From assembly GCA_964653655.1 (NCBI GenBank), contig CAZZHG010000005.1, positions 2,631 to 66,630 of the forward strand: a DNA stretch of 64,000 nucleotides, in the 5' to 3' direction. Within the stretch, counting starts at the first letter, position 1. Every line of letters starts with the position of its first letter. The translations under genes were made by a program, and so were the position numbers. Positions 1 to 64,000 of this stretch are shown here, piece after piece. The stretch is from an uncultured Pseudobdellovibrionaceae bacterium. GTDB lineage: Bacteria > Bdellovibrionota > FAC87 > UBA2466. The notes beneath the pieces are model-generated. The model worked only from the letters and a program-made list of their open reading frames with translations, did not search any database and was not told the DNA's origin.

Positions 1-119
1 AGCTCCTGATCGAGACTGTCTTTCTCTATCTTGCAGTCCTTGGGTTTGAGCCGAATGACCGTATCGGCGGCGAAACCAGGCATGACTTGGAGCGCCAAGA
101 GCATCAGAAACACCGGCAT
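1..119 (-). CDS. N-terminal part of a secreted protein; the gene continues beyond the left edge of the window.
   Basis: Reverse-strand reading from the ATG at 117-119 gives MPVFLMLLALQVMPGFAADTV..., a signal-peptide-like start with no stop before the window edge. There is no clear SD. Confidence 0.3.
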   Translation of the reverse strand, partial: MPVFLMLLALQVMPGFAADTVIRLKPKDCKIEKDSLDQE

Positions 120-198
120 TTTCGAGGGCATTGGGTAATTGTCGTCGCAAGGGGGAGTTGTCTCAAGGCACGGAGTTAACTTACCGAAAAGATAGGGA

Positions 199-3100
199 AT
201 GCGCCTCGCCCGACTCTTTCTCTCTCTAATGATGTCAGTCGCGCCGCTTTCCGCGGACGAAGCGCACGATTCCGCGGCGACCGACGCCGGCTCGACCGAG
301 ATTACGACGGCCTATCCTTACGATCTCCAGCAGTGCCGCTTTCTGAAACGCGACAAGGGTTACTACTTTTTGGAGAAGGATTGGCACTTCCGCCAGACAG
401 GGCTCGATCTGTTTCGCAAGCATCCGCTCGTGAAGCGGGCGGATTACAGCAAGATTCAGCTGGGAATACTCGACACCCCGATTCGGGCGTCGGAAAACCC
501 GAAGGCCGGAAAACGGGTGAAGGCAGCTTCGAACGCCACCGCCGACGACCAGGACACCTTCCATGGAACTCACGTCGCGGGCATCGCCGCTTCGAAAACG
601 GTCGGCGTAAATCCGCGTTTGCCGCTAATTTCTCATCCGCTCGATTTTGAATGGACGATCTTCTCTCCGAGCATCGTAAACGCCTTGATCGCCGCCGGTA
701 AGGATCCCAAGACAAGAGTGGTTAACCTTTCCATCCACGCGCTCGAACACCCGCTCATCAAAGAGCAGGTGCTGGAGCTGACGAAGAAAGGCGTTTGGGT
801 CGTCTACGCCGCGGGAAACAACGGCGAAGTAAACGTCGGAGACAGCGCGCTTCTCAGAGAGCTGTCGCAGGTTCCCGAGCTCTTCTCCATCGGCGCGCTC
901 AACTACTTCGGAACCCCCGCATCATTCAGTAATCACGGCTCGAGCGTCGATTTCTACGCGCCGGGCGAGAGGATTCAGTCTCTTAACGCCGACTACGTTC
1001 CCGGAGAGAAAAAATCCAAAGCGAAGGCGGTGGCGGACGGAACGAGCATGGCGGCGCCTTACGCTTCGGCCGTACTTGCCACCATGCGGGCGATCGAGCC
1101 CTCTCTCACCGCGGAAGAAGCCTTGGAGCTCATCAAGGAGACGGCGATTCTCAGAGGCACGAAGGAAGTCGTGTCTCAGATTAACCCGTACCTCATCGTT
1201 TCCTATCTGGAGGCAATCCGTCTCGCCCGCCTGAAGCAGGAATGCAAGAAGCTGGTCTCCTGTTTTCCCGCGGCGAAGCGCGCCATTCAGGAGAAGGCGG
1301 AAGCTCTAGCCACGGCCCTCAAATCGCCGGAAAACAACAACTGCGACGAATGGGAGAAATTCCAAAATCAGCTTCGCCAAGGCTACTTCCTTACTCGCGG
1401 AAGAGATCCCCGTTTCAGCGGACCGCTCGTTCGCCTCTCCCAAAATGCCCCCCGGGGAAAAGCTGCGGAATCCGTTCTGTACACTTCGGGCGTCGCTCAG
1501 GAGCGGGCGCTCCCGGAGTTCATGGCCGATCACGGCGGCCTACTCGCAAAGGAAGAGGGAGAAGCCTCGAAAGCTTTCTTCGACGGCCGGCCGGACAAGC
1601 TGACCAAGGATGAGCTGGAGGTATCGTTCTCCAATCTCGACGCCATCTGGAAACGTTGTGAGAACTTCTTCTTCGTCCAAACCGACAATGGATTCTGCCA
1701 CGAGATGTTCCACGTCATGCCGAAGTCGTTGAAGCTCGCCTTGGCGAAAAGACTCGTCGATGCCAAGAAGCCGCTTTCGTCGATAAACCTGCTTCGAACC
1801 AACTTCCGGCTCTACGAGGACCCGGCGTCGCTACCCCTGCACAATGCGCTAGTGCCGCTCGCCATCGAGGGAATGGAGAAAAAGGTCCTCACTTCGACCG
1901 AAGCCGAGCACATGCTCGAAGAACTTCCGGAGCTTGCCGAGCAGGCCAGAAAGCAGGTGCTCCCCCTCCTGGAATCCTGCCTGAAAAGCCCCATCGCCGA
2001 GGAGCACAAGTACTGCCGCCGGTACATTGCCCGGGCCAAACTCTATCTGACCGCCGACTCCACGGCGGCGGACGACGAGAATGCCGCCAAGGAAATCGCC
2101 AAGGAATACGACATTGCCCTTCCCTACGCCGCTCTTCGAGTTCAAATCGAACGCGCCAGGGCCGGATTTTTCGACGAAGGAAAGATGGCGAACGTGTTGC
2201 TACGGCAACTCGCCGAGTGGAAGGAAATCGACGCGCCCTACACGAAGAAAGAGGAGAACCACGAGTTCGGAGCGCGCAAGGAGCTCTTCAACGACTGGCT
2301 GGAAGTGGCGAAGAGCCCCTTTTACGGCAAGCTAGTGGGCCAGATTCTCGCCAACCCGGCGAACCTGAAAGTCCTGGACCAGTTGCTTCACGGCAAAACG
2401 GCATTCCCCGATTCGGCGTGGGAAGGTTTCTTCCCGCTCGCCCAGCTGGAGCCGAAGGACCGCAAAGCCCTGCTGGAGGGGATCGCCGAACACTGGACCC
2501 TCAACGATTCAACGAGGGCGAAGCGCTACTTCACCCTGCTACAAGCGAACTCGGATCTACCGGAGGCGGCAAGCGTCCTCGAAGGTCTCAAGAAGAAGGA
2601 TCAGCCTACTCCCTTTTGGAAGGCGGCTCGGCGAAGTTACCTGCAACATGCCGCCGAAACGGCGACCGGTCCGACACCCGCTCTCGCGCAGCTTCTGGAT
2701 GAAACGCCGAAGAGCGAGCATTGGCTGACCCTGGCGTACCTCGACAAGGATTCGGCCGCCAAGGACCCCGAGTTCCTGAAACGTCTGGCGAAGATCTCTG
2801 AAGGAGCTCCCGCCGATTCCCTGCTCGCCACGGAGCTACTCGAGTGGATGAGCGTAAGCCTTCTGGGACAGCCCAAGGTCGAGACCAGCAACGCCATCGC
2901 GCCCATTCTGATTCCTAAGCTCGCCGAACTTTTTCGGGCGAGGGGACGATGGAACGAGAGCGGCGCACTCATTCCGGGCATCGGAACGAGTCTAAATCGG
3001 CTGTCCGAACGCCGGCCCCATCGATTCGCCCAATCGATTTTCCAGTTCGAAAAAATGCTCGCGGACGAAAAGTGGCTGACGGCGGACGACACACCAGAGG

Positions 3101-3552
3101 CGGATGACGAGCGGAAACTGGAGTCCATCTATCGGCGAAAAGATCTGTTTCTGGCGTTGAACACACTGACCAGCTCCGTCCAGGGCGACGCCTATCTGCA
3201 AAGCCACCCGAAAATGCTCGAATGGATGGTGAAGACGGCAACCGATCCCGATACGGACGAGAAGCTGGAGAATGCGGCACTCAATCCGACGCTGACATTC
3301 GCGTTGAAAGACAAAATCCCCGAAAAGTTGGGACCGGCGACCCGGACTCCCAACTGGCTCCTCGAAGTCACCTGGCGGCAACCCAAAGCTACTCCCAAGA
3401 TAGTTCAACTTTACAAGGAGAGCCGCCGCCCCGAACTTCTGCAATCTCTTCAACAGGCCCTCCTGCTGTTTCCCGAAAGACTTAGTTACGACGTGAAAAG
3501 GGAAATCGAAGGGCTTCCCGTTAGCGATCCGCCGATCGGAGGGGGCCCATGA
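199..3552 (+). CDS. Secreted subtilisin-like serine peptidase (S8 family) with a roughly 750-aa C-terminal extension of unknown function.
   Basis: Signal peptide MRLARLFLSLMMSVAPLSA. The S8 catalytic triad motifs are present in order: D in LGILDTPIR, H in HGTHVAGIAAS, S in GTSMAAPYASAVLA. The long helical C-terminal region matches no family I recognise. Confidence 0.8.
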   Translation: MRLARLFLSLMMSVAPLSADEAHDSAATDAGSTEITTAYPYDLQQCRFLKRDKGYYFLEKDWHFRQTGLDLFRKHPLVKRADYSKIQLGILDTPIRASENPKAGKRVKAASNATADDQDTFHGTHVAGIAASKTVGVNPRLPLISHPLDFEWTIFSPSIVNALIAAGKDPKTRVVNLSIHALEHPLIKEQVLELTKKGVWVVYAAGNNGEVNVGDSALLRELSQVPELFSIGALNYFGTPASFSNHGSSVDFYAPGERIQSLNADYVPGEKKSKAKAVADGTSMAAPYASAVLATMRAIEPSLTAEEALELIKETAILRGTKEVVSQINPYLIVSYLEAIRLARLKQECKKLVSCFPAAKRAIQEKAEALATALKSPENNNCDEWEKFQNQLRQGYFLTRGRDPRFSGPLVRLSQNAPRGKAAESVLYTSGVAQERALPEFMADHGGLLAKEEGEASKAFFDGRPDKLTKDELEVSFSNLDAIWKRCENFFFVQTDNGFCHEMFHVMPKSLKLALAKRLVDAKKPLSSINLLRTNFRLYEDPASLPLHNALVPLAIEGMEKKVLTSTEAEHMLEELPELAEQARKQVLPLLESCLKSPIAEEHKYCRRYIARAKLYLTADSTAADDENAAKEIAKEYDIALPYAALRVQIERARAGFFDEGKMANVLLRQLAEWKEIDAPYTKKEENHEFGARKELFNDWLEVAKSPFYGKLVGQILANPANLKVLDQLLHGKTAFPDSAWEGFFPLAQLEPKDRKALLEGIAEHWTLNDSTRAKRYFTLLQANSDLPEAASVLEGLKKKDQPTPFWKAARRSYLQHAAETATGPTPALAQLLDETPKSEHWLTLAYLDKDSAAKDPEFLKRLAKISEGAPADSLLATELLEWMSVSLLGQPKVETSNAIAPILIPKLAELFRARGRWNESGALIPGIGTSLNRLSERRPHRFAQSIFQFEKMLADEKWLTADDTPEADDERKLESIYRRKDLFLALNTLTSSVQGDAYLQSHPKMLEWMVKTATDPDTDEKLENAALNPTLTFALKDKIPEKLGPATRTPNWLLEVTWRQPKATPKIVQLYKESRRPELLQSLQQALLLFPERLSYDVKREIEGLPVSDPPIGGGP

Positions 3553-3857
3553 GAGCTCTACTCCTCCTATTGGCGTTTTCGCTAAGCTCGCTTGCCGACG
3601 AGAAACCTTTAGTCACCGTCGTTTTCAACAATCCGGTTTCCTGCGGACAGGCGATTCAGATCGTCCGTTCGGTACCCGTCTCTCTCAACTGCAACCGGGA
3701 TCGGCGGGCCGATTACGCCTATTCCGTCGTCCCCATCGGCGTGGCTCCCGTCGGAAAAATCCTGGGTCAGCTACGCCGGCTGCGGGGAGTCCGCCGTGCC
3801 GAGCTCTCCGTCGGCGAAGGCGGAACCAAGCTCCCCACCCTGCCCGGCGGCTACTAA
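3549..3857 (+). CDS. Small secreted protein translationally coupled to the S8 peptidase; possible cognate inhibitor or chaperone (speculative).
   Basis: Its start codon overlaps the stop of the S8 gene in ATGA. The product begins with signal peptide MRALLLLLAFSLSSLA. Confidence 0.5.
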   Translation: MRALLLLLAFSLSSLADEKPLVTVVFNNPVSCGQAIQIVRSVPVSLNCNRDRRADYAYSVVPIGVAPVGKILGQLRRLRGVRRAELSVGEGGTKLPTLPGGY

Positions 3858-3924
3858 AAGAGCTATTGATAATTCGAACGGTTCGACTAGAACTCTTCGG
3901 ATAAACCGAAGGTAGAGACTAGTC

Positions 3925-4818
3925 ATGACTCTGGACCAGTTGAGATACTTCGCCGCCGTGGCCACCTACCAGCACGTAGGCCGAGCCGCGAATGCGGTTG
4001 CCATCAGCCCCAGCGTTATCAGCGCTTCCATTTCCTCTCTCGAAGAAGAGCTCAACTGCGAACTGTTCCGTAAGCGCGGCCGCGGAATCGAGCTGACTCC
4101 GGACGGAGAGCGCCTACTCGAAAAAAGCCGGACCATTCTGTCGGGAGTCGACGGCCTGAAGGCCGAAATGAAGCGCGAGCCGGAATCGCTTTCCGGCCGC
4201 TACCGTCTCGGCGCCAGCCACTTTCTTTCGTCGAGACTGATGTTTCAGGGATGGCACGAGCTGCAGAAGAAACACCCGCGTCTCGTGGTCGACATGCATT
4301 CCATGAACACGGTTCACGCCATCGCCGAAGTGCTGTCGGGACGGCTCGATCTCGCCGTCTGCATCGGTCCGCTCAAGCACCCTGCTCTCTCAGAATATCC
4401 CCTCCACCGCGGCGACTTGGTGGTGGTCGTTCGCAAGGGACACCCGGTTCTGGAAAAGAGCCAGCGCGATCAAATTCGATTTCTCGCCGAGCATCCGGCG
4501 GTCATCCACAAGTCCTCGCAAGGCGTGGACGTTTGTGAAACGCACCCGGTGTTCGACCGCCTCGGCTTCCAGCCGAAGATAGACATCTACTTCGACAGCG
4601 ACGATATCGCCGTGCAAACGGTGCTTTTGTCCGATCGCTGGAGCTTTCTGCCCGACGCCGTCGCCTCGTCCCACGCGGAAAAGCTCAGCGTGATTCGTTT
4701 GCCGCGCACCGCCGGTACCGCGCCCTACCACATCAGCGCTCTCATTCACCGGGAACGGGGCAACGATCGGGTACTCCAGGCCCTGATCCAGACCCTCAAG
4801 GACCAGACCGTAAGCTAG
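3925..4818 (+). CDS. LysR-family transcriptional regulator.
   Basis: N-terminal LysR HTH (MTLDQLRYFAAVATYQHVGRAANAVAISPSVISASISSLEEEL...) followed by a roughly 200-aa substrate-binding domain. Total length 297 aa. Confidence 0.85.
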   Translation: MTLDQLRYFAAVATYQHVGRAANAVAISPSVISASISSLEEELNCELFRKRGRGIELTPDGERLLEKSRTILSGVDGLKAEMKREPESLSGRYRLGASHFLSSRLMFQGWHELQKKHPRLVVDMHSMNTVHAIAEVLSGRLDLAVCIGPLKHPALSEYPLHRGDLVVVVRKGHPVLEKSQRDQIRFLAEHPAVIHKSSQGVDVCETHPVFDRLGFQPKIDIYFDSDDIAVQTVLLSDRWSFLPDAVASSHAEKLSVIRLPRTAGTAPYHISALIHRERGNDRVLQALIQTLKDQTVS

Positions 4819-4849
4819 TGTTATACTGGGCCGGTACCAACCGACCTAC

Positions 4850-5452
4850 GTGCGATCCACGACTACACGCTTCATACTAGCGGCCCTCTTCGCGATAGCC
4901 TTCGCGCGCCCGGCCCAGGCCGCCTACCACTTCGGCTTTCAGGGATACGGCGGCTATTCGAGCTCGTCGGTTCCGAACGGCTTCGATAGCCCGACGCTCA
5001 TTCAAGCGGGTATCGGCGCGTCGCTCGGATTCGGATTCCGCCGGATCATGTTGGGAGTCGTTTCCGACTTCCGCTGGATCAGCCAGGTAAGCGCCGTCAC
5101 CAACGGCTCGGGAAACCGCCGAGGCGAAAGATTCAATCTGCTTTCGCCCTCGCTCTTCATCTTTTTCAACAAAGCCTACCTCTCCATCGAGTTTCAAAAG
5201 CTCGGCGAGTACAAGCTGTCGAACCTCACCGCCGAAGGAGCGCAGGTCATCTACCAGGATCCCATCGGCGCTAGAGTAACCTTCGCCTATACGATAGGCG
5301 GCCGGCTTTACCTCGGCGCGTACGTCGAATCCGTTCTCTTTCGTAAGCAGTTCGTCAGCGAGCTGAAAGAGCTGCACCCGCCGCTCAATGTTTGGCAAAC
5401 GGGCCTACTTCTCAGCTGGTCCCTGGAGAAAAGCGGCGGACGTAGAAGATGA
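4850..5452 (+). CDS. Secreted protein, probably an outer-membrane beta-barrel.
   Basis: Signal peptide MRSTTTRFILAALFAIAFARPAQA. The rest has alternating hydrophobic and polar beta-strand-like composition. It sits in an operon-like arrangement with the LysR gene and the BNR lipoprotein. Confidence 0.5.
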   Translation: MRSTTTRFILAALFAIAFARPAQAAYHFGFQGYGGYSSSSVPNGFDSPTLIQAGIGASLGFGFRRIMLGVVSDFRWISQVSAVTNGSGNRRGERFNLLSPSLFIFFNKAYLSIEFQKLGEYKLSNLTAEGAQVIYQDPIGARVTFAYTIGGRLYLGAYVESVLFRKQFVSELKELHPPLNVWQTGLLLSWSLEKSGGRRR

Positions 5453-6669
5453 AACGGGCGCTATTCCTATTTCCTTTCCTGCTCGCGGGCTGCGTGAAGA
5501 CGGGCTTTCCGTCTCTCATGTGCCAGCACCGGGGCTCCTGGAGCTCCGTCGACAACTTCGCGGTGGACGATACCAAGGATGCTGCCGGCTATCGCCCCAC
5601 TTCCGACAAGCTGGGAAACACTTTTATCGTCGGATACGGCACCGACTCCAGCAATACGGAACATTGGGTGGTCAGAAAGAGCGCCGATCGCGGCGCTACC
5701 TGGACGACGGTCGAAGACTTCCAGCTGAATAGCAACAAAGGCGCCATCGGCCTCGGAATTCTCTCTCAGCCCTCCGGCAATCTCTTCGCGGTCGGGTACG
5801 CTTATGACGCCTTGGCGAATCTGAATTGGGTAGTCCGAAAAAGCACCGACGCGGGAGCGACTTGGACCACCTCCGAAGCGTTTCAGCTCTCTGCGGGCCA
5901 GACCGCGACGGGCGATTCCATCACGCAGGATTCGGCGGGGGTACTTTACGCTTCCGGCGCCGCCGCCGACGGAACCGGAATGTTCCACTGGATCGTCCGT
6001 AAAAGCGCCGACAGCGGAACCACTTGGACCACGGTCGACGACTTCAATGCCGTCTCCGACAAGGATGCCTTTGCCGAGGGCGGAGTCTCGGACTCTTCCG
6101 GCGCGCTCTATATCGTCGGCAACGCGATGAACTCGACGTTCAACTCCCGGTGGACCGTGCGAAAGACGGTCGATGGCGGAACCACTTGGACGACTTCCGA
6201 CGATTACAGCAAGGAAAGCGACAAGAACGCGGCCGCAAGCGGCATCGCTGTCGACCACGGCACGTCGATTGTCGCCGTCGGCAACGCGACGACCTCGGCT
6301 TCCGTCCAGATGTGGACCATCCGCCGCAGTACCGACAACGGAGCCACCTGGTCCACGGTCGACGAGTTCACGCTAGCCGATGGCCAAGAGTCTCAAGCCA
6401 ACTCGGTTGTGCGGGATCCTTTCGGAAATTTCTACGTGGTGGGCAGTGCCGTGGACTCGAATGCGCTACGCCATCTCGTCCTGCGGAAATCTTCGGACGG
6501 CGGCGCCACCTGGTCCACGCTTCATGACTTCCAGCTATCGGCCGATGCCAACACATCCGGCTACCGGCTCAACTCCGATCCCGACGGCAACCTCTACGTC
6601 GTCGGACGGGGACAGACCGCTCCCGGTTCCTCCTACCGCTGGTTCACGCATCTTTTGAAATGCGAGTGA
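5449..6669 (+). CDS. Lipoprotein with six BNR/Asp-box repeats (predicted 6-bladed beta-propeller, sialidase-like fold).
   Basis: Lipobox LLAGC. Six repeats of the form W(I/V)VRKS(A/T)D(x)G(A/T)TW(T/S)T...F(Q/N) (SxDxGxTW Asp-boxes). There is a 4-bp ATGA overlap with the upstream gene. Confidence 0.75.
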   Translation: MKRALFLFPFLLAGCVKTGFPSLMCQHRGSWSSVDNFAVDDTKDAAGYRPTSDKLGNTFIVGYGTDSSNTEHWVVRKSADRGATWTTVEDFQLNSNKGAIGLGILSQPSGNLFAVGYAYDALANLNWVVRKSTDAGATWTTSEAFQLSAGQTATGDSITQDSAGVLYASGAAADGTGMFHWIVRKSADSGTTWTTVDDFNAVSDKDAFAEGGVSDSSGALYIVGNAMNSTFNSRWTVRKTVDGGTTWTTSDDYSKESDKNAAASGIAVDHGTSIVAVGNATTSASVQMWTIRRSTDNGATWSTVDEFTLADGQESQANSVVRDPFGNFYVVGSAVDSNALRHLVLRKSSDGGATWSTLHDFQLSADANTSGYRLNSDPDGNLYVVGRGQTAPGSSYRWFTHLLKCE

Positions 6670-6672
6670 GAA

Positions 6673-8655
6673 TCAACGGGAACCGCGCGGATTGGAGCGG
6701 CGTTCGGCGAGCGCGGCCCGGCCCATGAAGGCGAACAGCGTCTGAATGAGCTGATTGTTACGGCGGCTGCCCAGGTAATTTCCAATCAGTCCGAAGGTGA
6801 TGAGCAGACAGGTAAGCGTCGAAAGCACCTTCGCCCCTGAGTAGTCGTCCATCCAGTGGGCGAACAGGTGCAGCAGCAAAGCCCCGAGCAGCGGAACATA
6901 GCTCGTCAACCGGTTATAGAGGCGAGTCGTCTGCGCGACCATGCCCATCTCGATACGAGCTTGCGCCTGGACGTCCGACTCCTGTTTCCACAGCATGGGA
7001 TACAAGACCCGCACGCAGATGAACTGGATGAAGAGGCTCGAGTACCCGAGCGCCACGAGCCAGGCGAACAGGAACGAAACCATGAAATGCGCGAACACCG
7101 GGACCGCAAGCGCGCCCGAGTTCAGGTGGATGAAGAGCGGAAAGAGAACGCTCGAGGGCACCCAGCCTATCGTCGTAACGAGAGCGACCACCGCCGGAAG
7201 GCGAAGCACTCTCTTTCTCAAGAGCGCCTGCTTTTCCAAGGAGAGATCCGTTCGCTTCACGTACGGCAGAATTCCCCTGAGCGCCCAAACCCAGATGCCG
7301 AGACAAACCGCGTAAACGACCGGGTTGTAGACCACCATGAGCGATTTGAAATACGCCTGTTGCACCGACGACAATCGGCTCACAATCTCCAGCTGGTTGT
7401 ATAGGATGTTCACGGCGCTCGCCATTATCTGGGGCACGAGGCCGTAGAGAACGAGTCCGGTAAGAGGACTGCGAAAGCACACCGCCGCGAACCAGTTTCT
7501 GGGCGGCAGCTCCTTGTCGATGCGATAGCGCTCCAAAGCTCCCTTCAGGGCTTTCGCGAACGCACCGGCATCGGCAAATCTCTTCTCGGGATCCTTCTCC
7601 AGCGCCTTATCCAAAACGGTTTTCCAGGGCGCCTCGTCCCGGCAGGGGGGATCCCCGGCGAGGGCCAACCATTCCTTCAATACAATGGCGAGCGAGTAGA
7701 CGTCGGCGCGGCGATCGAGCTTTTTAATCGCGGCCGCCCGGTCTTCGGCGACAAACATCGCTTCCTGCTCGGGCGCCATGTATGCCTTCGTTCCGCCGAT
7801 TTGCCCGGAAGTACCGGCCACGTCTTCGAGCGAAAGAGACACATTGAAATCGCTGAGGAGAAACCGGCCGTAGAGATTGAGCAGGATGTTGGCCGGTTTG
7901 ACGTCGAGGTGAAGCACTCCCTGCTGATGGGCATACTGCAAAGTGTCCGCGAGCCGCGCTCCCGTCCACATCACCATCTCGAAGTAGTCGAGCTTCGCGA
8001 GCATCTCCCGAAACTGGAGACTCGACGGATGAAAGGGCACTTGATCCAGAATCTGCCCGTCGAGAATCTCGAGCACCGCCGCACCCGAGAGCTTTGATTT
8101 CGGAAACGCCCGAAGCTTTGTGAGAATCGTTTCGAGCGTCGCCCCGGGGATGTACTGCATGCACATGAAACGCAGGTTCCGGGCGGAGTCCACCGTGTCC
8201 GAGAACACTTTCACGATGTGATCGTGTTCCAGGGGCGCCATGAGGCGCGCCTCGCGGCCGGAGTTGCGGGACACTTTCAGAGCGACTTCCCGGCCGAGAG
8301 AGATTTGCCGGGCGAGATAGACATGGGCGATGCCGCCCCGGCCGAGACTACGCACGATCTCGAAGTCGCCGACGACGTCGCCCGTGGAGAACTCGGGAAG
8401 GCCTCCCTCGTCGAGCGCGATTCGTTCCAGCAGTTTCGGTCCGACGGGATTGGCGAGAAAAGTCCCCGAGCGCTCGTGGGACTCCGCGAGAGATTTCACT
8501 TCCTCGCTGAGGCGCGCGTCTTCGTGGCCGAGGGCCTCGAAGTACTCCGCCCTCGCCTCTTTACTCAAGGCGAGCGCGCGCTCGAGGCATTCGGCGACCC
8601 GATCCTGAAAGTCGGTGGCGACTTCAGTCTTTAGTTTGTTCTGTGCTGAGCTCAC
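6673..8655 (-). CDS. Membrane-anchored Ser/Thr protein kinase (Hanks-type), with a roughly 90-aa N-terminal extension and a C-terminal polytopic membrane domain.
   Basis: Kinase motifs are present: GxGxxG-like RSLGRGGIAHVY, the catalytic loop HLDVKPANILL, and the activation segment GTKAYMAPE. The C-terminal roughly 250 aa contains multiple hydrophobic helices. The start codon lies 32 bp inside the 3' end of the ECF sigma gene. Confidence 0.85.
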   Translation of the reverse strand: MSSAQNKLKTEVATDFQDRVAECLERALALSKEARAEYFEALGHEDARLSEEVKSLAESHERSGTFLANPVGPKLLERIALDEGGLPEFSTGDVVGDFEIVRSLGRGGIAHVYLARQISLGREVALKVSRNSGREARLMAPLEHDHIVKVFSDTVDSARNLRFMCMQYIPGATLETILTKLRAFPKSKLSGAAVLEILDGQILDQVPFHPSSLQFREMLAKLDYFEMVMWTGARLADTLQYAHQQGVLHLDVKPANILLNLYGRFLLSDFNVSLSLEDVAGTSGQIGGTKAYMAPEQEAMFVAEDRAAAIKKLDRRADVYSLAIVLKEWLALAGDPPCRDEAPWKTVLDKALEKDPEKRFADAGAFAKALKGALERYRIDKELPPRNWFAAVCFRSPLTGLVLYGLVPQIMASAVNILYNQLEIVSRLSSVQQAYFKSLMVVYNPVVYAVCLGIWVWALRGILPYVKRTDLSLEKQALLRKRVLRLPAVVALVTTIGWVPSSVLFPLFIHLNSGALAVPVFAHFMVSFLFAWLVALGYSSLFIQFICVRVLYPMLWKQESDVQAQARIEMGMVAQTTRLYNRLTSYVPLLGALLLHLFAHWMDDYSGAKVLSTLTCLLITFGLIGNYLGSRRNNQLIQTLFAFMGRAALAERRSNPRGSR

Positions 8656-9199
8656 GGAAGAGCCACGCCCTCGCCATGGTCCAATCCCGCTTCACGGTGG
8701 CGGGGGACGTTTTGGTGACTTCTGCGATCTCCTCGATGCTCAAGCCCCCGAAAAAACGAAGCTCGACCACGCGGGCCCGGCGCTCGTCTTCCTTTTCGAG
8801 TTTCTCCAACGCCTCGTGCACGGCTTGAATGTCGAGCCCTTCTTCCTTCGAAAAATTGATGTTCTCCTCGAACGTCACGCGGAACGCCCCGCCTCCCCGC
8901 TTGTCGCGGTTCTTGGCCTTTGCGTGATCCATCAGCACCCAGCGCATCAGCTTCGCCGCGGCCGCGAAGAAGTGCGCACGGTTTTCCCAGCGCACCTCTT
9001 TCTGATCGACCATTTTGAGGAAGGCTTCGTTCACGAGCGCCGTGGGTTGCAGCGTGTGGCCGGGCCTTTCCTTGCGAAGGTAGGCGGCCGCAATCCGGCG
9101 AAGTTGATCGAGCACTTGAGGCAGTAGTGCCTCCAGCGCCTTCTCATCTCCTTGGCGGTAGTTTTCTATGAGCTCGGTGACCGACGCGGGCTTTCCCAT
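8624..9199 (-). CDS. ECF-type RNA polymerase sigma factor (sigma-70 regions 2 and 4).
   Basis: 191 aa. Region 2-like helix near the N-terminus. The C-terminal region-4 HTH reads IEEIAEVTKTSPATVKRDWTMARAWL. A GGAGGA RBS precedes the start. The 3' end overlaps the kinase gene. Confidence 0.8.
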   Translation of the reverse strand: MGKPASVTELIENYRQGDEKALEALLPQVLDQLRRIAAAYLRKERPGHTLQPTALVNEAFLKMVDQKEVRWENRAHFFAAAAKLMRWVLMDHAKAKNRDKRGGGAFRVTFEENINFSKEEGLDIQAVHEALEKLEKEDERRARVVELRFFGGLSIEEIAEVTKTSPATVKRDWTMARAWLFRELSTEQTKD

Positions 9200-9334
9200 G
9201 GGCTCCTCCGATAGGGCTTCCCCTTCTTATCGGCCAAATAATCTCAATAATTTAGGGCATTTAGACACGATGAGCCATTTCGGAGGCCGGCGTCTCATTC
9301 CCCAGTAAGAGCAACAAAACCGGAGGTACTCAAA

Positions 9335-9721
9335 ATGAAACGCCCTCATAGCCAGACCGCTGAACTTCTTCGAAACATTGGTGAAACGGACACCACCCGC
9401 CGCGACTTTCTCGTGAAGTCGCTGCTCGCTCTCACGGGCGTTTCCATCAGCCTGATGGGCTGCGGCAAAAGCTCCGCGAGCAACACGTCGGCCGCGGGGG
9501 ATTTCGGTTCCGTCTCCGCCAATCACGGTCACGAGGCTTTCATCAGCACGGCCCAGCTCTCCGCGGGCGACTCGCTGATTCTCGACATCACCGGCGACTC
9601 CGACCATCCGCACACGGTCACCCTTAGCGCCGGTCAGGTGCAATCGATCGCAAACGGAGCGCGGGTAAGTGCTCTGTCGACGAATGACGCCGGTCACACC
9701 CACATCGTCACCTTCAACTAA
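9335..9721 (+). CDS. Tat-signal lipoprotein with His-rich motifs; possible metal-binding periplasmic protein.
   Basis: Twin-arginine motif TRRDFLVKS followed by a hydrophobic segment and the lipobox LMGC. The mature part carries HGHEAF, HPHTV and HTHIV motifs. Confidence 0.55.
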   Translation: MKRPHSQTAELLRNIGETDTTRRDFLVKSLLALTGVSISLMGCGKSSASNTSAAGDFGSVSANHGHEAFISTAQLSAGDSLILDITGDSDHPHTVTLSAGQVQSIANGARVSALSTNDAGHTHIVTFN

Positions 9722-9733
9722 AGGAGCCATGCC

Positions 9734-9937
9734 ATGCCTAAGCGCGAAAGAGATCAGGATGTTTCGATAGAGATTTGCCTACTGATGGGACTTTTTCTTG
9801 GAGCGATGTTGATGGGGCTCGGCGCGGCGTCCATGTGGGCCGCGAAAAACGGCGACGCGGGCCTCGGGCGTCGGCTGGCGGCCGAGTTCCAGCTGGTACG
9901 CGAAGGCGAAGCGAAGGTTTCCGGGGTCCGCCGATAA
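9734..9937 (+). CDS. Small single-pass membrane protein (67 aa), hypothetical.
   Basis: An AAGGAG RBS sits 7 nt upstream. There is one hydrophobic helix, LLMGLFLGAMLMGLGAASMWAA. Confidence 0.4.
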   Translation: MPKRERDQDVSIEICLLMGLFLGAMLMGLGAASMWAAKNGDAGLGRRLAAEFQLVREGEAKVSGVRR

Positions 9938-10050
9938 AGTTTGTTCTCCGTCCCGAAAGCAAGGGGCGTGCTCTACCAAACGCGCCGGTAGGGTACGCCC
10001 CTTCGCTTTTTCGCTTGGCATGGCCCCCGCACTCTGCGAAGAGTGGGGCC

Positions 10051-10347
10051 ATGCGGGTGTTGCACATTTTGGCATTCTTGGCTTTGGTCAGCTTTCCGGC
10101 CTTCGCGGGGGATTGCGACGGGACGGCCGATGTCGTGTTCCTAGTCCACTTCCGCGACCCTCAGTCGATTATTTACTTTAACGGCTACCTGCCCTCGATC
10201 ACCGGCGCGACCCGCCGGTTCACTTCGAAAAACCTCGTCAAGTGTAAGCTTCACGAGTTCGAGATCTCCGTCCACTCTCCCCGCTACGGAAACCGCGCTT
10301 TCGTAATGCCGGTCTGGGCCGGCGAGAGCTACGAACTCACTTTGTAA
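10051..10347 (+). CDS. Small secreted protein (about 98 aa), hypothetical.
   Basis: Internal start of the listed 9775..10347 ORF. MRVLHILAFLALVSFPAFAGDCDG is a clean signal peptide, whereas the upstream part of the ORF is Arg/Gly-rich low-complexity. Confidence 0.55.
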   Translation: MRVLHILAFLALVSFPAFAGDCDGTADVVFLVHFRDPQSIIYFNGYLPSITGATRRFTSKNLVKCKLHEFEISVHSPRYGNRAFVMPVWAGESYELTL

Positions 10348-10476
10348 ATTTTGATTCCGTCCAGCCGCGACCGCCGTACGCGGCCCTCTCTTTGCAGGCA
10401 CTCGCTCCGAAATCCGTTCTTCGTCCGATTGAGGGTTTCATCGTGAGAGAGAACGGAGCAACCCACGGAGTAATCT

Positions 10477-10992
10477 ATGTTCAAACTGCATCTGGCACTG
10501 GCAACACTGTTTCTTTCCGCGACAATGGCGAACGCGTTCCCGCTTTGGGATCAACCGATCTCGAACCCGGCCCCCGTTCCGGCGCAATGCACGGATTTCT
10601 CGGGCAAGTTCATCGGTGGTTGCGATATCGACGGAAACCGCGTGGAAGAGACGATGGAAGTAAAGCAAAGCGGTTGTGAAACGATCACGATCGCGGGCAA
10701 AACGATTTCCATCGGCGGTCTCTTCACGACGACGTCGGCCTCTGCCGCCTCGAAGACCGAGCTGGGTAAGGCGGAAGCCTGCACCATGACGCTCGTGTGG
10801 GACGCGAAGAAGGAGCACCTGCTCTTTCACGGCGGCAAGATGATCCAGAAGGTCGGAGCCGTTCAGGAAAAAGGCGAAATCAGAACGCTCGACGGCAGCT
10901 TGAAGCTGCAAGCGGATAAGCTGTCTCTCGTGCTGAACGAGTCCGGCGCCGCGGTTCGCAAAGTAGCGAGCTGTGAATATACCCGGCAGTAA
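10477..10992 (+). CDS. Secreted hypothetical protein.
   Basis: Signal peptide MFKLHLALATLFLSATMANA. The remainder has ordinary composition with several Cys. Confidence 0.6.
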   Translation: MFKLHLALATLFLSATMANAFPLWDQPISNPAPVPAQCTDFSGKFIGGCDIDGNRVEETMEVKQSGCETITIAGKTISIGGLFTTTSASAASKTELGKAEACTMTLVWDAKKEHLLFHGGKMIQKVGAVQEKGEIRTLDGSLKLQADKLSLVLNESGAAVRKVASCEYTRQ

Positions 10993-11092
10993 GATGCCAG
11001 GTCGGGCGCCCGTTTCCTTTCACCCAAGAGGAAGCGGGCGCTCTCTTTTTCTCCCCGTTGTCCGGCGAACCGATCCACCTTATATAGAGGGG

Positions 11093-11452
11093 ATGACGAA
11101 GGACACGGACGATCTCGTCGCGGGCATCCGCCGGCATCAGGCCGCGCAGGAAAAAACTTACCGCGCCCGCGCGCTCGGGATGTACCCGCACATCTGCGGC
11201 CGTTGCGCGCGTGAGTTCAGCGGCAAGCGTTTGAAGGAGCTCACCGTCCACCACCGCGATCACAACCACGACAACAACCCGCCCGATGGCAGTAACTGGG
11301 AACTGCTCTGCATCTATTGCCATGAGAACGAGCACGCCCGGAACGCGGTCGCCGACGCCTATACGGGCGAGAACGACGGTGGGATTAAGAAGCCGGAATT
11401 GAAGCATTCCCCGTTCGCGGGACTTGCCGACCTCCTTAACAAGAAGAAGTAA
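11093..11452 (+). CDS. yajD: HNH nuclease, YajD family.
   Basis: The motif YPHICGRCAREFSGKRLKELTVHHRDHNHDNNPPDGSNWELLCIYCHENEHA matches the YajD HNH fold (Cys4 zinc knuckle plus HH/N). Start chosen at MTKD with a GAGGGG RBS, giving about 119 aa. The ORF's upstream in-frame extension is probably not translated. Confidence 0.75.
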   Translation: MTKDTDDLVAGIRRHQAAQEKTYRARALGMYPHICGRCAREFSGKRLKELTVHHRDHNHDNNPPDGSNWELLCIYCHENEHARNAVADAYTGENDGGIKKPELKHSPFAGLADLLNKKK

Positions 11453-11626
11453 GCGCAGCCTAACTAACTGAAATACCTCGACACGTAGTGTTAACAATTG
11501 GCAACAGCTTCTCCGAACTCATAACTTCACGCGTTGACGAGTCGGCCCAAATTGATACGGTGCATTAAATCCACCGGCGCTTCCCGCTTTAACAGGGGCG
11601 GAAAGGGCTTATTGAAGGGGGCTTCA

Positions 11627-13174
11627 ATGAATCGGTTCTCGTTTGTCGTCGTTTCGGCGTTTGCTTCGGCATTGGCGTTCGCGGGCCCGGCTAAGTACCT
11701 CATTTCGGGCGGCGGCTTCTACGCCGGCCATTCCGAGGTGGTACTCGAGAAGAACGTGGAGCTCTTTCACGAAACCTCCGGCTGGTTCAAGATTCCGGCC
11801 GGCAACATCGTGACCCTCTTCGCCGCCGGTAACGATACCGCGCAGGACGACATTTCCGAGATCGACCCGAACTTCGGGGACGACGAGAAGCTCTTCTCGC
11901 ACCTCTTCGCCGACTCCAACAGCCCCGAGTTGATGCTTCGCCACAACAAGCTGCAGGGCCTCGCCGGCGGATCGAACGGTCCCGAGCTCACGGCTCAGCT
12001 GAAGGCGGCCGCCGCCAGCACGAGCGTGACGACTCCTTTTCGTTTTTACTACACGGGCCACGGAGCCCCGACCCAAGGGTTCTTTCCTCCGCCCGCAAAT
12101 CCAGCGGCCGGCGTGATCGTGCCGATCGGCTCGGTTCCGAACAGCTACATGGTGAAGTACCGCGACAATTATCTCGCGCTGTGGAACCAGACGAAGATGA
12201 CGGCGCCCGAGTACACGACGCTGCTCGATACTTTCACCGCCGATACTCCGATTCAGACCGTGATGGTTCAGTGCTATTCGGGCGGTTTCGCCCAGTTGAA
12301 TTTCGAAAAGGGTGACGCCGGCGGAAATCTCTCTAAAGCGAACCGTTGCGGTTTCTTTGCGACGGTTCCTTCGCGGGTCGCGGCCGGTTGCTCGGCCGAT
12401 ATCAATGCCCGTGAAGAGTACAGCCCCTACTTCCTCGCCGCGGTTCGCGGAAAGACGGAAAAGGGCGTGGCCGTGAACGCCGATTACGATGGTAACGGCA
12501 CGGTTACTTCGGATGAAGGACATGCGTTCGTGGTTCTCCACGAGAACGCCATCGACGTTCCGATTTCCACCTCCAGCCAGATGCTGCGGGAGAAGATCGA
12601 AAGCATTCCGATGGTCGGCGCGATGGCTCCGTATAGCTGGTTTGAAAAGCGCATGGACAAGGTCGAGAAGGCGATTGCCGACGGCCTGGCGCGCGAGCTG
12701 GGGATTGATTTGACGACGGCGAGCCCGAGCCCGATCGCCGCCATCCGGCAGAAGATCACCGAGACGAACAAGGCCTGGGGCGAGGCGAAGAACTTGTCCG
12801 GTACGGCCTCGCAAGTGGTGTCGAAGATTCTCACTCCGATTGCCCGCGAGCTTCGTCCGGATCACCCGGTCTTCCAGATCGAGTACCCGGCTCGTGACGA
12901 GAAGGATCCCGTGGTGCTGAAGGCCGTCGCGGAAGCGCGTGCGGCTTTGAAAGCTCACAAGGGCTTCGCGCAGGCTTTCGCCGCGTACAAGGCGTTGCTC
13001 AAGTCGTATGAAGATGCGACGGCGGTTCAGCACACGATGGCGAAGTGGGAGCGTCTTGGTTACCTGCTCGAGACGAAGACGCTGGAGTATGCGCTCGAAG
13101 CTCAGAACAATGCTGAGTGGACGCAGAAGTACCAGCAGCTCAAGACCTGCGAGCACCAGACGTTCTTTCAGTAG
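11627..13174 (+). CDS. Secreted protein with a caspase/legumain-like (clan CD) His-Cys dyad; putative cysteine peptidase.
   Basis: Signal peptide MNRFSFVVVSAFASALAFAGPA. A hydrophobic strand followed by HG (RFYYTGHGAP), and roughly 65 aa later a hydrophobic strand followed by QC (TVMVQCYSGGF). This spacing and context is typical of clan CD peptidases. The assignment is by motif only. Confidence 0.45.
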   Translation: MNRFSFVVVSAFASALAFAGPAKYLISGGGFYAGHSEVVLEKNVELFHETSGWFKIPAGNIVTLFAAGNDTAQDDISEIDPNFGDDEKLFSHLFADSNSPELMLRHNKLQGLAGGSNGPELTAQLKAAAASTSVTTPFRFYYTGHGAPTQGFFPPPANPAAGVIVPIGSVPNSYMVKYRDNYLALWNQTKMTAPEYTTLLDTFTADTPIQTVMVQCYSGGFAQLNFEKGDAGGNLSKANRCGFFATVPSRVAAGCSADINAREEYSPYFLAAVRGKTEKGVAVNADYDGNGTVTSDEGHAFVVLHENAIDVPISTSSQMLREKIESIPMVGAMAPYSWFEKRMDKVEKAIADGLARELGIDLTTASPSPIAAIRQKITETNKAWGEAKNLSGTASQVVSKILTPIARELRPDHPVFQIEYPARDEKDPVVLKAVAEARAALKAHKGFAQAFAAYKALLKSYEDATAVQHTMAKWERLGYLLETKTLEYALEAQNNAEWTQKYQQLKTCEHQTFFQ

Positions 13175-13186
13175 GGGACAAAATAA

Positions 13187-13897
13187 ATGAAGTTTGGCTT
13201 CGCTGTATTGCTATTAGCTGCGTCGTGTTTTGCCTCGGACATTCCGAAGTCCGAGTTGAGCAACATGTACACCGGTACGTGGCGGCTACCGTCTCAGTTC
13301 ACGGATGCCAGGCTCGTGAAGTTGCTGAACCTCTTCAATGCGAAGGTCTACGGAAAAGGTTTTCGTTATATCGGTGAGGCGGGTGATTTCTTTCACGGAC
13401 ACATCCTGGTGGAAGGCATCGGCAAAGGTCCGGATAAGATCCTGCGGCCGAGAGCCATCCTGTATCACACGCAGGAGGAGGCCTATAAGGCCCACTGGGA
13501 GCCGACTCCTGCCCTGACGAAGTACGACTATCTCGACGTCACCACGCGCAACTGGATTCAGTGGCTAAGTGACGATCCCGCTCAGGACGGCGTCGATATT
13601 CGGAACGCTCGTGAGTATGTGGATGCGAAGAAGAAGGACCCATCGGTGTTCTTTGGGGACCATCCGGCTCCGGTGTTCAAGGAGCATTACACGATTCATG
13701 GGAGCAAGCTCGACGACTCGAAGCTTGGCTTCAATCTCGATGGTGAATCGGAGTTCGAGTTCTACGCCGACTGCAACACTTCTCCCGAGAACGAGTACGA
13801 CCACCGCCATGGGCCGTATGACGTAGTCGTGCCGGGCCAGGGTACTGTGTGCCTCAAGTTCTCGACGGCTTTGGCTGGATATTTCGAGCGCTTTTAA
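13187..13897 (+). CDS. Secreted hypothetical protein, probably co-transcribed with the upstream caspase-like gene.
   Basis: Signal peptide MKFGFAVLLLAASCFA. The gap to the upstream gene is 12 bp. Confidence 0.6.
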   Translation: MKFGFAVLLLAASCFASDIPKSELSNMYTGTWRLPSQFTDARLVKLLNLFNAKVYGKGFRYIGEAGDFFHGHILVEGIGKGPDKILRPRAILYHTQEEAYKAHWEPTPALTKYDYLDVTTRNWIQWLSDDPAQDGVDIRNAREYVDAKKKDPSVFFGDHPAPVFKEHYTIHGSKLDDSKLGFNLDGESEFEFYADCNTSPENEYDHRHGPYDVVVPGQGTVCLKFSTALAGYFERF

Positions 13898-13926
13898 AAG
13901 GAAAAATTTGCGGGGATAAACATCGG

Positions 13927-13961
13927 AAAGCCGAAGGGGCAGTGCCCCTTCGGCTTTTTCC
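13927..13961. terminator. Bidirectional rho-independent terminator.
   Basis: AAAG-CCGAAGGGG-CAGTG-CCCCTTCGG-CTTTTTCC: a perfect 9-10 bp GC-rich stem with a 5-nt loop, flanked by an A-run and a T-run. It lies between convergent genes. Confidence 0.75.
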
Positions 13962-13983
13962 GTTGCTCAGGCAGCGTTAGTCA

Positions 13984-14169
13984 TTACAGGAGCGGGTCGT
14001 TGTTGCTTCTCGTTGGGACGTCTAGGCGCCCAGGATTTTGCGCTTCGCGGTCCGTTTCGATGTCGGAGACACTGCTGTCTCTCTTGCCGGCTCCTTGGCC
14101 GATTTCGGGTTTAGGTTCTGGAACCTTCCCGCTCATCGGCTTTTTTTGGTCTTTTTTTTCGCCCATCAT
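13984..14169 (-). CDS. Small hydrophilic protein (61 aa), hypothetical.
   Basis: A strong RBS, GAAAGGAGG, is followed by ATGATG. The product (MMGEKKDQKKPMSGKVPEPKPE...) is charged and probably disordered. The gene ends at the bidirectional terminator. Confidence 0.45.
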   Translation of the reverse strand: MMGEKKDQKKPMSGKVPEPKPEIGQGAGKRDSSVSDIETDREAQNPGRLDVPTRSNNDPLL

Positions 14170-14355
14170 GGCCTCCTTTCGCTTACTACGTGTTGGTTAC
14201 ACAGGGCCTATAGTGCATGGTGCGTTCCAACTTTCCGTGCGTGCAATTGGCGGCCTGGAGCGGGCGCCTGCGGCGACATGTCTCAATTCGGCAGCGACGA
14301 GCTGGGCCGCTTGGGTTACTTTCCTGAGGAAAGTGAACCAGGGGGTGCATTCGCC

Positions 14356-14652
14356 ATGAGAAAGTCGGCTTGGATATTCGTGCTCGCTGCTTTAGCCGAG
14401 GCCGTCTACTTTTTCTTGGAATACCGGAGCCTCGGTTTCCCGGATGGCCACCTGACTTCGCTCGATCGCATTCGCCAGATCATGTACCCAATCTTCATCG
14501 TGCTGAGCTTGATGTATTGCGTGCACGTTTACCTGATTCAGCAGCACCGCGGATTCTTTCGGATGTTGTTCTGGCTGCTATTCCTGAACGCGCTCTTCTT
14601 CGGCTGGAATCATTATGCGGGGATGTATTTCGAGAATGGGACGGGTGGGTGA
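14356..14652 (+). CDS. Small integral membrane protein (about 98 aa), hypothetical.
   Basis: The internal Met of the listed ORF. Three hydrophobic helices: IFVLAALAEAVYFFL, IMYPIFIVLSLMYCVHVYLI and MLFWLLFLNALFFGW. Confidence 0.5.
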   Translation: MRKSAWIFVLAALAEAVYFFLEYRSLGFPDGHLTSLDRIRQIMYPIFIVLSLMYCVHVYLIQQHRGFFRMLFWLLFLNALFFGWNHYAGMYFENGTGG

Positions 14653-14807
14653 GATTTCCTTTCCCTGAACGCCCACCAGACCTCCCCCAAATAATATAAC
14701 TATTTCAGTTATGTATCGCCTGTTGCTTCCCAAGCGAAAACCCCTGACCCAAGTTGATCAAATTGCCGCATCGTGTTAGTCGTTTGGAACACGGTTTGGG
14801 GGGAGAC

Positions 14808-15080
14808 ATGGGAAAAAAATCTAAGAAGCTCGCGTATTGGCTTGTCGCCGTTTTAGTTACGCCTATGGCGAGGGCGTTTGATATTCCGACACAGTTCCAA
14901 ATCCGGCCAAAGAGAGGTCCTTTCAGCCAAGACAATTGCCATCATTGTCAGTGTGCGCGCCCTGATCGGTATCAAACGCAAAGCTTTGAGTTCCGAGCGG
15001 GAGCTCCGCTGATTCGATCAGGAAACTGGTCCGAGTCGAATGAATCTAAGAAGAAGGGCTTCATCAAAGAAGAGAAATAA
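14808..15080 (+). CDS. Secreted small Cys/His-containing peptide (candidate precursor or signalling peptide).
   Basis: A GGGGGGAGA RBS precedes an ATG at 14808. The Sec signal MGKKSKKLAYWLVAVLVTPMARA/FD has an AxA cleavage site. The roughly 65-aa mature part contains DNCHHCQC. It is the first gene of the low-G+C island. Confidence 0.5.
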   Translation: MGKKSKKLAYWLVAVLVTPMARAFDIPTQFQIRPKRGPFSQDNCHHCQCARPDRYQTQSFEFRAGAPLIRSGNWSESNESKKKGFIKEEK

Positions 15081-15085
15081 TCGGA

Positions 15086-16588
15086 ATGAAGATCCAAAGA
15101 ACGAGGAGATCGATTCTCTTTGCAACGATTGGATCTGTTGTAGTGGGACTCTCAGTGAGTAGTCTGCGAGAAAAACCAATTCAGGAAAAAAGACTGCGAG
15201 CGATCTATCCGATCGGCATGCTCAGGCGAGACGAACGTCTCTTCGACCCCACGAATCTATGGTCAGTTTATCACTACTACCTACAAGAAAATCTCGCCAG
15301 TTGCCTAGTGATCGATTCGACTAAAACCACCTCAGGTTATGAACCAAATCTAGCGACGTCTTGGGAACAAATGAGTCCGACCCAATGGCGCTTCCATATT
15401 GGAAAAGAATTGCGTTGGTCAGATGGTTCGGAGCTTTCTGGCAAACACCTAGAGGAATACTTTCTGGCCCTCTCCCATCGAAACTCGAGACATCTAGTGG
15501 CGCTTAAGTCGCTCGTGACCGCTCAATGGGACGAAGATGCGAGAACTCTAGAATTAGCTTTTTCAAGGCCGACATCACAAACTTTGTTGCACGAGCTTTC
15601 TCTTTCCGATGCCGCTATTCTTCACCCTACGAATGTCGATAGTTCCTGGTCCATCACGTCGGGACGATACTCCGTAAGTCATTTTGATGTCGAAAAGCAG
15701 ACTCTCGAACTGCGGGTAAACACCTATCATCCGAAGTACGAGACAAATTCACCAAACGCCGTGGAGCTATTCCAACCGAAGGAAACCAATTGGAGCCTCG
15801 CGAAAGAAAACGCCGACCTCTGGCTAGTGCCAACCCCTTCATTCTCAGAAGAATTTCGACGACGAGTTACAAGTGCCCCAGCTAGGATAGAAGGCCCCCC
15901 CACAGTAATCTACTATTTCGAGTTCAATCTTAACCACCGGTTGGGAAAATCTACAGAAGCCCGAGTCGAATTTGCTTCAGCGATTCACGAGTTCTTCGAC
16001 AAAGCTGTTCCAAAAATGCCGGAAGCGACTCCGGACCGCCAATTCGCTGCACCCGGCTACCCATCGAGACTTCAAAACTCTGCAGTACAAGAAATCGAAC
16101 CGAAAGCACCTATTTCCATTCTGAGTGGAGAGACGATATCGATATCGATGTACTACTTCGGCGAGGAATACACGTGGCTTTCCACTGAATTTGCCTCCTT
16201 CCTAAGAAATAGAGGAGTAAACGCGACACTCTCCTACAATCGCTATAAGAAAAATGAGCCGCAAGATTGGTTTGCACGTGCTTCAATGTTTAGTGGAAAC
16301 CAGAGAGATTCTGTAGGGTCGTGGAGTTTCCTTCTCTCAAATCCGGACATCGATGTCGGGAGAAAATACCCTGATCTAACCGCCGATCTTAAGAAGGCCT
16401 CGGAAACGTCAGTCGCTTCAGAGAGAGAAAGCATTCTTCAGAGAATTCACTCCCGATTCATTGAACGTGCTCTAGTTGTGCCCTTCCTTCTTGAACGACG
16501 TTACGCAATACACTCTGAAAGGATCTCCCTAGAGCATTGGAACGAATTTGATCTGCGTTCACGTTTCTATGACATTACATGGAAATGA
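15086..16588 (+). CDS. Periplasmic solute-binding protein, family 5 (peptide/nickel-type SBP), Tat-exported.
   Basis: N-terminal TRRSILF Tat-like motif followed by a hydrophobic segment. The segment LATSWEQMSPTQWRFHIGKELRWSDGSELSGKHLEEYF matches the conserved SBP_bac_5 core (L.ESWE....T..F.LRKGV.F.DG..F.A.DV). Length 500 aa. Confidence 0.65.
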   Translation: MKIQRTRRSILFATIGSVVVGLSVSSLREKPIQEKRLRAIYPIGMLRRDERLFDPTNLWSVYHYYLQENLASCLVIDSTKTTSGYEPNLATSWEQMSPTQWRFHIGKELRWSDGSELSGKHLEEYFLALSHRNSRHLVALKSLVTAQWDEDARTLELAFSRPTSQTLLHELSLSDAAILHPTNVDSSWSITSGRYSVSHFDVEKQTLELRVNTYHPKYETNSPNAVELFQPKETNWSLAKENADLWLVPTPSFSEEFRRRVTSAPARIEGPPTVIYYFEFNLNHRLGKSTEARVEFASAIHEFFDKAVPKMPEATPDRQFAAPGYPSRLQNSAVQEIEPKAPISILSGETISISMYYFGEEYTWLSTEFASFLRNRGVNATLSYNRYKKNEPQDWFARASMFSGNQRDSVGSWSFLLSNPDIDVGRKYPDLTADLKKASETSVASERESILQRIHSRFIERALVVPFLLERRYAIHSERISLEHWNEFDLRSRFYDITWK

Positions 16589-16598
16589 AAGTGCCGCC

Positions 16599-17429
16599 AT
16601 GAAGACTTTCACAACCAGGTACGTTGCAACCTATGGCCACCTTTCCATCGGCAGCAAATGTACTCTGCAGCTAGACACCGGGGGTGCGGCAATCGGTTAT
16701 GGAGTTGGAACGACTCTCAGAACTGCGTCCAGAAGAGCCTTCTCTGAAGCTTGGGAAAGACACGTCATGAGTAACATGGCGTGTTTTGATCAGTCGATTA
16801 CCTCATCGAACGGATTCGCTGCGCATTGGTCGAAGGAAACGGCCCTAAGAAACAGTCTAGAAGAGTTGGTTGAACGCCGGATGGTGCTGCGAGCGTGGTC
16901 AACGGGTAGAGGATGGAACAGATCTGGTACGCTCGATTTGTGTGCCCGAGCGATTGTTTGGAAGGCCGAAGCCCAACACTGGAGAATTAACTGGTATCAG
17001 ATTCAAGTACCCGCCCAAAATCACCGCGTTCTCGTCCTGTTGGCCAGACACAAGACTCTTGGCGCATACTTCGATTCCGCCTCGAACGCACCCGGCTCCG
17101 CGCGAAAGCTCGCGCAAGGATTAGATCTATATCTGAACCGTATCGAGCGTTCCCCTTCTTTAGCGGAGCTTCCCGACTTTGCCACACCTGCCTCTCACCT
17201 GGCCTTCTATCGCAATCCCAGCAATCTTCAGGCCTTTGATTTCCTCGAAAACACATCTTCATGTGAAACACTCCCCGATGAGAGAACGAAATCACCCCCA
17301 CAGCAGAGCATCGTAAGCAACTCTCCTGGAATGCCGTATGTCGCCCGTTCGTGGAATAATGACTGGCCCCAACTGAGTTGGGGCGCGAAGAGCGGAGGAG
17401 CGAACTCGTGGCCTCACCCCCTGGCATAG
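16599..17429 (+). CDS. YcaO-superfamily protein, unusually short (about 277 aa).
   Basis: GYGVGTTLRTASRRAFSEAWERH matches the YcaO ATP-binding signature G(K)GxTxxxAxxSAxxEAxER. The start at MKTF lies immediately after the SBP stop. The alternative listed start at 16548 overlaps the SBP gene. Confidence 0.6.
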   Translation: MKTFTTRYVATYGHLSIGSKCTLQLDTGGAAIGYGVGTTLRTASRRAFSEAWERHVMSNMACFDQSITSSNGFAAHWSKETALRNSLEELVERRMVLRAWSTGRGWNRSGTLDLCARAIVWKAEAQHWRINWYQIQVPAQNHRVLVLLARHKTLGAYFDSASNAPGSARKLAQGLDLYLNRIERSPSLAELPDFATPASHLAFYRNPSNLQAFDFLENTSSCETLPDERTKSPPQQSIVSNSPGMPYVARSWNNDWPQLSWGAKSGGANSWPHPLA

Positions 17430-18655
17430 GTCTCTACAAATCCCGGCAGGTCTGGGCGTGGACCACATCTACGCTACTAGTTTTGTCGCTGATAGGGGTA
17501 CTACTCTGGACACAACACCTAAGACATTCATTCGGACGAATCCTTGAATCAGAGACGAAGCAGGCCATAGAAGCGACGCGGGAAGCAGTTCAGCACGGCA
17601 ACTTTCGGGCGTTTGTCGAATTGCTGGGTACAAGATTTTCCGACCCATACGTGAAAGTAGGATCCGCTTTCGGAAATCTCGAGATGGGCAGTCCAAGTGT
17701 TCTGCCAATCTGTAGTATTCAATCGCTAGAGAGTACATCGATCAAGGTTTGCGGGCCTTCCCAAATACCTTGGAGTCAGGCTTCTATCATTCTATCTATA
17801 TTCCTCCTGCTTTCCTTCGGTGCCCGCTTAGTTCTGACGACTATCGAAGAAAAAGCCATCGCGTCAATGACCTCGACTTTTGCACACCTTGAGCTTCCAA
17901 ATCCCCTCCTAAGCGGGATGACCCCGTTGTTAGCCGGCGTGAGTGACTTGAGACGGTCGGTAGTAGACCTTCAGGAACGTGATCGACGGCTATCGAAAAA
18001 GGCTCAGCTCACAGAAACAGCCCAAAAGGTCGCCCACGATATTCGCTCCCCTCTGTCGGCGCTCAAGGTTTTGGCCTCGTCACCAGAGGAACTCAACAAG
18101 GAAGAAGGAAGGAATCTCTTCCGGATGGCTACCGCCAGACTTGTCGGAATTGTAGACGACTTTCGAGAAAAATCTGGAGACGACCTGGAGATCGTTGACT
18201 TGGTTCCTCTTCTTTCAAGTGGGGTTCAAGAAAAGCTCCTGGAACGAAGTAACCGGCGAGATGTCGCTCTAACGTTGAATATCGAAGCAAAGGAACTCAA
18301 CTGTCGCGTTGAATCCAAGCTCTTTCAACGAGTGTTGTCTAACCTACTCAACAACTCGTTCGAAGCGATACATAGCCGAGGTACCATTCAGGTCACCGCA
18401 GCTGTTCTAAAAGATTCAAAGATTAGGATCGAAATAGTTGATGATGGCGTAGGCATACCAGCCACTATTTTAAACATATTGCGCAAGGAACAGATCTCTT
18501 ACGGAAAAGTGAAGGGCTCAGGATTGGGGTTCAATTCCGCTAGAGAATGGATTCTGTGCTGGGGCGGAAGCATTTCGATCTCTTCCACAGAAAACGTCGG
18601 AACTAGCGTTAGAATCGAACTCCCTAGTAGCGACCTGCAAAGAGCGGGATTCTGA
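17378..18655 (+). CDS. Sensor histidine kinase with two N-terminal TM helices and a roughly 110-aa periplasmic loop.
   Basis: HisKA H-box AHDIRSPLSALKVL. HATPase_c N-box LSNLLNNSFEAI and G-boxes DDGVGIP and GSGLGF. The TM helices are LLVLSLIGVLLW and IILSIFLLLSFGARLVL. The start codon is uncertain and the listed start overlaps the YcaO gene's 3' end. Confidence 0.8.
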   Translation: MGREERRSELVASPPGIGLYKSRQVWAWTTSTLLVLSLIGVLLWTQHLRHSFGRILESETKQAIEATREAVQHGNFRAFVELLGTRFSDPYVKVGSAFGNLEMGSPSVLPICSIQSLESTSIKVCGPSQIPWSQASIILSIFLLLSFGARLVLTTIEEKAIASMTSTFAHLELPNPLLSGMTPLLAGVSDLRRSVVDLQERDRRLSKKAQLTETAQKVAHDIRSPLSALKVLASSPEELNKEEGRNLFRMATARLVGIVDDFREKSGDDLEIVDLVPLLSSGVQEKLLERSNRRDVALTLNIEAKELNCRVESKLFQRVLSNLLNNSFEAIHSRGTIQVTAAVLKDSKIRIEIVDDGVGIPATILNILRKEQISYGKVKGSGLGFNSAREWILCWGGSISISSTENVGTSVRIELPSSDLQRAGF

Positions 18656-18696
18656 CCGGTCCCACCAAATCGTCTATCGAGGTAGATGTTCAGTTC

Positions 18697-18743
18697 AGAA
18701 AAAAAGAGAATGGGCGGCCCCCGTCACCGGAGAGCCGCCCATC
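18697..18743 (-). terminator. Rho-independent terminator for the minus-strand gene 18769..19581.
   Basis: On the minus strand, the hairpin GGGCGGC-N15-GCCGCCC at 18711-18742 is followed by TCTCTTTTTTT. Confidence 0.55.
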
Positions 18744-18768
18744 ATAGACTTATACCAACTTCCGTCGA

Positions 18769-19581
18769 TTAAAACGGGTTGCCCTGGCAAGTGCCCGAAG
18801 AGAGCAGCTTGCGATCGCCATTGCGGGTGATCACATAGACCGCGAACTGAGCGCTACGGCCCACCGCGGACTTCGAGCTCGTGAAGTTCTGCTGGCGCTG
18901 GCGAGGATCGAGAGTGCCACGCACCACATCCGACTGGTTCGTCTGCGGATTGTTGAAATGCACTTCGTAACCCGTCACGCCCGAACCGTTCACCGAGCAT
19001 TCGACATGGCTCTGCTTCTGGAAGAAGTTGCCGCCGAACTTGCCGTTACACTGGCCCGTGATCGCTCCGCCACCATGGTGGTTCTGAGCATCGTTCTGGA
19101 TCGCCCGTTCAAAAGCTCTCCAAGCCTGCTCAACCTCACGAATGGCGAACTGCACGCCGAAACCACCGCGGTTCAAGTTGTCGATAGCGCGGCTGAGATT
19201 CGCGTACTCGTTGTTCTCGAGGCTGCGAAGCGTACGGCCGAAACGATCGTGACCATCCCGATCCTGCAGCTCACGGATGACCTGACGACGAAGAGCGCGC
19301 TCGAGCGTGCTCGCCGCATCGGCAACCTGGTCGAGCTGAGCGACGGCGTTGTTCATGCCCTTCTCGCTGAAGTCATCGGCCTGATCGAAGGCCTGGTCGT
19401 CGAGCTTCTGAATCGCATCGATGAGATTCGAGGCGGCCTGAAAAAGAACGCCCGTCTGATTGGGACGGTGGAAGTGGCTACCGGGACCCCGGCGCCAACC
19501 GTTGTTGTTGTTGTGATTCGGACCATCCGCGACGGCAATCGCCGTCGCAGAAATGAGAAACAGAGCAATGAACTTGGACAT
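18769..19581 (-). CDS. Secreted hypothetical protein (Asn/Gln/Gly-rich).
   Basis: Start at the internal Met with a GGAG RBS. MSKFIALFLISATAIAVADG is a signal peptide. The ORF's upstream extension was rejected. Confidence 0.6.
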   Translation of the reverse strand: MSKFIALFLISATAIAVADGPNHNNNNGWRRGPGSHFHRPNQTGVLFQAASNLIDAIQKLDDQAFDQADDFSEKGMNNAVAQLDQVADAASTLERALRRQVIRELQDRDGHDRFGRTLRSLENNEYANLSRAIDNLNRGGFGVQFAIREVEQAWRAFERAIQNDAQNHHGGGAITGQCNGKFGGNFFQKQSHVECSVNGSGVTGYEVHFNNPQTNQSDVVRGTLDPRQRQQNFTSSKSAVGRSAQFAVYVITRNGDRKLLSSGTCQGNPF

Positions 19582-19756
19582 TTTTGCACTCCTTGAAAGT
19601 GACCCAGGGACACACTGCCGCGCTTCTCCCACCCGGAAACCCAATGCGTCAAACAAGGGAGACGGTAAGTGAAGTCAGAAACTTCAAGGGGCAAAAAAGC
19701 ACCGGGCGGAGTGGTCGCCCCACCCCGCCCGGCTAGTCGTTCATCACAGTTGAGGA

Positions 19757-20170
19757 TCAATTCACAAAACGGCAATTAACTTTGCCGGCATGCTGCCCGA
19801 AAGCAAACGTGCCGTCGAAAAGCTGATGCGAGTCCGCTGAATCGCGGCCGGTATTCGAACGAAAGTAGAAACCGTCGGGCTGACCGATCGGGGTGCGCTG
19901 GAACACGTTGATCGAATGAGCCTTGTGGTAATAGCTCGAAACCGCCAGGCGGCGATTCGTGATCTTGCCCAGGTAGTTCACGCGAATGTTAGCCACGCCA
20001 CTGCCGGCGCCAAAGGGGAAGCCCTCGGTATTCGCCTGAACCGTGAAAGAAACATGCGTCGTACGCGTCGCGTACGGAACCTCGCACTTTATGCGCGAAA
20101 GGGTGGCCCCATGGGCCTGCCCGATGAAAGTAACCGCTCCAACCGCAACCAACTGAACCAACTTCTTCAT
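19757..20170 (-). CDS. Small secreted hypothetical protein (about 137 aa).
   Basis: Internal Met with a GGAGGA RBS. Signal peptide MKKLVQLVAVGAVTFIGQAHG. The ORF's upstream extension was rejected. Confidence 0.55.
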   Translation of the reverse strand: MKKLVQLVAVGAVTFIGQAHGATLSRIKCEVPYATRTTHVSFTVQANTEGFPFGAGSGVANIRVNYLGKITNRRLAVSSYYHKAHSINVFQRTPIGQPDGFYFRSNTGRDSADSHQLFDGTFAFGQHAGKVNCRFVN

Positions 20171-20347
20171 AACTAAGTCCTCCATGCACTCCTTGTAGCA
20201 ACGCCCCCCGGGCAGATCCAATGGCATGATCCGAACGAAATCGTTCTGCGGAATGGGATAAAGAAGCCTTATGACGGTGAGAAGGTTTCCTAATTTGACC
20301 CTCCCCAGGCGCGCCCCTACGGTGCACCCTGAAAGGAAGTTCAACCG

Positions 20348-20608
20348 ATGAAAACACTCATCTTGTCGACGGCCCTGTTACTTTCGATTGGCGCGCAAGC
20401 CGCTCAGAAGCCCTTCCCCGTGAAGGGATACAACACGTTCTCCGATCAGAAAGAAGCGGTGAGCATCATGTATTGGAACTCGGAGAGGATCTGCATGAGC
20501 CGCCAGCCCTCGCGGCTCGCGAGAAAGGTCTCAGAAATTACGTACGCTCTCTACCCCAAGTACTACCCGACGGGAGTTAGCGCGACGGCCTACTTCGTTT
20601 GTGAGTGA
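20348..20608 (+). CDS. Small secreted hypothetical protein (86 aa).
   Basis: An AAGGAAG RBS precedes the start. Signal peptide MKTLILSTALLLSIGAQAA. Its 3' end overlaps the convergent gene by about 78 bp, which lowers confidence. Confidence 0.4.
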   Translation: MKTLILSTALLLSIGAQAAQKPFPVKGYNTFSDQKEAVSIMYWNSERICMSRQPSRLARKVSEITYALYPKYYPTGVSATAYFVCE

Positions 20609-21724
20609 TCGCAATTCCGTCAGAACCGCCTCAGCGAGGAGGCGATTGCCCTCCTCGTTGAGGTGGCCGATGGAGTCCGTGTAGATCGTCTGCGATTGCC
20701 GGCGAAACATCTGAGTGAGATCGGTGAAACGCTCGCCGTTTCGCTTCAGCAAACTTCCGCGCTCGCGAAGCTTCGGATAACCGGCGGCAATCACCTCGGC
20801 GTAGATACTGTCCTCGCGCGCGGCTTCCTCCTCGGAGAGAAGCTTCGAGCCCTTCAAATGCTGATTGGGCTGGAGGAAGTGCAAGTAAGCGATGCCGTGC
20901 TTCTTGCAAAACTCTCCCAGTAACTCGGAGCTGTCGCCCCAGATACGAACGGCCTCGCTCAGGTGAGCGGTCCAGGCGGTGGACCACTTCGCGCGGTTTC
21001 GCCGCTCGTAAGAGACGTTCAGAAAATCCCGCGCTCTCCTATCGAGAGCGGCAAGGGCCCTTTCCTTTCCGTTCGAAGCCGCAATCCGAAGCGCCTTACC
21101 CGTGTTGGGAAGAAGATAGCGCGAAAGCTGTTTCGCCTTCACATCGGCAAACGCCACCGCCCGAAGGCGCAGATAGATTCCCGAAAAGAAAGGCTCCGAC
21201 CGCAAAGCCGAGCGGGTCCAGTCGCGGGGGAACGCAAGCGGAGTTCCGTTCGGAAGATTCTCCGATAGCGCTCCCGCAAGCTCGTTGAAGCCGTCCAAAT
21301 TGACGACGATATCGGGGTAACGGCCCAGCACTCCCGCGTAAGTGAGCGCCATGAGCTGCTGCGGTTGTTTTAGCCCGCCCTTTGCGACCACGCTGAGCTT
21401 CGTCTTTCCCCAAAGTTTCGAAAGCTCGCCTTCCAGATACTCACGCTTCGTCTCGTTCAGGTAGTAGGCGACCGAAGCCCCCGTGAGCAGAACGTGAACC
21501 TTCTCGTCGCCGCGTTCCGGGACCGTGAAGCCCTTTTCCAAATCACTCTTTCCCTGCTTCATCGGCAATCCCGTGTAGGGGTGCATGGGATAGAGGAAAC
21601 TCGACTCGAAGTCCCCTTCGGAAAAATGAACGGCAATGCGCCTGAGAAAACCCAACCGAAGTACCGCAAACGATCCCGCCTCCAATAGAACGAGACCGAG
21701 GGCGAGACTTACTAGAAAGCGCAT
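20531..21724 (-). CDS. N-terminally membrane-anchored hypothetical protein, possibly an SGNH/AlgJ-like fold.
   Basis: N-terminal helix FLVSLALGLVLLEAGSFAVL. A C-terminal DSIGHLNEEG resembles the SGNH block V DxxH motif. The assignment is weak. Confidence 0.5.
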   Translation of the reverse strand: MRFLVSLALGLVLLEAGSFAVLRLGFLRRIAVHFSEGDFESSFLYPMHPYTGLPMKQGKSDLEKGFTVPERGDEKVHVLLTGASVAYYLNETKREYLEGELSKLWGKTKLSVVAKGGLKQPQQLMALTYAGVLGRYPDIVVNLDGFNELAGALSENLPNGTPLAFPRDWTRSALRSEPFFSGIYLRLRAVAFADVKAKQLSRYLLPNTGKALRIAASNGKERALAALDRRARDFLNVSYERRNRAKWSTAWTAHLSEAVRIWGDSSELLGEFCKKHGIAYLHFLQPNQHLKGSKLLSEEEAAREDSIYAEVIAAGYPKLRERGSLLKRNGERFTDLTQMFRRQSQTIYTDSIGHLNEEGNRLLAEAVLTELRSLTNEVGRRANSRRVVLGVESVRNF

Positions 21725-21996
21725 TAGAGAGAAAAGCAGCTGAGCGATTTATAGGTCTGATTCCAGACCGCATGCTGGTCGGTTTGGCAGCATTGAGTCC
21801 GGTGATAGACGGGACTCCAGGCGCAGCTATCGCCGGACTGCGACTTGAAGCAGCGAATCCGGTTGTAGGTCTCTTCCCAAATAGCCTGCTCGTCTGCCTT
21901 GCAACAGATCACCCTGTTGTGAAGCGGGTTCCACTCGCAACGGTTCGCGAGCGCCGGAATCGAAACCAAAAGCGTCATCAGGATAAGAATTTTCAA
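21724..21996 (-). CDS. Secreted Cys-rich small protein with an internal tandem repeat.
   Basis: Signal peptide MKILILMTLLVSIPALA. Two roughly 35-aa repeats share a C-W-x-P-x-x-(N/H)R-x-x-CC-x-(A/T)D-x-x-A-(I/V)W-x-(E/Q)TY-x-x-(I/L)-x-CF pattern, each with four Cys. Its stop overlaps the downstream start in TAATG. Confidence 0.6.
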   Translation of the reverse strand: MKILILMTLLVSIPALANRCEWNPLHNRVICCKADEQAIWEETYNRIRCFKSQSGDSCAWSPVYHRTQCCQTDQHAVWNQTYKSLSCFSL

Positions 21997-22049
21997 GTGG
22001 CCTCCCCTTCCGCGAATAGTAGCACCAACTAAGGTACAATTGATCCCCT

Positions 22050-22484
22050 ATGCCAAACCAACTCGCGTTCCTCGTCACCCTGTCGCTCTCCGTTGCCGTA
22101 ACCCTGACTCAAGCCGCCGTTCCTCCCATGGAAGGCTCGCTGAAGGATCGATTCGAGTCCTGCCGTCAGTGGAAAGATAAGCTGGTTGGCCCGGAGCAGC
22201 GAAAAGGCGCGGTGAAAGGGCAGCACGACTGCACGGTTGCGATGCAAGATGCGGAAAAGGCGATGGAAGTGAAGGACATGTCGCCGGAAATGGCGGCCCT
22301 CATACTGCGCATTGTCGACGTAACGCAGACGACGCCCGCCGAGATGACGAGCTGGAACCGCAAGGCGCGGCCCCTCTGCCGGACGGCGGAGCCCTACTTC
22401 AAGGCGAAAAATACGGACGATAGCGCGAAGGCGACCTATCTCGCCATGTGCCCGGTGCGGGCGGCGAAGATCTTCAAGAAGTAA
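22050..22484 (+). CDS. Secreted hypothetical protein (144 aa).
   Basis: Signal peptide MPNQLAFLVTLSLSVAVTLTQAA. The mature part is charged and helical. Confidence 0.55.
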   Translation: MPNQLAFLVTLSLSVAVTLTQAAVPPMEGSLKDRFESCRQWKDKLVGPEQRKGAVKGQHDCTVAMQDAEKAMEVKDMSPEMAALILRIVDVTQTTPAEMTSWNRKARPLCRTAEPYFKAKNTDDSAKATYLAMCPVRAAKIFKK

Positions 22485-23474
22485 TCAGCGAAGCGGCAGT
22501 TTCAGCTTCATCTCGTAGACCCCGAAGTTACTGGTGCCCTGGGCGGAGCCCGCGATGAATAGCTGGCTGCCTTTTGGCGCGAAGCTGACCAGATCCGCGC
22601 GGAAGTTGTGCGCGTCGGCGAGCAGCGTGCTCACGCCCGGAAGCTGCGGGAAGAAAAGCTGCAAGTCGCTCTGCTTGTTGCGCACGAGTACCACCGGAAG
22701 ATCCGGAGAGAGAATCACGACGTCGATCGGATCGAGGTCGAAGTGGGAGCGCTTACCCTTCTCCCGCCAGAGCACCCCTTCGCCGGTCACGATCATGAGG
22801 GCATCCTGCTTCGGAAAACGAAGAACGGCGTCGAGATCCTTCACGGAGACTCTTTCCTCGAAATCCCCTTCCGCGTCCCACTTGCACGTCTCCAGATTCA
22901 TCCGGTAGAGGCCAATCAAAGATTTCCCGCTTCCCGCCCGGCGTACCGAGTGAAAGTGGGCATGCGGATATATTCCACCTTGAGAAGGATGAAGGCCCGG
23001 CAGCACCGGCGTCATACAGGTTGCCTTCGGCGTGCCGGAGGCGTCTTCCACGCTATAGACCTGATAACGGTTGCCCAGAATCGCGGGCTCCTCGAGCACT
23101 CCGAAGAACTTATTTGAAGTGCGAATCAATTCCGTCGAGGGGCTGAACCAAGGCGGCAGCGCCCGCGGCCGCAGCGAAGCGAGCGGAATGATCACCTTGG
23201 GATCGGAGAAAATCGCAAAGGAACCCGAGGCTGTCGACTGGCAGCTCTCGCTGCTGTACTGAATCAGCCGTCCGTCGCCCTTGTACGTCTGGTAGAGCAC
23301 GCGCTTCTCGGCCTCGAAGGCCATGAGGTTTTCGACGGCTTCCGTCGTGCGATGGTAGCCTTTGCCGGCCACGAAATCGGAAACCAGATCCGGCACCGGA
23401 CACGGGCCGTCGCCTCCAGCGAAAACCGCCGTCGATAAAAACAAAGACAGGGTCATCAAGGATAGGTGCTTCAT
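22485..23474 (-). CDS. Secreted hypothetical protein (about 330 aa).
   Basis: The internal Met gives MKHLSLMTLSLFLSTAVFAGG, a signal peptide. The ORF's N-terminal extension is Arg-rich and overlaps the upstream gene. A 4-bp overlap with the upstream gene's stop suggests an operon. Confidence 0.55.
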   Translation of the reverse strand: MKHLSLMTLSLFLSTAVFAGGDGPCPVPDLVSDFVAGKGYHRTTEAVENLMAFEAEKRVLYQTYKGDGRLIQYSSESCQSTASGSFAIFSDPKVIIPLASLRPRALPPWFSPSTELIRTSNKFFGVLEEPAILGNRYQVYSVEDASGTPKATCMTPVLPGLHPSQGGIYPHAHFHSVRRAGSGKSLIGLYRMNLETCKWDAEGDFEERVSVKDLDAVLRFPKQDALMIVTGEGVLWREKGKRSHFDLDPIDVVILSPDLPVVLVRNKQSDLQLFFPQLPGVSTLLADAHNFRADLVSFAPKGSQLFIAGSAQGTSNFGVYEMKLKLPLR

Positions 23475-24586
23475 TGGTAGAGCCCTCCGAAGGCCCGTTG
23501 GGGAGTGAGCGCGGGGATGAGATTGAGCCGGACACCTTCCCACTCGATGCTGTCCAGCGGAAGCTGAAGCTCCCGAAGCTTCGCGGAAAGGCGCTTGGTC
23601 AAATCCTTTAGGCCCTCGTTGGTGACGGCGAGGCTCTTTGCGGCCTTCTTGATCGTCATCGAAGGAGTGGACTGAAAGAGCTCGATGAGTTTGCGCAGAC
23701 CGTCCTGCTGCACCCTCACGGTGCAATCGGCGTGGGTCAGCTCGATGGCGTTCTTTTTCTCGGCGGTCACGATCGTCCGGCCGGCCAGCACCTTGCGGTA
23801 GTGGCCGTTGAGCGATTCCATCTGCATGGCGACCGTGCGGAACTTGCCCCAGTCCTCGGCGCCCTTGAAGCTCTCGATTTCCGAGCGGGCTCCGTCGAAA
23901 TCCATCATCTTGAGCCGGGCGCGAATGAGCGCGTCTTTCGCCGCCGCGACACAGTACCACTCGCGCTCCGCCTCGCAGACTTGCACGAGCTGCTGCAAGC
24001 CCACCACCGACTCCTGCACCCGGCCCTGATGGCGCAAAACGATCTGGCGCCAGATGAGAAGCAGCTTCGCCAGCCGCTCGTCTTTCGCCGGGAAATCGAT
24101 GGAGTGAATGAGCGAAACGGTTTCGGGATCGGGCGCCATGTGGGCGAGGATCATCGTCGCCTTGATGCGCAAATCTCCGTCGTCCCCGGCGTGAGCGAGC
24201 ACCTGTTGCAGGAGCTCTTTGGCCCGGTTGCGCGATCCCATGTAGAAATGGATGAAGCCTAGCGCGTAGCCCGCGTAGCGGCCCTTCACCTTTTCGCAGT
24301 GAGCTTCGAGGATCGGAATGTAGAACTTCAGCTCTTCCATGCGATCGAGCTCCAGGAGCACGCGGATGAAGTGGCCCATGTGGTCCAGCTGGGAATCGAC
24401 CACTTGAAAGGGCAGCGTCGAGAAAGCCTGATGATAGAGGTGATAGGCCTGGCGAAACTGGTAGGCGAAGAAATACCGCCGCGCTTCGGCCAACTTCTCT
24501 TCTTGAGATGGTCTCATCTGCCTAATCAATTTTCGGGGTGGAAAGAACGTTAGGCTTAACTTTAACACCGGGGATCGGCTTTGCAA
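23471..24586 (-). CDS. Cytoplasmic helical-repeat (TPR-like) protein, hypothetical.
   Basis: There is no signal peptide. The sequence has helical-hairpin-like periodicity and the codon usage matches flanking genes. The start codon is uncertain (M1 or MRPSQEE). Confidence 0.5.
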   Translation of the reverse strand: MQSRSPVLKLSLTFFPPRKLIRQMRPSQEEKLAEARRYFFAYQFRQAYHLYHQAFSTLPFQVVDSQLDHMGHFIRVLLELDRMEELKFYIPILEAHCEKVKGRYAGYALGFIHFYMGSRNRAKELLQQVLAHAGDDGDLRIKATMILAHMAPDPETVSLIHSIDFPAKDERLAKLLLIWRQIVLRHQGRVQESVVGLQQLVQVCEAEREWYCVAAAKDALIRARLKMMDFDGARSEIESFKGAEDWGKFRTVAMQMESLNGHYRKVLAGRTIVTAEKKNAIELTHADCTVRVQQDGLRKLIELFQSTPSMTIKKAAKSLAVTNEGLKDLTKRLSAKLRELQLPLDSIEWEGVRLNLIPALTPQRAFGGLYQ

Positions 24587-24683
24587 AAACCGCCGAAACC
24601 CGCGTTTGCTTTTGTTAATGAGAGATTTCAGTCCCGGCCCCTCCCGCCGCCTGTGGGCGGGAGAGACCGGGCTTTCAGGCTGA

Positions 24684-25919
24684 TTACTTCACGCCGTAGC
24701 GCACGCTGCACGTGCCCGAACCACCGGGGCCGGTTACGGTGCCCGTCGCCGTGAACACCCCGGACTCCACCGGGGTAATCGTCTTCGTGCCGCCCAGCGC
24801 AGGCATCGACTGTCCGATGAGTAGCGCGCTGCTCACCTGTCCCGACGTTTTCATCGTGAGCACCAACGACTCACCGAGACGAATGAAGCTCGGATTGGCG
24901 GCGAGGGCGCACAGCGGCGACTCCACCACCGGGCCGGTGATGTTGACGTAGATCAGCGTCGCGTCGGCGCCGAGCGGGCTTTTCGCGGTCAAAGAAACCC
25001 GGAAGCTTCCCGTCACGGTCTTCGGCGGCGCGATCGTAAGCGTCATGCCGTTGATCTCCATCCACTCGGGAGCGCTCGGATCGAGGTAGAACTTGAGGCC
25101 CGCGATGTTGGGCATGTCGAGCAGCATCGGAAGCTTCTGCTCGTAAACTTCGCCCGACTCCACGCTGTAAGAGTAGAGGCTCTTCTTGAAGTGCGGCTCT
25201 CCCGGCGTGACGCTCTCGCAGGTCGAAGTGACGCCGCAGATGTCCACGTTCTGCGCCTTCGCCGTATCCTTCAGAAACGACTGCACCGACGGCAAAGCGA
25301 GATGGAGGCTGTAGTTGGTGTCCTGGATGTTGCCCTTGCTGTTGATGCCGACCACGCGGAACTTGCCGGCTTCCTTCGCCATCGTCGGCCCGCCGGAGTC
25401 TCCGAAGCACAGAGCGCCGCCGTTCACACGCTTCGAGACGAAATCGCTCTGGGAGAAGGACAGCACGTCCGACTCACCCATGCGAAGCACGCCGTCGTTG
25501 CCGCCGCCGCCGCCCGGAGTCGTGCAGCCGAAGCCGAGCAGAAAGACTCTGTCGCCGACATTCACGGAGCCGCCGATGGAGGCCGGCACCAGTCCTGAAA
25601 TCGCCTGGGGCGTGATGATGAGCCCGACATCCTTGTCCTGGGACGGGTAGTCGGGATGACGGAACCCTTTGCCGACGTAAGTGCGGCCGTCGACCGAGAA
25701 CTCGGCCGAGCCGCCATCCTTCACGCAGTGGGCGGCGAGGATCAAGGCGTTCGGACCGACCACGGTCGCCGTGCAGCTCGCGCCGTCGGCCCTCACCTGA
25801 ATCACTTCGCCGAACATGCCCTTCGGCACTTCGACGCCGTTGATGATGCGCTCGCCGCTCGCTTGAGCGGTCGACGCGAGTATCGTCGATAGAATCACGG
25901 CTGTTTTGAAAAGCTTCAT
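24684..25919 (-). CDS. Secreted trypsin-like serine peptidase (S1 family) with a C-terminal extension.
   Basis: Start at the internal Met with an AGGAGA RBS. Signal peptide MKLFKTAVILSTILASTAQA. Motifs IINGVEV, His in LILAAHC and Ser in CFGDSGGP are present. The C-terminal roughly 150 aa is an extra domain. Confidence 0.8.
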   Translation of the reverse strand: MKLFKTAVILSTILASTAQASGERIINGVEVPKGMFGEVIQVRADGASCTATVVGPNALILAAHCVKDGGSAEFSVDGRTYVGKGFRHPDYPSQDKDVGLIITPQAISGLVPASIGGSVNVGDRVFLLGFGCTTPGGGGGNDGVLRMGESDVLSFSQSDFVSKRVNGGALCFGDSGGPTMAKEAGKFRVVGINSKGNIQDTNYSLHLALPSVQSFLKDTAKAQNVDICGVTSTCESVTPGEPHFKKSLYSYSVESGEVYEQKLPMLLDMPNIAGLKFYLDPSAPEWMEINGMTLTIAPPKTVTGSFRVSLTAKSPLGADATLIYVNITGPVVESPLCALAANPSFIRLGESLVLTMKTSGQVSSALLIGQSMPALGGTKTITPVESGVFTATGTVTGPGGSGTCSVRYGVK

Positions 25920-26111
25920 TTGGTTTCTCCTTCGTTCGAGTTGGTTTTCAATCTCTTCATGATCAAATCTGACACGAAAAATTCTTCCGCCGGAAAATGG
26001 GTCCAAGTTGCCCGGAACAAAAGTTAAGGACTCGACTTCTGGTGACCGAAACCGCGGCGGGTTCATCGCCCTCGCCGCCGCCGTGGCATACTGATGCTTT
26101 AAAGGAAGAAG

Positions 26112-27101
26112 ATGATCGCAATCGCGCTGAAAGTAATGCTGCTCACCGCAATGGCTCAGGCGCCCGCGGTTCCGCCCTCCGCCGACGACCCTTACCGTCC
26201 GTCCGGTGAGGACGCCCTGATGAAAACCGGCCGCGACAAGGGAGAGCCCATCGACTTGGACTGGCGCCGCACGAGTGTGCAGCTCGACGCCGCCCAGGCG
26301 AAACAACATTTCGCGGATTTCGACGCCTCGAAGGAGCTCGCCCTCGCCAACGTGAAGCACTTCGATGAGTGGTACGTGGCCCGCCTCCCTTTAGAGGGGC
26401 TCGAGGGCGTGAAGATGACCCGCTACCGCATTCTTAAGCAGCTTCCGGTAAGCCACGGCGGCCTGAGGTTCACCATGAGGAAGGGATTCAAGGTCCGCCT
26501 CGTTCCTCAAGTGAACGGATCGAAGAGCCCGCGGCTTGAGTTCGATTCGCTGGGTTTCGGCATTTACGCCGTCGGAAAGAAGGGCCGCAAGTTCGGCATG
26601 GAAAATAGCGCCAACAAAGACCTGGTGAGCACTTACATGTTCTATACGCCGGCGGAGCTGATGGAGCGCTTCAGGCAGGACACCAAGAACAACGACATGA
26701 AGGAGATTCCCCTCAATCAGATGGAGGCGGCCGACACCCAGGCCCTGCTTCAGCACCTGGCCAAGAGCGCGACCGAGACGAAATACGAAGAGGTCTATGG
26801 GATGTTCCTCAATAACTGCGTGCACCGGCTGCTCGCCCTTATAAAGGAGAGCCGCCGTCCCTCTGGCAAGCCCGCGCGCAATGCCCTTATAAGGAAGACC
26901 GTGAAGACCGCCATCAATCCGGTGAGCGGGGTGCTCGATAGCGCCCGCGATGCTTCGGGCGATTTGCTTCCGACGGGGCTTACGAACGGGTTCTCACCCA
27001 TAATCACGCACGAGCTTTACCGGATCGGGGTGACCTCCTACTTCGCCGCCTGGTCCGACGTGCTGAAGGATCCAGAGCTCAAGTCCCTCAAGCAGAAGTG
27101 A
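26112..27101 (+). CDS. Secreted hypothetical protein.
   Basis: Signal peptide MIAIALKVMLLTAMAQA. Total length 329 aa with no family I recognise. Confidence 0.55.
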   Translation: MIAIALKVMLLTAMAQAPAVPPSADDPYRPSGEDALMKTGRDKGEPIDLDWRRTSVQLDAAQAKQHFADFDASKELALANVKHFDEWYVARLPLEGLEGVKMTRYRILKQLPVSHGGLRFTMRKGFKVRLVPQVNGSKSPRLEFDSLGFGIYAVGKKGRKFGMENSANKDLVSTYMFYTPAELMERFRQDTKNNDMKEIPLNQMEAADTQALLQHLAKSATETKYEEVYGMFLNNCVHRLLALIKESRRPSGKPARNALIRKTVKTAINPVSGVLDSARDASGDLLPTGLTNGFSPIITHELYRIGVTSYFAAWSDVLKDPELKSLKQK

Positions 27102-27373
27102 TCCGCTCCCTGACAGCCCGCTTGGACGTAGACCACTTTGTATACAGTCTAACCGCGCGAATTTCCGCCCTTCCACCGGTGAACTAACTTTAGCCGCCGT
27201 CCTTTCAGCCACTTTTCACGATCTGTACGGGCCGCCCAAACGAACTACACCTTTCGGGATTGAAGCCCGATTCCGGGTACCTACCTTTACTTTCCTGGAA
27301 ACTCCGCGCGGGTGGTACGGGGCTTGCTCTAACAGCAGGTAGTAACACCTTGGTTTTCGTCTTGGAGTGCAAC

Positions 27374-29869
27374 ATGGACTTTCGTCGCTACATCCTTATC
27401 GCGTTTTCCATCGTCCTCATCTCCGCTTGCGGAAAGAAGCCCGGCCTCGAAGGCCAAGCGGCGGCGCCTTCCGACGGCTGCGCGATGGTCGAAGGACCTA
27501 ACTTCAGCAACTTCAAAGCTTGTTACAAAGACATGGACGGCCTCGCCGTGTTCCAAGGCGATATCGTCCTCGGCAGCGTCGAGCAGCTCCAGATGCGCAC
27601 CGCGGTCGATTCCGACGCCGCGACTTCCTTGAGCTCTCATGAAAAGGATCGCTTCTGGCCGAGCAGCCTCATCCCGTACACGGTGGAAGGCGGCTTGAGC
27701 CTCTCCGCGATTATCACCGCGCAGACGGACCTCACGGTCCGCGCCGGAATCATTTTCGTTCCCCGCTCGATTCAGACGGATTACATCGCTTACGTTCCCA
27801 CCAGCGATCCGGCGATCTGCGGGCTTTCCCACATCGGCCGCCAGGGAGGCCGTCAGGAAGTGAAAATCGGCATCAACTGCCAGAACGATCGCACGATTCA
27901 GCACGAAACGATGCACGCTCTCGGCTTCTGGCACGAGCAATCGCGCCCGGACCGCGACGATCACATCCGCATCCGCTGGGAAAACGTGAAGGATCGCTTC
28001 CTCTCCGATTTCGACAAGATGCCCGTTCTCGCCGAAGGCCTCGGCGCGTACGACTTCGCATCGGTCATGCATTACCGCCGTAACGCCTTCTCCATGAACG
28101 GAGACGACACGATTCAGGCGGACACCGAAGCCCACAACGCCCAAATCGGCACCGGCACCAAAGCCTCCGACGGCGACATCCTGGGCCTCAAGGCGATTTA
28201 CGGTTCCGAAACCGAAGTGACTTTCAACGCCGCCGAAACGGAAGCCACCATCAAGTTCAAGACCCCGGTGTATATCTCGAGCCGCGTCCGCTACGGCCGC
28301 ACGCGCGCGAACCTCGACCAATCGGTCCTGGAAAGCCCTTTGAAGCTCAGCCACGAAGTGAAGCTCACCGGCCTCACGCCGAAGACGCGTTACTTCTTCA
28401 AAGTGGTCACGGGCTACGATCTTTCTGCGCAGCCGGCCTACGGCATCACCCGCTCGTTCATCACGGACAGAACGGCGCCGCAGATCCTCGATCCGCGCTT
28501 TACGGCGGACGGCAGCGAAATCGAATTCCGTCTCTCGACCGACGAAGACACGATTGCGTCGGTCACCTACTACCAGCTGCCCGACAAGTCGGATAAGCGG
28601 GTCGCGCGCGACTCGGCTTTCGGCAACGTGCACTACATGAAGTTCAGCGTCGGCGCCGGTAACTGGAAGTTCGTCCCCACCGTCATCGACGAAGCGGGTA
28701 ACGAAACCATCGGCGCGGTCCATCACTTCAGCAACGACGGTACGGCTCCGATCATCAGCAACATCAACGTGACGAACCGTACGGCGACCACCGCCACGAT
28801 CAACTGGACGACCAACGAAGCCGCCTCCACGATTGTGGACTACGGCACGTCGTCGGGTAACTTGAGCACCCGCCGCACGGGCGCGGCCGCGGCTCTGAGC
28901 CACTCGGTTGCTCTGACGGGTCTCTCGTCGAACCAGACTTATTATTACCGGGTCACCAGCGTGGATCTGGGCGGACGCTCCACGAGCTCGGCCATTCTCA
29001 CGCTCTCGACGGACTTCTCGGCTCCGGTCATCAGCGGCGTCGGCTCGAGCAACGTCTCGGGTACGGGCGCTCGGATCTCTTGGACCACGAATGAGGTTTC
29101 CGACTCGAAAGTCATCTGGGGAACCAACTGCGCGAGCTTCCCGAACACCCAGTGGCTCGCGGGCGACGTGACGTCGCACGTGGTGGACATCTCGGGTCTC
29201 AACCCGACGACGTTCTACTGCTACAAAGTGGTTTCGAAGGATCCGCAAGGCAACGAGAGCACCTCGGCTGCCGCGACGTTCACGACGACGGCCGCTCCGC
29301 CGCCCGTTCTGACCGCCGCCCTGGTCTCGGTCGCCTCTTCGGGCGTCACGATCACCTGGAACACGGATATCTCGTCGAGCTCGGTCGTGATTTACGGAAC
29401 GTCCTCGGGCAGCTATCCGAGCACGGCTTCGAGCGCGGGCAACACCACCGCTCACTCGGTGACGATTGCGGCGGGCAGCCTGGTTCAGGGCCAGACGTAC
29501 TACTTCAAGGTCCGGTCCGCGAGCCCCTCGGGCGCGACGGCCACCGGCCCCGAGCAGAGCTTCATCTTCCAGGACACGGTCACCGTGTCGGTTGCGCTTA
29601 ACGGGTACGGCCAGTACTGGTACTTGCCGCGCTACGTGACGGCGACGTCGAACAAAGCCAACTCGGGCTCGACGACGATGACGTTGAAGTTCATCTGGCG
29701 CTCGGGCAACCAGGAGTTCGACTCCATCCCGATGACCTACAATGCGGCGGCCAACAACTACACGGCGGAAATCCCGTTCGGATACTCGTACAACTACATC
29801 TATCCGGGCTCGGCGTACCTCCGCGTGGTTTCTTCGCTCGGCGGTAAAGCCGAATGGAAGAACTACTAA
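27374..29869 (+). CDS. Lipoprotein astacin-family zinc metallopeptidase (M12A) with multiple C-terminal fibronectin-III-like repeats.
   Basis: Lipobox LISAC. The zinc motif HETMHALGFWHEQSRPDRDDHI follows the HExxHxxGFxHExxRxDRD pattern, and the Met-turn SVMHY is present. Downstream are at least 4-5 repeats ending in (T)YY(F/Y)(R/K)V-type strands (TRYFFKVV, TYYYRVTS, TFYCYKVVS, TYYFKVRS). Confidence 0.8.
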   Translation: MDFRRYILIAFSIVLISACGKKPGLEGQAAAPSDGCAMVEGPNFSNFKACYKDMDGLAVFQGDIVLGSVEQLQMRTAVDSDAATSLSSHEKDRFWPSSLIPYTVEGGLSLSAIITAQTDLTVRAGIIFVPRSIQTDYIAYVPTSDPAICGLSHIGRQGGRQEVKIGINCQNDRTIQHETMHALGFWHEQSRPDRDDHIRIRWENVKDRFLSDFDKMPVLAEGLGAYDFASVMHYRRNAFSMNGDDTIQADTEAHNAQIGTGTKASDGDILGLKAIYGSETEVTFNAAETEATIKFKTPVYISSRVRYGRTRANLDQSVLESPLKLSHEVKLTGLTPKTRYFFKVVTGYDLSAQPAYGITRSFITDRTAPQILDPRFTADGSEIEFRLSTDEDTIASVTYYQLPDKSDKRVARDSAFGNVHYMKFSVGAGNWKFVPTVIDEAGNETIGAVHHFSNDGTAPIISNINVTNRTATTATINWTTNEAASTIVDYGTSSGNLSTRRTGAAAALSHSVALTGLSSNQTYYYRVTSVDLGGRSTSSAILTLSTDFSAPVISGVGSSNVSGTGARISWTTNEVSDSKVIWGTNCASFPNTQWLAGDVTSHVVDISGLNPTTFYCYKVVSKDPQGNESTSAAATFTTTAAPPPVLTAALVSVASSGVTITWNTDISSSSVVIYGTSSGSYPSTASSAGNTTAHSVTIAAGSLVQGQTYYFKVRSASPSGATATGPEQSFIFQDTVTVSVALNGYGQYWYLPRYVTATSNKANSGSTTMTLKFIWRSGNQEFDSIPMTYNAAANNYTAEIPFGYSYNYIYPGSAYLRVVSSLGGKAEWKNY

Positions 29870-30540
29870 GTAAGTAAGCCATCCAATATGGTGAGGGTGC
29901 GGTCCAGACGGGCCGCGACCGAAGGATCGTGAGTCACGACGAAGAGGGCTGTCTTGCGGCTGGCGCAAAGCCCTTGGAGTAGGCTCAAGACTTCCTTGCC
30001 CTGGGCGGAATCGAGACTTCCGGTGGGCTCGTCGGCAAGCACCACCCAAGGATCGGCGACGAGAGCGCGGGCGACGGCGACTCTTTGCAGCTCTCCGCCG
30101 GAGAGCTCGGGCGGATAGCATTCCGCCTTATCCTCGAGGTCCACGGACTTCAGACAATCGAGGGCTTTCTTTCGCCGGGTGGCTGCGTCCGCTCCGTCGA
30201 GCAGCAGCGGCAGCTCGACGTTTTCCAACGCCGTGAGAGTCGGCACGAGATTGAAGAACTGAAAGACGAATCCAAGATGGCGGCGGCGGAAACGGGAAAG
30301 CGTTTCGTCCGAAAGCCGCGTGAGATCCTGCTCGGCGATGCAAACGCTTCCCGAGGAAGGCGCTTCGAGCCCGCCCAAAAGATGAAGAAGCGTGCTTTTC
30401 CCCGAGCCCGAGGGCCCCATCAGCGCGACACTTTCGCCCGGCTCGACGGCAAGGCTAACACCACGCAGCACCGCTCTGGCGTTGGGAGAGAAGGATTTCG
30501 TCAGGGAGTCGGCTCGAATCACGGCCGAATTCTTCCACAC
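29866..30540 (-). CDS. ABC transporter ATP-binding protein (LolD/MacB-type).
   Basis: Walker A GPSGSGKST, the signature LSGGELQRVAVARAL, Walker B VVLADEPTGSLD, and the H-loop VVTHD are all present. Confidence 0.85.
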   Translation of the reverse strand: MWKNSAVIRADSLTKSFSPNARAVLRGVSLAVEPGESVALMGPSGSGKSTLLHLLGGLEAPSSGSVCIAEQDLTRLSDETLSRFRRRHLGFVFQFFNLVPTLTALENVELPLLLDGADAATRRKKALDCLKSVDLEDKAECYPPELSGGELQRVAVARALVADPWVVLADEPTGSLDSAQGKEVLSLLQGLCASRKTALFVVTHDPSVAARLDRTLTILDGLLT

Positions 30541-30569
30541 CCGGGCCCCGTAGACTAGACTCTTCGGCC

Positions 30570-33104
30570 ATGGGAAGGCGGGGAAGTTTGGGAGCGGGAT
30601 TGGGGCGCACTTCGCTCCGCGTGCCCTCGCGCGCGCTTCTCACCATCAGCTGCCTTGCGCTCGGCATCGCTCTTTTCACCTGCGTCGAAAGAATCCGCAC
30701 CGCCACTTTCGATGCGTTCAAAAGAGCGCAAGATACCGTCGTCGGAAAAGCGGACCTCGTCGTTACGGCGGGGGAGACGGGCATACCCGAGACAGCCATG
30801 CGAGTCATCGGACCGACGCCCGGGGTTTTGTTCTCCCTTCCCCGAGTCGCCTTGCGCGCTTTCAATGCGGACTCCCAAGACAAGTCCGAAACCCTTTCCC
30901 TCTTTGGAGTCGATCTCTTCCGCGAGCGCTTCGTGCGTACGACGACGGCGCGGCCATGGACGACCGCGGGGAATCTCTCGGACCTGAAGTCCCCCGACGC
31001 CATCGCCGTCGCCCCTTTACTCGCCGAAAAGCGCGGACTCGCCGTCGGCTCCTCCTTGCGGCTCGCGACCGCGTACGGCATCCGTACTTTCAAGGTGCGG
31101 GCGATTCTCGACTCCACCGGGCCGCTATCGGTTTTCGGCGGTTCCGCCGTCGTGATGTCGCTACCCGCCTCCCAAGCTCACTTCGGACGCGAGGGACGGC
31201 TCGATCGCATCGAAGTCCTTCTGAAGAAGGAAGCCAACGTCGAGCAAATGAGAAGCATTCTTGCCGCGAAGCTCGGACCCGGCACCCAAGTGGAAGTTTC
31301 AGAACGTAGAGCGGAAGGTTTCGCCCGGCTCGGAGATTCCTTGCAGACGGCGCTACGGCTCTTTGGCCTCGTGGCCCTCAGCGTCGCTCTGCTCGTCGCG
31401 GGAGGCTCGCTCGATTTCCACGTGGCCCTCCGCCGCCGGGAAATCGCGTTGAGACGGGCACTCGGCGCTTCCCGCCGCCAGGTCGTCGTCTCAATCGTGA
31501 GCGAGGCCGTCGGCATGGGGCTCGTCGGCACAGTACTCGGAATAGGACTTGGCCGGCTTCTCGCCACCAATCTCGCCGGGCTCGTCGAAAAAATGTGGCT
31601 CGGGCAATTTCGGGTCGCTCTCGAAATTCATCCGAAGGATGTCGGCTCCGCGGAAGTTCCCCTCGCTCTGCTCGTCGGCCTGGGGGCTACGTTCGTTTCG
31701 GCTCTGCCGGCCGCGTGGCGAGCGGCTTCGGTCGCTCCCGCGGAGGGTTGGCGCCCGGCTCGGCCAAGCTCCAGTCGGGAGCCGTCGGTTCTGCCGTGGT
31801 TTCTCGTCGGATACGCGGCGCTTTCGTTAAGTTTCGGTTGGTTCGCCGTTCACCCGGTGCTCGCGGTACTGGAAGCGTTGTCGGCCATTGGCGCCGTCGC
31901 CCTTTTCGCGCCGAGATTCGTGCGGGCGGTTTGCGGGCAGCTCGCGAAAATTCCGATCGGTGCCAGGTTCGGGCTTCTGACTCTCGCGCTTCGAAATCTA
32001 TCGCGCGCTTCGGGACGAACGGCGGGCGCTTCCAGAATCCTTGCTCTGTCTCTAGGGTTTGGAGTCGTGCTCGCGGTGTTGAATGCAAGTCTGGAAGCCT
32101 CCATCGAGCGAGCTCTCTCCTACACGCTTCAAGGAGATCTCGTCGTATCCGGGCGGGGAAAAATTCTCGGCAACTGGAGCCAGCCTCTCCACCAAAGCGT
32201 CGGAGCGAAACTTCGGGAGGTTCCCGGCATTCGAAATGCTTCCGCCACCCGCTACGTGCCGTGGAGCTACACCGGCGCCTCCGTCGGGATCAAAGCCTTC
32301 GACAAGCCGGCCGTGGGAGAAACGCTTTTCGCCGTTCGCGAGCCGTCCTATGAAGAAGCCGCAAGCAGCCTGTTTGAACGAACGAGCGTCCTTATATCGG
32401 AGTCATTCCGCCGGAAATTCCGCCTAGGACAAGGAGACTCGCTGACCCTCGAAACTCCTTCGGGCCCGGCGACCTTTCCCATCGCCGGTATCGTCGACGA
32501 TTACGCCCATTCGGGCGGTGTGATCTATTTGAACCGCGATCATTACCGCGCCCTTTGGAAAGACGAGCTGGTATCGCACTTTCGAGTAGAGCTTGCGCCG
32601 GGGGTCTCCGCGGAAAACATTCGCTCCGGTCTTGGCGGTGAACTGGGTTTGGAAGCAATGATGCCCGGAGAGCTGCGGGAGCAGGTCAGAGATTCCGTCC
32701 GGCAGAGTTTCGCCTTCGCCAAAGCGCTCGAAGCAGTGGCGATACTGATCGCGCTGCTGGGCGCCGCTTCCGCCGTGACTCTGGCGCTTCTCGACCGAAG
32801 CAGTGAGCTTTCGGCGATGCGTGCCGTCGGCATGTCGAAGGGTCAGCTCCATCGGCTGCTCACTCTCGAGCTTGGGATTTTGGGGGCTCTAACCGCGGTT
32901 TGCGCGGCCGGCATCGGACTTCTCGTCGGGGCGGGATGGGCTCTGGTGACTTTGGGCGAGGTGCTGGGCTGGACCGTGCGGCTATCGGTTCCGGCGGATC
33001 GAATCGGATTTGCCGTCGCCCTCGGCGCCGCGGCCATGATCGCCGCCGGCTGGATCCCTCTGAAAAAGCACGGGCGCCGGCTTTCACCGGCGCCCGTCTC
33101 TTGA
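30570..33104 (+). CDS. ABC transporter permease with two FtsX-like domains (MacB/LolCE-type, unfused).
   Basis: 844 aa. Two FtsX C-terminal cores, LRRALGASRRQVVVSIVSEAVGMGLVG and MRAVGMSKGQLHRLLTLELGILGALTA, each preceded by a large periplasmic domain. It is divergent from the ATPase gene across only about 29 bp. Confidence 0.75.
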   Translation: MGRRGSLGAGLGRTSLRVPSRALLTISCLALGIALFTCVERIRTATFDAFKRAQDTVVGKADLVVTAGETGIPETAMRVIGPTPGVLFSLPRVALRAFNADSQDKSETLSLFGVDLFRERFVRTTTARPWTTAGNLSDLKSPDAIAVAPLLAEKRGLAVGSSLRLATAYGIRTFKVRAILDSTGPLSVFGGSAVVMSLPASQAHFGREGRLDRIEVLLKKEANVEQMRSILAAKLGPGTQVEVSERRAEGFARLGDSLQTALRLFGLVALSVALLVAGGSLDFHVALRRREIALRRALGASRRQVVVSIVSEAVGMGLVGTVLGIGLGRLLATNLAGLVEKMWLGQFRVALEIHPKDVGSAEVPLALLVGLGATFVSALPAAWRAASVAPAEGWRPARPSSSREPSVLPWFLVGYAALSLSFGWFAVHPVLAVLEALSAIGAVALFAPRFVRAVCGQLAKIPIGARFGLLTLALRNLSRASGRTAGASRILALSLGFGVVLAVLNASLEASIERALSYTLQGDLVVSGRGKILGNWSQPLHQSVGAKLREVPGIRNASATRYVPWSYTGASVGIKAFDKPAVGETLFAVREPSYEEAASSLFERTSVLISESFRRKFRLGQGDSLTLETPSGPATFPIAGIVDDYAHSGGVIYLNRDHYRALWKDELVSHFRVELAPGVSAENIRSGLGGELGLEAMMPGELREQVRDSVRQSFAFAKALEAVAILIALLGAASAVTLALLDRSSELSAMRAVGMSKGQLHRLLTLELGILGALTAVCAAGIGLLVGAGWALVTLGEVLGWTVRLSVPADRIGFAVALGAAAMIAAGWIPLKKHGRRLSPAPVS

Positions 33105-33114
33105 AACTCGTCGA

Positions 33115-33630
33115 TTACTGCTTCGTGAACGCGAGTGTCGCGGCGGCCGTCGAATCGTCATCGAACGTGATGGCGACCGTCGCGTCGATCTTCGTGGCGC
33201 TCCATGTGCCGGTAACCGTATAGGACTTCACTTGACCGGTGACGTTGGTGCCCGAGCCGGAGATCGCGCCGTCTCCATTCAAGGTTCCCGTCACGTCTCC
33301 GTAAACCGACGAAGTCTTTGCCGTCAGCGTCGCCGCCGTAGCCGCGACCGTCGCTTCAAACGCCTCGGAGGCGGGGTTGCTGCCACCGAACACGTTGCCA
33401 TCCAAGTCAAAAGCGAAGTTCAGATCACCCGCCGCGCGGGTGGCTTTCGTCACGGTGACCGCAGCGGCACCAGTGCTGCTGAAAGTGGTGTTAGTCCACG
33501 TTCCGGTCCAGGTTCCAACGTAGGTGTCGGGAGTGAGCGCGGTATCGCCACAACCTTGAATGAGAACCATCACGGCAACAGCGGCGATGGACAAGAATGC
33601 TAGGGCGGCTTTCCTGCTGAACTGGTTCAT
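33115..33630 (-). CDS. Thr/Gly/Ala-rich lipoprotein, hypothetical.
   Basis: Signal plus lipobox LIQGC. The product is a low-complexity T/G/A-rich beta-type sequence. Confidence 0.55.
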   Translation of the reverse strand: MNQFSRKAALAFLSIAAVAVMVLIQGCGDTALTPDTYVGTWTGTWTNTTFSSTGAAAVTVTKATRAAGDLNFAFDLDGNVFGGSNPASEAFEATVAATAATLTAKTSSVYGDVTGTLNGDGAISGSGTNVTGQVKSYTVTGTWSATKIDATVAITFDDDSTAAATLAFTKQ

Positions 33631-33704
33631 GGATGTCTCCTGAGTTGGGGAAAAAATTAAGAGGCCTTAATTCTCAGGGAATGGCTCGGTGCGCGTCAAT
33701 GGCG

Positions 33705-34823
33705 TTAGCCCTGGGGCGGCGCGACGGGAGGAAAATACTTTTCGCGCAGTTTCAGGAAGGGAATCTCGACGACAAAACGCATTACTACGGCGGCGGCGAG
33801 ACTCACCGCCCAAACGACCCAGAGGCTCGTGCTCCGAAGATCGTGGCGGGCCCAAAGGAGCACGGGGATCTGGATCAGGTAGAAGCTGTAAGTGATGTCG
33901 GAGAAGAATTTCATAACCGGCCGTTTGCCGCCGATGCCGAAGGGTTTGCCGAGACAGCCGAGAATCACCACGCCGAACGAAAGCGCGATGGCCATCGGGT
34001 AGAAGATCCGCCATCCGAGCTCGTCCCAGTCTTCCCGAACGTAGTAACAACCAACGACTAGAGCGGTGCCGACGGCAACGAGCCACGCAGCGCGTTTGCC
34101 CTCGGCCCATTTTCGAAACGGAAGCGCCGCGATCGTGACGCCGACGAAGAGGCCCCCGAGATAGTGATGGGTCACGAACCGCTCCGGGCCGGCGGCCGAA
34201 AACGCGGCCGGAAGCCGGGCGAGGATCGCAACCACCATGCCGACGATTCCCGTGCCGAGCACGAGTTGGTTTACCGAGACTTTCGGAAGCAGCTTCTTTA
34301 TTCCGACAAACAACAACGGCAGAAGCAAATAGAACTGCTCTTCCACGCAAAGAGACCACGACCAATCGAAATGCCCGGGTTTGGGATCCGTGTAGTTCTG
34401 TAAAAAGAAAACGTACTGAAGGAAATTTCCCCACGGCACGTCGTGATCCCGCAGAGCTCCGGCCCGAAGGAGAATCAGCGTGAAAAAATACGCAGGCAAG
34501 GTGCGAAGCCAGCGTCTTGCCCAGAAACGACGGACGGCGAGAGCGCCCGTGCGGTTCCATTCGTCGAGAATGAGGCGCGCGATGAGAAATCCGCTCAGCA
34601 CGAAGAACATGTCGATCCCGTTCATTCCCCAGCGAAGCGGATCGCGCAGCCAATCGGCGCGATCGAAATACCGGAACGTGACCGTGTGACTCGAGAAAGC
34701 CCAGAACGCCGCGCCCGCGCGCAGGAAATCCAGCAGCGGATAGTGCTCGCGGTGCACGACGGCGGCGCTCGTAACGAGCCGCAGTTCAGGTCTGGTCTTG
34801 GTTGTGGCCCTAGCCTTACCCAT
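33705..34823 (-). CDS. Acyltransferase family 3 (OafA/YrhL-like) integral membrane protein.
   Basis: About ten hydrophobic helices. The N-terminal region matches the AT3 start (YPLLDFLRAGAAFWAFSSH, ...FFVLSGFLI). The internal Met start is preferred. The ORF's upstream 50 aa is low-complexity. Confidence 0.65.
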   Translation of the reverse strand: MGKARATTKTRPELRLVTSAAVVHREHYPLLDFLRAGAAFWAFSSHTVTFRYFDRADWLRDPLRWGMNGIDMFFVLSGFLIARLILDEWNRTGALAVRRFWARRWLRTLPAYFFTLILLRAGALRDHDVPWGNFLQYVFFLQNYTDPKPGHFDWSWSLCVEEQFYLLLPLLFVGIKKLLPKVSVNQLVLGTGIVGMVVAILARLPAAFSAAGPERFVTHHYLGGLFVGVTIAALPFRKWAEGKRAAWLVAVGTALVVGCYYVREDWDELGWRIFYPMAIALSFGVVILGCLGKPFGIGGKRPVMKFFSDITYSFYLIQIPVLLWARHDLRSTSLWVVWAVSLAAAVVMRFVVEIPFLKLREKYFPPVAPPQG

Positions 34824-35085
34824 GGGTTCTCTCTTCCTTATCGGCATGTCCGGGGCGGCGCCCAAAGCTAGATCGGTCTGAGGAAAACGCCGCCCAAAGG
34901 CTGGGCGTTCCGAAGGCGAATGGGTTCGGGCAGTTGAAGGGGGGCCTAGGGGGTGTGTACAGGCAGAATACACTTCGGCGCGCTTAAGCCTGTCGGATAT
35001 TTACATATATTCAGTCATTTAGGACGTTTCCAAGGGGCACGGTGGTTGCAATTTGGAGGGGTACGCCTTTCGTTTGGAGTGAGCC

Positions 35086-36291
35086 TTGAAGAACCACAAC
35101 TTCGCGCTTCTTAGTATCCTGCTGTGTGTATTTCTGTCCGGCTGTTTCACGATGCCCGGCAAGGGAACGCACACCAACAACTCTACGGTCGCCGACCCGC
35201 AACCCTCGAGCGGCCCCTACGTTTCGGGTCCGAGCGCCGGTGGCGACGGAGACGCGATTCACGGTGGCGACCCGGACGAGCTGGTTATCGATGAGATGCT
35301 CACGAAGCTCGACACTCTTTTCGGCAAAATCGAGCGCGGGGAATTGAACGGAAGAATCGGCCTCGCGCCGGATGCCTGCCCGACCCAGCCGCTCGGAATT
35401 TTTTGCGAGACGCTCAATCTTTCGGCCGCTCAGAAGTCCTACGTGGAAGATTTCACGAAAGGCGCGGCCGCTTCGGTCCGCGATCTTCTGCGCACTCGCT
35501 CACAGGCGCGTTTCCGTTTCACCGCCCGTTTCGGCTCCGTCCGCGCGAGCGACGGCCAAATCCGCGAAGTGCTCGCGTGGATCGAAAACGATGCCGCCGG
35601 TAAGCCGATCGTGATGCTGAACGAATCGGTTCGGACGCTCGAGACCGCGCGCAAGTTCGCTCTCGTTTCCCACGAAGTTTTGCATCTCGCCAACCGCATC
35701 GAAGACGGCTCGAGCGCTCCGCTCTTTCCGTCGGCGATGGGCGAAGGCCGCCGGCTCGCCGATACGGTGGGCGCCGCGCTCGCGACTCTCGTTTATCTGC
35801 GCGATACCGCAAAGGCTCCGACTCTCGTCGGGCTTTACCTCATCGGAGGCCGGGTCGCCGAACTGAAACGAAACGGATCCACTTACCAGCTCGTCAACGA
35901 GTATGGTTCAGCTTCCGGCGCCAACATCACCGAAGTGAACGGAACGTTCCGCATCGTTTCGACGAACCCAGAGTGGAACGGCGTCACCGGGGAAATGGAT
36001 TACCGGGGCACTATCCGCTGGAGCAACAACACGGTATGGGCTCCGCATCCGTTCTCCGTGGAAATTCTAGGTCTCGTCGGCAGCTACGCCTTCGAGGGCG
36101 GTTGCCGGGTCGAGCGAACTGGAGACTCCATCCGCTTCATCAACGAACGCGGAGCGGTTTCCGCCGGATCGATGCTGAGCGGAACGCGCGTCATCGCTGA
36201 AGATTGGAACGGCCTGAGCGGTACCATCAATACGGCCGGCGACATCAGCTGGAACAACGGCACCTTCTGGCGCCGCACTTCCCCCCGATAG
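35086..36291 (+). CDS. Lipoprotein, hypothetical (401 aa).
   Basis: Signal peptide plus lipobox FLSGC. No recognisable catalytic motif. Confidence 0.55.
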   Translation: MKNHNFALLSILLCVFLSGCFTMPGKGTHTNNSTVADPQPSSGPYVSGPSAGGDGDAIHGGDPDELVIDEMLTKLDTLFGKIERGELNGRIGLAPDACPTQPLGIFCETLNLSAAQKSYVEDFTKGAAASVRDLLRTRSQARFRFTARFGSVRASDGQIREVLAWIENDAAGKPIVMLNESVRTLETARKFALVSHEVLHLANRIEDGSSAPLFPSAMGEGRRLADTVGAALATLVYLRDTAKAPTLVGLYLIGGRVAELKRNGSTYQLVNEYGSASGANITEVNGTFRIVSTNPEWNGVTGEMDYRGTIRWSNNTVWAPHPFSVEILGLVGSYAFEGGCRVERTGDSIRFINERGAVSAGSMLSGTRVIAEDWNGLSGTINTAGDISWNNGTFWRRTSPR

Positions 36292-36292
36292 G

Positions 36293-37165
36293 CTAAAACC
36301 AAGCGACGAACCAGCTCCAGAGGATTTTGAGGAAGCTTGCGATCTGCGTGGACGCGAAGTCCGTGCGGCATTGGAAGGTGGGGCGTTCGGCGGTACGGCA
36401 ATCATCGAAGAGGCCGAGCCGCAAGTCATCGCTGGCGTTGCGTAGGAAATCGGCGTTGCTTGGGCGATTCAGATTAACGAACGCGGAAAGATAACCGTCA
36501 TTGTCTTGTCCGCCGGAATGGCTGATGGCGGTCACGCCCCAGCGGCCGTTCGCGTACCGCAGCAGCGGCCCGCCCGAGTCGCCGAAGCAAGTGCCGGTGC
36601 GGTTATCGGAACCGATGAGCCCACGAGTTTTTGTTTTGGGAGAATAGAGCTCCACGTACTCACCCACCCGAAGCACCTGGTTGGTGCCCGTGCGCTTGAT
36701 GCCGGTACCTAGCTTCGAATCGAAATCGTTACAGCCGAAACCCACGAGCCGCACTTTTTCCGCGGCGCCGGGGGAGTCCGCAAGCGCTATCACCTGGCCT
36801 TTGCGGGGATTGGCGACGTCTTCGTCCATCACCAGAAGCGAAACGTCTTCCGGATCGTTTAGTACGCCCGGCCCGAGATTTCTCACCCGGCTCGTTCCGA
36901 AATTTCCAAAGGAAGTGACGATCGTGTACTCGCCGCGCGCTTGAGTGCAGTGGGCCGCGGTAAGAACCGCGTTCGGGCTCACGAAAGTTCCCGTGCAAAC
37001 GCCATGACCCCGCGGCATCACGACCATCACGACGGCCGGATAGTCCGCGGTGACGATGAGGGACCTGTTCGACGGCGCTTCGAGCGCGTCGAGGTCGACT
37101 TCCAGGCCGCCCTTGCCGCAAGCAAGGCACAGAGGAAGCAGCAAAATGGGTAATAGAGAACGCAT
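36293..37165 (-). CDS. Trypsin-like serine peptidase (S1) lipoprotein.
   Basis: Lipobox LCLACG. The His motif VLTAAHC, a catalytic Asp in the middle, and the Ser motif CFGDSGGP are present. Confidence 0.8.
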   Translation of the reverse strand: MRSLLPILLLPLCLACGKGGLEVDLDALEAPSNRSLIVTADYPAVVMVVMPRGHGVCTGTFVSPNAVLTAAHCTQARGEYTIVTSFGNFGTSRVRNLGPGVLNDPEDVSLLVMDEDVANPRKGQVIALADSPGAAEKVRLVGFGCNDFDSKLGTGIKRTGTNQVLRVGEYVELYSPKTKTRGLIGSDNRTGTCFGDSGGPLLRYANGRWGVTAISHSGGQDNDGYLSAFVNLNRPSNADFLRNASDDLRLGLFDDCRTAERPTFQCRTDFASTQIASFLKILWSWFVAWF

Positions 37166-37521
37166 GGCGGAGAGAGGTCCTACTCTAGAGAGTAGCCAGG
37201 AAATGTAGGGTCACTTTGGCGCAATTGGGGAGCCGCCGGCACAAAAAGAGAGCCTGAAATCCGAGGTTTAGGGGGTCAGAAAGGGGGTTGCGGGGGAAAA
37301 GAAAAACGCCCCCGACTCTCTTGGTACGACTTCCGTCCCTGGTTCCGGGGGCTACGAGACAAGCCAGGGGCTTCTTTTTTACTACCGGCACTCTGCTCAA
37401 TGCCCGTACCAAAAATACCAAAAAAGTTTTCTCACCCGATTTAAATGCAGATTGCGTGCCTGTTTGGCCAGGCTGATCCCACTGTCCCGTTCGCCGGTTC
37501 CTGCAACACTCGTTGCAGAAC

Positions 37522-38280
37522 TCAAGGCGTGAAAGGCTCTCCGTACCGGTCGAGATGAAAAATCTTTTCCGGTGGGAAGCGGCCGGGGAAGGGTTTGTCC
37601 GGTCCCAGGCCATGACCTAGAGCGAGGAGCGCCACGACTTCGGCTTCCTCGGGGATATCGAATGCCTTTCTTACCGCCTCCGGGTTGAATCCTTCCATCG
37701 GAGCCGTGTCGAGCCCATAGCTTTCCGCGGCGAGCATCATGGTCGTTACCGCGATCATCGTGTGGCGCGTGACCCAAACGTCCATCTTCTGTTTGTCCAG
37801 AAATTCCAGAGCGCCCTTCGCGACTTTCTCGGAGTTTTCCGGTTTACCGGCTCCCCGCTCGGCTCCCTCGCGGACGATTCCCTCGACGTATTTGCGCCAT
37901 TCCTTCTTCATGCCGAGAGCGATTACGACGAGAGGGGCTTCGGTGACCTTAGGCTGATTGAACGCGGCCTCGCGGAGTTTTCTGCGGCCGTCCTCGCTCT
38001 CGACGAGGATGAATCGCCACGGCTGCAAGTTGTATCCGGAAGGACTTTGGGCGGTGATTTCCAGAATCGCCCTTAGCACGCTTTCCGGAATCGGATCCGG
38101 CCGGAAATGCGTCGTCGCCCTACGGTCCAGCACAACCTGAGTGATCGGTTTCACGGGCTGGCCGTTTTCCTGATTGAGAGGAAGCCACTGAGGGCGGTCC
38201 CTCAAGATAGGTTCCACGACTTCCGGTTCCGTCTTTCTAGCAGCTTCCATAGATCCTCCCTGACTCGCGTCGAGCCACAA
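37522..38280 (-). CDS. Nitroreductase-family flavoprotein.
   Basis: RATTHFRPDPIPESVLRAILEITAQSPSGYNLQPWRFILV matches the nitroreductase N-terminal FMN-binding region. Total length 252 aa. Confidence 0.75.
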   Translation of the reverse strand: MWLDASQGGSMEAARKTEPEVVEPILRDRPQWLPLNQENGQPVKPITQVVLDRRATTHFRPDPIPESVLRAILEITAQSPSGYNLQPWRFILVESEDGRRKLREAAFNQPKVTEAPLVVIALGMKKEWRKYVEGIVREGAERGAGKPENSEKVAKGALEFLDKQKMDVWVTRHTMIAVTTMMLAAESYGLDTAPMEGFNPEAVRKAFDIPEEAEVVALLALGHGLGPDKPFPGRFPPEKIFHLDRYGEPFTP

Positions 38281-38314
38281 ATTTGCAATCGCCGTGCCCG
38301 CAATGCCGCGCGGA

Positions 38315-38917
38315 TCACTCCGCTATTGCCGAGCCCTTCAGGAACGAAACGGACTTATCCATGGTGACCGGCCGGTTCTTCAGTTTGCTGCTATCTCGGA
38401 AGTACGACTTGTCCCCGAAATACAACACGTCGCCGAACCGTTGGACCACGTCATACGCGACGGTCCCCACCGAAACGGCTTCGCCGCTGCAGAAGAGGCC
38501 CGTGATGTCGCGCCGCTGACCCTGCTTCCAGTCGGTTATCTTGCAGAGCTTGGAGTCGTTGAACTCTTTCGCGGCTTTTTCTCCGTAAGCCGTAACTTTC
38601 AACTCCGTTATCGTGAAGTCGATGTTCTGGATCGTCGCGTTTTCCTTGGGCCCAGTGGCCAACTTGTACATGCCCGCGTAGGCACGCGCTTCCCATAGCG
38701 ATTCGATGGGGCAGGACCTTTCCGTGTAAAGCTTCTGCTCCCGCTTGAAATGATCGCCCCTCATGAACTCGAATTCCTCCTCCACCCACTTGCCGCGAGG
38801 ACCATCGTGGCAGGCCGCTCCCCACTTACCCGATAGCTCGATTTTGCCCTCAATGGCCCCGGCCACGCCCAGCTCCAACAGGCTCACCAGCACCAGTAAT
38901 GTCCGAATCGATCGCAT
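38315..38917 (-). CDS. Secreted hypothetical protein (200 aa).
   Basis: Signal peptide MRSIRTLLVLVSLLELGVAGA. Confidence 0.55.
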   Translation of the reverse strand: MRSIRTLLVLVSLLELGVAGAIEGKIELSGKWGAACHDGPRGKWVEEEFEFMRGDHFKREQKLYTERSCPIESLWEARAYAGMYKLATGPKENATIQNIDFTITELKVTAYGEKAAKEFNDSKLCKITDWKQGQRRDITGLFCSGEAVSVGTVAYDVVQRFGDVLYFGDKSYFRDSSKLKNRPVTMDKSVSFLKGSAIAE

Positions 38918-39002
38918 AGAAGCCTCCTTTTTCAGTCACTTGTGCAGGATGGGTGCCAGTTGGGGGTTTATTTGGGCCGGGATTTATGTTCAAACCTCCG
39001 CC

Positions 39003-40232
39003 ATGGCCCTAACCGAGCTCACCATCAACGCCCTTGGTCCCAAGGGGGACGGAATTCATCAGAATTCCCGCGGGCGGGTGTTCGTCGAGCGCACGGTCCC
39101 GGGCGACCGAGTGAAGGCGCGCCTCGAGCGGGACTCCATGGGGCTATCCCGGGGAGAAGTGATCGAAGTAATGCAGCCCTCGCGGTTTCGGATGAAGGCG
39201 CCCTGCCCTCACTACGAAGCCTGCGGCAATTGCACCCTCCAACATATAAATGAGGGTTTCTACCGGAACTGGAAGAAAGAGCTCGTGGGCGAGTCCTTCG
39301 CGAAGGTCGGGCTTCTTCCCCGGCGTTGGATACCGCCCGTGTTTCTGCCGGGCGCGAATCGCAGGCGCGCCACTTTTTCCGCGCGCCGGACGGGAAAGAA
39401 AATCCATTTTGGTTACTACCGCCGCCGGTCGAAGCTTTTGACCGACATCGATACCTGTCTCATCGCCGATCCTCGCATTCTGGAATTCAAGAAGGCTTTC
39501 GCCCCTCACCTTCCCTCCCTATTGAAGGCGGAAGAGACGCTAGACGTTTTCGTTCAGCTCGTGGGAGACCAGGTGGATGTGGTGCTCACGGGAAACGCCG
39601 TCTCTCCGAAGGTGCTTTCGGAGATCGGAATCACGCGCCTATCGGTGCGCGCGACCGAGAAGGACGAGCCTCGGATTCTCTTTCAAAAGACGCCCATCAC
39701 CACGAAGTTCGGCTCTCTAAAGGTGGAGCTGCCGCCCGGAGCCTTCCTTCAGCCGACTCTTGCGGGTGAAAAAGCACTGACCGACGCGGTTCTTGCCGCC
39801 CTTCCCGCGAAGGGCCGCTTCGCCGATCTTTTCTCGGGGTCCGGAACGTTCACGGGCCCGCTCTCGGCGCGGGGTCCGGTGGAAGCTTTCGAATCCACGC
39901 CTTCGGCCGTGAGAGCGCTCTCCAAAGCCGGCATTCGGGCGTTTCGGCGCGATCTTTTCAGACAACCCCTTCGCCGGGAGGAACTTCGCCGCTATGACGC
40001 CGTGGTCTTCGATCCGCCGCGGGCCGGCTGTGAAGCGCAGGCCGAGGCCCTTGCCCAAAGTGGCGTGCCGGTAGTGGTCGGCGTCTCCTGCAACCCGGCG
40101 ACTCTCGCCCGTGACGCCCGGATTCTGGCCGATGGCGGTTACTGGCTCCAAAGCCTCCAGCTCGTCGATCAATTTCTCTTCTCCCACCATGTCGAAGTGG
40201 TAGCGGTCTTTACGAAGAAACGCCGCCGCTAG
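39003..40232 (+). CDS. 23S rRNA (uracil-C5)-methyltransferase RumA/RlmD-like (TRAM, [4Fe-4S] and SAM-dependent methyltransferase domains).
   Basis: Internal Met MALTELTI. The TRAM-like N-terminus is followed by a Cys cluster, CPHYEACGNCTLQH. The class I methyltransferase motifs DLFSGSGTF and VVFDPPRAGC and the C-terminal catalytic Cys region VSCNPATLARD are present. Confidence 0.75.
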   Translation: MALTELTINALGPKGDGIHQNSRGRVFVERTVPGDRVKARLERDSMGLSRGEVIEVMQPSRFRMKAPCPHYEACGNCTLQHINEGFYRNWKKELVGESFAKVGLLPRRWIPPVFLPGANRRRATFSARRTGKKIHFGYYRRRSKLLTDIDTCLIADPRILEFKKAFAPHLPSLLKAEETLDVFVQLVGDQVDVVLTGNAVSPKVLSEIGITRLSVRATEKDEPRILFQKTPITTKFGSLKVELPPGAFLQPTLAGEKALTDAVLAALPAKGRFADLFSGSGTFTGPLSARGPVEAFESTPSAVRALSKAGIRAFRRDLFRQPLRREELRRYDAVVFDPPRAGCEAQAEALAQSGVPVVVGVSCNPATLARDARILADGGYWLQSLQLVDQFLFSHHVEVVAVFTKKRRR

Positions 40233-40246
40233 ATAATGCTGGCACC

Positions 40247-42319
40247 ATGAGCCTTACGGTCTACCGGCGCAAAAGAAAGTTCGATCAAACGCCGGAGCCC
40301 AAGGCCGACAAGAAACCCAAGAAATCGAAGGCCCTTCGTTTCGTCGTGCAAAAGCACGCGGCCACCCGCACTCACTACGATTTTCGGCTCGAATTGGACG
40401 GCGCCCTGCTCAGCTGGGCCGTTCCGAAAGGCCCGACTCTAACCTCCGGGGATCCTCGGCTTGCCGTTCACGTCGAGGATCATCCGATCGACTACGGCGA
40501 TTTCGAGGGAGTCATCCCGAAAGGCAACTACGGCGCCGGCACCGTGATGGTCTGGGACGCGGGCACTTACGTCGAGCGCGGCTCCACCGCGCGGGCCGAC
40601 AGCGAAAAGGCGATGCGCGCCGGAATGGAAAAGGGGCACGTCACCTTCGTGCTCGAAGGCGAGAAACTTCGGGGCGAGTTTGCGCTCGTCAAAATCAAGA
40701 AGAAGGGCGCTCCTCCGAACGGCTGGCTTCTCATTAAGAAGCACGACGCCGAAGCTTCCCGCCAGGACGTGACCAAACAGGACCGCTCCTGCGTCACGGG
40801 CCGATCGATGGAAGAGATCGCAAAGGCCGCCGACAGCGTGTGGATTCCGGGAAAGGGCCGCGCGAAGCAAGCGCCGAAGCGAGCGCCCTTGAAGAAGCCG
40901 CCTCGTCCGGCACCGAAGAAAGCTCCCGTGAAGGCAGCGCTCCCCCATCGGGTCCGCCCGATGGAACCGGTCTTCGCTCCCACGGCACCCACCGGCGGCG
41001 ATTGGATTTTCGAGACCTTCGGTGCGGGCCCGCGGGCTCTCGCGGAGGTGGAAGCCGGACAAGTGCGCCTGCACTCCAGGTCGCTCCTTCCTTTCGAGAA
41101 AAAGTATCCGGCGATTGTCAGCGCTTTGAGAAAACTCGGAACCACCGTGGTTCTCGACGGGGAAATCGTCGGCTCCAACTATCTGATTTCCGACGTGCTC
41201 TATATCGACGGCAAGGACCTTCGCGAGACCGCGCTTTCGGAGAGAAAGAAGCGGCTCGAATCGCTCGCCTTGAAGGCGCCCCTCCAGCTTGCGGAGCTCT
41301 TCGAAAAGCCGCCCGAGGCCGCGACCTATGTCGCGAAGAAGTCTGATTCGACTTATCGAAGCGGGCTTTCCCGCGATTGGCTCCGGATCAAGGGTGGCGG
41401 CACGAAGGGCAGGCCCGAACCGAAAACCAGCGAGTACCCGCCCCTCACCCATCCGAACAAAGTGTTTTGGCCCAAAGAGAAGATCACGAAGGGCGACCTC
41501 GCCGAGTACTACAAGAGCGTCGCGGATGTGATGCTCCCCTACATGAAGGACCGCCCGCAGTCTCTCCATCGTCAGCCCGACGGCTTGAAGAACGAAGGGT
41601 TCTTCCACAAGGACATGTCGGGTTTTCTTCCGCGCCGGATGGAGACGGTCCGGATCTGGTCGGGCTCCTCCGACCGGACGCTCAACTACGTTCTGTGTCA
41701 GGACAAGTGGGCGCTGCTCTATCTCGTGAACCTGGGCTGCATCGAGTTCAACCCGTGGCTTTCCAAGCGCCCGAAGCTCGAGAACCCCGACCAGGTGGTC
41801 ATCGATCTCGACCCGGACGACAACTCCTACGACGAAGTAGTGGAGGTCGCCCTCGAAGTGAGAAGAGTCCTCACTTCCATCGGCGCCGAGAGCTTTTGCA
41901 AGACGTCCGGCGCGAGCGGCATGCACATCGTGATCCCGACGGGCGCGAAGTTCGATTTCGATACGGGCCGGCTCTTCGCCGAAGCCGTCTGCAATGTCGT
42001 GCAAAAGAAGTTTCCCAAGAACACGAGCGTCGAGCGGACTCCCGCCAAACGCCGCCACAAGATCTACCTCGACTTCCTGCAGAACCGCCGCGGCCAGACT
42101 CTCGCGGCCCCCTACTGCGTCCGGCCCCGTCCGAATGCGACCGTATCGGCGCCGTTAAAGTGGTCGGAAGTGAAGAAGGGACTCACGCCGGAAGCCTTCA
42201 CCATCGAGACGATGGCTCGACGCATCGAGCGTGTGGGAGACCTCTGGAAGGGCACCCTCAATACCGCCGTCGACATCGAGGCCTGCCACAAGAGATTGCG
42301 AAAAAATTTTCACATTTAA
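40247..42319 (+). CDS. ligD: LigD-like multidomain protein: N-terminal 3'-phosphoesterase domain, a shortened ligase-like middle domain lacking the catalytic Lys, and a C-terminal primase-polymerase (LigD-Pol) domain.
   Basis: PE domain: RFVVQKHAATRTHYDFRLELDGALLSWAVPKGP. The middle domain has WIFETFGAGPRALA where ligases have EPKxDGxRA, then VLDGEIV (motif III-like), then YVAKKSDSTYRSGLSRDWLRIK (motif IV/V-like with EG changed to TY). No OB domain follows. Pol domain: VIDLDPDD, KTSGASGMHIVIP, YLDFLQNRRGQT. Confidence 0.75.
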   Translation: MSLTVYRRKRKFDQTPEPKADKKPKKSKALRFVVQKHAATRTHYDFRLELDGALLSWAVPKGPTLTSGDPRLAVHVEDHPIDYGDFEGVIPKGNYGAGTVMVWDAGTYVERGSTARADSEKAMRAGMEKGHVTFVLEGEKLRGEFALVKIKKKGAPPNGWLLIKKHDAEASRQDVTKQDRSCVTGRSMEEIAKAADSVWIPGKGRAKQAPKRAPLKKPPRPAPKKAPVKAALPHRVRPMEPVFAPTAPTGGDWIFETFGAGPRALAEVEAGQVRLHSRSLLPFEKKYPAIVSALRKLGTTVVLDGEIVGSNYLISDVLYIDGKDLRETALSERKKRLESLALKAPLQLAELFEKPPEAATYVAKKSDSTYRSGLSRDWLRIKGGGTKGRPEPKTSEYPPLTHPNKVFWPKEKITKGDLAEYYKSVADVMLPYMKDRPQSLHRQPDGLKNEGFFHKDMSGFLPRRMETVRIWSGSSDRTLNYVLCQDKWALLYLVNLGCIEFNPWLSKRPKLENPDQVVIDLDPDDNSYDEVVEVALEVRRVLTSIGAESFCKTSGASGMHIVIPTGAKFDFDTGRLFAEAVCNVVQKKFPKNTSVERTPAKRRHKIYLDFLQNRRGQTLAAPYCVRPRPNATVSAPLKWSEVKKGLTPEAFTIETMARRIERVGDLWKGTLNTAVDIEACHKRLRKNFHI

Positions 42320-42368
42320 TTCGGCTTAATTCCCTCAAAACGCAGCGCTGCAAAAGCCGAAAAGTCAG

Positions 42369-43022
42369 GTGGAGGTCCTCGTTATGGCCAAGTCCACCGC
42401 AAAGGCGAAGGCGCCCAAGAAAGAAAAGAAAGCCGCCGCTCCGAAGAAGGAATTCTTCAAGACGCGAAAAACCCGCGAGCCGGAGCTCGAAGCGGGCGAC
42501 ACGATCACGCCGCCGGAAGAAATCCAGCAGGCCATCGACGCCTTCCGCGATGCCCAGGAGCAGATGAAGCACTTCGAGGGCGAAGCGACCGTGCAAAAGG
42601 ACGCCATCAACGACTTCGCGCTGAAGGAGTATTCGAAGCGCGTGACGAAGGGCAAAGGCCGGTCGTTCAAGTTGCTGGGCGATCAGAGCATGGTGACCTA
42701 CGTAGTAATGGACGCGAGCGCCGGTCTCACCGAGGAAGAAGTCGAGGCGTTCAAGGAGCAATGGGGCGAGGACGCGGCCGATGAGCTCATCACGCGCGAT
42801 CTGGCGAGCATCCGTTTCGACGGGGCGGTTTTGGAAGCGAATTACGAAGCGGTGGTCGAAGCCCTGCAAGTCCTGCCGAAAGACGTGCTCGAGAATCTCT
42901 TCAAGCCGATGCTCATGAAGGCCACCAAGGGGGCCGTCGAAAAGGCGAAGAACTTCGCGAAGAACGCCGACGAGCTTCAGGAATTAATTCGGCAACTTAA
43001 GATACGTAATTACATCCGCTAA
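42369..43022 (+). CDS. Lysine-rich hypothetical protein (histone-H1-like N-terminal tail), not Ku.
   Basis: MAKSTAKAKAPKKEKKAAAPKK is followed by an acidic helical domain. An RBS-like GGTGGAGG precedes the start. It sits between the LigD-like gene and the mini-ligase gene. Confidence 0.55.
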   Translation: MEVLVMAKSTAKAKAPKKEKKAAAPKKEFFKTRKTREPELEAGDTITPPEEIQQAIDAFRDAQEQMKHFEGEATVQKDAINDFALKEYSKRVTKGKGRSFKLLGDQSMVTYVVMDASAGLTEEEVEAFKEQWGEDAADELITRDLASIRFDGAVLEANYEAVVEALQVLPKDVLENLFKPMLMKATKGAVEKAKNFAKNADELQELIRQLKIRNYIR

Positions 43023-43067
43023 GTTGAGGTTGCCCACCGCCTCCGGGCTGCCTATCTTGGGCGGCTC

Positions 43068-43676
43068 ATGGGGTTTGGGGATCCGCGCAGTGTTTTGACC
43101 GCGACTATTTTTACCCGGCGCCCTCTCATGCCTTCTTCTCTTTTCATCAAAGCGATGCACCCGAAGTCGGAGATTAGCCCCGACGCCCAGTCCATCGAAC
43201 GGGTTTTGAAAATGGGTTGGGTGGGCCAGTTGAAGATCCATGGCCACCGCGCGCAGATTCACATTCCTTCCGATCCGAAGGAAAAGCCCATCGCCTACAA
43301 CCGCCAGGGCCGTAAGCACAAGCTCGCCTTGCCCCCTTCGATGGTGAAGGAGCTGTACCGGCTGTTCCGCCCCGAAAAGGGCTGGAACGTGATCGACGCC
43401 GAATGGCTCAAGCCCGAAGAGAAGCTCTACGTTTTCGATTTCCTGAAAAAGGACGGCGAAATTCAACGCCCCAAGACTTTCCCCGAGCGCTGGGCGCTAC
43501 TGCCCCGCGCGTTTCTGTCCCCGCACATTCAGGTGCTGCCGCTATTTAGGGACCTGCCCGCTTGTCTGAAGGCGATGGCCACTCCCGGCGACCACATCGA
43601 AGGCCTCGTCTTCAAGTCGACGAGCTCGACGGGCTTCTCGGATACGTCGATCGTCCGCTGCCGCCGCAAAAAGTGA
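43068..43676 (+). CDS. Short ATP-dependent ligase-like nucleotidyltransferase domain protein (motif I is KIHGHR instead of KxDGxR).
   Basis: WVGQLKIHGHRAQIHI (motif I-like, Lys retained, Asp replaced by His). AYNRQGRKH, IDAEWL (motif III-like), LYVFDFLKKDGEIQRPKTFPERWALL, and EGLVFK (motif IV) are in ligase order. It is only about 180-200 aa, the start is uncertain, and its stop codon lies inside the left direct repeat of the adjacent mobile element. Confidence 0.5.
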   Translation: MGFGDPRSVLTATIFTRRPLMPSSLFIKAMHPKSEISPDAQSIERVLKMGWVGQLKIHGHRAQIHIPSDPKEKPIAYNRQGRKHKLALPPSMVKELYRLFRPEKGWNVIDAEWLKPEEKLYVFDFLKKDGEIQRPKTFPERWALLPRAFLSPHIQVLPLFRDLPACLKAMATPGDHIEGLVFKSTSSTGFSDTSIVRCRRKK

Positions 43677-43692
43677 AGCGTTCCGCATTGAA

Positions 43693-43722
43693 CCAAAAGG
43701 TGCGGCCTCACTTCTGGCTTTC
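43693..43722. repeat. Left inverted repeat of the Y1-transposase element.
   Basis: CCAAAAGGTGCGGCCTCACTTCTGGCTTTC is the exact reverse complement of 44433-44462. Confidence 0.8.
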
Positions 43723-44379
43723 GTCCTCTCGAAATTGAATAGGTATTTCCCGAGTCCGGCGAACTCGACCGAAGACGAACTTACGACGATAGAGCGCCTT
43801 GCGTAGAACCTCAACGTGCTCGGCATCGTAGGGCTCATCCAACCAGTCGCACCATCGGTAGATTCCTTTACGAGCAAGATTGAGCGAAAGAGATTTTTCA
43901 AATGGGTGAGACGAAAGATGAACTTCATAGGGCCGATCCAGTAGAAATCCACCAGCGGTGCTGAAACGATAGTCCGAGACGCGTGTTACGATTCCTTGCC
44001 GAACTGGATTTTGATAGATGTATCGAAAAACGTGGTGGTATTGAAACCAGTTATCGATAAGCGTCCACTTGTAGGGACCCCCGAAGACATGATTTATCCG
44101 ATCGGCTCGGGAGTTGATTTCATCACTAACTCCCTTCAAAAGGCGGCACATCACAGCATCAATGCCTATCGCGGGTGCGCTTGCAAGAATGTGATAATGA
44201 TTCGACATCAGAACGAAGGCGTGAACCTGTAGCCCCCACTTCTCGATTACCCAATTCAACTGCCCTACAAAGACGTTCCATACTTCTTGCGGCGGTAGAT
44301 AGAACCACTCGCGATTGTTAGAACGCCCGTAAAGGTGGTACGGGAGGCTTGTGCTTCGAATCAGACGTCTCCGAGCCAT
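43708..44379 (-). CDS. Y1 HuH tyrosine transposase (IS200-like / REP-associated tyrosine transposase family).
   Basis: The HuH motif VLMSNHYHILAS and a C-terminal catalytic Tyr context YIYQNPVRQGIV are present. At 223 aa it is larger than classical IS200 TnpA. Confidence 0.7.
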   Translation of the reverse strand: MARRRLIRSTSLPYHLYGRSNNREWFYLPPQEVWNVFVGQLNWVIEKWGLQVHAFVLMSNHYHILASAPAIGIDAVMCRLLKGVSDEINSRADRINHVFGGPYKWTLIDNWFQYHHVFRYIYQNPVRQGIVTRVSDYRFSTAGGFLLDRPYEVHLSSHPFEKSLSLNLARKGIYRWCDWLDEPYDAEHVEVLRKALYRRKFVFGRVRRTREIPIQFREDESQK

Positions 44380-44432
44380 GGGGAGAACAGATACACTCTC
44401 TGTAAGTAAACGCTAGAAGGTATGGGGGGCGT

Positions 44433-44462
44433 GAAAGCCAGAAGTGAGGCCGCACCTTTTGG
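44433..44462. repeat. Right inverted repeat of the Y1-transposase element.
   Basis: GAAAGCCAGAAGTGAGGCCGCACCTTTTGG is the exact reverse complement of 43693-43722. Confidence 0.8.
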
Positions 44463-44539
44463 CTGCGCCGCAAAAAGTGAAGCGTTCCGCATAATCTCTC
44501 TTTCAAGACCCGCCTCGCTCATTCCGAAAAATATAGAGT

Positions 44540-45391
44540 ATGGGAAAGCCTCGTGTCGGCATTTCCGGTTGGACCTTTCCGGCGTGGCGCGGAACGTTCT
44601 ACCCGAAAGACCTCGTTCAAAAGAAAGAGCTGGAGTACGCAAGCCGCCAGCTCACCTCCATCGAAATCAACGGCACTTTCTATTCCCTTCAGCGGCCGGC
44701 GACGTTTCAGTCCTGGTACGATCAAACTCCCGACGATTTTCAATTCGCGGTAAAGGCGCCTCAGTTCATTACGCACATCCTGCGCCTCAAGGAGCCGGCC
44801 GAGCCGCTCGCCAACTTTTTCGCTTCGGGTCTGCTCAACCTGCGCGAAAAGCTCGGACCCATCCTTTGGCAATTTCCGCCGAACGTGATGCTCAAAGACG
44901 ATCGCTTCGAAAAGTTTTTGAAGCTGCTTCCGTGGGACGCGAAATCGGCATCGAAGCTTGCGAAGAAGCACGGCGAGAAAGTGGAAGGCCGCGCGGTAAC
45001 CAAAGTGGAAGGACAATTCCCGGTTCGCCACGCCTTCGAGTTCCGCCACAAGAGCTTTCTGAACGAAGACTTCCTCGCGACTCTGCGCTCTCACAACGTC
45101 GCTTTCGTCTTTGCCCACGAGGGCGGTGAAAAAACTCCCTACACGGAAGAGCCCACCGCGGACTTCATCTACGCCAGACTCCACGGCGAGGGGAAACCCT
45201 ATGCGAAGGGTTACCCCGATCGCGAAATCGCAAAATGGACCAAGAAAGTAGCGTCCTGGTCCAAATCGGGCCTCGATTGTTACGTTTATTTCAGCAACGA
45301 AGCCAAGCTCCACTCTCCTGCCGGGGCCGCTAAGCTGCTGAGAGCGCTCGGACTGGCCCCCGCTCTCTCCAAAGGCAAGAAGGCCGCCTAA
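44540..45391 (+). CDS. DUF72 (YecE-like) family protein.
   Basis: N-terminal GISGWTFPAWRGTFYP is characteristic of DUF72/UPF0759 proteins. Total length 283 aa. Confidence 0.65.
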   Translation: MGKPRVGISGWTFPAWRGTFYPKDLVQKKELEYASRQLTSIEINGTFYSLQRPATFQSWYDQTPDDFQFAVKAPQFITHILRLKEPAEPLANFFASGLLNLREKLGPILWQFPPNVMLKDDRFEKFLKLLPWDAKSASKLAKKHGEKVEGRAVTKVEGQFPVRHAFEFRHKSFLNEDFLATLRSHNVAFVFAHEGGEKTPYTEEPTADFIYARLHGEGKPYAKGYPDREIAKWTKKVASWSKSGLDCYVYFSNEAKLHSPAGAAKLLRALGLAPALSKGKKAA

Positions 45392-45490
45392 TCTCAGTGG
45401 CCGAGCCCGTTGAACCCAGGAAATCTTGACCTCCCATGCGTTGATCCGACCTATCTATAGGAGTAGAACTAGGGCGAAGGTGTAACGTTC

Positions 45491-46294
45491 ATGAGCTGGC
45501 AGTCTCAGCTGGAAAACCCTCGCGAAGGCCATCACTTCGTGCAGGTGTACAAGACCCAATCGGAGCTTCTCGCTCCACTGCTGCACTATATCGGCACCGG
45601 ATTAAAACGCGGCGAAGGCGTGATCTTAGTCGTAGCCAAGCCTCACCGCGAAGCCCTCTCGATGGCGCTTTCGGGAATGAACTTCGACCTGGAATCGCTC
45701 GCGGCGTCGGGACAACTATCCTTCTTCGATTCCGACGAGATGCTCTCCAAGATTTTTGAAAAGGGCGAGATCAGCCGCGACCGGTTTTTCCTGACGCTGG
45801 ATCCGATCCTGGAGCAGGTCCGCTCGAAGTTCAAAGAAGTACGCGCGTTCGGAGAGATGGTCGACATGCTCTGGAGGGCGGGCAAGCTTTCCGCGGCGAT
45901 GAAGCTCGAGTCCCTCTGGGACGAGCTGATGACGAAGCATTCCTTCTCCCTGCTGTGCGCCTACCAGATGGACAACTTCGCTACGGGCGAAGAGGGCACT
46001 TCGATGAAACAAGTCAGCCGTGCCCATACCCATTTCATTCCGGCAACCGACTACGAGCGGCTCGAGAAATCGGTCGCCACCGCCATCGATGGCGTGCTCG
46101 GCGGAAATCAAGCAAACATGCTTCGCTCAATCGTAGCCGCGCAGAAAGACCGCGAGGCCGCGACCGAGATGCCCCTGTCCCAATGCCTGCTCATGTGGCT
46201 GAAGGAGAACATGCCGGTTATCGCCGACAAAGTCCTGCTTCGTGCCAAAGCCCAATACGAGAGCGACTCCGCTACTCCCGGTTATTACGCCTGA
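45491..46294 (+). CDS. MEDS-domain protein (putative sensory/regulatory).
   Basis: GHHFVQVYKTQSELLAPLLHYIGTGLKRGEGVILVVAKPHREAL matches the MEDS domain N-terminal signature (HxVQFYxxEEL...GL..GE.V...A...HREAL). Confidence 0.6.
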   Translation: MSWQSQLENPREGHHFVQVYKTQSELLAPLLHYIGTGLKRGEGVILVVAKPHREALSMALSGMNFDLESLAASGQLSFFDSDEMLSKIFEKGEISRDRFFLTLDPILEQVRSKFKEVRAFGEMVDMLWRAGKLSAAMKLESLWDELMTKHSFSLLCAYQMDNFATGEEGTSMKQVSRAHTHFIPATDYERLEKSVATAIDGVLGGNQANMLRSIVAAQKDREAATEMPLSQCLLMWLKENMPVIADKVLLRAKAQYESDSATPGYYA

Positions 46295-46381
46295 TAAGGA
46301 AAGTTCTCCGAATCGAGGGCCCCTCGGCCCGGGTCCGCCAAAGGGCCAATCCGAGTTGAGGGGCCCGTCGATTGGTCGGTA

Positions 46382-46522
46382 CTACTCGGCACCAACGGAA
46401 GAGTCCTCTTTCTCAGGCATTTCGGGTCTCGCCGGAGGTTTTTGGAAGCTGGAATCTTTCTTAGAGAGATCCTTTTCTTCCGTGGATTTTTCTTTTCCCA
46501 GTTTTTCGTTTTCCATGCCCAT
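46382..46522 (-). CDS. Small hydrophilic protein (46 aa), hypothetical. It is below the 60-aa cutoff and not in the ORF track.
   Basis: On the minus strand a canonical AAGGAG RBS is followed 7 nt later by ATG GGC ATG GAA AAC..., giving MGMENEKLGKEKSTEEKDLSKKDSSFQKPPARPEMPEKEDSSVGAE. Confidence 0.4.
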   Translation of the reverse strand: MGMENEKLGKEKSTEEKDLSKKDSSFQKPPARPEMPEKEDSSVGAE

Positions 46523-46642
46523 GGTTGTGCTCCTTTGTTGAGCTAGTGGTTTGCAATTTTGATTCCGACCTCGCCGATCTCAGGCGCGAATCTTTCGCCT
46601 GGCATTCCGATTGCACAACTCAACGCAGTACAAGGAGGCCAC

Positions 46643-46804
46643 ATGTTACACACGGTAAAAGATCCGGTCTGCGGCATGGAAATCAAAGGAAAGGACGTTC
46701 AGAACCGAAGTCAGCACGGGGACACGACGTACTATTTTTGCAGCGACATGTGCAAAGACCAGTTCGACAAAAACCCCGAGCGGTTTGCGAAAAAAGCGGC
46801 CTGA
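46643..46804 (+). CDS. YHS/TRASH-domain small protein (53 aa), putative metal-binding.
   Basis: An AGGAGG RBS precedes MLHTVKDPVCGMEIKGKDVQNRSQHGDTTYYFCSDMCKDQFDKNPERF. DPVCGM...YYFCS..C...F is the YHS/TRASH Cys motif. Confidence 0.65.
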   Translation: MLHTVKDPVCGMEIKGKDVQNRSQHGDTTYYFCSDMCKDQFDKNPERFAKKAA

Positions 46805-46830
46805 GAACCTTCGGCTGCTTCATGCCGCAC

Positions 46831-48471
46831 CTACCTTAGAGTCACGGTGATCGGGCAGCTCTTTCCGTTCGGCAGAAAGCCCAAGCTGAGCGAAGAGTGG
46901 CTCGAAGCGGTTCCACTCACGTTGAAGCTCTGCACGAGATTGGAGCCCGTCGGAACGGCGGGACCGGCCGTGATGCCGCTCGCGGGAACCGTACGCGTCA
47001 GAGCCCAGTTGAGGGTCGGCGCGCAGCTAAGAGGAGCGCTCAAGGTGAATCCGCGAAGCAGACATGACAACGCAAAGGTCGTCGAGGTTTGCGCACCGAA
47101 CAGGAACTGGCGCACTCCCGAGCACGCCGTGGGTCCCGGAGGAGGCTGGGGCGGATTCGGGGTCGGAGTGGGCGTCGGGTTAGGACTCGGCGTGGGGGTC
47201 GGCGTGGCCGCGCCTTTCACTTCGTAGCGAACTTTGCACGCAGCCGAGCTGACTCCCTGAGCGTTGATGACTTTGCCCGTGTACTCGAAAATTCCGACGG
47301 TGGAAGTGTCGGCGGCGACCGTGTACCGGCCGTTCTGTAGCGCCACTCGAACGCCCATGAACTCGCCGACAGTGGCATGCCCTTCCGTCACCCGAAGCGT
47401 GGCCGTCGCTTGCTGACGGTGCTGTGCGGGATTCGGGTTTACGGTGATCTCACAGGCCGGAGCGGGCGGCGGTGGAGGCGCGGTCACCACCCTCACCATC
47501 TTCGAGCTGCACGAGGCGCTCATCCCGGTCACGGTGTAGACGTTCGCCAGAAGATGTGTGGGAAGAGGACTGAGCGCTTTAACGGAACCCTGATAGGCGC
47601 CCCGATACGGATCGATTCGGATCACGTCCGGCGCTCCACTAGCCGTGGGTTTGGTCACGGTCGCGTAAGCAATCGGTCCCGTTCCGGAAAGGGTAAAGTT
47701 GATGTCTCCGCCCTGGTTAACGGTGGTCTGCTGAACGGTGATGCTACAGGTGATGGGGTTGCCGCCCGGAAGCGGATCTTCGCAAACTCGCTTGATGGTG
47801 GCTTCGACTTCGGCTTTGTTCCGGCTGATGTCGATGATAGACGCCGCGGGCTGGCCGGCCGAGGTTCCGCTGGTACAAATGACTCCCTGAAGCTTTCCGC
47901 CGGCGAACGCGCCCGCACCCGAATCACCGCCCTTGATTTCCATGTATCGGCCGCCCTGCTGGGTGCTCTTTACGCTGTAGAACGGCCCGCCTCCGGGAGT
48001 GTTGATGAAGTCGAGACTGTCCCGGAAGGACGCGTTCGAAACGTGCGCCCGCCCGTACTCGTTCAATCCGTTACCATTCACGGTGACGCTCGATCCGTTG
48101 GGCAACGGGCTACCGGCAATCTGCGCTACGTCCCCGGCGCCGACGATGTTGCGGTGAATTCTCATCACCACCACGCCGTCCACGGGACCCATGTGGATGA
48201 CTTCACTCTGCGAGATATTTCCGACGATCGAGTTCGGTACCGGGTTCGCGGCTCCCGATGGATCCGTGTACGCCTGTCGCCAGGCGGTTCCGCCCCCGGC
48301 GCAATGTCCGACGGTGAGCACGCAGTTCGCGCGCACGGCGACGGCCGAGCAAATGTCGTTGCCCAGTTTCAGCTGGATTTGATGGGAAGCGGCCGCCTTG
48401 TCTCCGGAAAAGGAAATGGCGACGGCCGAAACGGGAGCGAGAAGCAGCGCGAGGAAGGTGATGGATTTCAA
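46831..48471 (-). CDS. Secreted serine-protease-like (S1-related) protein with a Pro/Thr-rich linker and a C-terminal domain.
   Basis: Signal peptide MKSITFLALLLAPVSAVA. A His motif-like VLTVGHCAGGG and a Ser motif-like KGGDSGAGAF are present. The linker reads PTPTPSPNPTPTPTPNPPQPPPGPT. Confidence 0.55.
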   Translation of the reverse strand: MKSITFLALLLAPVSAVAISFSGDKAAASHQIQLKLGNDICSAVAVRANCVLTVGHCAGGGTAWRQAYTDPSGAANPVPNSIVGNISQSEVIHMGPVDGVVVMRIHRNIVGAGDVAQIAGSPLPNGSSVTVNGNGLNEYGRAHVSNASFRDSLDFINTPGGGPFYSVKSTQQGGRYMEIKGGDSGAGAFAGGKLQGVICTSGTSAGQPAASIIDISRNKAEVEATIKRVCEDPLPGGNPITCSITVQQTTVNQGGDINFTLSGTGPIAYATVTKPTASGAPDVIRIDPYRGAYQGSVKALSPLPTHLLANVYTVTGMSASCSSKMVRVVTAPPPPPAPACEITVNPNPAQHRQQATATLRVTEGHATVGEFMGVRVALQNGRYTVAADTSTVGIFEYTGKVINAQGVSSAACKVRYEVKGAATPTPTPSPNPTPTPTPNPPQPPPGPTACSGVRQFLFGAQTSTTFALSCLLRGFTLSAPLSCAPTLNWALTRTVPASGITAGPAVPTGSNLVQSFNVSGTASSHSSLSLGFLPNGKSCPITVTLR

Positions 48472-48589
48472 GCAGGCCTCCAGGGGAAGAGGATTTCTTT
48501 GACCCTTTCAGTATGGGACCGGAAGGCTACCGGACGGTTACAGCGGCGTAAGCGTCACGAAAACAAGGGGAAAAGAGGTAAGATGCCTC

Positions 48590-49297
48590 ATGATCGTGGA
48601 AGCCCTTATAAAAGACATCCGCCCGACCCAGATGGAAATAGGCACGGCCCACGTCACCTACTCCGTGGGGAAAGTACGGGAGCGAGGCCATCTTTCCCGC
48701 GCCCTTCCCGGCGTGATCGGCCCGGACGGCGACTACTACATTAGCGATGGGCACCACTGGGCGAGTGCCGCTCAAGCGATGGGCTTTAAAAGCCTTCGCA
48801 TCGAGGTACGCGCCGATTTTTCGGGTAAGGGCTGGGAGGAGTTCGCGAAATATCTGCACGAGCACGGCGTGGGCTATTTCACCCCGGAAGTTCGCAACCG
48901 CTTCGGGCTTACCGAGCTGTATCGGACGCAGTTACCAAAGAGCCTGAGCGAAATGCGGGACAATCCGGGCCGATCGATAGTCGGAATCGCCTTGGAAGAG
49001 CTGCCCCTCGTGGCGGAAGAAGCACTGAGGGATTACATCGAGTTCTCGCTCGCCGAGGAGTTCGAAGCGAACTTTCGAAAGCAGGGAGTCGACTTCGAAA
49101 AGCCCATCACCGACGAAGCCATCGAAAAGGCAAAGCGAGTGATTGCCACGGATGAGGATATCTTGGCCTACCTGGGAAAGAATCTGCGACCCGACCTCGA
49201 TCAGAAGAAAGCGGCCGAGGCCACCTTCGGGCCCATCAACCGTTATCGATCGGCTCTGGGTCTCGGGCGGATGACCCTCACCGCCACTCCGGAATAG
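48590..49297 (+). CDS. ParB/sulfiredoxin-like nuclease-domain protein.
   Basis: N-terminal IKDIRPTQ and DYYISDGHHW match the ParB/Srx DGHHR-type motif with Arg changed to Trp. Total length 235 aa. Confidence 0.5.
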   Translation: MIVEALIKDIRPTQMEIGTAHVTYSVGKVRERGHLSRALPGVIGPDGDYYISDGHHWASAAQAMGFKSLRIEVRADFSGKGWEEFAKYLHEHGVGYFTPEVRNRFGLTELYRTQLPKSLSEMRDNPGRSIVGIALEELPLVAEEALRDYIEFSLAEEFEANFRKQGVDFEKPITDEAIEKAKRVIATDEDILAYLGKNLRPDLDQKKAAEATFGPINRYRSALGLGRMTLTATPE

Positions 49298-51270
49298 GGA
49301 CAATCGTTCTTCGCGAACAGTTCGCGCCGCTCGCCGTTGGGCGGGTCGACGATGGCCACTTCGGGTGCCGTTCCTTCAAGTCCGCTCTCATTGAGGATGA
49401 CGGCGTAGTCGCCGAGAATATGGAGGACTTCTCTAGTATAAGGATCGTTGCCGAACGTCAGATTCGTGCCGGTGCTCAACTCTTGCTTGCCCATCGCACC
49501 GAGCTTACTCAGCTCCTCCCCCGGCAAGGAGGTGCCGCTGGAGGAAACCGTAGCCGAGAGCTTCAAAAAATCCGCAATCTGGGAGTTCAGGGCGGCAAGC
49601 ACCGGATCGGCGCTCACTCGCGCCGCGTGGCGATCGCGCAGCGCCTTCAGAAATTCGGGCGTTACATGGGTGCTTTTTCCCACGTTGACCACAGGCGTGA
49701 TGTCTTCAAACTGCAGGGGATTGGGGAGCGAATGCTCGCCGACCTTCGCTTGGTCCCAACCGGAAGAAAAGACCACGTCCGACTCCACTCCGCCGTGCTG
49801 GGTGGTTTTGCCCTTGGGCCTGAAGAAACCCTGAACCGTTAGTTTCGCGACGCCGAGCTTCTCCCCTTCAAGGACGTAAACCTGCTGAACGCTGCCCTTT
49901 CCGAACGTTCTGGAATCCCCCACGATGATACCGCGGCCGTAATCCTGTACGGCGCCGGCCAAAATTTCGGAAGAGCTGGCGCTTCTCTTGTCGACGAGAA
50001 CCACGAGGGGACCGTTGTAAATCTGATTGAGCTGAGAAACGTAGGCATTTCCGATTTTGTCGCCCGCGAAGTCCGTGACCTGGACCGCCGGAACCTTGCC
50101 GTGCAGAAGGCCGATCAGATGAACCACTTCATCGATGGACCCGCCACCATTGCCTCGCTGGTCGATGATAATCCCGGCGACGCCCTTCCCTGATACGGCA
50201 AGCGACTCGATGGCCTTGTAGACATCCTTCGCCATGGAAACCTTGTGATCCGGATCCGAATAATAGCTAGGGATGTCGATAATCGCGATGGGCAGCGCCT
50301 CGCCTTCGATCGGCAGCTCGGCAATGTGTATCTTCACTCGGTCCTCTCCGAGACTGATGTGCTCGCGGGGCACCTGGATGATGTTGGGGGGCACTCCCTC
50401 CTGGGAGGAAACTTTGAGATAGACCGTCGTGCCGGCCGCTCCTTTCAAGAGCTGACTCGCCTTCTCATAGGGCACTTTATCGAAATCGACGTAGTTCACC
50501 CCGTCCTCGGAAGCGCCGACTATTCGGTGACCTGCCTGCAGGGTTCCTTCCTTTGCGGCGCCGCCTCCGGGCATTACGGACTTGATCTCGATCCCGCCCT
50601 TTCCCGGCGCGATGGTGACCCCGATGCCGTCGAATCCGCTATTGATGGCCATCTTCCAACCCTCATACGTGTCCTCGGACATATAGGAGGAATGCGGATC
50701 GAGGGCGATGGCCGCCGAATCGAGGTAAACCTCGGTAACTTGCCCGGTCGATGCTTTGGTCGTCCACTCCAATCCGCGCTTGAGATCGTCCCTCAAAATC
50801 TTGATCGCCTCCGCACGGGGCATTCCGCTCTTCACGCGGATCTCGAGATCTTCCCGCACGAATTTCTCGAGCGACGAATTCCCCGTGGGCGCCTCGCCTT
50901 TCTCAAGCAGCTCGACCACGGGAGGAATCTTTTCCCGCTTTCTTTGTAGAAGCCTATGAAACATGTCCCAGGCGGAGGAAAATTTGCCGGCCTTTATTTC
51001 ATCGCCGTGACGAGCTTCGTACTTCAGGAACTCCACCTTGTCCTGTTCGGTCAGATAGATCGAATCGGGGTCGAGCGAAGCTAGATAGTTGGCGTGAATG
51101 CGATAGGACACCGTGGAAAGCGGGACCTCCAGAAAGTGCTCGGACTCGACGGCCTTCGAAAACTCGATGGCGGCTTGCTGATCTTGAGCGGTGGGCGAGC
51201 CGAGCTCGGCCCGGCCGGCCGCGCATGCGACCAGTAGAAGGAGGGCAAACTTTTTCAGCTCCAAACGCAT
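49243..51270 (-). CDS. Periplasmic C-terminal processing (tail-specific) peptidase, S41 family, with a PDZ domain.
   Basis: Signal peptide MRLELKKFALLLLVACAAGRA. IIDQRGNGGGSIDEVVHLIGLL matches the S41 catalytic-Ser region, and a PDZ-like segment lies upstream. Confidence 0.75.
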   Translation of the reverse strand: MRLELKKFALLLLVACAAGRAELGSPTAQDQQAAIEFSKAVESEHFLEVPLSTVSYRIHANYLASLDPDSIYLTEQDKVEFLKYEARHGDEIKAGKFSSAWDMFHRLLQRKREKIPPVVELLEKGEAPTGNSSLEKFVREDLEIRVKSGMPRAEAIKILRDDLKRGLEWTTKASTGQVTEVYLDSAAIALDPHSSYMSEDTYEGWKMAINSGFDGIGVTIAPGKGGIEIKSVMPGGGAAKEGTLQAGHRIVGASEDGVNYVDFDKVPYEKASQLLKGAAGTTVYLKVSSQEGVPPNIIQVPREHISLGEDRVKIHIAELPIEGEALPIAIIDIPSYYSDPDHKVSMAKDVYKAIESLAVSGKGVAGIIIDQRGNGGGSIDEVVHLIGLLHGKVPAVQVTDFAGDKIGNAYVSQLNQIYNGPLVVLVDKRSASSSEILAGAVQDYGRGIIVGDSRTFGKGSVQQVYVLEGEKLGVAKLTVQGFFRPKGKTTQHGGVESDVVFSSGWDQAKVGEHSLPNPLQFEDITPVVNVGKSTHVTPEFLKALRDRHAARVSADPVLAALNSQIADFLKLSATVSSSGTSLPGEELSKLGAMGKQELSTGTNLTFGNDPYTREVLHILGDYAVILNESGLEGTAPEVAIVDPPNGERRELFAKNDCPYSGVAVRVIRPRPRADR

Positions 51271-51403
51271 TTAGCCGCACCACCGACCGTCATTTAGGGC
51301 ACAACCTTAGAAGGGTACGTGAGCACGAATGGAATACAGAAGCGTTAAAGGAAGCGGCTGGAACGGCCTAATTTCAGTTACTTAATCTTACTCGTTAGGA
51401 CAA

Positions 51404-52489
51404 TTGACGAGTCCCCCGCCGCGGTCTTTCCTTAGCGCCTTCATGGGTTTCTGGCTTTCGGCTTTTTTGGTTTCCGGCACTCTGGGGCTTATCCTCGTGG
51501 CCGCCCTCTTTACTCAGACGGAAAATCGTCTGCCGAACCGGCTTTTGGCCGTGGTCGTTCTGCTCGCCCTACTCAACCAAGCGGTCGCCCTCCCGAGCCG
51601 CCTGCAGGGAGTGGATCCTTTCGAATGGATTCAGCTCGGTTTGGACTATCCGTTCGTGCTCCTTATAGCGCCGCTTCTCTATCTCTATATCGTATGCCTC
51701 ACCACCCGCGAGTTCTGTCTGAACCGTTCGCACTTAAAGCATCTGATTCCATTTTTCGTGGGAACGATTTGGACGGTCATTGTGCTGTCGTTGCGGCCCG
51801 CCACCTTCGAGTGGGAGCCCTATGCCCGCCACCTCTATCGGCTTTGCGTCGGCGGTTACTACGTCTACCTCGCCGAGAAGCAGGTAACCGAGTACGAGGC
51901 GCGCCTCCAAGAAGTAACGGCGAGCTCGCTCAAGGTGACTTGGCTAAAGTTGTTGTTACTTGCCGCCTTGGCGGCGTGGATTCTCAATGCCGGTCAGATC
52001 ATAACTGGTTTTCCGCTGGCACTGTCTCAAGCCCGAACGCTGCTTGTCACCCTGACTTTGTTCGCGATCGGATTCTTTGCCTTGCGCTATTCGGCGGTCT
52101 TTGCCGAGGCACGAGGGCTTTCCACTCGCTCGACTAAGTTTTCCCCGGAGGACTTGAAGGGAAACGCCAAGCTCCTGACCGCCATTCTCGAAAGCGAGAA
52201 ACTCTACCTGGATCCCGAGCTTCGTTTGAGCACTCTGGCCGAGCGCATGAAGCTGCGTCCCGACGAGGTCAGCGAAGTTCTTCGCGATGGCGTCGGAATG
52301 ACTTTCTTCAACCTGATAAATCGATACCGGGTCCGCGAGGCGGAGCATCGCCTTCGCGATTCCAGTCTGGCTCACCTGAGCATCCTGGGCATCGCGATGG
52401 ATTGCGGCTTCAACTCGAAGTCTTCCTTCGCTGAGGCCTTCAAGAAGTGGAACGGCAAAACCCCGTCCGAGTACCGTCAGGGCAGGTAG
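51404..52489 (+). CDS. AraC-family transcriptional regulator with an N-terminal polytopic membrane domain.
   Basis: About seven TM helices in the first roughly 230 aa. The C-terminal AraC HTH pair reads TLAERMKLRPDEVSEVL...ILGIAMDCGFNSKSSFAEAFKKWNGKTPSEYR. Confidence 0.75.
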   Translation: MTSPPPRSFLSAFMGFWLSAFLVSGTLGLILVAALFTQTENRLPNRLLAVVVLLALLNQAVALPSRLQGVDPFEWIQLGLDYPFVLLIAPLLYLYIVCLTTREFCLNRSHLKHLIPFFVGTIWTVIVLSLRPATFEWEPYARHLYRLCVGGYYVYLAEKQVTEYEARLQEVTASSLKVTWLKLLLLAALAAWILNAGQIITGFPLALSQARTLLVTLTLFAIGFFALRYSAVFAEARGLSTRSTKFSPEDLKGNAKLLTAILESEKLYLDPELRLSTLAERMKLRPDEVSEVLRDGVGMTFFNLINRYRVREAEHRLRDSSLAHLSILGIAMDCGFNSKSSFAEAFKKWNGKTPSEYRQGR

Positions 52490-52863
52490 TTCGCGAGCAC
52501 TATCTCGATGCTTTGGACGAACTCGCTCTTTGTCAGCACGACGGTCGCTCCCAGCAAATAGACTTCCTCCGCCGTCATCGGCGATCCATACAGCCCGTTG
52601 AATAGGATAAGGACGGGCAGATTCACGAGTGATTCGTCTTTGCGGATGGCTTTCAGAAGTTCGACGCCGTTGAGCCCCGGCATGTTCGTATCGGTGACGA
52701 CGAGGCCAACGTCGCCTTTCTTGATGAGGGAAAGCGCGGTCTCCGGCTTGGAGCAAAGCGCCAGCCTCGCTTTCGGAATCACCGCGGCGATGTAGTCTAG
52801 CCAGGCGGGATCGTCGTCGACAACCAGAGCCTTGAGCGGTTTTGTGTCGCCCCTCTTCTTCAT
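52477..52863 (-). CDS. Single-domain response regulator (CheY-like receiver).
   Basis: Internal Met with a GGGAGG RBS. LKALVVDDD, the phospho-acceptor context LVVTDTNMPGLNG, and a conserved K near the C-terminus are present. Total length about 128 aa. Confidence 0.75.
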   Translation of the reverse strand: MKKRGDTKPLKALVVDDDPAWLDYIAAVIPKARLALCSKPETALSLIKKGDVGLVVTDTNMPGLNGVELLKAIRKDESLVNLPVLILFNGLYGSPMTAEEVYLLGATVVLTKSEFVQSIEIVLANYLP

Positions 52864-52936
52864 GGAACCTCCCGTGGGGAGTTCCAGAATGAAGAAATTC
52901 GCTACGAATCTCGTCCGCCTGAAAAAAGTCGGACGC

Positions 52937-53923
52937 CTAAATCGGTGGGTTGGCTCCGAAGGCAATTCGCGCCAATTGATTCCGGAACGCGTCGGTCACG
53001 GAATCCTGCTGAACATGGAGTACCATCACCGGCAACCGGCTCTGACGCATAACCTGCCTCGCGAAACTTCCGAGCATTGCGGCACCAACCGGCCCCCGCT
53101 TCGAGGCCATGGCGATGATGGTGTCCTTGCCAAGCTCCCCGACCAGCCTGAGCAGGGCGGGAACCGGTCGGCCGAACGTCATGTCCAGCACCAGCCGAAT
53201 TTCCACGCCTTCCTTGCGTGCCTGTTCCATCCAGGCCTCCGATTCGATTCGAAGGCTTTCCTCGAGTTGCGAGACTGGATTCTGCGGATCGGTGGGAGAT
53301 ACGTTGCCGATCTCGGGATAGAGGCGGTTCATTTTGTGAAAGAGAGTGATGGAGGCGTTCGTTTCGGCCGCGAGCTGGACCGCTTTGTCGAAGGCGTCTT
53401 TCGACACTTCACTGAAGTCCGTCGGAAAGCAGATCTTCTTCAGCCCCCTCGGACGGGCCGCTTTCGGATTGACCACCAGAACGGGAATGGGGCTGCGTGA
53501 AGCGAGACTTTCGGCGAAACTCCCCAGTATCATCCGGGCCGGCCCGCGCCTTGCGTGGGAGGTAAGGACGATTCCGTCGGCACCTTCGTGAAGCGCGAAA
53601 CGAAGAAGCTCATTCACCCCGTCGTTCACCGACGCGGAAGCCTGGCGGAGGAAACGCGGAGGGAGCACTCCCAGAGTATTTCCCTGAACCAAAAGCTCCC
53701 GAAGATTCAGCTCGGCGGCGGTCGCCAAAGCGTGCCACTCCTCGAGAAATTGCCTGGTGCGTCCGTCGTACTTTCCGAGGGGCAGACAACTGACCGGCTG
53801 AATCGTCAGAAAGGTCTTCGTGTGAAGGCCCTTCAGATGCTCCACCGCCCGCCATTGAGTGACGGGTTGATCGTGAAAGGCATCCACCGCCCAGATCCAT
53901 TTTTTGGAACTTTTCGCTTCCAT
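52937..53923 (-). CDS. Tandem universal stress protein (2x UspA domains).
   Basis: 328 aa with two Usp-like halves. Each ends in the ATP-binding G-x2-G-x9-G(S/T)-type motif region (ILGSFAESLASRSPIPVLVV and MLGSFARQVMRQSRLPVMVL). Confidence 0.7.
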   Translation of the reverse strand: MEAKSSKKWIWAVDAFHDQPVTQWRAVEHLKGLHTKTFLTIQPVSCLPLGKYDGRTRQFLEEWHALATAAELNLRELLVQGNTLGVLPPRFLRQASASVNDGVNELLRFALHEGADGIVLTSHARRGPARMILGSFAESLASRSPIPVLVVNPKAARPRGLKKICFPTDFSEVSKDAFDKAVQLAAETNASITLFHKMNRLYPEIGNVSPTDPQNPVSQLEESLRIESEAWMEQARKEGVEIRLVLDMTFGRPVPALLRLVGELGKDTIIAMASKRGPVGAAMLGSFARQVMRQSRLPVMVLHVQQDSVTDAFRNQLARIAFGANPPI

Positions 53924-53942
53924 ACTCGTTCGAGCCCCCTCT

Positions 53943-54413
53943 TCATTCCGGTACTTTATGGCCAGCCGAGCCGGCCCACACCGGAGCCCCGGTCAGCTCC
54001 CGCAAAATTACTTTTCGATCTCTCCACCTGATCTCTTGGGCGACGATGGCGGGCTTTCCTTCCCAGCGGATCGTCACGCCCACCACCACCACCGGCTCGC
54101 CTTTAGTGAACAGGAGATCTCTTTCCATGACGAACCACTTCGGTCCGACATGAACTCCCATCTCTCCTTTTTCTCCACGCAGGCGGAGCTGAAGACCAGG
54201 CTCCACCGCATTCAGAGGCATCAGATCTTCCGTGCGAAGGACTTTTCCCTCGAAGGTGGCTCGAGTCCCTTTTTCGTAGAGCTCCTGGTATCGGCCTCCG
54301 GTGCCCCAAGCCCCGCTCGTTTGCTTGGCCGCGGACGGCTCGCTTTCCGCCCGTACGGTCATCAGGACCAACAGGGCGAAAACGGCAACGCCGGGACGCA
54401 GGAACTTTTTCAA
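53943..54413 (-). CDS. Secreted hypothetical protein (156 aa).
   Basis: Signal peptide MKKFLRPGVAVFALLVLMTVRA. Confidence 0.55.
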   Translation of the reverse strand: MKKFLRPGVAVFALLVLMTVRAESEPSAAKQTSGAWGTGGRYQELYEKGTRATFEGKVLRTEDLMPLNAVEPGLQLRLRGEKGEMGVHVGPKWFVMERDLLFTKGEPVVVVGVTIRWEGKPAIVAQEIRWRDRKVILRELTGAPVWAGSAGHKVPE

Positions 54414-54541
54414 GAAGGCCTCCTCTGAATCGGGTCTACGGCAACAGATTGCAAATCCAGAGCCAGCGAAACCACGGCCTTTTTGACCGGAATGGCCCCG
54501 AAATGGGACGAATCACCATCCGGACGAGACATTTTGTCGCC

Positions 54542-56134
54542 TCAACCGTTGGCGCACCGGTACTGCCGGGTTCCGCTACTTTTATCGATGAGGGTCTTCA
54601 AGACCGTGCAGATGGGGTATCCCCTTCGGCTACCCGCGGCGGCGGCGTGGGTCAGCGATTCCGCGGGAACCTCTTTGCCGGTAAAGGCGACGTCGGCCTT
54701 ATCGAAAGCTGTATAAGGAGTTACTCCCGCCTGCGGGATCCAAAGAAAATCCGGATGGGCATTCTCGTGCCATTCCCCTCCGAGCGCCATGTAGCGCCCT
54801 TCGGATTGGTACATCTCGAGATCGAAGGTGAAGGTCATGCGACGGATCTGGTCCGCGGCCGCCCGCGCGTCTCCGCTGGGCCGGGTCTCGACGAGGTAGC
54901 CCACCGTGGCGGCGACTCCGACCACTTTCTTGATTCCCCTATCGTCGTACCGGCCACCGGCTCCTCTTTGCCCTCGGGTGAGTGGCTTTTGAAACCGGTC
55001 CTTCGCCTTGAAACGGGAATCGTAATCCACGGCGACCTTCCGCCAATCGTCGTTGGTACGGGACGGATCCGTGGGGTCGAAGTAAGTCAGGCGATAGGCC
55101 GAGATCGGATGATTCCAAACCTGGTAGTCGAAAGCCACGTCCATGACGAAGGAAGATCCCTGACGGCCCACCAGGTTGCCCAGCGCCAGGAAGAACGTGG
55201 AGGGATTGGTGTCGAAGCATTCGGGTTGCTGAAGACGGCCGTTTGGAAATGTGTCGGTCTGCTTCTCGTCGCAGCGGCCTCCGACGAAATTCGTGGGAAT
55301 TTCCGCAGTGGCCCAGGCGAGCGTCGTCATGGCGCGGATTTCATCCGGAAGCCACCGCACGGTTACCTTGTTTGGTCCGACGACATCCACGGCCCGATCG
55401 GGGCGGGGCGCACCGATGCTGGCCGCTGCCCAGCCATGGCAAAGTCCCATCCAAGTGGGTACGTCGCCGGTTTCGTCCTTGTAACGGGCGCCCGCCAGCT
55501 TCTGATTGCGGGTGAGAGAGAAATCGGTGTCGCCCACGGTCAGATCCCACTTCTCGGCTGGCGACCAAGTTTGCACGAGCTTGGTCAGGTCGGCGAAGGA
55601 AAGCGAAAGCGCCCGGCTCCAGTCGGCCGGCTGTTGGTAGCTGGCAACCGCTTCGTCGTACGAACCGAACCAGGTGTTTTCGAGGTAGCGGAACGAAGTA
55701 GCTCCCCCGCGAAGCGACCAGTAATCGCCGGACCAAAGGCCGAGCTTGGTCTTTCCCTCGACGGGAAGTTGGCTGGGATCCCAGGAAAGTTTCTTTTCGT
55801 CGATCCAGCTGTGGGTCAGTTGGTTCACCCGATCGTAAGCGGCCGGAGCTTCCCAGGTAGCAGGTTGGTTGAGTTTCGGAAAATAGCGTCTGGCCACCCC
55901 TCGGCAAAGGGACTGAATGATTCGGCGGCGGTTTGCCGTGACCGGCACGGGCCTTCCTTCCGCCGTGCTTCGCGGAACGGCCTCGCTCATAAGGGAAACG
56001 TCTCCGTCGGCGAACCGCTTGAGGCGATTGCTCAGCTCCGCCGCTTCCCGCGCGGTTAGAATCACTTCGCTAGCGGGAATCCCGTTTCCGGAAGCGGACA
56101 GACAACATAGAACCCCAAAGATGACCTTTCGCAT
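54542..56134 (-). CDS. Large secreted hypothetical protein (530 aa).
   Basis: Signal peptide MRKVIFGVLCCLSASG. The composition is natural, whereas the antisense 536-aa ORF is Gly/Arg-rich. It contains MGLCHGWAAAS, which could be a Cys-nucleophile context, but this was not assigned. Confidence 0.6.
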   Translation of the reverse strand: MRKVIFGVLCCLSASGNGIPASEVILTAREAAELSNRLKRFADGDVSLMSEAVPRSTAEGRPVPVTANRRRIIQSLCRGVARRYFPKLNQPATWEAPAAYDRVNQLTHSWIDEKKLSWDPSQLPVEGKTKLGLWSGDYWSLRGGATSFRYLENTWFGSYDEAVASYQQPADWSRALSLSFADLTKLVQTWSPAEKWDLTVGDTDFSLTRNQKLAGARYKDETGDVPTWMGLCHGWAAASIGAPRPDRAVDVVGPNKVTVRWLPDEIRAMTTLAWATAEIPTNFVGGRCDEKQTDTFPNGRLQQPECFDTNPSTFFLALGNLVGRQGSSFVMDVAFDYQVWNHPISAYRLTYFDPTDPSRTNDDWRKVAVDYDSRFKAKDRFQKPLTRGQRGAGGRYDDRGIKKVVGVAATVGYLVETRPSGDARAAADQIRRMTFTFDLEMYQSEGRYMALGGEWHENAHPDFLWIPQAGVTPYTAFDKADVAFTGKEVPAESLTHAAAAGSRRGYPICTVLKTLIDKSSGTRQYRCANG

Positions 56135-56258
56135 GCTACCCCCAGCAGATTTGCGAAAGGGCTTTGCACCTTACGTGCCGAAGGCAGGCTCAGCTCGAAA
56201 TTTGCGGACGGGCGGATTTTTCGGGAAATATTGACTCAAACCAGCGGCAAGTTGCCCC

Positions 56259-57029
56259 CTAGAACCGTCCGTGGAACTTCAGATGACGGTAATCCTCGTA
56301 GTTCGCCCGCAGACACATCAGCCCGACCAGAACGAACCAGGCCCCGAGAACCGGACTCTGCCCGAAGATGCTGTACCCCCCGGCCGCCAGAAGCGCGAGA
56401 CCAACGGCATTGCCGGCAAGGTATACCGACTTCAAGATGCCCGGGCTCACGCCGGAATCCCCGGAAAAACAGGTAAGCAGCAGACGCCCGCCATCCAAGG
56501 GAAGCACGGGAAGAAGCTGAAAGACGGCCAACGTCAGATTAAACGCCGCGAGGTGAAAAAGGATTCCCACCAGAGTCACTCGACCGGGGTTGGTGTCCAA
56601 AAGGAACGCCAACCCGAAACACAAGAGCGCGAGAAAGGCGCTGAACCCGATGGCCTCGAGGTAAAGCTTGCAGCGCGACCAACGATTTCCCTCGGGCAGC
56701 TCGATAGGAGCGCCCGCGCCGAACAGATACAAAAACGCTCCCTGCGGTTTTTCCCCGAGCCGGCGGGCGCCAACCAGATGAAACATCTCCCTGGAAATTA
56801 TCGACAGAACGATTCCGATGGTGGTGACGAACGCCATACCCCAGTAGGTGGCCGAGCTTAGGTCCGTATAGAAGAACGGAAAAAGACGCAGCCTCAATGA
56901 CAAAAACAGGAGGCAGAGGAAGAACAGGATGGAGAAGTCCGTCGCGAAAACGGCTCCGCCCCATTCGAAAAGGCGTACCCGTCTTCCGAACTGGCTTTCG
57001 CCCCAGCGACGGGGCATGAGTCGTATCAC
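56259..57029 (-). CDS. Site-2-protease-like (M50 family) membrane protein with a non-canonical metal-binding motif (REMFH in place of HExxH).
   Basis: Polytopic membrane protein. IISREMFHLVGARRLGEKPQGAFLYLFGAGAPI aligns to the M50 HExxH...A..G...FGG region. The C-terminal FQLLPVLPLDGGRLLL matches the conserved M50 LPxxPLDGGR motif. Confidence 0.6.
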   Translation of the reverse strand: MIRLMPRRWGESQFGRRVRLFEWGGAVFATDFSILFFLCLLFLSLRLRLFPFFYTDLSSATYWGMAFVTTIGIVLSIISREMFHLVGARRLGEKPQGAFLYLFGAGAPIELPEGNRWSRCKLYLEAIGFSAFLALLCFGLAFLLDTNPGRVTLVGILFHLAAFNLTLAVFQLLPVLPLDGGRLLLTCFSGDSGVSPGILKSVYLAGNAVGLALLAAGGYSIFGQSPVLGAWFVLVGLMCLRANYEDYRHLKFHGRF

Positions 57030-57056
57030 AAGGCCTCCCTCGTCGTCCCGCGCGGC

Positions 57057-57602
57057 TCAGGCCAGCGGAACATGCTTCGGAAACAGCTCCTTCAGGCGCT
57101 TCTCGATGTCTCTTTCGTCGAGCCAGGAATAGTCCTTCTCCTTCTTGTCGACGAGCACACGCAACGCGCTGGAGCTGAGTTTGCCCTCCAGCCGACCCAT
57201 GAAACGGGGCTCGGCGACAAGCATGAGCTCATTGAACTTATTCTCCTTGCGGGCGGTCTCCAGCCATTCGGCGATGATTTCGCTGAAGGCCAGCGTCGCG
57301 TGCTCCGAAGGAGTCTCGCGCGAGGTCATCGCGTGGCGGGGCGCACCCGTCAAATGTCCCCCGGATGCCTTGGTATAACTATCGAACGCGCGGCCAGGTC
57401 GGTCCGAGACGAGATCCCGCTCTTTGCCCCTTCCTTCGGGGAAGGGAATTTCGTGAATCTTGGTGAACTCGTCCCCGTCCTTCTGAAAAAACTGGGCTCC
57501 CGCGCGGTGGGCGACGACCACCCAAGCGGTATGACGAGGAGTTACCTTCATGCCGAGGGTGCTGGAAATATCGACTCCGTTGTGTGTCTTCTTTTTTCTC
57601 AT
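57057..57602 (-). CDS. Host-attachment protein family (Hap / baeRF-like) protein.
   Basis: WVVVAHRAGAQFFQKDG...LVSDRPGRAFDS...GHLTGAPRHAM...FSEIIAEWL matches the 'protein required for attachment to host cells' family pattern (WvlvAdgsrARif...sDrpGr.fds.g..rHame...fa..ia.wL). Confidence 0.6.
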   Translation of the reverse strand: MRKKKTHNGVDISSTLGMKVTPRHTAWVVVAHRAGAQFFQKDGDEFTKIHEIPFPEGRGKERDLVSDRPGRAFDSYTKASGGHLTGAPRHAMTSRETPSEHATLAFSEIIAEWLETARKENKFNELMLVAEPRFMGRLEGKLSSSALRVLVDKKEKDYSWLDERDIEKRLKELFPKHVPLA

Positions 57603-57629
57603 GGACTCCGCTCTCCAAACTCGTTGTGA

Positions 57630-58025
57630 CTATTCCCGAAATAGACGGGCCAGCGCCCGGCACGCGTCGACGGTGGTAAAAATTCCGATGGCGTTCTCCG
57701 CTTTGTCCTCGATGATGGCGCAGCCATACTTTTCGTCCGCCATTTGAGAGACGACTTCCCGTAGCGGAGTATCCCGCCCGACCGCGTAGGGCGAGGGCAT
57801 CATGACGTCCTCGACGAGAAACCGGTCGCCGCCCTTGGTGAGCATGGCTTCCGTGATATCCCGGTCACTGATGACTCCGACGATCTTTCCCCGGTCCAGT
57901 ACCGGAAGGTGACGGATCTTAGAATCCCGCATCATTTCCTTCGCCGTACCGACGGGGATGTCGTGTCCCACCGTGAGCGGGGTCCAAGTCATGAAATCTC
58001 GAATCGCGTGAATCTTACTCTTCAT
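57630..58025 (-). CDS. CBS-domain pair protein.
   Basis: Internal Met with a GAGGTGA RBS. Two CBS motifs are present (IRDFMTWTPLTVGHDIPVGTAKEMMRDSKIRHLPV and FLVEDVMMPSPYAVGRDTPLREVVSQMADEKYGCAII). Confidence 0.7.
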   Translation of the reverse strand: MKSKIHAIRDFMTWTPLTVGHDIPVGTAKEMMRDSKIRHLPVLDRGKIVGVISDRDITEAMLTKGGDRFLVEDVMMPSPYAVGRDTPLREVVSQMADEKYGCAIIEDKAENAIGIFTTVDACRALARLFRE

Positions 58026-58138
58026 CGAATCACCTCGTGGTTGCTTGTGGATCGATGATTGCAATTGGCGTACCCATGTAAGCCGCCCTTCCGCCGGGCG
58101 CAAAGAGGCACTCCGGCGGCGCGAGGAGTCGGAAAGCG

Positions 58139-59419
58139 TTGGACAAGATCGCCCCTGATGGGCCACTTTGTCACATAACCATGAGCCCCTATTTCATCTT
58201 CGAAAAGCTGGGTATCTCGTTGCTACTGGGGCTGCTCGTCGGCCTTCAACGCGAGAAGGCGCAGTCGAGCTTGGGGGGCTTCAGGACCTTTCCGCTCGCC
58301 ACCATTTTCGGAACCCTTTGCGGCCTCATCGCTCAAACTTACGGAGGGAATTTTCTGGCGGCCGCGCTCATCGGTCTCATCGTCCTCATCCTGATGGGAA
58401 ACCTTTCCTTGCTACGCTCGGAAGAGCGGTCGGGTGGCATCACCACCGAAATTTCGCTGCTGATCATGTTCGCGGTGGGCGTCTATCTCGTCGCGGGCTC
58501 GAAGCTCGTCGCGGTGGTGATCGGAGGAGGCGTCGCGGTCCTGCTGCAGTACAAGCCCGAGCTTCACGGGTTCGCTTCCCGTCTCGGAGACGCGGATCTG
58601 AAGGCGATCATGCGATTCGTTCTGCTCTCCTTCATCATCCTTCCGATTCTTCCCAACGAAGCTTTCGGACCCTTCGAAGTTTTGAACCCGCACGAGATAT
58701 GGCTGATGGTCGTATTTATCGTCGGGCTCAACTTGATCGGCTACATAGTCTCCAAGTTCGTGGGCCCCTCCGCGGGCACTTTCACGTCGGGAATACTGGG
58801 GGGATTGATCTCTAGCACCGCCACTACGCTGAGCTTCACCCAAAGCGCGCGCAGGGGAGAAACGAGCCTTTCCCGGGCAACCACCGTTATTTTGATCGCT
58901 TCTACTTTCGTGTACTTGCGGGTGCTCCTTGAAACCGCCGCGGTCTCCAACACTCTCTTCAACGCCTTGCTCGCTCCCCTCTCGGCTTGGTTCGCCTTTT
59001 CTTTGCTTCTGGCCCTGGGCTCCCATTTTCTCTCGAAGGAGAAACAAACTTCCAGCAACGAGCCGCAGAAGCCGGGTGGCGTCCGTTCCGCTCTGATATT
59101 CGGGGTCACCTACGTCGCCGTCGTCGTCGTCACGGCGGCCGCGAAGAAGTACCTGGGGCCGGGCTCGCTCTACTGGGTGGCCGCCATTTCGGGCGTGACG
59201 GACGTGGACGCCATCACTTTGTCGACGGCAAGGCTCGTTACGCTGCATCAGCTGGCGCCTGAACAAGGGCGGGAAATGATTCTTTTGGGAACGCTCACCA
59301 ATCTTGCCTTCAAAACCGGAATCGTCGCTTTCAGCGGTAATGCCAAGCTGGCGCTCAAAGTTGGCGGGCTCTTGAGCCTGTGCATCGCCTTCGGCGTGCT
59401 CTTGTTCTGGCTCTTTTGA
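58139..59419 (+). CDS. MgtC/SapB-family membrane protein with a C-terminal DUF4010-type domain.
   Basis: N-terminal LLLGLLVGLQREK (MgtC signature LxxGLERE) with about ten TM helices over 426 aa. The start codon is uncertain; MSPYFIF at about 58181 is an alternative. Confidence 0.6.
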   Translation: MDKIAPDGPLCHITMSPYFIFEKLGISLLLGLLVGLQREKAQSSLGGFRTFPLATIFGTLCGLIAQTYGGNFLAAALIGLIVLILMGNLSLLRSEERSGGITTEISLLIMFAVGVYLVAGSKLVAVVIGGGVAVLLQYKPELHGFASRLGDADLKAIMRFVLLSFIILPILPNEAFGPFEVLNPHEIWLMVVFIVGLNLIGYIVSKFVGPSAGTFTSGILGGLISSTATTLSFTQSARRGETSLSRATTVILIASTFVYLRVLLETAAVSNTLFNALLAPLSAWFAFSLLLALGSHFLSKEKQTSSNEPQKPGGVRSALIFGVTYVAVVVVTAAAKKYLGPGSLYWVAAISGVTDVDAITLSTARLVTLHQLAPEQGREMILLGTLTNLAFKTGIVAFSGNAKLALKVGGLLSLCIAFGVLLFWLF

Positions 59420-59464
59420 GATCGTCAGTCGTCCTGAGATTCTCCGTCGTGTTAGGCTTGCCTC

Positions 59465-60736
59465 ATGCGTTTGCATTCCACCGTCGAATCGGCACTAGCC
59501 GCGCTCAAGCCGGGCTGGCGCGCGTTCGTTCACGGAGGCGCCGCGACACCGAAGGTCCTTCTGGAAGGGCTTGCCTCCATGGCTGACTCGTTGAAGGACT
59601 TGGAGCTTATCCACCTCCATACCGAAGGACCGCCGGTTCATGCGGCGCACTTTCGCGTGGCGAACCTTTTCGTCGGCGCGACGATGCGTCCCGTGCTGGA
59701 TTACGACCGGGTCGATTACCTACCAGTCTTTCTCTCCGAGATACCGGCGCTATTTCGCTCCGGGCGCCGGCCGCTCGATGCGGCTCTCATTCAGGTTTCT
59801 CCCCCTGATTCCCACGGCTACTGCAGCCTTGGCGTCAGCGTCGACATCGCCAGAGCCGCGGTCGAGTGTGCAAGCGTCGTCATCGCCCAGATCAACCCCC
59901 AGATGCCTCGGGCCTTGGGGGACGGCCTTTTGCACGTGAACCACATTCAACATGCCGTGGAGATCGAATCCCCGCTCTACGAGCGCACTCCCCAGCCTCT
60001 TTCCGATGAGGAGAGAAGACTCGGCGCGAACGTGGCCGCGCTCATCGAGGACGGCTCGACGTTGCAGATGGGAATCGGTTCCCTACCCGACGCCGTCCTG
60101 GGAGCCCTGACGAATCACAAGCGGCTTGGAATTCATACGGAGATGTGGTCCGACGGGGCACTGGCGCTCATCGAGTCCGGTGTCGTCGATAACTCGAACA
60201 AACAGGTACACCCGGGTAAGACGGTATCCACCTTCATCATGGGGTCTCGCCGGGTCTATGACTTCATTCATGACAACCCCGCGTTTCTTCAGCTGACCAG
60301 CGACTATGTGAACTCTCCGGCCGTCATCGCCCGCAACCCGAAGGTGGTGGCCATCAACAGCGCCGTTCAGATCGATCTGACGGGCCAGGTTTGCGCGGAC
60401 TCGGTGGGCTCCCGGATCATTTCGGGCGTGGGGGGCCAGATGGACTTCATGCGGGGAGCGGCGCTTTCGGAAGGCGGCAAGCCCATCATCGCGGTACTCT
60501 CCCGCACTCGATCGGGCCAATCCAGACTGGTAAGTCAGCTTCTACCCGCCTCGGGAGTGGTGACGACCCGGGCTCACGTGCATTACGTGGCGACGGAGTG
60601 GGGAGTGGCGGACCTTTATGGACGTACTTTGAGTGAACGTTGTAAGGCGTTGATCGCTATCGCCCATCCGCTGGATCGGGAGCGCCTGGAGCGGGAGTGG
60701 CACTCGATCTACCGAAAGGCTCCGGGCCTTAAGTAG
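59465..60736 (+). CDS. Acetyl-CoA hydrolase/transferase family protein (4-hydroxybutyrate/succinyl-CoA:acetate CoA-transferase-like).
   Basis: 423 aa. LQMGIGSLPDAVLGAL and AINSAVQIDLTGQV...SGVGGQMDFMRGA are characteristic of the AcetylCoA_hydro/transf family. Confidence 0.7.
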   Translation: MRLHSTVESALAALKPGWRAFVHGGAATPKVLLEGLASMADSLKDLELIHLHTEGPPVHAAHFRVANLFVGATMRPVLDYDRVDYLPVFLSEIPALFRSGRRPLDAALIQVSPPDSHGYCSLGVSVDIARAAVECASVVIAQINPQMPRALGDGLLHVNHIQHAVEIESPLYERTPQPLSDEERRLGANVAALIEDGSTLQMGIGSLPDAVLGALTNHKRLGIHTEMWSDGALALIESGVVDNSNKQVHPGKTVSTFIMGSRRVYDFIHDNPAFLQLTSDYVNSPAVIARNPKVVAINSAVQIDLTGQVCADSVGSRIISGVGGQMDFMRGAALSEGGKPIIAVLSRTRSGQSRLVSQLLPASGVVTTRAHVHYVATEWGVADLYGRTLSERCKALIAIAHPLDRERLEREWHSIYRKAPGLK

Positions 60737-60774
60737 CGACCATCCAGCGGACGTCTTATTGCTAGGTAATCCGC

Positions 60775-60806
60775 GGAAAGCGGCTAATGTGGGTAAGCCG
60801 CTTTCC
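60775..60806 (+). promoter_or_regulatory. Stable hairpin overlapping the translation-initiation region of the downstream gene (or a T-less terminator of the upstream gene).
   Basis: GGAAAGCGGCT-AATGTGGGTA-AGCCGCTTTCC is a perfect 11-bp stem. The listed ATG at 60787 sits in the loop, and the alternative ATG at 60808 follows directly. Confidence 0.4.
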
Positions 60807-61839
60807 TATGAAACCACCAATTCTTGCCTTCGTCTGCTTGGCGATCTCCGCCGTCTGCTGGGGTTTCGATTGCCGACAGAGCTGGAAGGGTGTGTCCGGC
60901 CCGGCGGTGGCGGCTCCCCTCGACTCTTATCTCACCCGGCACCGCGAAAGTAAGACGCGCGTCACGGGGGAAAAGCTGAACTTCATCGGAGTGGAGGGCC
61001 GAGACGTCTACAACCCCACCGCCCCTTTCAAAACGAGCCACGAGGGCAAGGAAGTGGAAGTGATCGCCGCGCGGGTGGAATCTAGAGACAGCGAGAGCGC
61101 CGAGACGGTTTTCTTCCAGAAGTCAGATGGGCAGTGGAAGCCTCTCTCAGGAGCGCCGGTTTTCAAAACGCAGGATCCTTTCGTCACCCGTATCGGAGCG
61201 GATTTGGTCGTGGGCGGAGTGGAGACCTTTCCCAAACCGGGCGGAGGCCTAGGCTACCGCACGGTGTTTCGCCGCGGGAAGGATATATCCTCCCTCGAAG
61301 TTTTTGCGACGGGACCTGAAGGAATGAAAGACATCCGCCTCCTTCCTTTGCCCGGCGGAAAAATCCTCGTCCTGACGAGACCCCAGGGCGCGACCGGAGG
61401 CCGGGGCAAGGTGGCGATGACCGTCATCGAAAACCTGAAAGGTCTGACCCCGGATGCGATCGGGAAAGCCACCATTTACGAAGATCTCTTCGTCGCCGAG
61501 GAATGGGGCGGAGGAAATGAGCTGCACCTTCTCAAGAACGGAATGGTCGGGGTACTCGGCCACGTGGCGAAATTCGACGCCGAAGGGAACCGGCACTACT
61601 ACCCGATGACCTTCGCGCTGAATCCGGAAACGGGACACCGTTCGTCCATGAAGATTCTTCTCGAGCGCTCGGAACTTCCGGCGGGCGCTTCCAAGCGCAA
61701 AGACCTGCAGGATGTATTGTTCAGTGGTGGCCTTGTCAGGCGAGCGGATGGTACCGCCGAGTTATATGTGGGCGCGGGAGACGCGGAAGTTTATCGGGTG
61801 AATATCGCCGACCCCTTCCAAGAGTTCGAAACCCCTTAG
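60787..61839 (+). CDS. Secreted hypothetical protein (possible beta-propeller).
   Basis: A signal peptide is present from either start (MWVSRFPMKPPILAFVCLAISAVCWG). 60808 is the alternative start. The composition is natural. Confidence 0.5.
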   Translation: MWVSRFPMKPPILAFVCLAISAVCWGFDCRQSWKGVSGPAVAAPLDSYLTRHRESKTRVTGEKLNFIGVEGRDVYNPTAPFKTSHEGKEVEVIAARVESRDSESAETVFFQKSDGQWKPLSGAPVFKTQDPFVTRIGADLVVGGVETFPKPGGGLGYRTVFRRGKDISSLEVFATGPEGMKDIRLLPLPGGKILVLTRPQGATGGRGKVAMTVIENLKGLTPDAIGKATIYEDLFVAEEWGGGNELHLLKNGMVGVLGHVAKFDAEGNRHYYPMTFALNPETGHRSSMKILLERSELPAGASKRKDLQDVLFSGGLVRRADGTAELYVGAGDAEVYRVNIADPFQEFETP

Positions 61840-62816
61840 CGTACGAGAGCGGCCGCGCGTTGCTTGATGTCCGAGCGCTGCTCGTCCGTAAGCACGTCCT
61901 TGAGCGCCTGCCTGTCGAGGTAATCGTTCAGAGCCACCACTTTGGAAGCCTCGAGAGTGACGCTGGGTTTCGGCAGCGAAGAGCGCGCCGAAGCGCTGAA
62001 GGTACCGCCGTTACGAGTCGTGCCGGAGAGGTAGATGAGCGCCTGGTCGCGTTCCTCGTTGGTCAGGTTCGACTTATCGAAGAGAAATCCGTCGATCATG
62101 AAAATAGCGGCAGCCTGCTTCGCCTTTTCTTCGGAAATCTCGTTGGGATCCTTCTTCTTCCCGTCGTCCTCATCGTTCCAGGAAGCAGCGGCCACGAGCT
62201 TACTGGACTGCATCAGCAGAACTTCGAGGACTCCGACGAAAGAAAGTCCAAGAAACGCCTGACCCGGACCGGATTTGGCGAAAGCTTTCGTTTTCTTGTA
62301 CCGGTCCGGAATCATCTTGGGTACGCCGACCATGAAGGGATGCAGGAACTGCAGCGGAAGCCAGTAGGCGATTCCGACTCCCGCGGCGAGCGAAATGGCG
62401 CCCGAAAGCGGGCCATGAGTCACGGTGGCGGTAAGAGTGCCGCCGAGAATCGCCCCCAAAGCCACGTTATCGGCGAGGCCCTTGGAAACTCCGTGGTAGA
62501 GCCATCGCTTTCCCGTGGAAGTGGCGGCGATGTTCGCAATTTCGTTCGTAAGTGGAAGCAGGTAACGGATGCCGCCGGGAAGGAACGCGGATCCCCCGAG
62601 AGCGGTCACAAAAATGTCGTGGGCGGCTCCGAGGGCGAATCCGGCGGGTTTCGCCGCAAACTTAAGCGTGTATTGCGCCTTCTCTTTGGCGTTTCTCGCA
62701 AGGCGAGCGTACTTTGACCAACAGTTCGCGGGCGCCGCCGACGAAGCGGTGAACGCCACTAAAGTAAGAACCACGGCAAAACGATGTAAAACGACCCTAC
62801 CCATCCCGCGGGACAC
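61836..62816 (-). CDS. Hypothetical secreted/membrane protein with Gly/Ala-rich hydrophobic segments.
   Basis: Signal-like VVLHRFAVVLTLVAFTASSAA. The composition is natural, whereas the opposite-strand ORF 61860..62717 is Arg/Gly-rich. Confidence 0.5.
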   Translation of the reverse strand: MSRGMGRVVLHRFAVVLTLVAFTASSAAPANCWSKYARLARNAKEKAQYTLKFAAKPAGFALGAAHDIFVTALGGSAFLPGGIRYLLPLTNEIANIAATSTGKRWLYHGVSKGLADNVALGAILGGTLTATVTHGPLSGAISLAAGVGIAYWLPLQFLHPFMVGVPKMIPDRYKKTKAFAKSGPGQAFLGLSFVGVLEVLLMQSSKLVAAASWNDEDDGKKKDPNEISEEKAKQAAAIFMIDGFLFDKSNLTNEERDQALIYLSGTTRNGGTFSASARSSLPKPSVTLEASKVVALNDYLDRQALKDVLTDEQRSDIKQRAAALVR

Positions 62817-63048
62817 TTGTGCAAGGCCGCTGCCGGATTTGGTTAGGTTTTTCGTGCGTAACGGGTTCCCGCCGGGTCCCCCGAAGTGACAAAAACCGTC
62901 AATTCAACTGGTTACGAAGTAGACAGTCTGTATTCACCGAACCCGTAACGACGCCTTAACATGCGTTAAACCAACTCCTATCGATATCCTCTTTCGCCAA
63001 GAGTCGCGGGTACACTTTAAGCTCAGCGAAAAAATTTTCGGGGGCTCC

Positions 63049-64000
63049 ATGACCAAATCTTTGCTCCTGTTTTTCACCGTCTGCCACACGGCTCTCGCCA
63101 ACTTCGAAGTTTACTTGAAGGAACCGAATCAGATTCCTCTATATGCTCAAGAGACGAACGTCTGGTGTGGAGCCGCCTCCGCCCAGATGATGCTCGAGGG
63201 ATTTCCCGGCAACGTCGACCACGTCTACAAGCAAAAGTTCATATGGGACACGATCCAGCCATTAAAAGTGGAGACGAGCTGGTACACGGACCCCGATGGA
63301 CTCAAAGCCGTGATGGGCGCCCTGGGCGGCGACTCGAACTGGGCGGTACGTTGTTCGAAGACCGCCGCTCCCCTCGCCAAATCGGTTTTGCGAAATCTAG
63401 CCGACAGAAAATATCCGACGACGGTTCTCGTCTACGGATCGGCCCATTGGATCGTTCTCATCGGCGCGACGACCGACGTGGATCCGGGAACCGCGGCCGC
63501 CGTCACGTTGGAAAAAGTGGAGGCCCACGATCCGTGGAAAGCGCAGCACGTGCTCGTCAGCGGGACAACCTGGTTTCAGAAATATTGGTACGGACCGGCA
63601 AGAGAGCGCGGCAAGTGGTCGGGCTGCTTCGTAGCGGTCGAGGAGAACACCAATACCCAGCGCGCGGAGCCCGATTACGAGCTCAGAGTAAAACCCGCGG
63701 TTGTCGACGGTGCCCCCATTTCTCCGGAGGAGAGCCTTCGCCTCGCGAAATCGCATCTGGCAAAGCTCGTCTCCGAAAATCCCAGCTTCTCGGCCCTCTC
63801 GCCCTTGAAGCTATCCGCTCCCCGTTTGGTCAGCCACGATCGCGGCTCGTATTACCTGATCTCTCTCGGAGACACCGGCGCGATTATGCTCAACGCGTAC
63901 ACCGGCGATTGGGAAGGCTTGAGCCAGTTCGGTAAACCGGTTCCGGTCGCCGAACGGCGGGAGCCGGGCACGTGGTATTTCACTCCGAGCCAGGAGTCCC
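63049..64000 (+). CDS. Secreted peptidase C39-like (papain-fold) domain protein; 5' partial, continuing past the right edge.
   Basis: A GGGGGCTCC RBS precedes the ATG at 63049. Signal peptide MTKSLLLFFTVCHTALA. NVWCGAASAQMMLEGF fits the C39-like Cys-nucleophile context, and a downstream His sits in VLVYGSAHWIVLIG. My manual translation has no in-frame stop to position 64000. Confidence 0.55.
   Translation, partial: MTKSLLLFFTVCHTALANFEVYLKEPNQIPLYAQETNVWCGAASAQMMLEGFPGNVDHVYKQKFIWDTIQPLKVETSWYTDPDGLKAVMGALGGDSNWAVRCSKTAAPLAKSVLRNLADRKYPTTVLVYGSAHWIVLIGATTDVDPGTAAAVTLEKVEAHDPWKAQHVLVSGTTWFQKYWYGPARERGKWSGCFVAVEENTNTQRAEPDYELRVKPAVVDGAPISPEESLRLAKSHLAKLVSENPSFSALSPLKLSAPRLVSHDRGSYYLISLGDTGAIMLNAYTGDWEGLSQFGKPVPVAERREPGTWYFTPSQES

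Follow-up and report, generated by a model that had tools for sequence, protein, structure and literature searches.

Only two systems in which a sigma factor is controlled by direct phosphorylation have been studied so far, EcfP/PknT of Vibrio parahaemolyticus and EcfK/PknS of Xanthomonas citri. As shown for these two pairs, ECF43 sigma factors lack the acidic DAED motif, and the adjacent kinase activates them by phosphorylating a threonine of region 2.2 (PMC8999054, PMC8103513, PMC13147305). The region 2.2 consensus of the group is QTTA (PMC13147305, PMC8999054, PMC8103513). The kinase acts as an activator, i.e. EcfK-dependent expression requires PknS, and PknS carries an N-terminal extension of 83 aa, predicted to form three to four helices, for whose role the structural paper of 2026 offered no explanation (PMC13147305).

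An ECF sigma factor with a Ser/Thr kinase in the place of the anti-sigma factor is already established. What goes beyond it in the locus described here is an uncharacterised, six-helix type of kinase and a small N-terminal module that tracks the sigma partnership. The locus lies in a 64-kb stretch of DNA, which we call the window. It is likely, in our judgement, to be an operon of two genes, one for an ECF43-type sigma factor and one for the membrane-bound Hanks-type kinase that is its cognate partner and controls it by phosphorylation.

The gene pair and its surroundings

8624..9199, minus strand: ECF sigma factor gene, assigned to the ECF43 type, 191 aa, ATG start
6673..8655, minus strand: Hanks-type Ser/Thr kinase gene, 660 aa, GTG start (Pkinase, E=1.1e-23)
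8624..8655, minus strand: 32-bp overlap between the 3' end of the sigma gene and the 5' end of the kinase gene, 8624-8626 being the stop codon of the sigma gene
9200..9334, no strand: divergent intergenic region of 135 bp, the spacer between the sigma gene and the lipoprotein ORF
9335..9721, plus strand: small His-rich predicted Tat lipoprotein, 128 aa, with a TRRDFLV twin-arginine motif, an LMGC lipobox and three HxH motifs

Both reading frames and their overlap are present as the original prediction had described them. The sigma gene is preceded by a strong Shine-Dalgarno sequence (GGAGGAG, 5 nt upstream of the ATG). Downstream of the preceding stop (8694), the GTG at 8655 is the sole in-frame start codon of the kinase before a TTG at 8568 is reached; a start at the TTG would cost the conserved N-terminal module its first helix. 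The overlap probably couples the translation of the two genes, and we infer that they are co-translated as an operon. At 10 related loci the kinase frame first offers a start codon at -56 to +4 nt from the sigma stop, and overlap or abutment is kept at every locus of the window's clade; both statements hold among the matches listed, which come from an alignment-based contig scan with a generic kinase pattern and are a biased sample.

A scan of the flanking genes and of large ORFs of the 64-kb window detected neither a Pfam anti-sigma domain nor a PP2C phosphatase. To this extent the claim that the locus has no anti-sigma gene is borne out, although a small, unannotatable ORF might still encode such a protein. 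BLASTP comparison between the loci gave no matching neighbour proteins beyond the sigma-kinase pair itself, there are no T6SS genes nearby, and an Rfam search of the whole window returned no match. The window is rich in secreted proteases, and at one related locus (L003) a DUF4423 gene is found among the neighbours; one may guess from this, but no more, at a predator of the Bdellovibrio type.

The divergent lipoprotein gene had been suggested to share a promoter region with the pair. The ORF and the 135-bp spacer exist, but the His-rich lipoprotein was not found beside the orthologous sigma-kinase pairs in related loci, and no shared promoter motif was found. A scan of 9200..9334 for sigma-70 promoters and terminators found nothing. 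The search for promoter motifs upstream of the sigma gene, proposed together with the original prediction, gave no autoregulatory signal either, as no -35/-10 dyad was common to more than two of six sigma-orthologue upstream regions. The lipoprotein has no relative in Pfam, NCBIfam, PADLOC or the PDB, and a regulatory link between it and the sigma-kinase pair is unsupported.

The sigma factor and the kinase

9038..9049, minus strand: sigma region 2.2 motif Q51-P52-T53-A54 (QPTA), verified by translation, which replaces the acidic DAED
9041-9043, minus strand: Thr53 of the sigma factor, predicted phospho-acceptor, corresponding in position to the phosphorylated Thr of EcfP and EcfK
8873..8875, minus strand: Thr109 in the sigma2-sigma4 linker, candidate second phosphosite and possible equivalent of EcfK T106

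The sigma factor has the ECF architecture, i.e. sigma2 and sigma4 only, and is matched by the group sequence models PF07638 (194.7 bits against a cut-off of 21.1, E=1.8e-57, residues 5-185) and TIGR02999 (216.3 bits against a curated cut-off of 126.15, E=3e-64), which we take to be the models corresponding to ECF43. Both acidic residues of the DAED patch are absent from its region 2.2. The column of Thr53 contains Thr in 13/13 kinase-linked sigma factors aligned, and in a weak alignment Thr53 falls on the Glu of T-A-E-D in a solved ECF sigma factor (6dxo). For the linker residue Thr109, 12/13 aligned sigma factors show S, T or E in the same column; judged from its position only, the residue is possibly the counterpart of EcfK T106. 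We assign the protein to ECF43 on the basis of the Pfam and TIGRFAM models, the region 2.2 motif and the gene context. Since the QPTA motif with its Thr53 occurs together with the PF07638/TIGR02999 match, the pair would belong to the ECF43/kinase kind, and these features along with the adjoining kinase support the earlier proposal of a kinase-linked ECF group controlled by phosphorylation.

7510..8373, minus strand: kinase catalytic domain, residues 95-382, with conserved catalytic residues
7888..7911, minus strand: catalytic loop HLDVKPAN (from the translation), non-RD, with Leu for the Arg of HRD
7843..7851, minus strand: DFN (from the translation) replacing the DFG Mg-binding motif
7987..8112, minus strand: family-specific insert of ~40 aa between hinge and helix E, two extra helices
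6694..7503, minus strand: C-terminal six-helix membrane domain, residues 385-654, no Pfam family

The AF2 model of the full-length kinase (pLDDT 90.4, pTM 0.82) has the bilobal protein-kinase fold, and Foldseek finds PknB as the best match (E=3e-12), with PknB and PknI matches at E about 1e-11 and a target TM-score of 0.7. The Hanks set is present: G-loop, VAIK Lys, helix-C Glu, HxD Asp, catalytic-loop Asn, DFx Asp and APE Glu. Residues G105, G107, K127, E135, H249, K253, N256, D269, E296 and R359 are invariant in family alignments of up to 78 sequences, and at least 90% of the 78 have the catalytic D251, at a mean column identity of about 30% in that alignment. The original prediction itself had named two outcomes that would speak against it, a sigma factor falling into a group with a known anti-sigma encoded elsewhere and a kinase domain that turns out to lack catalytic residues. 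Neither was observed, as the sigma factor matches PF07638 and TIGR02999 and the kinase keeps every catalytic residue. DFN is invariant in the 25- and 78-sequence alignments and occurs in 86/89 family members, and HLD is found in all 15 family members that bear the N-terminal module (15/15), as against HRD or HCD in the remaining family. The insert is seen in the comparison of residues 179-235 with PknB, where the same stretch has only 18 residues; its two helices (191-200 and 210-221 in the AF2 model) contain the conserved G191, D199 and R216. The conserved residues and the PknB-like fold support the prediction that the kinase is catalytically competent despite its unusual HLD and DFN.

The C-terminal part of the kinase contains six hydrophobic segments, modelled as six long helices with pLDDT of about 90. 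The outer loops of this bundle are about 3-6 residues long, so there is essentially no extracytoplasmic part. Within the bundle, N416, Y419, N420, W498 and P506 form a conserved cluster. The polytopic C-terminal domain had been proposed as the sensor: the six-helix domain is real, but it has nearly no extracytoplasmic part and is also found in kinases without a sigma link. If it is a sensor, the modelled bundle would have to sense within the membrane or via a partner protein; it could also be a mere anchor or dimerisation element. Pfam, hydrophobicity and the model agree in finding no TPR and no layout of a single transmembrane helix plus periplasmic sensor.

The locus points to a membrane-kinase family of 724 clusters (at 50% identity) for which there is neither a Pfam model nor a close relative of known structure. 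It is an undescribed family, marked by DFN, the C-lobe insert and a C-terminal six-helix bundle with almost no external loops. The C-terminal domain by itself found no match in a word-indexed search, a false negative, as the full-length protein and exhaustive HMMER searches gave hundreds. Most family members are in Planctomycetota and Actinomycetota and, among the matches listed, have no ECF43-like sigma upstream. Other ECF sigmas lie near certain six-helix kinases of Planctomycetes (L007), so that the lack of an ECF43-like sigma at a locus need not mean the lack of any sigma partner.

The N-terminal module and the proposed control of the sigma factor

8452..8649, minus strand: N-terminal three-helix module of the kinase, residues 3-68, ~65 aa, defined by model and profile, proposed sigma-docking adaptor

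The three helices of the module span residues 3-29, 32-45 and 47-68 in the AF2 model. Within the six-helix family the module is restricted to the window's clade, and a profile HMM built from this clade matches residues 7-54 of PknS (PDB 9EED, PknS 1-364) with E=6e-4. A word-indexed search with the profile returned five unannotated fragments. An ECF43-like sigma is present upstream in 13/13 loci with the module and in 0/27 without it (Fisher p=8e-11, among the matches listed), a count that is phylogenetically non-independent and amounts to ~3 lineages, or 4 with PknS from the literature. The module occurs in three unrelated kinase lineages, in each case downstream of an ECF43-like sigma. The catalytic core behaves differently: the kinase domain of the window is 39-45% identical to sigma-less six-helix kinases as opposed to 28-33% to other sigma-partnered kinases, and it is therefore the module, not the core, that tracks the sigma partnership. 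Because of the co-occurrence we propose that the module is a sigma-docking adaptor.

We picture the control of the sigma factor as follows. The sigma factor would be intrinsically inactive, as region 2.2 has the uncharged QPTA and not the acidic DAED that holds the RNA polymerase beta' clamp. It would be the C-terminal six-helix bundle that picks up a signal, at or within the membrane, and the three-helix module that recruits the sigma factor to the kinase. The cytoplasmic kinase domain may then phosphorylate Thr53, and possibly the linker residue Thr109. Phosphorylation of the threonine would supply the missing negative charge and lead to holoenzyme formation and transcription of the regulon.

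The position of the kinase gene, which overlaps the sigma gene where an anti-sigma gene usually sits, also suits a different scheme, in which the kinase is mainly a membrane-anchored anti-sigma factor whose N-terminal bundle sequesters the sigma until phosphorylation or a conformational change releases it. The module, a bundle of three helices on the cytoplasmic side, is roughly as large as an anti-sigma domain, it belongs to a membrane-anchored protein, and it co-occurs strictly with the sigma among the matches listed. We nevertheless regard this scheme as unlikely. The module alone matches no anti-sigma family (zf-HC2, RskA and others) in Pfam at E<=10 or NCBIfam at E<=1, and nothing meaningful of any other kind in these two databases. 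Sequestration would be redundant, because no activity is expected of a sigma factor by itself when it lacks the acidic patch of region 2.2 (PMC8999054). Where such pairs have been studied, moreover, the kinase activates the sigma factor, PknS being needed for EcfK-dependent expression (PMC13147305). Asn for the Gly of DFG and Leu for the Arg of HRD might in turn point to a catalytically dead pseudokinase that serves as scaffold or membrane tether only. We find this quite improbable, given that K127, E135, K253, N256, D269, E296, R359 and both G-loop glycines are invariant in the 78 members, the pattern of active enzymes, D251 is as strongly conserved as described above, and the metal-binding Asp of DFx is kept. 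Non-RD kinases are generally active.

That most kinases of the six-helix family operate without such a sigma, among the matches listed, would also be expected if sigma and kinase were merely adjacent, the former being under an unlinked anti-sigma or under transcriptional control only, and the latter having other substrates. Against this stand the overlap or abutment at every locus of the clade (among the matches listed), the invariant phospho-acceptor Thr, and the module, common to proven sigma kinases, which among the matches listed appears exactly where the sigma is present; we regard mere adjacency as very improbable. A role in anti-phage defence, as part of a PD-T4-6 or MADS-like system, is hardly credible. 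The kinase is matched by PADLOC PD-T4-6 and mad6 and by NCBIfam MADS6 (E=1e-26 to 1e-41), but the matches are confined to the generic kinase domain and the module alone matches none of the models. There is no other defence gene adjacent, and neither the sigma factor nor the lipoprotein has a PADLOC match. We have rejected the defence-system identity of the kinase for this reason, the PADLOC and MADS6 matches being those of a generic kinase domain.

Phosphorylation of an ECF43-type sigma by its cognate kinase remains the reading we prefer, and the family offers a natural domain swap in this respect: one catalytic and membrane core occurs both in kinases that bear the module and in kinases that lack it, and the ECF43-like sigma is found only where the module is present (among the matches listed), so the docking hypothesis is directly testable. 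We speculate further, in a tentative manner and with somewhat more doubt than trust, that the module serves as a portable adaptor for sigma recruitment and is what defines ECF43 partner kinases across phyla, including PknS. It would have been grafted here onto a formerly sigma-independent Hanks family, whose loop-less six-helix bundle with DFN and C-lobe insert may represent an undescribed, Ser/Thr-kinase-specific class of intramembrane sensors.

Comparison with known systems

The EcfK/PknS pair (PMC13147305) resembles the pair of the window in many respects. The sigma gene adjoins the kinase gene, the kinase is membrane-anchored and has an N-terminal helical extension ahead of the catalytic domain, and EcfK T51 is at the same region 2.2 position as T53. 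The kinases differ in that PknS spans the membrane with a single helix and carries periplasmic TPR repeats, whereas the window kinase has six membrane helices and no periplasmic domain, and the canonical RD and DFG of PknS are replaced by HLD and DFN with the C-lobe insert. In addition, the QATE of EcfK retains one acidic residue, as compared to QPTA in the window sigma, and the regulon of EcfK is a type Vi secretion system, for which no genes lie near the window pair.

EcfP, from the work of Iyer et al. (2020) as summarised in PMC8999054 and PMC8103513, has no acidic residue at the DAED position (STTA as compared to QPTA) and a Thr as phospho-acceptor, and the EcfP/PknT pair has no anti-sigma factor either. 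According to the same summaries its trigger is polymyxin, a membrane-active compound, which would fit a membrane-embedded sensor in the window kinase, while the organism and the regulon differ.

The kinase itself has relatives elsewhere. The uncharacterised sigma-less six-helix DFN kinases of Planctomycetota and Actinomycetota share its kinase core, at the 39-45% identity given above, as well as DFN, the C-lobe insert and the six-helix bundle. They differ from it in that the N-terminal module is absent, an ECF43-like sigma is upstream in none of the 27 loci (among the matches listed), and the catalytic loop has HRD or HCD and not HLD; some of them bear other N-terminal domains. As regards the membrane part, an analogy can be drawn to the intramembrane-sensing histidine kinases of the BceS/LiaS type, in which the sensor consists of membrane helices only, with minimal external loops. 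Catalytic chemistry and fold are different in these proteins, and what we claim is analogy, not homology.

Gene layout and surroundings

The locus comprises three ORFs:

6673..8655, minus strand: Hanks-type kinase gene, 660 aa, GTG start, co-directional with the sigma gene
8624..9199, minus strand: ECF sigma gene, 191 aa, ATG start, GGAGGAG 5 nt upstream
9335..9721, plus strand: divergent His-rich predicted Tat lipoprotein ORF, 128 aa, carrying a twin-arginine motif (TRRDFLV), a lipobox (LMGC) and three copies of HxH

The sigma and kinase ORFs and the start-codon analysis bear out the original prediction that the kinase starts 32 bp inside the 3' end of the sigma ORF. The kinase frame has a stop at 8694 and its earliest possible starts are GTG 8655 and then TTG 8568; since the latter would cost the kinase helix 1 of its conserved N-module (a three-helix module of about 65 aa at the N-terminus), the start at 8655 is the credible one, which makes the overlap genuine. 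Across ten related loci the distance from the sigma stop to the first kinase-frame start codon is -56 to +4 nt, so the two genes conserve their overlap or abutment. A convergent gene for a BNR-repeat lipoprotein follows downstream, its end 3 bp from the kinase stop; therefore the operon contains two genes.

The His-rich lipoprotein was predicted to share the promoter region of the sigma gene, which lies 135 bp away. The ORF and its motifs are present, but no relatives were found in Pfam, NCBIfam, PADLOC or the PDB, the ORF was not found beside orthologous sigma/kinase pairs, and no -35/-10 dyad was common to six sigma-gene upstream regions; its tie to the system is thus unproven. The neighbours of the orthologous loci are not conserved in BLASTP comparisons between loci. 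In one of them (L001), a 95-aa secreted protein with Cys/His/Lys-rich repeats (KDHCKGK...) is encoded at 3999-4286 (minus strand), divergent from the sigma gene (L001:4454), and 2 kb downstream there is a gene for a metal transporter of the HupE/UreJ type. By sequence, this protein and the window lipoprotein look like small periplasmic metal binders that are not homologous to each other; a metal link of the sigma-divergent genes is possible, but two cases are not evidence.

Several other features of the window deserve mention. At a distance of 1.3 kb from the lipoprotein gene is a small stand-alone HNH endonuclease gene (10973-11452, plus strand, 159 aa, PF01844 E=3.9e-11). The G+C content of 14001-18000 is about 0.50 vs about 0.59 elsewhere, and among its ORFs are one for an SBP_bac_5 protein, a short YcaO-like one (16548-17429) and one for a HATPase_c-domain protein (17378-18655); this region could represent DNA acquired as an island, or else a small RiPP-like cluster. 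Predicted proteases are unusually dense (199-3552, 24684-26360, 27260-29869, 36293-37165, 46831-48471, 49243-51270; a subtilase S8, three trypsin-like, a fusion of astacin with fn3/PhoD_N-like domains and a tail-specific protease of the S41 type), which would fit a predatory or proteolytic way of life. Long ORFs on opposite strands overlap almost fully at 11534-13174 (plus) and 11624-13156 (minus), and at 27260-29869 (plus) and 27329-30121 (minus). In the latter pair, Pfam domains (astacin) are confined to the plus-strand ORF, hence its 930-aa minus-strand partner is a high-GC shadow ORF; a plus-strand scan found no Pfam match in 11534-13174. Finally, 40247-42319 (plus) holds a three-domain LigD gene (phosphoesterase, ligase, primase-polymerase), i.e. 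a non-homologous end-joining ligase.

The sigma factor and the N-terminal module of its kinase

The sigma factor matches PF07638 (194.7 bits, cut-off 21.1) and TIGR02999 (216.3 bits, cut-off 126.15) over nearly its full length. The three features by which the literature defines ECF43 sigma factors include a neighbouring Hanks-type kinase and a particular region 2.2, where the acidic DAED patch that contacts the RNA polymerase beta' clamp is replaced by uncharged residues and a conserved Thr that the kinase phosphorylates; the consensus at this position is QTTA, EcfK of X. citri has QATE, and EcfP of Vibrio parahaemolyticus has STTA (PMC13147305, PMC8999054, PMC8103513, PMC7826278). The corresponding window segment is H48-T-L-Q-P-T53-A-L-V-N-E-A-F60, in which Q51-P52-T53-A54 faces T-A-E-D of the solved ECF sigma 6dxo in a weak alignment. 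E. coli RpoE (DVPDVVQEAF) gives the same register, and on these two grounds both acidic positions are gone and Thr53 occupies the predicted phospho-acceptor site. This Thr is kept in all 13 sigmas whose genes immediately precede those of related or analogous kinases, with the pattern [QD][PAT]T[AVS]LV[HN]E. At sequence level, the family scores, the region 2.2 motif and the adjoining kinase thus support the proposal of a recognised, phosphorylation-controlled sigma/kinase group.

HMMs were built for the C-terminal six-helix membrane domain of the kinase, the sigma factor and the kinase N-terminus, and all fetched loci were scanned. The N-module (W..v..LF..A..L...eR..fL......eV.sLL......FL.xP; modelled helices 3-29, 32-45 and 47-68) was found in:

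window, L001, L003, L008, L089-L092, L094, L098, L099: N-module
L031 (Gemmataceae), L080 (Pseudomonadota MAG): N-module, with quite different kinase C-termini and canonical HRD/DFG

An ECF43-like sigma lies directly upstream of every N-module kinase (13/13 loci), as against none beside six-helix kinases lacking the module (0/27 evaluable loci, available flanks about 1-5 kb); Fisher's p is 8e-11, though shared ancestry reduces the cases to about three independent lineages. The module profile also matches residues 7-54 of PDB 9EED (E=6e-4), which is PknS 1-364 of X. citri, the kinase partner of EcfK, and counts as a fourth lineage, from the literature. The 83-aa N-terminal extension of PknS is invisible in the crystal, has 3-4 predicted helices and was left without a functional explanation by its authors (PMC13147305). 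Catalytic-domain identity to the window kinase is 39-45% for the sigma-less six-helix kinases, 33% for L031 and 28% for L080. Because the sigma-less kinases are closer, the simplest reading of the sequences would be domain shuffling: an existing family of membrane kinases would have gained a portable sigma-adaptor module.

Other arrangements were seen among the fetched loci. The Planctomycete six-helix kinase P0084 (L007, 4001-6271) has a different long N-terminal domain instead of the N-module and is flanked by two other ECF sigmas, at 7359-7958 (minus) and 2954-3604 (minus), one of which reads G-T-S-D in region 2.2 and so places a Ser at the phospho-acceptor site, a feature described for kinase-linked sigmas of the ECF59/60 type; six-helix kinases may be matched to other sigma groups through other N-terminal domains. 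In L033, L035, L041, L046 and L103, weak sigma-HMM matches (18-30 bits) lie about 250-400 bp (about 220 bp in L103) upstream of Planctomycete kinases with neither N-module nor six-helix domain, and are probably other kinase-associated ECF groups.

The kinase and its membrane domain

The kinase matches Pfam Pkinase (E=1.1e-23), and its full-length AF2 model (pLDDT 90.4, pTM 0.82) has M. tuberculosis PknB and PknI as top structural matches. Residues G105, G107, K127, E135, H249, K253, N256, D269, E296 and R359 are invariant in both family alignments (25 and 78 members), D251 in the smaller one and in at least 90% of the larger. The family has DFN instead of DFG (invariant in both alignments, 86 of 89 members), HLD instead of HRD throughout the window's subclade (15 members; HRD or HCD in the others), and, between hinge and helix E, an insert of some 40 aa that is conserved and modelled as two extra helices. 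The non-RD catalytic loop suggests control by some means other than activation-loop phosphorylation, in keeping with what is generally known of such kinases.

The six-helix domain (residues ~385-654; pLDDT 89.6, pTM 0.84) is modelled as six long helices: 397-427, 430-460, 473-513 (break at 485), 518-554, 562-601 and 605-644. With the kinase placed in the cytoplasm, the outward loops have about 3-6 residues and the inward loops are Arg/Lys-rich; conserved polar or aromatic positions include N416, Y419, N420, W498, P506, S527, P553 and P588. This polytopic domain was suggested as a possible sensor; the model supports six membrane helices, and model and hydrophobic segments leave no periplasmic domain.

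An exhaustive HMMER search found the domain in 724 clusters at 50% identity (E<=1e-3); in the best 150 of these nearly all proteins are 590-750 aa long and carry the domain C-terminal to the kinase, near residues 370-650. Taxa among the matches listed are Planctomycetota (Limnoglobus, Zavarzinella, Pirellulales) and Actinomycetota (Nocardia, Rhodococcus, Mycobacterium). A word-indexed search with the 280-aa membrane domain alone returned no match despite an identical full-length protein in the database; its negatives for hydrophobic queries are untrustworthy. In Nocardia spp. (L010, L026, L029) the HMM matches two long, partly overlapping stop-to-stop reading frames each, whose sequences suggest two adjacent kinase copies, and no ECF43-like sigma was seen near them.

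Proposed mechanism and relation to known systems

We propose that the sigma factor would be inactive until Thr53, possibly also T109, is phosphorylated; the N-module would carry it to the kinase active site, while the six-helix bundle would hold the kinase in the membrane and, lacking an external domain, might report a membrane-level or partner-protein signal. That the N-module is instead an anti-sigma domain fused to the kinase seems unlikely, as Pfam and NCBIfam give no sequence support and the role would be redundant for a sigma that already lacks the acidic patch. A pseudokinase is more improbable still: loss of catalytic residues was named as an observation that would refute control by phosphorylation, and these residues are conserved across the 78 family members. 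Least credible of all is a phage defence component, since the matches behind it are generic kinase-domain matches.

EcfK has a second site, T106, which T109 in the sigma2-sigma4 linker of the window sigma resembles by position alone; 12 of 13 sigmas have S, T or E in this column. A survey of Planctomycete kinases mentions multi-spanning kinases and does not describe the six-helix module (PMC11032199). On sequence grounds, the locus is assigned to the known kinase-regulated ECF43 kind, and its variant feature is the partner kinase, which belongs to an uncharacterised family with six helices, DFN and a non-RD loop. The principle of a kinase-controlled ECF sigma is already known; what the present locus adds is an undescribed membrane-kinase family and the adaptor hypothesis, a testable idea, derived from cross-locus comparison, on how such kinases recognise their sigma factors.

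Follow-up and report, generated by a model that had tools for sequence, protein, structure and literature searches.

Gene layout and base composition of the island

Within the 64,000-nucleotide stretch of DNA analyzed here (the window), four genes encoding a small peptide, a family-5 solute-binding protein (SBP5), a short YcaO protein (mini-YcaO) and a sensor histidine kinase follow each other in this order on the plus strand. The peptide and SBP genes are separated by 5 nt and the SBP and YcaO genes by 10 nt, while the YcaO and kinase genes overlap by 22 nt, with the GTG start codon of the kinase falling within the Ser-Trp codons of the YcaO gene. These distances bear out an earlier note on this DNA, which had described the four co-oriented genes as tightly packed or overlapping. 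Each of the four ORFs is intact and keeps all residues that are invariant in its family.

The cassette is contained in a low-G+C island of about 4 kb (14660..18700, unstranded). When we quantified its base composition, we found a G+C content of 0.494 for positions 14700-18660. The genome averages 0.5985, and with an SD of 0.0164 among equally long windows the island lies 6 SD below this mean; no more than 0.035% of the 8520 genome windows had so low a value. In a 500-nt profile, the G+C content dropped from 0.54-0.62 to 0.47-0.53 between about 14.5 and 18.7 kb, and GC3 was 0.46-0.56 in the four cassette genes compared with 0.68-0.77 in nine flanking or other genes of the window. Thus, the AT-richer stretch that the earlier note had seen by eye at about 14.7-18.7 kb corresponds to an extreme quantitative shift, and the AT-rich string quoted there is located at about 15175-15200. 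For the flanks, its value of over 60% G+C was slightly high (measured 0.54-0.61).

We place the left border of the island after the gene ending at 14652 because the GC3 of this gene is host-like (0.73). At the right border, a G+C-rich hairpin (18709..18743, no strand assigned), likely a terminator, separates the kinase gene from the next gene downstream, which is convergent. On the minus strand, a consensus scan reported a stem of 14 bp and, after it, a T-run, but this evidence is weak because such sites are no more common in the region than in shuffled sequence. Direct repeats, a tRNA gene and an integrase were searched for in the island flanks and none was found. In the same-genus genome, a search did not find the cassette, and the island DNA was detected in runs of only one freshwater sample. 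Horizontal acquisition of the cassette fits its patchy distribution.

Predicted products of the four genes

The peptide gene (14808..15080, plus strand) starts with ATG, is preceded by the ribosome-binding site GGGGGGAGA and encodes a 90-aa precursor with a Sec-type signal peptide, a conserved core around an Asn-Cys dipeptide and a variable tail. Signal peptides were judged by eye from the translations. That of the window peptide (residues 1-23, 14808..14876, plus strand) involves a basic n-region, a hydrophobic core and an A-R-A cleavage motif, and most homologous peptides have a similar n/h/c layout with an AxA-like site. Residues 42-49 (14931..14954, plus strand) read DNCHHCQC and include Asn43-Cys44, a dipeptide that is near-invariant in the family. 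In 21 other loci a homologous small ORF precedes the SBP gene, and Asn-Cys was found near the C-terminus in 21 of 22 cassette peptides, against 5.6% (68 of 1208) of the small ORFs taken as controls from these loci. Otherwise the cassette peptides are unalignable; a Cys following a fixed residue is their sole conserved feature and the surroundings of Asn-Cys are hypervariable. A second Cys, 3-8 residues past the dipeptide, is common in Bdellovibrionota loci and missing in most Elusimicrobiota-type loci. The peptide of the nearest relative (L033) retains RPK.xPF..DNC.HCQCARP, so that both peptides have the cluster DNC(H/E)HCQC in common, and its tail diverges. In the intact-looking cassette L025 (genome G014) the peptide Cys is replaced by Arg, and a search for a peptide ORF in L009 yielded none. 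Taken together, the secreted Cys/His peptide proposed in the earlier note is present with its signal peptide and DNCHHCQC, but the family-wide feature is Asn-Cys rather than the Cys/His cluster, which weakens the idea of a metallophore.

The SBP5 protein (15086..16588, plus strand, 500 aa) scored 45.9 bits with the Pfam model SBP_bac_5 (cut-off 32.4). It carries an N-terminal signal or anchor helix, and its N-terminus (MKIQRTRRSILF...) holds the Tat-like sequence RTRRSILF. The RR pair noted earlier as a Tat motif recurs in the nearest relative and in some other cassette SBPs, but it is not conserved in the family. The AF2 model (pLDDT 88) shows an OppA-like fold and matched MppA, OppA, AapF, NikA and DppA in Foldseek (E 1e-24 to 1e-29, TM 0.65-0.77). 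An alignment of 19 cassette SBPs contains 42 invariant columns, and identity between the window SBP and its relatives reaches at most 49%.

The mini-YcaO (16599..17429, plus strand) has 276 aa and is encoded without a partner protein. Its assignment to the YcaO superfamily, already made in the earlier note, is backed by a Pfam score above threshold (PF02624, 31.3 bits, cut-off 25.7) and by a confident YcaO fold (AF2 pLDDT 94, pTM 0.90), for which Foldseek returned McbD, the YcaOs of M. kandleri, M. jannaschii and E. coli, LynD and TruD with a probability of 1.00. SagB-fused and bacteriocin cyclodehydratase proteins were also among the structural neighbors, and the NCBIfam SagD model gave 14.9 bits (cut-off 219). 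Identity of relatives to the window enzyme does not exceed 40%. The invariant or near-invariant motifs E51-A-W-E54-R, S-N-G-F-A-A, E90-L-x-E93-R94 and C-terminal P-H-P-x-A (PHPLA in the window) align with the nucleotide/Mg motifs of solved YcaOs, and both acidic ATP/Mg motifs are kept. Cys22 is near-invariant as well. In YcaO cyclodehydration, Cys is the canonical nucleophile and the residue before it supplies the activated carbonyl. A proline-rich C-terminus is a trait of azoline-forming YcaOs, and the standalone YcaOs of bottromycin biosynthesis function without a partner (PMC8442711). A search of the genome for TfuA was negative, and the cassette neighborhoods contained no E1-like or RRE partner, dehydrogenase, ABC permease or dedicated exporter.

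The kinase gene probably starts at GTG 17408 (17408..18655, plus strand, 415 aa); this start is favored over the alternative TTG 17378 (425 aa) because the 22-nt overlap is also present in other loci. In the protein, TM1 and TM2 enclose a periplasmic loop of about 85 aa and are followed by an H-box (HDIRSPL) and an ATPase domain (HATPase_c 62 bits; HisKA weak, 18 bits), in agreement with the two-TM kinase described before. The cassette kinases show no variation in H220-D-x-R-x-P, the N box and the G boxes, and in the loop 14 of these kinases share R77, C112 and C125-R-P without exception. The periplasmic loop is small and family-specific, with two invariant cysteines. No response regulator is adjacent, as the earlier note had stated: the contig's sole receiver domain lies at a distance of about 34 kb, and the host genome encodes 54 receiver domains. 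Most homologous cassettes have no linked regulator either; L031, L032 and one further contig carry a linked NtrC-type regulator, and Elusimicrobiota-type loci carry linked single-domain receivers.

Recurrence of the cassette and a possible peptide signal

The SBP5, mini-YcaO and kinase genes adjoin and usually overlap in about 23 further distinct loci (all those with enough sequence), which stem from metagenome assemblies, mostly of Bdellovibrionota and some of Elusimicrobiota. In the cassette loci a small signal-peptide ORF lies directly 5' of the SBP gene, and in six of them (L001, L003, L009, L025, L028, L029) the kinase gene is divergent or upstream. The four genes are a conserved unit, and this recurrence at about two dozen other loci answers the question of co-occurrence raised in the earlier note. 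Pairwise identities of SBP, YcaO and kinase are correlated (r = 0.93-0.95), and the cassette often sits in mobile or defense islands.

Together, these data led us to a reading to which we assign a probability of about 50%: the island is a horizontally acquired, self-contained cassette that makes and senses a peptide signal. In the cytoplasm, the mini-YcaO would spend ATP to activate the Asn-Cys backbone amide, and attack of the Cys thiol would most likely give a thiazoline, which would not proceed to a thiazole because no dehydrogenase is present. Housekeeping Sec and signal peptidase would then export and trim the peptide, and therefore no dedicated exporter or protease would need to be encoded. 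Once outside the cytoplasm, the modified peptide would be bound by SBP5, either membrane-tethered or periplasmic, which would activate the kinase via the periplasmic loop, as in other binding-protein-dependent kinases. The kinase would phosphorylate an unlinked response regulator; linked regulators, where present, are NtrC-type sigma-54 activators or single-domain receivers. Sensor kinases that depend on a binding protein are well established (review PMC8050422). The hypervariable surroundings of Asn-Cys and the co-diverged proteins suggest many specificity types, by analogy with pherotype systems. In one genome (G024) the peptide gene is lost and the YcaO gene carries a stop codon, while the SBP and kinase ORFs are open with full-length matches; this single case fits a split into sender and receiver.

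Several points speak against a peptide signal. Export of the peptide could outpace its modification, and Asn-Cys might just as well serve recognition by the SBP or the kinase. We know of no precedent for a Sec signal peptide as leader of a YcaO substrate. The 276-aa enzyme has no RRE or E1-like substrate-recruiting partner; the Arg in L025, the missing peptide ORF of L009, the lack of a linked regulator in the window and the metagenomic origin of all loci were also counted here.

It is unlikely, in our judgment, that the target of the mini-YcaO is instead a cassette protein (either the kinase or the not yet exported SBP) or that the enzyme controls the kinase from within the cytoplasm, with the Asn-Cys peptide serving the SBP/kinase sensor as an unmodified ligand or an accessory subunit. 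Protein-modifying YcaOs have been described (McrA thioglycine, PMC5589413; ribosomal protein uL16, PMC13063428), and such a role would fit the missing RRE or leader-binding partner, the translational coupling of the YcaO gene to the kinase gene (22-nt overlap) and its tight linkage to the SBP gene, the 42 invariant SBP columns, the near-invariant Cys22 and a Sec substrate that may leave the cytoplasm fast. However, the only conserved feature of the peptides, a fixed residue plus Cys, is a typical YcaO cyclodehydratase site, neither TfuA nor another sulfur partner for protein thioamidation was found, and the peptide and YcaO genes of G024 appear to decay together while those of SBP and kinase persist.

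We regard it as quite improbable that the modified peptide is mainly an effector, either a metallophore- or chalkophore-type metal binder or an antimicrobial, and that uptake, immunity or production would be regulated by SBP and kinase, which would monitor the peptide or the form loaded with metal. The cluster DNC(H/E)HCQC of the window peptide and its nearest relative would suit such a role, NikA and metallophore binders belong to SBP5 (NikA is among the structural matches), methanobactin operons combine a modified Cys-containing peptide with the SBP5 protein MbnE, and antibiotics are common among YcaO products. Against this, only Asn-Cys is conserved, not the His and extra Cys, no conserved ABC permease, TonB-dependent receptor, exporter or immunity gene adjoins the cassette, and the kinase as constant partner points to signaling. 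Finally, an inert or decaying passenger, recently transferred without its regulator and functionless in this host, might explain the unadapted base composition, the unlinked regulator, the decay in relatives (YcaO stop and peptide loss in G024, Cys to Arg in G014) and the single freshwater sample, but appears very unlikely with four intact ORFs, all family-invariant residues kept, most homologous cassettes equally devoid of a linked regulator and 54 receiver domains in the host.

If the peptide-signal reading is true, the island represents an undescribed cassette for modified peptide signaling in predatory-type bacteria; our literature search found no published description of it.

Comparison with known systems

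The mini-YcaO shares superfamily, fold, the two acidic nucleotide/Mg motifs and a proline-containing C-terminus with the azoline-forming YcaOs of RiPP pathways (McbD, SagD/BalhD, LynD/TruD) and with the bottromycin YcaOs, but it is shorter (about 276 aa vs 360-780 aa in solved relatives). As in these pathways, the YcaO gene has a neighbor that encodes a short precursor containing a conserved Cys. In contrast, the cassette lacks an E1-like protein, Ocin-ThiF, RRE, dehydrogenase, protease and exporter, its peptide has a single target site and a 'leader' that resembles a Sec signal peptide, and the genes always next to its YcaO gene are not biosynthetic but encode a binding protein and a kinase.

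Methanobactin operons encode the precursor MbnA, MbnBC and the SBP5 protein MbnE, and their product, a peptide with Cys-modified backbone, binds copper. They resemble the cassette in combining a Cys-containing ribosomal peptide with a family-5 binding protein and differ in using DUF692/MbnBC instead of a YcaO, TonB-dependent uptake and sigma/anti-sigma regulation.

Capture of a signal by an SBP5 fold, as proposed for the cassette, is known for PrgZ, a pheromone-binding OppA homologue of the mobile element pCF10, and for AapF, which binds the signal HEHEAA (PDB 7kz9) and is one of the best structural matches to the cassette SBP5. Both deliver what they have bound to an ABC importer that serves a receptor inside the cell, whereas the cassette has no linked permease. 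In LuxP-LuxQ, TorT-TorS and GltB-GtrS (PMC8050422), as in the cassette, the gene of a periplasmic binding protein adjoins that of a two-TM kinase without an ABC transporter, and this arrangement implies that the binding protein presents its ligand to the kinase. Unlike in these systems, the cassette binding protein belongs to family 5 (the peptide/metallophore class), and the operon itself encodes the presumed ligand together with the enzyme that would modify it.

Staphylococcal agr (AgrD/AgrB/AgrC/AgrA) and Bacillus ComQXPA are peptide quorum-sensing systems with a modified autoinducer. In both, as proposed for the cassette, a small precursor with an essential Cys is encoded alongside the enzyme dedicated to its modification and a histidine kinase of the membrane. 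Signal and receptor are hypervariable and diverged together, a pattern seen for the cassette at the level of sequences. The cassette differs in that its enzyme is a YcaO rather than AgrB or ComQ, that it adds an SBP5, would export by Sec and has a mostly unlinked regulator, and that its hosts are diderm Bdellovibrionota and Elusimicrobiota.

Composition, borders and probable transfer of the island

The G+C content of window 14700-18660 was 0.494, as against an average of 0.5985 for the host genome (4.86 Mb, 163 contigs), in which windows of the same length had a standard deviation of 0.0164 and only 0.035% were as low. A 500-nt profile located the fall between about 14.5 and 18.7 kb, and the GC3 values of the four island genes (0.46-0.56) lay below those of their neighbours and of the other window genes (0.68-0.77). 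Thus, the low-G+C island that an earlier note had proposed from the sequence is borne out. We placed its start just past 14652, because the membrane-protein gene ending there has a host-like GC3, and its right end lies near a hairpin at 18709-18743.

No convincing sign of direct repeats, a tRNA gene or an integrase emerged at either border of the island, and none of the ORFs flanking it (9.8 to 24 kb) matched a Pfam family. In an empty-site comparison with a genome of the same genus, homologues of the flanking genes showed 46-53% protein identity and were located on different contigs, so that the insertion site was not definable. A promoter and terminator scan of the region yielded site counts no higher than in shuffled sequence. 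Among sequencing runs, island DNA was present only in those of one freshwater metagenome sample, which is probably where the DNA came from, and no RNA run was listed among the matches.

A same-genus genome that is 100% complete yielded no copy of the cassette; in another genus of the family, three out of four genomes carried it, at 36-38% identity. In many loci it adjoins restriction-modification, toxin-antitoxin, conjugation or recombinase genes. Since these mobile or defence neighbours and the patchy presence coincide with the deviant base composition, the data support horizontal transfer of the cassette, as had been suggested. None of the four proteins matched a PADLOC defence-system model.

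Several other features of the window deserve mention. At 13927-13957, just past a gene ending at 13897, the two 15-bp arms of a perfect inverted repeat (AAAGCCGAAGGGGCA / TGCCCCTTCGGCTTT) are separated by a 1-nt loop; this repeat likely terminates transcription of the host gene that precedes the island. Large ORFs at 199-3552, 24684-26360, 27260-29869, 49243-51270, 6673-8655 and 40247-42319 match families that include subtilase S8, trypsin-like protease, astacin with fn3/PhoD-N domains, S41 tail-specific protease, Ser/Thr protein kinase and LigD; such an abundance of proteases would suit a predatory or proteolytic way of life. An ORF of 90 aa on the minus strand (21724-21996) encodes a signal peptide and two tandem Cys-rich half-repeats (C.W.P...R..CC..D..A.W...Y....CF) and has no family match.

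A conserved cassette of peptide, binding protein, mini-YcaO and kinase

Searching 1.84 billion representative proteins with the mini-YcaO (phmmer) yielded 168 hits, nearly all full-length ones measuring 260-330 aa and none exceeding 40% identity to the window protein; judged by these hits, the mini-YcaO is a member of a small, distinct family. We gathered gene neighbourhoods in three ways (metagenome contigs, species-representative genomes, relatives of the host) and, wherever enough sequence was available, found genes for an SBP5, a mini-YcaO and a kinase of the same subfamily adjacent; apart from the window, this holds for about 23 distinct loci. The earlier note had treated the four genes as a unit, and this co-occurrence agrees with it. 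Overlapping genes in the order SBP5, mini-YcaO, kinase are the usual arrangement; in six loci (L001, L003, L009, L025, L028, L029) the kinase gene lies upstream or divergent. All-against-all clustering of the flanks revealed no other widely conserved gene, except for small receiver proteins in Elusimicrobiota-type loci. The three proteins show correlated pairwise identities (r = 0.93-0.95) and therefore have been inherited as a unit; because related loci share labels, these coefficients are evidence of co-inheritance and not of physical interaction. The named hosts are mostly Bdellovibrionota metagenome-assembled genomes; several others are Elusimicrobiota, and one bears the label Armatimonadota. 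The ESM Atlas clusters agree.

The first gene of the cassette (14808-15080, plus strand) encodes a 90-aa peptide. Its N-terminus consists of a basic n-region and a hydrophobic core followed by an A-R-A cleavage motif, and DNCHHCQC lies in the mature part. In 22 loci, the window among them, the SBP gene is immediately preceded by a small ORF with a signal-peptide-like N-terminus. Although these peptides are otherwise unalignable between clades, 21 of the 22 contain an Asn-Cys dipeptide (compared with 5.6% among control ORFs of about the same length), which is located 2-46 residues from the C-terminus, usually after an acidic or small residue. Thus, as in RiPP loci, a short putative precursor gene with a conserved modifiable residue lies beside the gene of a putative modifying enzyme. 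The nearest relative (L033; SBP 49% identical, G+C 0.51, close to that of the island) keeps RPK.xPF..DNC.HCQCARP while its long tail diverges, which supports translation of the peptide ORF and marks its core. A second Cys 3-8 residues past Asn-Cys is common in Bdellovibrionota loci, where a disulfide loop is possible, and is absent from most Elusimicrobiota-type peptides.

The single exception to the Asn-Cys rule occurs in a relative of the host (G014, locus L025), whose peptide ends ASNRNN where that of its relative G004 has ASNCNF (TGT to CGT). In another relative (G024, L028, C8:5000-17000) the peptide ORF is absent and the YcaO gene carries a single in-frame TGA at codon 225, while the SBP and kinase ORFs are open and give full-length matches. 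Together with G014 (L025/L030), this genome shows an apparent decay of the 'sender' genes in relatives from the host family.

The mini-YcaO gene (16599-17429, plus strand) encodes 276 aa. The Pfam YcaO model (PF02624) matched with 31.3 bits (cut-off 25.7) over positions 113-231 of its 325, and a genome-wide scan agreed. The AF2 model (pLDDT 94, pTM 0.90) matched McbD, archaeal YcaOs, E. coli YcaO, LynD, TruD and MusD with a Foldseek probability of 1.00 (TM by query 0.45-0.64), and AFDB clusters named YcaO reached a TM of 0.73. Sequence and fold thus concur with the initial YcaO assignment. Across 90 family members E51/E54/R55 and E90-L-x-E93-R94 either never vary or are conserved in at least 90%; N72-G-x-A-A, several aromatic residues and a C-terminal P-H-P-x-A are likewise invariant or near-invariant. 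In a profile search of PDB sequences, the motifs of the mini-YcaO aligned with the two motif helices of MJ1094 (EAIER and EIIERD), TruD, LynD and E. coli YcaO (residues 178-209). The enzyme therefore has both conserved acidic nucleotide/Mg2+ motifs (two ExxE-type helices), which we take to be equivalent to E75/E78 and E199/E202 of E. coli YcaO. Its C-terminus, W-P-H-P-L-A, which is modelled with high confidence and in which P273, H274 and P275 are at least 90% conserved, shows a PxP pattern instead of the PxPxP known from the literature.

Azoline-forming YcaOs typically end in a proline-rich stretch, and those of bottromycin biosynthesis are active without a partner protein (PMC8442711). In every neighbourhood examined an E1-like, Ocin-ThiF or RRE partner was absent, either fused or adjacent; NCBIfam SagD scored 14.9 bits on the mini-YcaO (cut-off 219); TfuA (PF07812) was matched neither in the host genome (93% complete) nor in the neighbourhoods; and no dehydrogenase gene accompanied the cassette. 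Judged by its motifs and its PxP-type C-terminus, and with E1-like or RRE partner, TfuA and dehydrogenase missing, the mini-YcaO would probably act as a standalone azoline-type enzyme. Outside the window, the host genome carries a second YcaO-domain gene (C39:13909-15336; 475-aa ORF, 32.8 bits), which is unrelated to the island YcaO (no BLAST similarity), has no SBP or kinase partner, and lies near a 1041-aa multi-TM ORF, a putative RND-type efflux gene.

The SBP5 (15086-16588, plus strand, 500 aa) scored 45.9 bits with SBP_bac_5 (cut-off 32.4). Its AF2 model (pLDDT 88) has the bilobed cluster-C fold and matched MppA, OppA, AapF, NikA and DppA in Foldseek (E down to 2e-29, TM 0.65-0.77). An N-terminal hydrophobic helix (residues 2-26) with a Tat-like RTRRSILF constitutes an export signal, and a signal or anchor is also present in most homologues. 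The SBP5 family and the twin arginine noted earlier are thus real in the window, but family members do not generally share the twin arginine. At 25-37% overall identity the family retains 42 invariant columns, which suggests that its ligand may have a precise, constant feature. No ABC permease or ATPase genes were linked in any neighbourhood examined, which points to a putative role in signalling rather than transport. Complex prediction of SBP residues 31-500 (with alignment) and the mature peptide gave a score of 0.00 and a partner pLDDT of 24, values that count neither for nor against binding.

In one clade (L002:6540-6632, L004:1310-1400, L013:4375-4463) the SBP ORF as called has no signal peptide. 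Here, an ATG overlapping the peptide stop codon opens a 15-16-codon ORF in another frame (e.g. MTRGGFKSRALLLVFF), which ends GTT TTT TTT TAA, and a -1 slip on T TTT TTT would fuse it with the SBP by way of a hydrophobic stretch that is in frame and conserved. The T9 run and the following stop are kept in these three diverged loci from three assemblies, and the internal ATG has its own AAGGA ribosome-binding site. The T9 site is a candidate for a programmed -1 frameshift, transcriptional slippage or a phase-variable tract, by which the SBP would alternate between signal-anchored and cytoplasmic forms.

We placed the start of the kinase gene (plus strand) at GTG 17408, inside Ser-Trp codons of the YcaO gene, because homologues show the same 22-nt overlap. 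The protein has two hydrophobic segments enclosing a loop of about 85 aa, an HDIRSPL H-box and a HATPase_c domain (62 bits); HisKA remained below the cut-off (18 vs 26.9). H220-D-I-R-S-P-L, N322/N326, D355-x-G-x-G and G-x-G-L-G show little or no variation, as expected of an H-box and a GHKL ATPase with N and G boxes, and R77, C112 and C125-R-P are invariant in the periplasmic loop. Kinases that depend on binding proteins are well established (PMC8050422). As first noticed, no response regulator is adjacent: there is no receiver domain within 34 kb of the cassette, the nearest being about 34 kb away. In other loci, NtrC-type sigma-54 regulators flank the cassette (L031, 436-1902; L032, 9760-10998; contig P0004) or single receiver proteins lie nearby (L018, L020, L022, L024, L027). 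A GG-N10-GC element was not found upstream of the window peptide gene, and good sigma-54 promoter matches upstream of peptide genes were confined to two Elusimicrobiota loci (L020:4057-4072, L021:4050-4065; TGGCACG-N4-GTGC, about 75 nt upstream). Together with the NtrC-type activators flanking the cassette in L031 and L032, these elements hint that autoregulation may be sigma-54-dependent in some lineages. Three Elusimicrobiota cassette kinases (L018:6783-8819, L020:6783-8828, L021:6762-9011) are 650-750 aa long, with a receiver-like domain that scores weakly, under the Pfam cut-off, and a further 130-200 C-terminal aa that match no family.

Proposed pathway and alternatives

The most economical model is that the YcaO would modify the Asn-Cys site, probably to a thiazoline, that Sec would export the peptide and signal peptidase trim it, and that the SBP5 would capture it and the kinase signal to an unlinked regulator. 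To this complete sequence of making, export, capture and signalling we assign a probability of about 0.5. Alternatively, the YcaO may act on a protein of the cassette and the peptide serve as unmodified ligand; we consider this unlikely. A peptide acting mainly as metallophore or antibiotic, monitored by SBP and kinase, is a rather poor prospect. The metallophore reading loses weight because, although the Cys/His cluster described in the earlier note is real in the window, only Asn-Cys is conserved throughout the family, not the His or extra Cys residues. That the window copy is an inert passenger is improbable.

If the make-export-capture-signal model is true, a partner-less YcaO of about 276 aa with one site would be a model for amide activation and for substrate recognition without an RRE, and the Sec signal peptide would double as RiPP leader. 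Social and predatory regulation of Bdellovibrionota is poorly understood, and the cassette would offer them a candidate channel for communication or kin recognition on mobile DNA. Its size (four genes, 4 kb) permits a direct test in E. coli.

Relation to known systems

Our literature search, the coverage of which was incomplete and which is not proof of novelty, retrieved no paper in which a YcaO, a solute-binding protein and a histidine kinase are brought together, nor one on YcaO in Bdellovibrio in this sense; the earlier note likewise knew of no described system of this kind. Canonical TOMM cyclodehydratases differ from the mini-YcaO in the partner that it lacks. Pheromone systems based on modified peptides, familiar from Gram-positive bacteria, are rare in diderms, and we know of none that uses a YcaO. 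Tentatively, the cassette might stand for a new class of diderm cell-to-cell signalling, spread between genomes on islands, with many specificity types and mainly in predatory Bdellovibrionota, in which a Sec-exported peptide would receive a single backbone modification at Asn-Cys from a partner-less minimal YcaO and be read by an SBP5/kinase receptor. We read the cassette as a YcaO RiPP pathway joined to a binding-protein-dependent two-component sensor, and there is a fair chance that this union constitutes a new signalling class.

Follow-up and report, generated by a model that had tools for sequence, protein, structure and literature searches.

A cassette of four tightly coupled genes was identified on the plus strand of the window, i.e., the whole 64-kb stretch of DNA that was analysed (Table 1). 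It encodes a small peptide, a family-5 solute-binding protein (SBP), a YcaO-type enzyme and a sensor histidine kinase, and represents a compact four-gene module found at ~30 loci in predatory Bdellovibrio-like bacteria. We give a probability of about one half to the reading that this module is a self-contained maker and sensor of its own modified peptide signal. No published account of the four-gene cassette was found.

The genes form a single tightly coupled operon. The co-oriented, packed or overlapping arrangement described in the first-pass annotation is borne out by gaps of only 5 nt (peptide to SBP) and 10 nt (SBP to YcaO) and by the 22-nt overlap of the YcaO and kinase genes. Each of the four domain calls holds up in HMM tests; those of the YcaO and the SBP hold up in fold tests as well. 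At the overlap, homologous kinases begin with MA(T/S)S at the equivalent position. In the two loci with an altered gene order (L005 and L028), the YcaO tail is retained, but not the kinase start within it.

Table 1. Positions of the cassette features and of the island edges in the 64-kb window.
Feature	Position	Strand	Description
AT-rich upstream region, island left edge, presumed promoter	14653..14807	+	preceding ORF stops at 14652
Precursor peptide, 90 aa	14808..15080	+	MGKKSKKLAYWLVAVLVTPMARA / FDIPTQFQIRPKRGPFSQDNCHHCQCARP..., then 41-aa hydrophilic tail
Predicted Sec-type signal peptide	14808..14876	+	KKSKK n-region, hydrophobic core, A-R-A cleavage motif; read from sequence
Core motif D-N-C-H-H-C-Q-C	14931..14954	+	Asn43-Cys44 is the dipeptide invariant in the family
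Orphan family-5 SBP, 500 aa	15086..16588	+	Pfam SBP_bac_5; N-terminal hydrophobic anchor or signal containing TRRSILF
Minimal YcaO, 276 aa	16599..17429	+	Pfam PF02624, fold match; ends ...NSWPHPLA
YcaO/kinase dual-coding overlap, 22 nt	17408..17429	+	YcaO S-W-P-H-P-L-A-stop; kinase M-A-S-P-P-G-I in the other frame
Sensor histidine kinase, 415 aa	17408..18655	+	TM1, ~86-aa periplasmic loop with conserved Cys pair, TM2, H-box, HATPase_c
G+C-rich hairpin, island right edge	18709..18743	.	after the kinase stop, before convergent gene 18769-19656

Co-occurrence in other genomes, on which the first-pass annotation had made its module depend, was found in the form of SBP-YcaO-kinase synteny at 28 further non-redundant loci and on one contig without DNA. 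The three genes are co-located wherever the contig extends far enough, with L025 as the lone exception, and all named genomes carrying the cassette are Bdellovibrionales or Oligoflexales MAGs. Three gene orders are seen: peptide-SBP-YcaO-kinase, kinase-SBP-YcaO (L005) and YcaO-peptide-SBP-kinase (L028). A search seeded with the SBP led to the same cassette (six of six homologues sit in cassette copies), and no further protein family is common to the flanks across loci. By these computations, the cassette is conserved as a unit. Two whole-cassette paralogues, 49-58% identical, are present in one MAG (L006 and L007), and their peptide cores differ (LNCTGGGGTSC and HNCIDGGHC, respectively). L011 and L012 show the same pattern. 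Such same-genome paralogues with different cores would represent a diversification typical of signal-receptor pairs.

The peptide ORF spans 14754-15080, and its likely start is ATG 14808, preceded by a GGGGGGAG run. The predicted signal peptide has a hydrophobic core with a mean KD of 1.93 across 12 residues, and four K/R residues lie ahead of it. L035 encodes a homologue of the precursor, likewise of 90 aa (tblastn E 4e-18). Including the window, 19 loci have a small ORF with the invariant Asn-Cys directly 5' of the SBP gene; one of these ORFs is only partly read. All 16 complete small ORFs scored have a K/R-plus-hydrophobic N-terminus and 15 of them have the Asn-Cys, which falls at residue 41-50 in 13 of those 15. 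As computed from their sequences, precursors of this family combine a signal-peptide-like N-terminus, where it is present, with an invariant Asn-Cys. The peptide gene still adjoins the SBP gene in L028, where the YcaO gene is relocated; in L005, no peptide gene is recognisable. Most cores hold two Cys residues, and the NCxxCxC pattern of the window core recurs in L021, L028, L035 and L037. Three cores have a single Cys: L011 (ANCLPGGQ) and L029 (SNCLATD), with no His beside the Asn-Cys, and L038 (ANCHNTFGM), with a His beside it.

The YcaO call of the first-pass annotation stands. PF02624 scores 31.3 bits (cut-off 25.7), and Foldseek with the AF2 model (pLDDT 74) gives McbD as the best match (E 8e-7, TMq 0.67), followed by methanogen and E. 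coli YcaOs. An alternative start at TTG 16548 would lengthen the protein to 293 aa; no TM segment is predicted by hydropathy. The conserved residues are E50, E53, R54, N71, G72, A74, E89, E92, R93 and P272-H-P274. The two ExxER motifs, whose blocks are 15-25 residues apart, and SNGxAAG are almost invariant in 101 family members, and the SNGxAAG...ELxER block aligns with TruD and LynD. By computation, the enzyme has the YcaO fold, the ATP/Mg motifs that go with it and a C-terminal tail that is conserved. It defines a distinct minimal family of ~116 clusters (50% identity, E<1e-30) with a median length of 305 aa, and is itself ~100 aa shorter than every solved YcaO. The characteristic ending of the family is WPHP[LI]A, and the C-terminus is exactly P[HL]Px[AGS] in 118 of the 153 top representatives. 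In azoline-forming YcaOs, a PxPxP C-terminus is an associated motif (PMC12338566). Because the enzyme is short and matches the YcaO sequences of the PDB at an E-value of 0.2 only, its chemistry could differ.

In comparison, the TOMM/LAP cyclodehydratases (McbD of the microcin B17 synthetase, TruD and LynD of the cyanobactins) share with the cassette enzyme the YcaO fold, both ExxER motifs, C-terminal prolines (canonical PxPxP versus PHPLA) and a neighbouring gene for a Cys-containing ribosomal peptide. However, they measure 360-580 residues or more in the matched solved chains, against ~280-330 aa here. The cassette lacks both an E1-like or Ocin-ThiF partner and an FMN dehydrogenase. Its precursor bears a Sec signal peptide in place of the classical leader and one or two target Cys with an invariant Asn before, and where other clusters have exporter or immunity genes, it encodes SBP and kinase as a receptor. 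The bottromycin YcaOs BotC and BotCD, which form a thiazoline and an amidine, respectively, also dispense with an E1-like partner. One thiazoline is made there at an Asp-Cys, after which comes a follower peptide, just as the window precursor has a 41-aa tail behind its Cys-rich core. The relation of the cassette YcaO to these enzymes is at the superfamily level only; the follower hydrolase, P450 and methyltransferases are missing, the hosts differ (Streptomyces versus Bdellovibrionota), and the export route is also unlike. Stand-alone bottromycin YcaOs are mentioned in PMC12338566.

The SBP matches SBP_bac_5 with 45.9 bits (cut-off 32.4) and contains a single, N-terminal hydrophobic segment. 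Searched against the PDB, the family profile hits AapF (7e-16), then OppA, MppA, NikA and PrgZ. Foldseek with the AF2 model (pLDDT 77) gives the lowest E-values for MppA, OppA and AapF; NikA comes next and has the highest TM (up to 0.70), and this search does not tell NikA-like from OppA-like. The top NCBIfam match is nickel-binding Opp5A/NikA, far under its cut-off. The protein had been called Tat-exported: TRRSILF is indeed present in the window, but the twin-arginine is not conserved among the homologues, whose N-termini resemble plain signal anchors. The SBP is of the OppA/NikA type without a transporter. Only one ABC-type ATPase ORF, unlinked, was found across 242 kb of cassette loci, which argues for sensing rather than uptake.

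Pheromones and other signals are bound by several OppA-family proteins, like OppA with the PhrE peptide (PDB 8are), PrgZ of Enterococcus (4faj) and AapF (7kz9). As proposed for the cassette, the signals of these systems are Sec-exported pre-peptides with the active part at or near the C-terminus, and a family-5 SBP recognises them. There, however, the SBP hands its ligand to an ABC importer and on to a cytoplasmic receptor (Rap, PrgX, PipR), whereas the cassette has no importer and a membrane kinase in the same operon. The peptides of the Phr, PrgZ and AapF systems carry no YcaO modification. Binding-protein-dependent sensor kinases or receptors are exemplified by LuxP-LuxQ, TorT-TorS and ChvE-VirA, and by DppA-Tap for a family-5 SBP. 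In these systems, a periplasmic binding protein whose transport role is absent or additional relays its occupancy to a transmembrane protein encoded nearby. In the kinase systems, the SBPs fall into clusters other than that of the cassette SBP, the ligands are small metabolites and not an operon-made peptide as proposed here, and none of the systems is known to include a modifying enzyme.

The two-TM kinase with a periplasmic loop is confirmed by hydropathy (TM segments at residues 15-33 and 120-138 of the 415-aa form), and the Cys pair in the loop is invariant. HATPase_c scores 62 bits and the H-box reads AHDIRSPLSAL; HisKA reaches 18 bits, under the cut-off, and 32 bits in the homologue L023. 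By computation, H-box and ATPase domain are both intact. The start previously placed at TTG 17378 is replaced by GTG 17408, which is preceded by the SD GGAGGA (17394-17399) and lines up with the ATG starts of the homologues. The earlier statement that no response regulator is adjacent is true for the window cassette but not for some homologues. Three independent loci (L029, L031 and L034) have an NtrC-type sigma54 regulator directly beside the cassette, and weak receiver-domain matches are found at the kinase C-terminus of L021 (22.9 bits) and L022 (29.6 bits), for a cut-off of 30.2. Sigma54-type promoters lie 5' of the peptide start in L021 (10/11 match at 56 nt) and L022 (9/11 at 54 nt). The window cassette has no recognisable sigma54 promoter, and no GAFTGA-type activator was found throughout the 64 kb.

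The first-pass annotation had hesitated between peptide modification, peptide sensing and a metallophore; as far as sequence can tell, modification plus sensing is the better supported of these. We infer the modification, its site, the export, the binding by the SBP and the SBP-kinase coupling as follows. While the precursor is still in the cytoplasm, the YcaO would use ATP to activate its backbone amide at Asn43-Cys44, and attack by the Cys thiol would most likely yield a thiazoline derived from Asn. The product would be an azoline and not an azole, because a dehydrogenase is absent. The peptide would leave by the Sec pathway, with signal peptidase cutting behind A-R-A. In the periplasm, possibly trimmed further to the NC-motif region, it would be captured by the membrane-tethered SBP, which, once loaded, would dock onto the short Cys-pair loop of the kinase and alter autophosphorylation. 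The phosphoryl group would pass to an NtrC-type sigma54 activator whose gene lies at another place in the genome; this activator would drive target genes and, at least in a subset of lineages, the cassette operon too (autoinduction). The mature peptide would have 25-65 residues and exit from the periplasm would be difficult, so intercellular "quorum sensing" would need more processing or an outer-membrane route. Azoline-forming YcaOs usually require an E1-like or Ocin-ThiF partner for leader recognition; such a partner is absent from the cassette and none is conserved in the flanks, which counts against this mechanism, as do the short enzyme, the missing peptide gene of L005 and, for the window, the lack of an adjacent regulator and of a sigma54 promoter. 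Azoline formation is not known to require an Asn before the Cys, and its invariance hints at a chemistry involving Asn.

The main rival, which we consider unlikely, is a periplasmic metallophore or metal-stress module. A YcaO-made thiazoline and Cys/His would build a Cu, Zn or Ni site on the exported peptide, a NikA-like SBP would bind the metal-peptide complex, and the kinase would report the periplasmic metal load. Metal binding would fit the Cys/His content of the window core equally well: DNCHHCQC is rich in soft-metal ligands, and the Cys pair of the kinase loop could add to the metal site. Opp5A/NikA is the top NCBIfam match of the SBP, far under its cut-off, and NikA structures are among the best fold matches. 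There are also precedents. Methanobactin operons comprise the precursor MbnA, MbnBC, the periplasmic binding protein MbnE, which is an SBP5 protein, and MbnT. They produce a RiPP with a Cys-derived heterocycle, the mature product being recognised by that SBP, but differ in their MbnBC (MNIO) chemistry, in a TonB receptor with sigma/anti-sigma regulation instead of a histidine kinase, and in a precursor without Sec signal. Bufferins are MNIO-modified RiPPs with Sec-signal precursors, whose Cys-derived heterocycles chelate periplasmic copper (PMC11626156); their Sec-signal precursors with heterocyclised Cys are a precedent for the signal reading as well. As proposed for the cassette product, the heterocycles form in the cytoplasm and Sec export follows; bufferins act in the periplasm, and their regulation is linked to an envelope signalling system. 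However, MNIO (DUF692) and its DUF2063 partner are both missing from the cassette, which has a YcaO; the precursors of bufferins belong to the DUF2282 or 6/12-Cys proteins and follow no Asn-Cys rule, and their cluster has neither SBP nor histidine kinase. Within the family, only Asn-Cys is invariant, while ligand count and spacing vary widely, which is unexpected for a conserved metal site, and three cores have a single Cys. The paralogues with differing cores suit signal specificity over metal buffering, genes for metal efflux, chaperones or uptake are not conserved nearby, and the NikA likeness is offset by the undiscriminating fold search.

It is improbable that the YcaO acts on another target, e.g., the SBP, the kinase while not yet inserted in the membrane, or a protein encoded at an unlinked locus, with the small ORF as an unmodified secreted ligand or disulfide-looped peptide. 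Protein-modifying YcaOs do exist, e.g., for thioglycine formation in McrA, and those of methanogens are among the best fold matches; the missing leader-recognition (RRE) partner agrees with this, and the two Cys of most cores could merely pair as a disulfide after export. Yet the peptide, SBP and YcaO genes stay together across three gene orders, the near-constant distance from N-terminus to Asn-Cys resembles an enzyme recognition ruler, and C-terminal tails like PHPxA are linked with azoline-forming YcaOs. After insertion, the periplasmic Cys pair of the kinase would be beyond the reach of an ATP-dependent enzyme. An exported azoline toxin against prey or competitors, with SBP and kinase for self-sensing or immunity regulation, is very improbable. 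The Bdellovibrionales and Oligoflexales hosts, the plentiful secreted proteases of the window and McbD as closest structural relative would suit such an effector. Against it, immunity genes, dedicated exporters and leader proteases are not among the conserved genes, the Sec signal of the peptides is a general one, and the very short cores contain one to three Cys. In addition, each cassette copy comes with an SBP-kinase receptor of its own, which is not a trait of known bacteriocin clusters.

The cassette coincides with an AT-richer island, as first noted at ~14.7-18.7 kb. G+C is 49.4% in 14700-18660 versus 59.1% in the remainder of the 64 kb, the minimum among all 3961-bp windows (mean 58.5%, sd 2.6%; ~3.5 sd below), and GC3 drops to 0.46-0.55 in the four island genes versus 0.66-0.78 in their neighbours. 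The flanks, described as over 60% G+C, measure ~59%. By its composition, a horizontal gain of the island is plausible, as had been suggested, but no integrase, tRNA or flanking repeat was found at it. In the upstream region at the left edge, neither a sigma70-like site (plus strand) nor a sigma54-like site was found, and similarity to the closest relative, L035, starts within the peptide gene and not 5' of it (tblastn). The hairpin at the right edge scores as terminator-like for the minus strand, and from ~18.7 kb G+C is back at 55-60%. Secreted proteases are abundant in the 64-kb window.

The island differs in composition from the DNA around it and holds a single operon. At 49.4%, its G+C content falls below the 59.1% of the remaining window, and no other 3961-bp stretch of the 64 kb is as low (mean over such stretches 58.5%, sd 2.6%). 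The GC3 of the four cassette genes ranges from 0.46 to 0.55, compared with 0.66-0.78 in neighbouring genes. The low-G+C island and the four genes described in the first-pass annotation are both confirmed: all four ORFs are present, and the SBP_bac_5, YcaO and HATPase_c domains score above the curated thresholds. The YcaO start matches that of the NCBI-derived protein P0001. The kinase begins with a GTG, with GGAGGA eight bases ahead, at the position where the homologues have an ATG. Gaps of 5 nt and 10 nt separate the first three genes, YcaO and kinase share 22 nt, and the four form one operon.

Positions of the features discussed, in the window and in homologous loci (L handles) from other genomes and metagenomes
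Sequence	Position	Strand	Feature
Window	199-3552		1117-aa subtilase
Window	6673-9199	-	PF07638 ECF sigma factor immediately beside a 660-aa Ser/Thr protein kinase
Window	13187-13897		Gene just before the inverted repeat
Window	13927-13957		Perfect 15-bp inverted repeat, AAAGCCGAAGGGGCA / TGCCCCTTCGGCTTT
Window	14700-18660		Low-G+C island
Window	14808-15080	+	Precursor peptide; ATG 14808 the likeliest start
Window	15086-16588	+	Family-5 solute-binding protein (SBP)
Window	16599-17429	+	Minimal YcaO, start ATG 16599
Window	17408-18655	+	Two-TM histidine kinase, start GTG 17408
Window	17408-17429	+	YcaO/kinase overlap
Window	24684-26360		Trypsin-like protease
Window	43708-44379		ORF, GC3 near 0.46-0.52
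Window	44001-46000		G+C dip (54.7% for 44-46 kb)
Window	46525-46839		ORF, GC3 near 0.46-0.52
Window	63165-63935		ORF, GC3 near 0.46-0.52
L007	449-1934		SBP gene in two reading frames (tblastn segments 584-1096 and 1095-1928)
L021	5008-5040		Sigma54-type -24/-12 promoter match TGGCCCAAAGCTTGCA, 56 nt upstream of peptide start 5079
L022	5080-5110		Sigma54-type -24/-12 promoter match TGGCCTAAGGATTGCA, 54 nt upstream of peptide start 5147
L025	5342-7705		High-G+C variant
L029	3611-4191		Two small genes between NtrC-type regulator and precursor gene
L031	5313-7267		IS200/IS605 tnpA (Y1_Tnp) and TnpB/Cas12f-like gene directly upstream of cassette

Homologous loci were collected from two starting points. 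From the YcaO, 27 loci were obtained by exact contig look-ups and by pattern scans of species-representative genomes and JGI metagenomes. An independent start from the SBP profile gave six more proteins, all of which lie in the same cassette arrangement. The pattern scans worked with a 24-sequence alignment, an alignment of 101 sequences being too diverse, and a word-seeded protein search was insensitive at ~30% identity (6-8 matches, versus 116 representatives by exhaustive HMM search). The non-redundant total is 28 loci and one contig without DNA, the window not counted. The SBP, YcaO and kinase genes occur together in these loci, adjacent and co-oriented wherever the contig reaches far enough, with L025 as the exception. 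This group is a conserved cassette and not a chance neighbourhood, so that the earlier description of the genes as a module holds in other genomes. All nine genome matches are MAGs labelled Bdellovibrionales, Bdellovibrionaceae or Bdellovibrio, and one additional locus (L031) comes from an Oligoflexales MAG.

When all ORFs of 70 aa or more were compared with one another, the SBP, the YcaO and the kinase were the only protein families common to the loci, and the flanks of 24 loci have no further family in common. An apparent fourth conserved family of 78-115 aa was rejected, as it consists of antisense ORFs within the YcaO gene. The order peptide-SBP-YcaO-kinase is the commonest and is found in most loci. 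Two rearranged versions were observed, kinase-SBP-YcaO in L005 and YcaO-peptide-SBP-kinase in L028, which is only 23% identical. In L025, the YcaO has no C-terminal end (no WPHPLA), the kinase is missing and the peptide carries N-R-C in place of N-C; the copy is probably decaying or divergent. This locus, like L026 and L027, belongs to a high-G+C variant (58-65%) followed by a convergent epimerase gene. Whole cassettes with divergent cores are also duplicated within one genome (L006 and L007, 49-58% identical; L011 and L012). The SBP gene of L007, the second cassette of MAG RBG_16_40_8, is split over two reading frames (also L017) in a locus with N runs; the split reflects a frameshift or pseudogene, or else an error of assembly.

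The enzyme of the cassette is small. Its match to PF02624 (31.3 bits, cut-off 25.7) covers only residues 84-192 of the 293-aa ORF, and the same domain is found in the precomputed annotation of all of the first six homologues. The exhaustive HMM search gave its 116 representatives (50%-identity clusters) at E<1e-30, and 195 at E<1e-10. Nearly all full-length members measure 280-330 aa; among the 153 best representatives the median length is 305 aa, and 118 end exactly in P-[HL]-P-x-[AGS], most commonly WPHPLA. An alignment of 101 members shows near-invariant or invariant residues at E50, E53, R54, N71, G72, A74, A75, E89, L90, E92, R93, D159, P197, H200, Y204 and P272-H273-P274. Among them are two features of YcaO enzymes, the pair of ExxER blocks (E50-A-W-E53-R54 and E89-L-x-E92-R93, with conservation of 90% or more up to invariance) and the SNGxAAG block; just 15-25 residues separate the two ExxER blocks. 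By analogy with E. coli YcaO, the ExxER blocks are presumably the nucleotide and Mg ligands.

The sequence profile reaches the PDB only at E 0.2 (TruD and LynD), in a match confined to the SNGxAAG...ELxER block, and a comparison of folds was therefore needed. With the AF2 model (pLDDT 73.8, pTM 0.75), the top 14 Foldseek matches in the PDB are all YcaOs, namely McbD and those of M. jannaschii, M. kandleri and E. coli. McbD, the microcin B17 cyclodehydratase, ranks first (E 8e-7, TMq 0.67), ahead of the thioamide-forming YcaOs of methanogens and of E. coli YcaO. By HMM, predicted fold and motifs, the enzyme is thus a member of the YcaO superfamily.

The C-terminus resembles a PxPxP motif, which has been linked to azoline-forming YcaOs and of which the terminal carboxylate is suggested to be catalytic (PMC12338566). 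In the present family, the tail W-P-H-P-[LI]-[AG] corresponds to PxPx(A/G), the last Pro being replaced. In the window and at the equivalent site of most loci, the codons of W-P-H-P-L-A, read one base later, give M-A-(T/S)-(S/P), the start of the kinase. L005 and L028 retain the tail although it overlaps no kinase gene there; it is therefore constrained by the enzyme and not by the kinase start. The kinase N-terminus MA(T/S)S is present only where the overlap exists; given this dual coding, its conservation is a by-product of the YcaO motif.

One defining feature of canonical TOMM cyclodehydratases is an E1-like partner, fused or adjacent, whereas no E1-like or Ocin-ThiF (RRE-bearing) protein accompanies the cassette YcaO in the compared flanks of 24 loci, and the YcaO itself carries no extra domain. 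Thioamide-forming YcaOs have an adjacent TfuA, in contrast to the cassette, where the SBP, kinase and peptide are the only conserved neighbours; no dehydrogenase is present either. The likeness to TOMM-type YcaOs lies in the Cys/Ser/Thr precursor encoded nearby, which corresponds here to the Asn-Cys peptide of 19 loci. Bufferin clusters contain an MNIO (DUF692) and a DUF2063 partner (PMC11626156), neither of which was found by Pfam scans of the cassette and its neighbours. Since it has no MNIO enzyme, the cassette is neither a bufferin nor a methanobactin cluster. No NCBIfam equivalog matched it, and no description of it was found in full-text literature searches. In terms of known kinds, the cassette would join a RiPP cluster of the YcaO type to a two-component sensor that depends on a binding protein, with a previously uncharacterised clade of minimal YcaOs and a new precursor family.

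The precursor is encoded by a small ORF directly upstream of the SBP gene in those loci, and each of the 19 contains Asn-Cys. Wherever the N-terminus is present, basic residues are followed by a hydrophobic stretch, often with an AxA-type site at its end. The Asn-Cys lies at residues 41-50 in 13 of the 15 complete scored precursors that have it. The core, often in Gly-rich surroundings, follows several patterns: NCxxCxC (window DNCHHCQC, L035 DNCEHCQC, L021 and L037 NCNECSC, L028 NCGFCDC), NCx(4-7)C (L001, L006, L007, L008, L015, L024, L036), a shorter spacing (L022 NCERC), a single Cys (L011, L029, L038) and other forms (L012 NCGC, L031 CLKNC, L034 NCGDNCC). The closest relative of the window cassette, L035, has a 49% identical SBP and a 90-aa peptide of the same build. 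The two peptides share RPK(K/R)xPFxxDNCxHCQCARP; their long C-terminal tails are not conserved. A 36-aa candidate in L005 containing ANC was rejected, as it has no signal peptide.

Ordinary azoline chemistry does not account for the strict Asn ahead of Cys, which leaves room for a reaction of the Asn side chain. A possible product is an Asn-derived six-membered ring. A passage of PMC12338566 cites six-membered rings made by YcaOs. RiPP precursors with a Sec signal are rare, although proven for the bufferins, whose Cys residues become heterocycles ahead of export by Sec (PMC11626156).

The second protein of the cassette is a family 5 SBP without a transporter. It matches PF00496 with 45.9 bits (cut-off 32.4), and the family profile finds AapF in the PDB at 7e-16, then OppA, MppA and NikA, and also AgaA and PrgZ. 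Its AF2 model (pLDDT 77) gives full-length Foldseek matches at E 1e-20 to 1e-25. Profile and modelled fold do not separate peptide binders from metallophore binders. A scan for ABC ATPases (Walker-A and LSGGQ) over 242 kb of loci and positions 5-29 kb of the window gave a single, unlinked match, in L022, and the SBP is thus an orphan. Hydropathy indicates one N-terminal hydrophobic segment in the SBP and none in the YcaO. Of the suggested Tat export, the motif itself, the twin arginine of T-R-R-S-I-L-F, is present but peculiar to the window copy; the homologues are mostly without RR, and their N-termini resemble Sec signals or signal anchors.

By hydropathy, the kinase has two TM segments separated by a loop of ~86 residues. 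HATPase_c scores 62.1 bits, and the H-box AHDIRSPLSAL is conserved in all homologues; for HisKA, the window kinase (18 bits) falls short of the cut-off, which L023 (32.1 bits) exceeds. The short periplasmic domain carries a conserved (F/Y)RxF(V/x)E motif. Just before TM2, all cassette kinases have an invariant Cys pair, C-x8-17-C-[RG]-[PK]-x3-P (window residues ~100-117 of the 415-aa form), a candidate for a disulfide, for part of a metal site or for thiol exchange with the Cys peptide.

The window contains no response regulator; that none is adjacent had been noted from the sequence. Receiver-domain matches at the kinase C-termini of L021 and L022 are weak, their 22.9 and 29.6 bits not reaching the Pfam cut-off of 30.2. 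In three independent loci, an NtrC-type sigma54 activator adjoins the cassette in the same orientation, upstream in L029 and L034 and downstream in L031. The two small genes between regulator and precursor in L029 encode a 65-aa protein with an H-box-like THDLTN and no Pfam match, and a 128-aa protein that matches Response_reg weakly (18.3 bits, cut-off 30.2) and may be a single-domain receiver. The pair is suggestive of a phosphorelay. Strong sigma54-type promoter matches, with a background of 0.08 per kb, precede the peptide genes of L021 and L022, which are paralogous cassettes from one metagenome. No such match was found upstream of the peptide gene in the other loci checked, the window included, and the window peptide gene has no convincing sigma70 site on the + strand.

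We read the cassette as a module for the production and sensing of a peptide signal, with a probability of about 0.5. The mechanism is inferred from its anatomy, its conservation and precedent. The YcaO would activate the Asn-Cys amide with ATP, the product probably being a thiazoline, and the peptide would be exported by Sec. In the periplasm, the orphan SBP would bind the peptide and, once loaded, modulate the kinase, which would signal to an NtrC-type regulator. In at least some lineages, this might result in feedback on the operon.

A periplasmic metallophore, similar to bufferins or methanobactin and sensed as its metal complex, is the main competing explanation, in agreement with the Cys/His-rich core of the window, the NikA-like fold matches of the SBP and the Cys pair of the kinase. 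However, Asn-Cys is the only conserved part of the core, the putative ligand residues varying or being absent; some genomes hold duplicated whole cassettes whose cores have diverged; and the linked output is a transcription activator. Signalling is favoured over metal handling for these reasons, and a metallophore seems unlikely. It is still less probable that the YcaO modifies something other than the peptide, and least of all that the peptide is a toxin. An extension of the signalling module is tentative, and well short of an even chance: the cassette might stand for a new kind of signalling, between cells or to the cell itself, in Gram-negative predators (Bdellovibrionota), in which an Asn-Cys RiPP is made by a partner-less YcaO, exported by Sec and read by an orphan OppA-like protein, a kinase and an NtrC/sigma54 output, with a possible undescribed heterocycle involving Asn and with duplicated cassettes as orthogonal channels.

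The cassette would add to the YcaO enzymes a very small, new and partner-independent clade that obeys a strict Asn-Cys substrate rule, a clean system in which to define the minimal catalytic unit needed for activating the amide backbone. It would also be, to our knowledge, the first YcaO-dependent RiPP family with a Sec-signal precursor, a trait so far tied to MNIO-modified bufferins. With a RiPP and its own receptor (orphan SBP and kinase) in one operon, the role of a 'cryptic' RiPP becomes directly testable by a transcriptional read-out. The cassette could reveal peptide signalling in Bdellovibrio-like predators, for which no account of cell-cell communication was found in the literature searched. 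It is small (4 kb), self-contained and modular; should its peptide-SBP-kinase pairs prove orthogonal, they could serve as sensor parts in synthetic biology.

The window shows the largest G+C deficit between cassette and flanks (9.6 points); in most other loci, the cassette is AT-richer by 0-7 points, in hosts of 29% to 61% G+C. L035 has 51% G+C, like the island. The transposase/TnpB pair beside the L031 cassette was the sole sign of mobility among the neighbours at all loci. Around the island of the window, no tRNA and no meaningful flanking direct or inverted repeats were found, and Pfam scans of the neighbouring ORFs gave no integrase. From the composition of the island, the proposed horizontal acquisition, from a lower-G+C relative, is plausible.

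Besides the proteases and the sigma factor-kinase pair, the window neighbours include a MacB-type permease and several proteins without a Pfam match, some with signal-peptide-like N-termini. The anti-phage defence models of PADLOC matched none of the four cassette proteins, and no riboswitch or other Rfam element was found; a sub-threshold Rfam miRNA match at the inverted repeat was dismissed as meaningless. This repeat is probably an intrinsic terminator. The other segments of low G+C or low GC3 in the window may be further foreign DNA or non-coding ORF calls.
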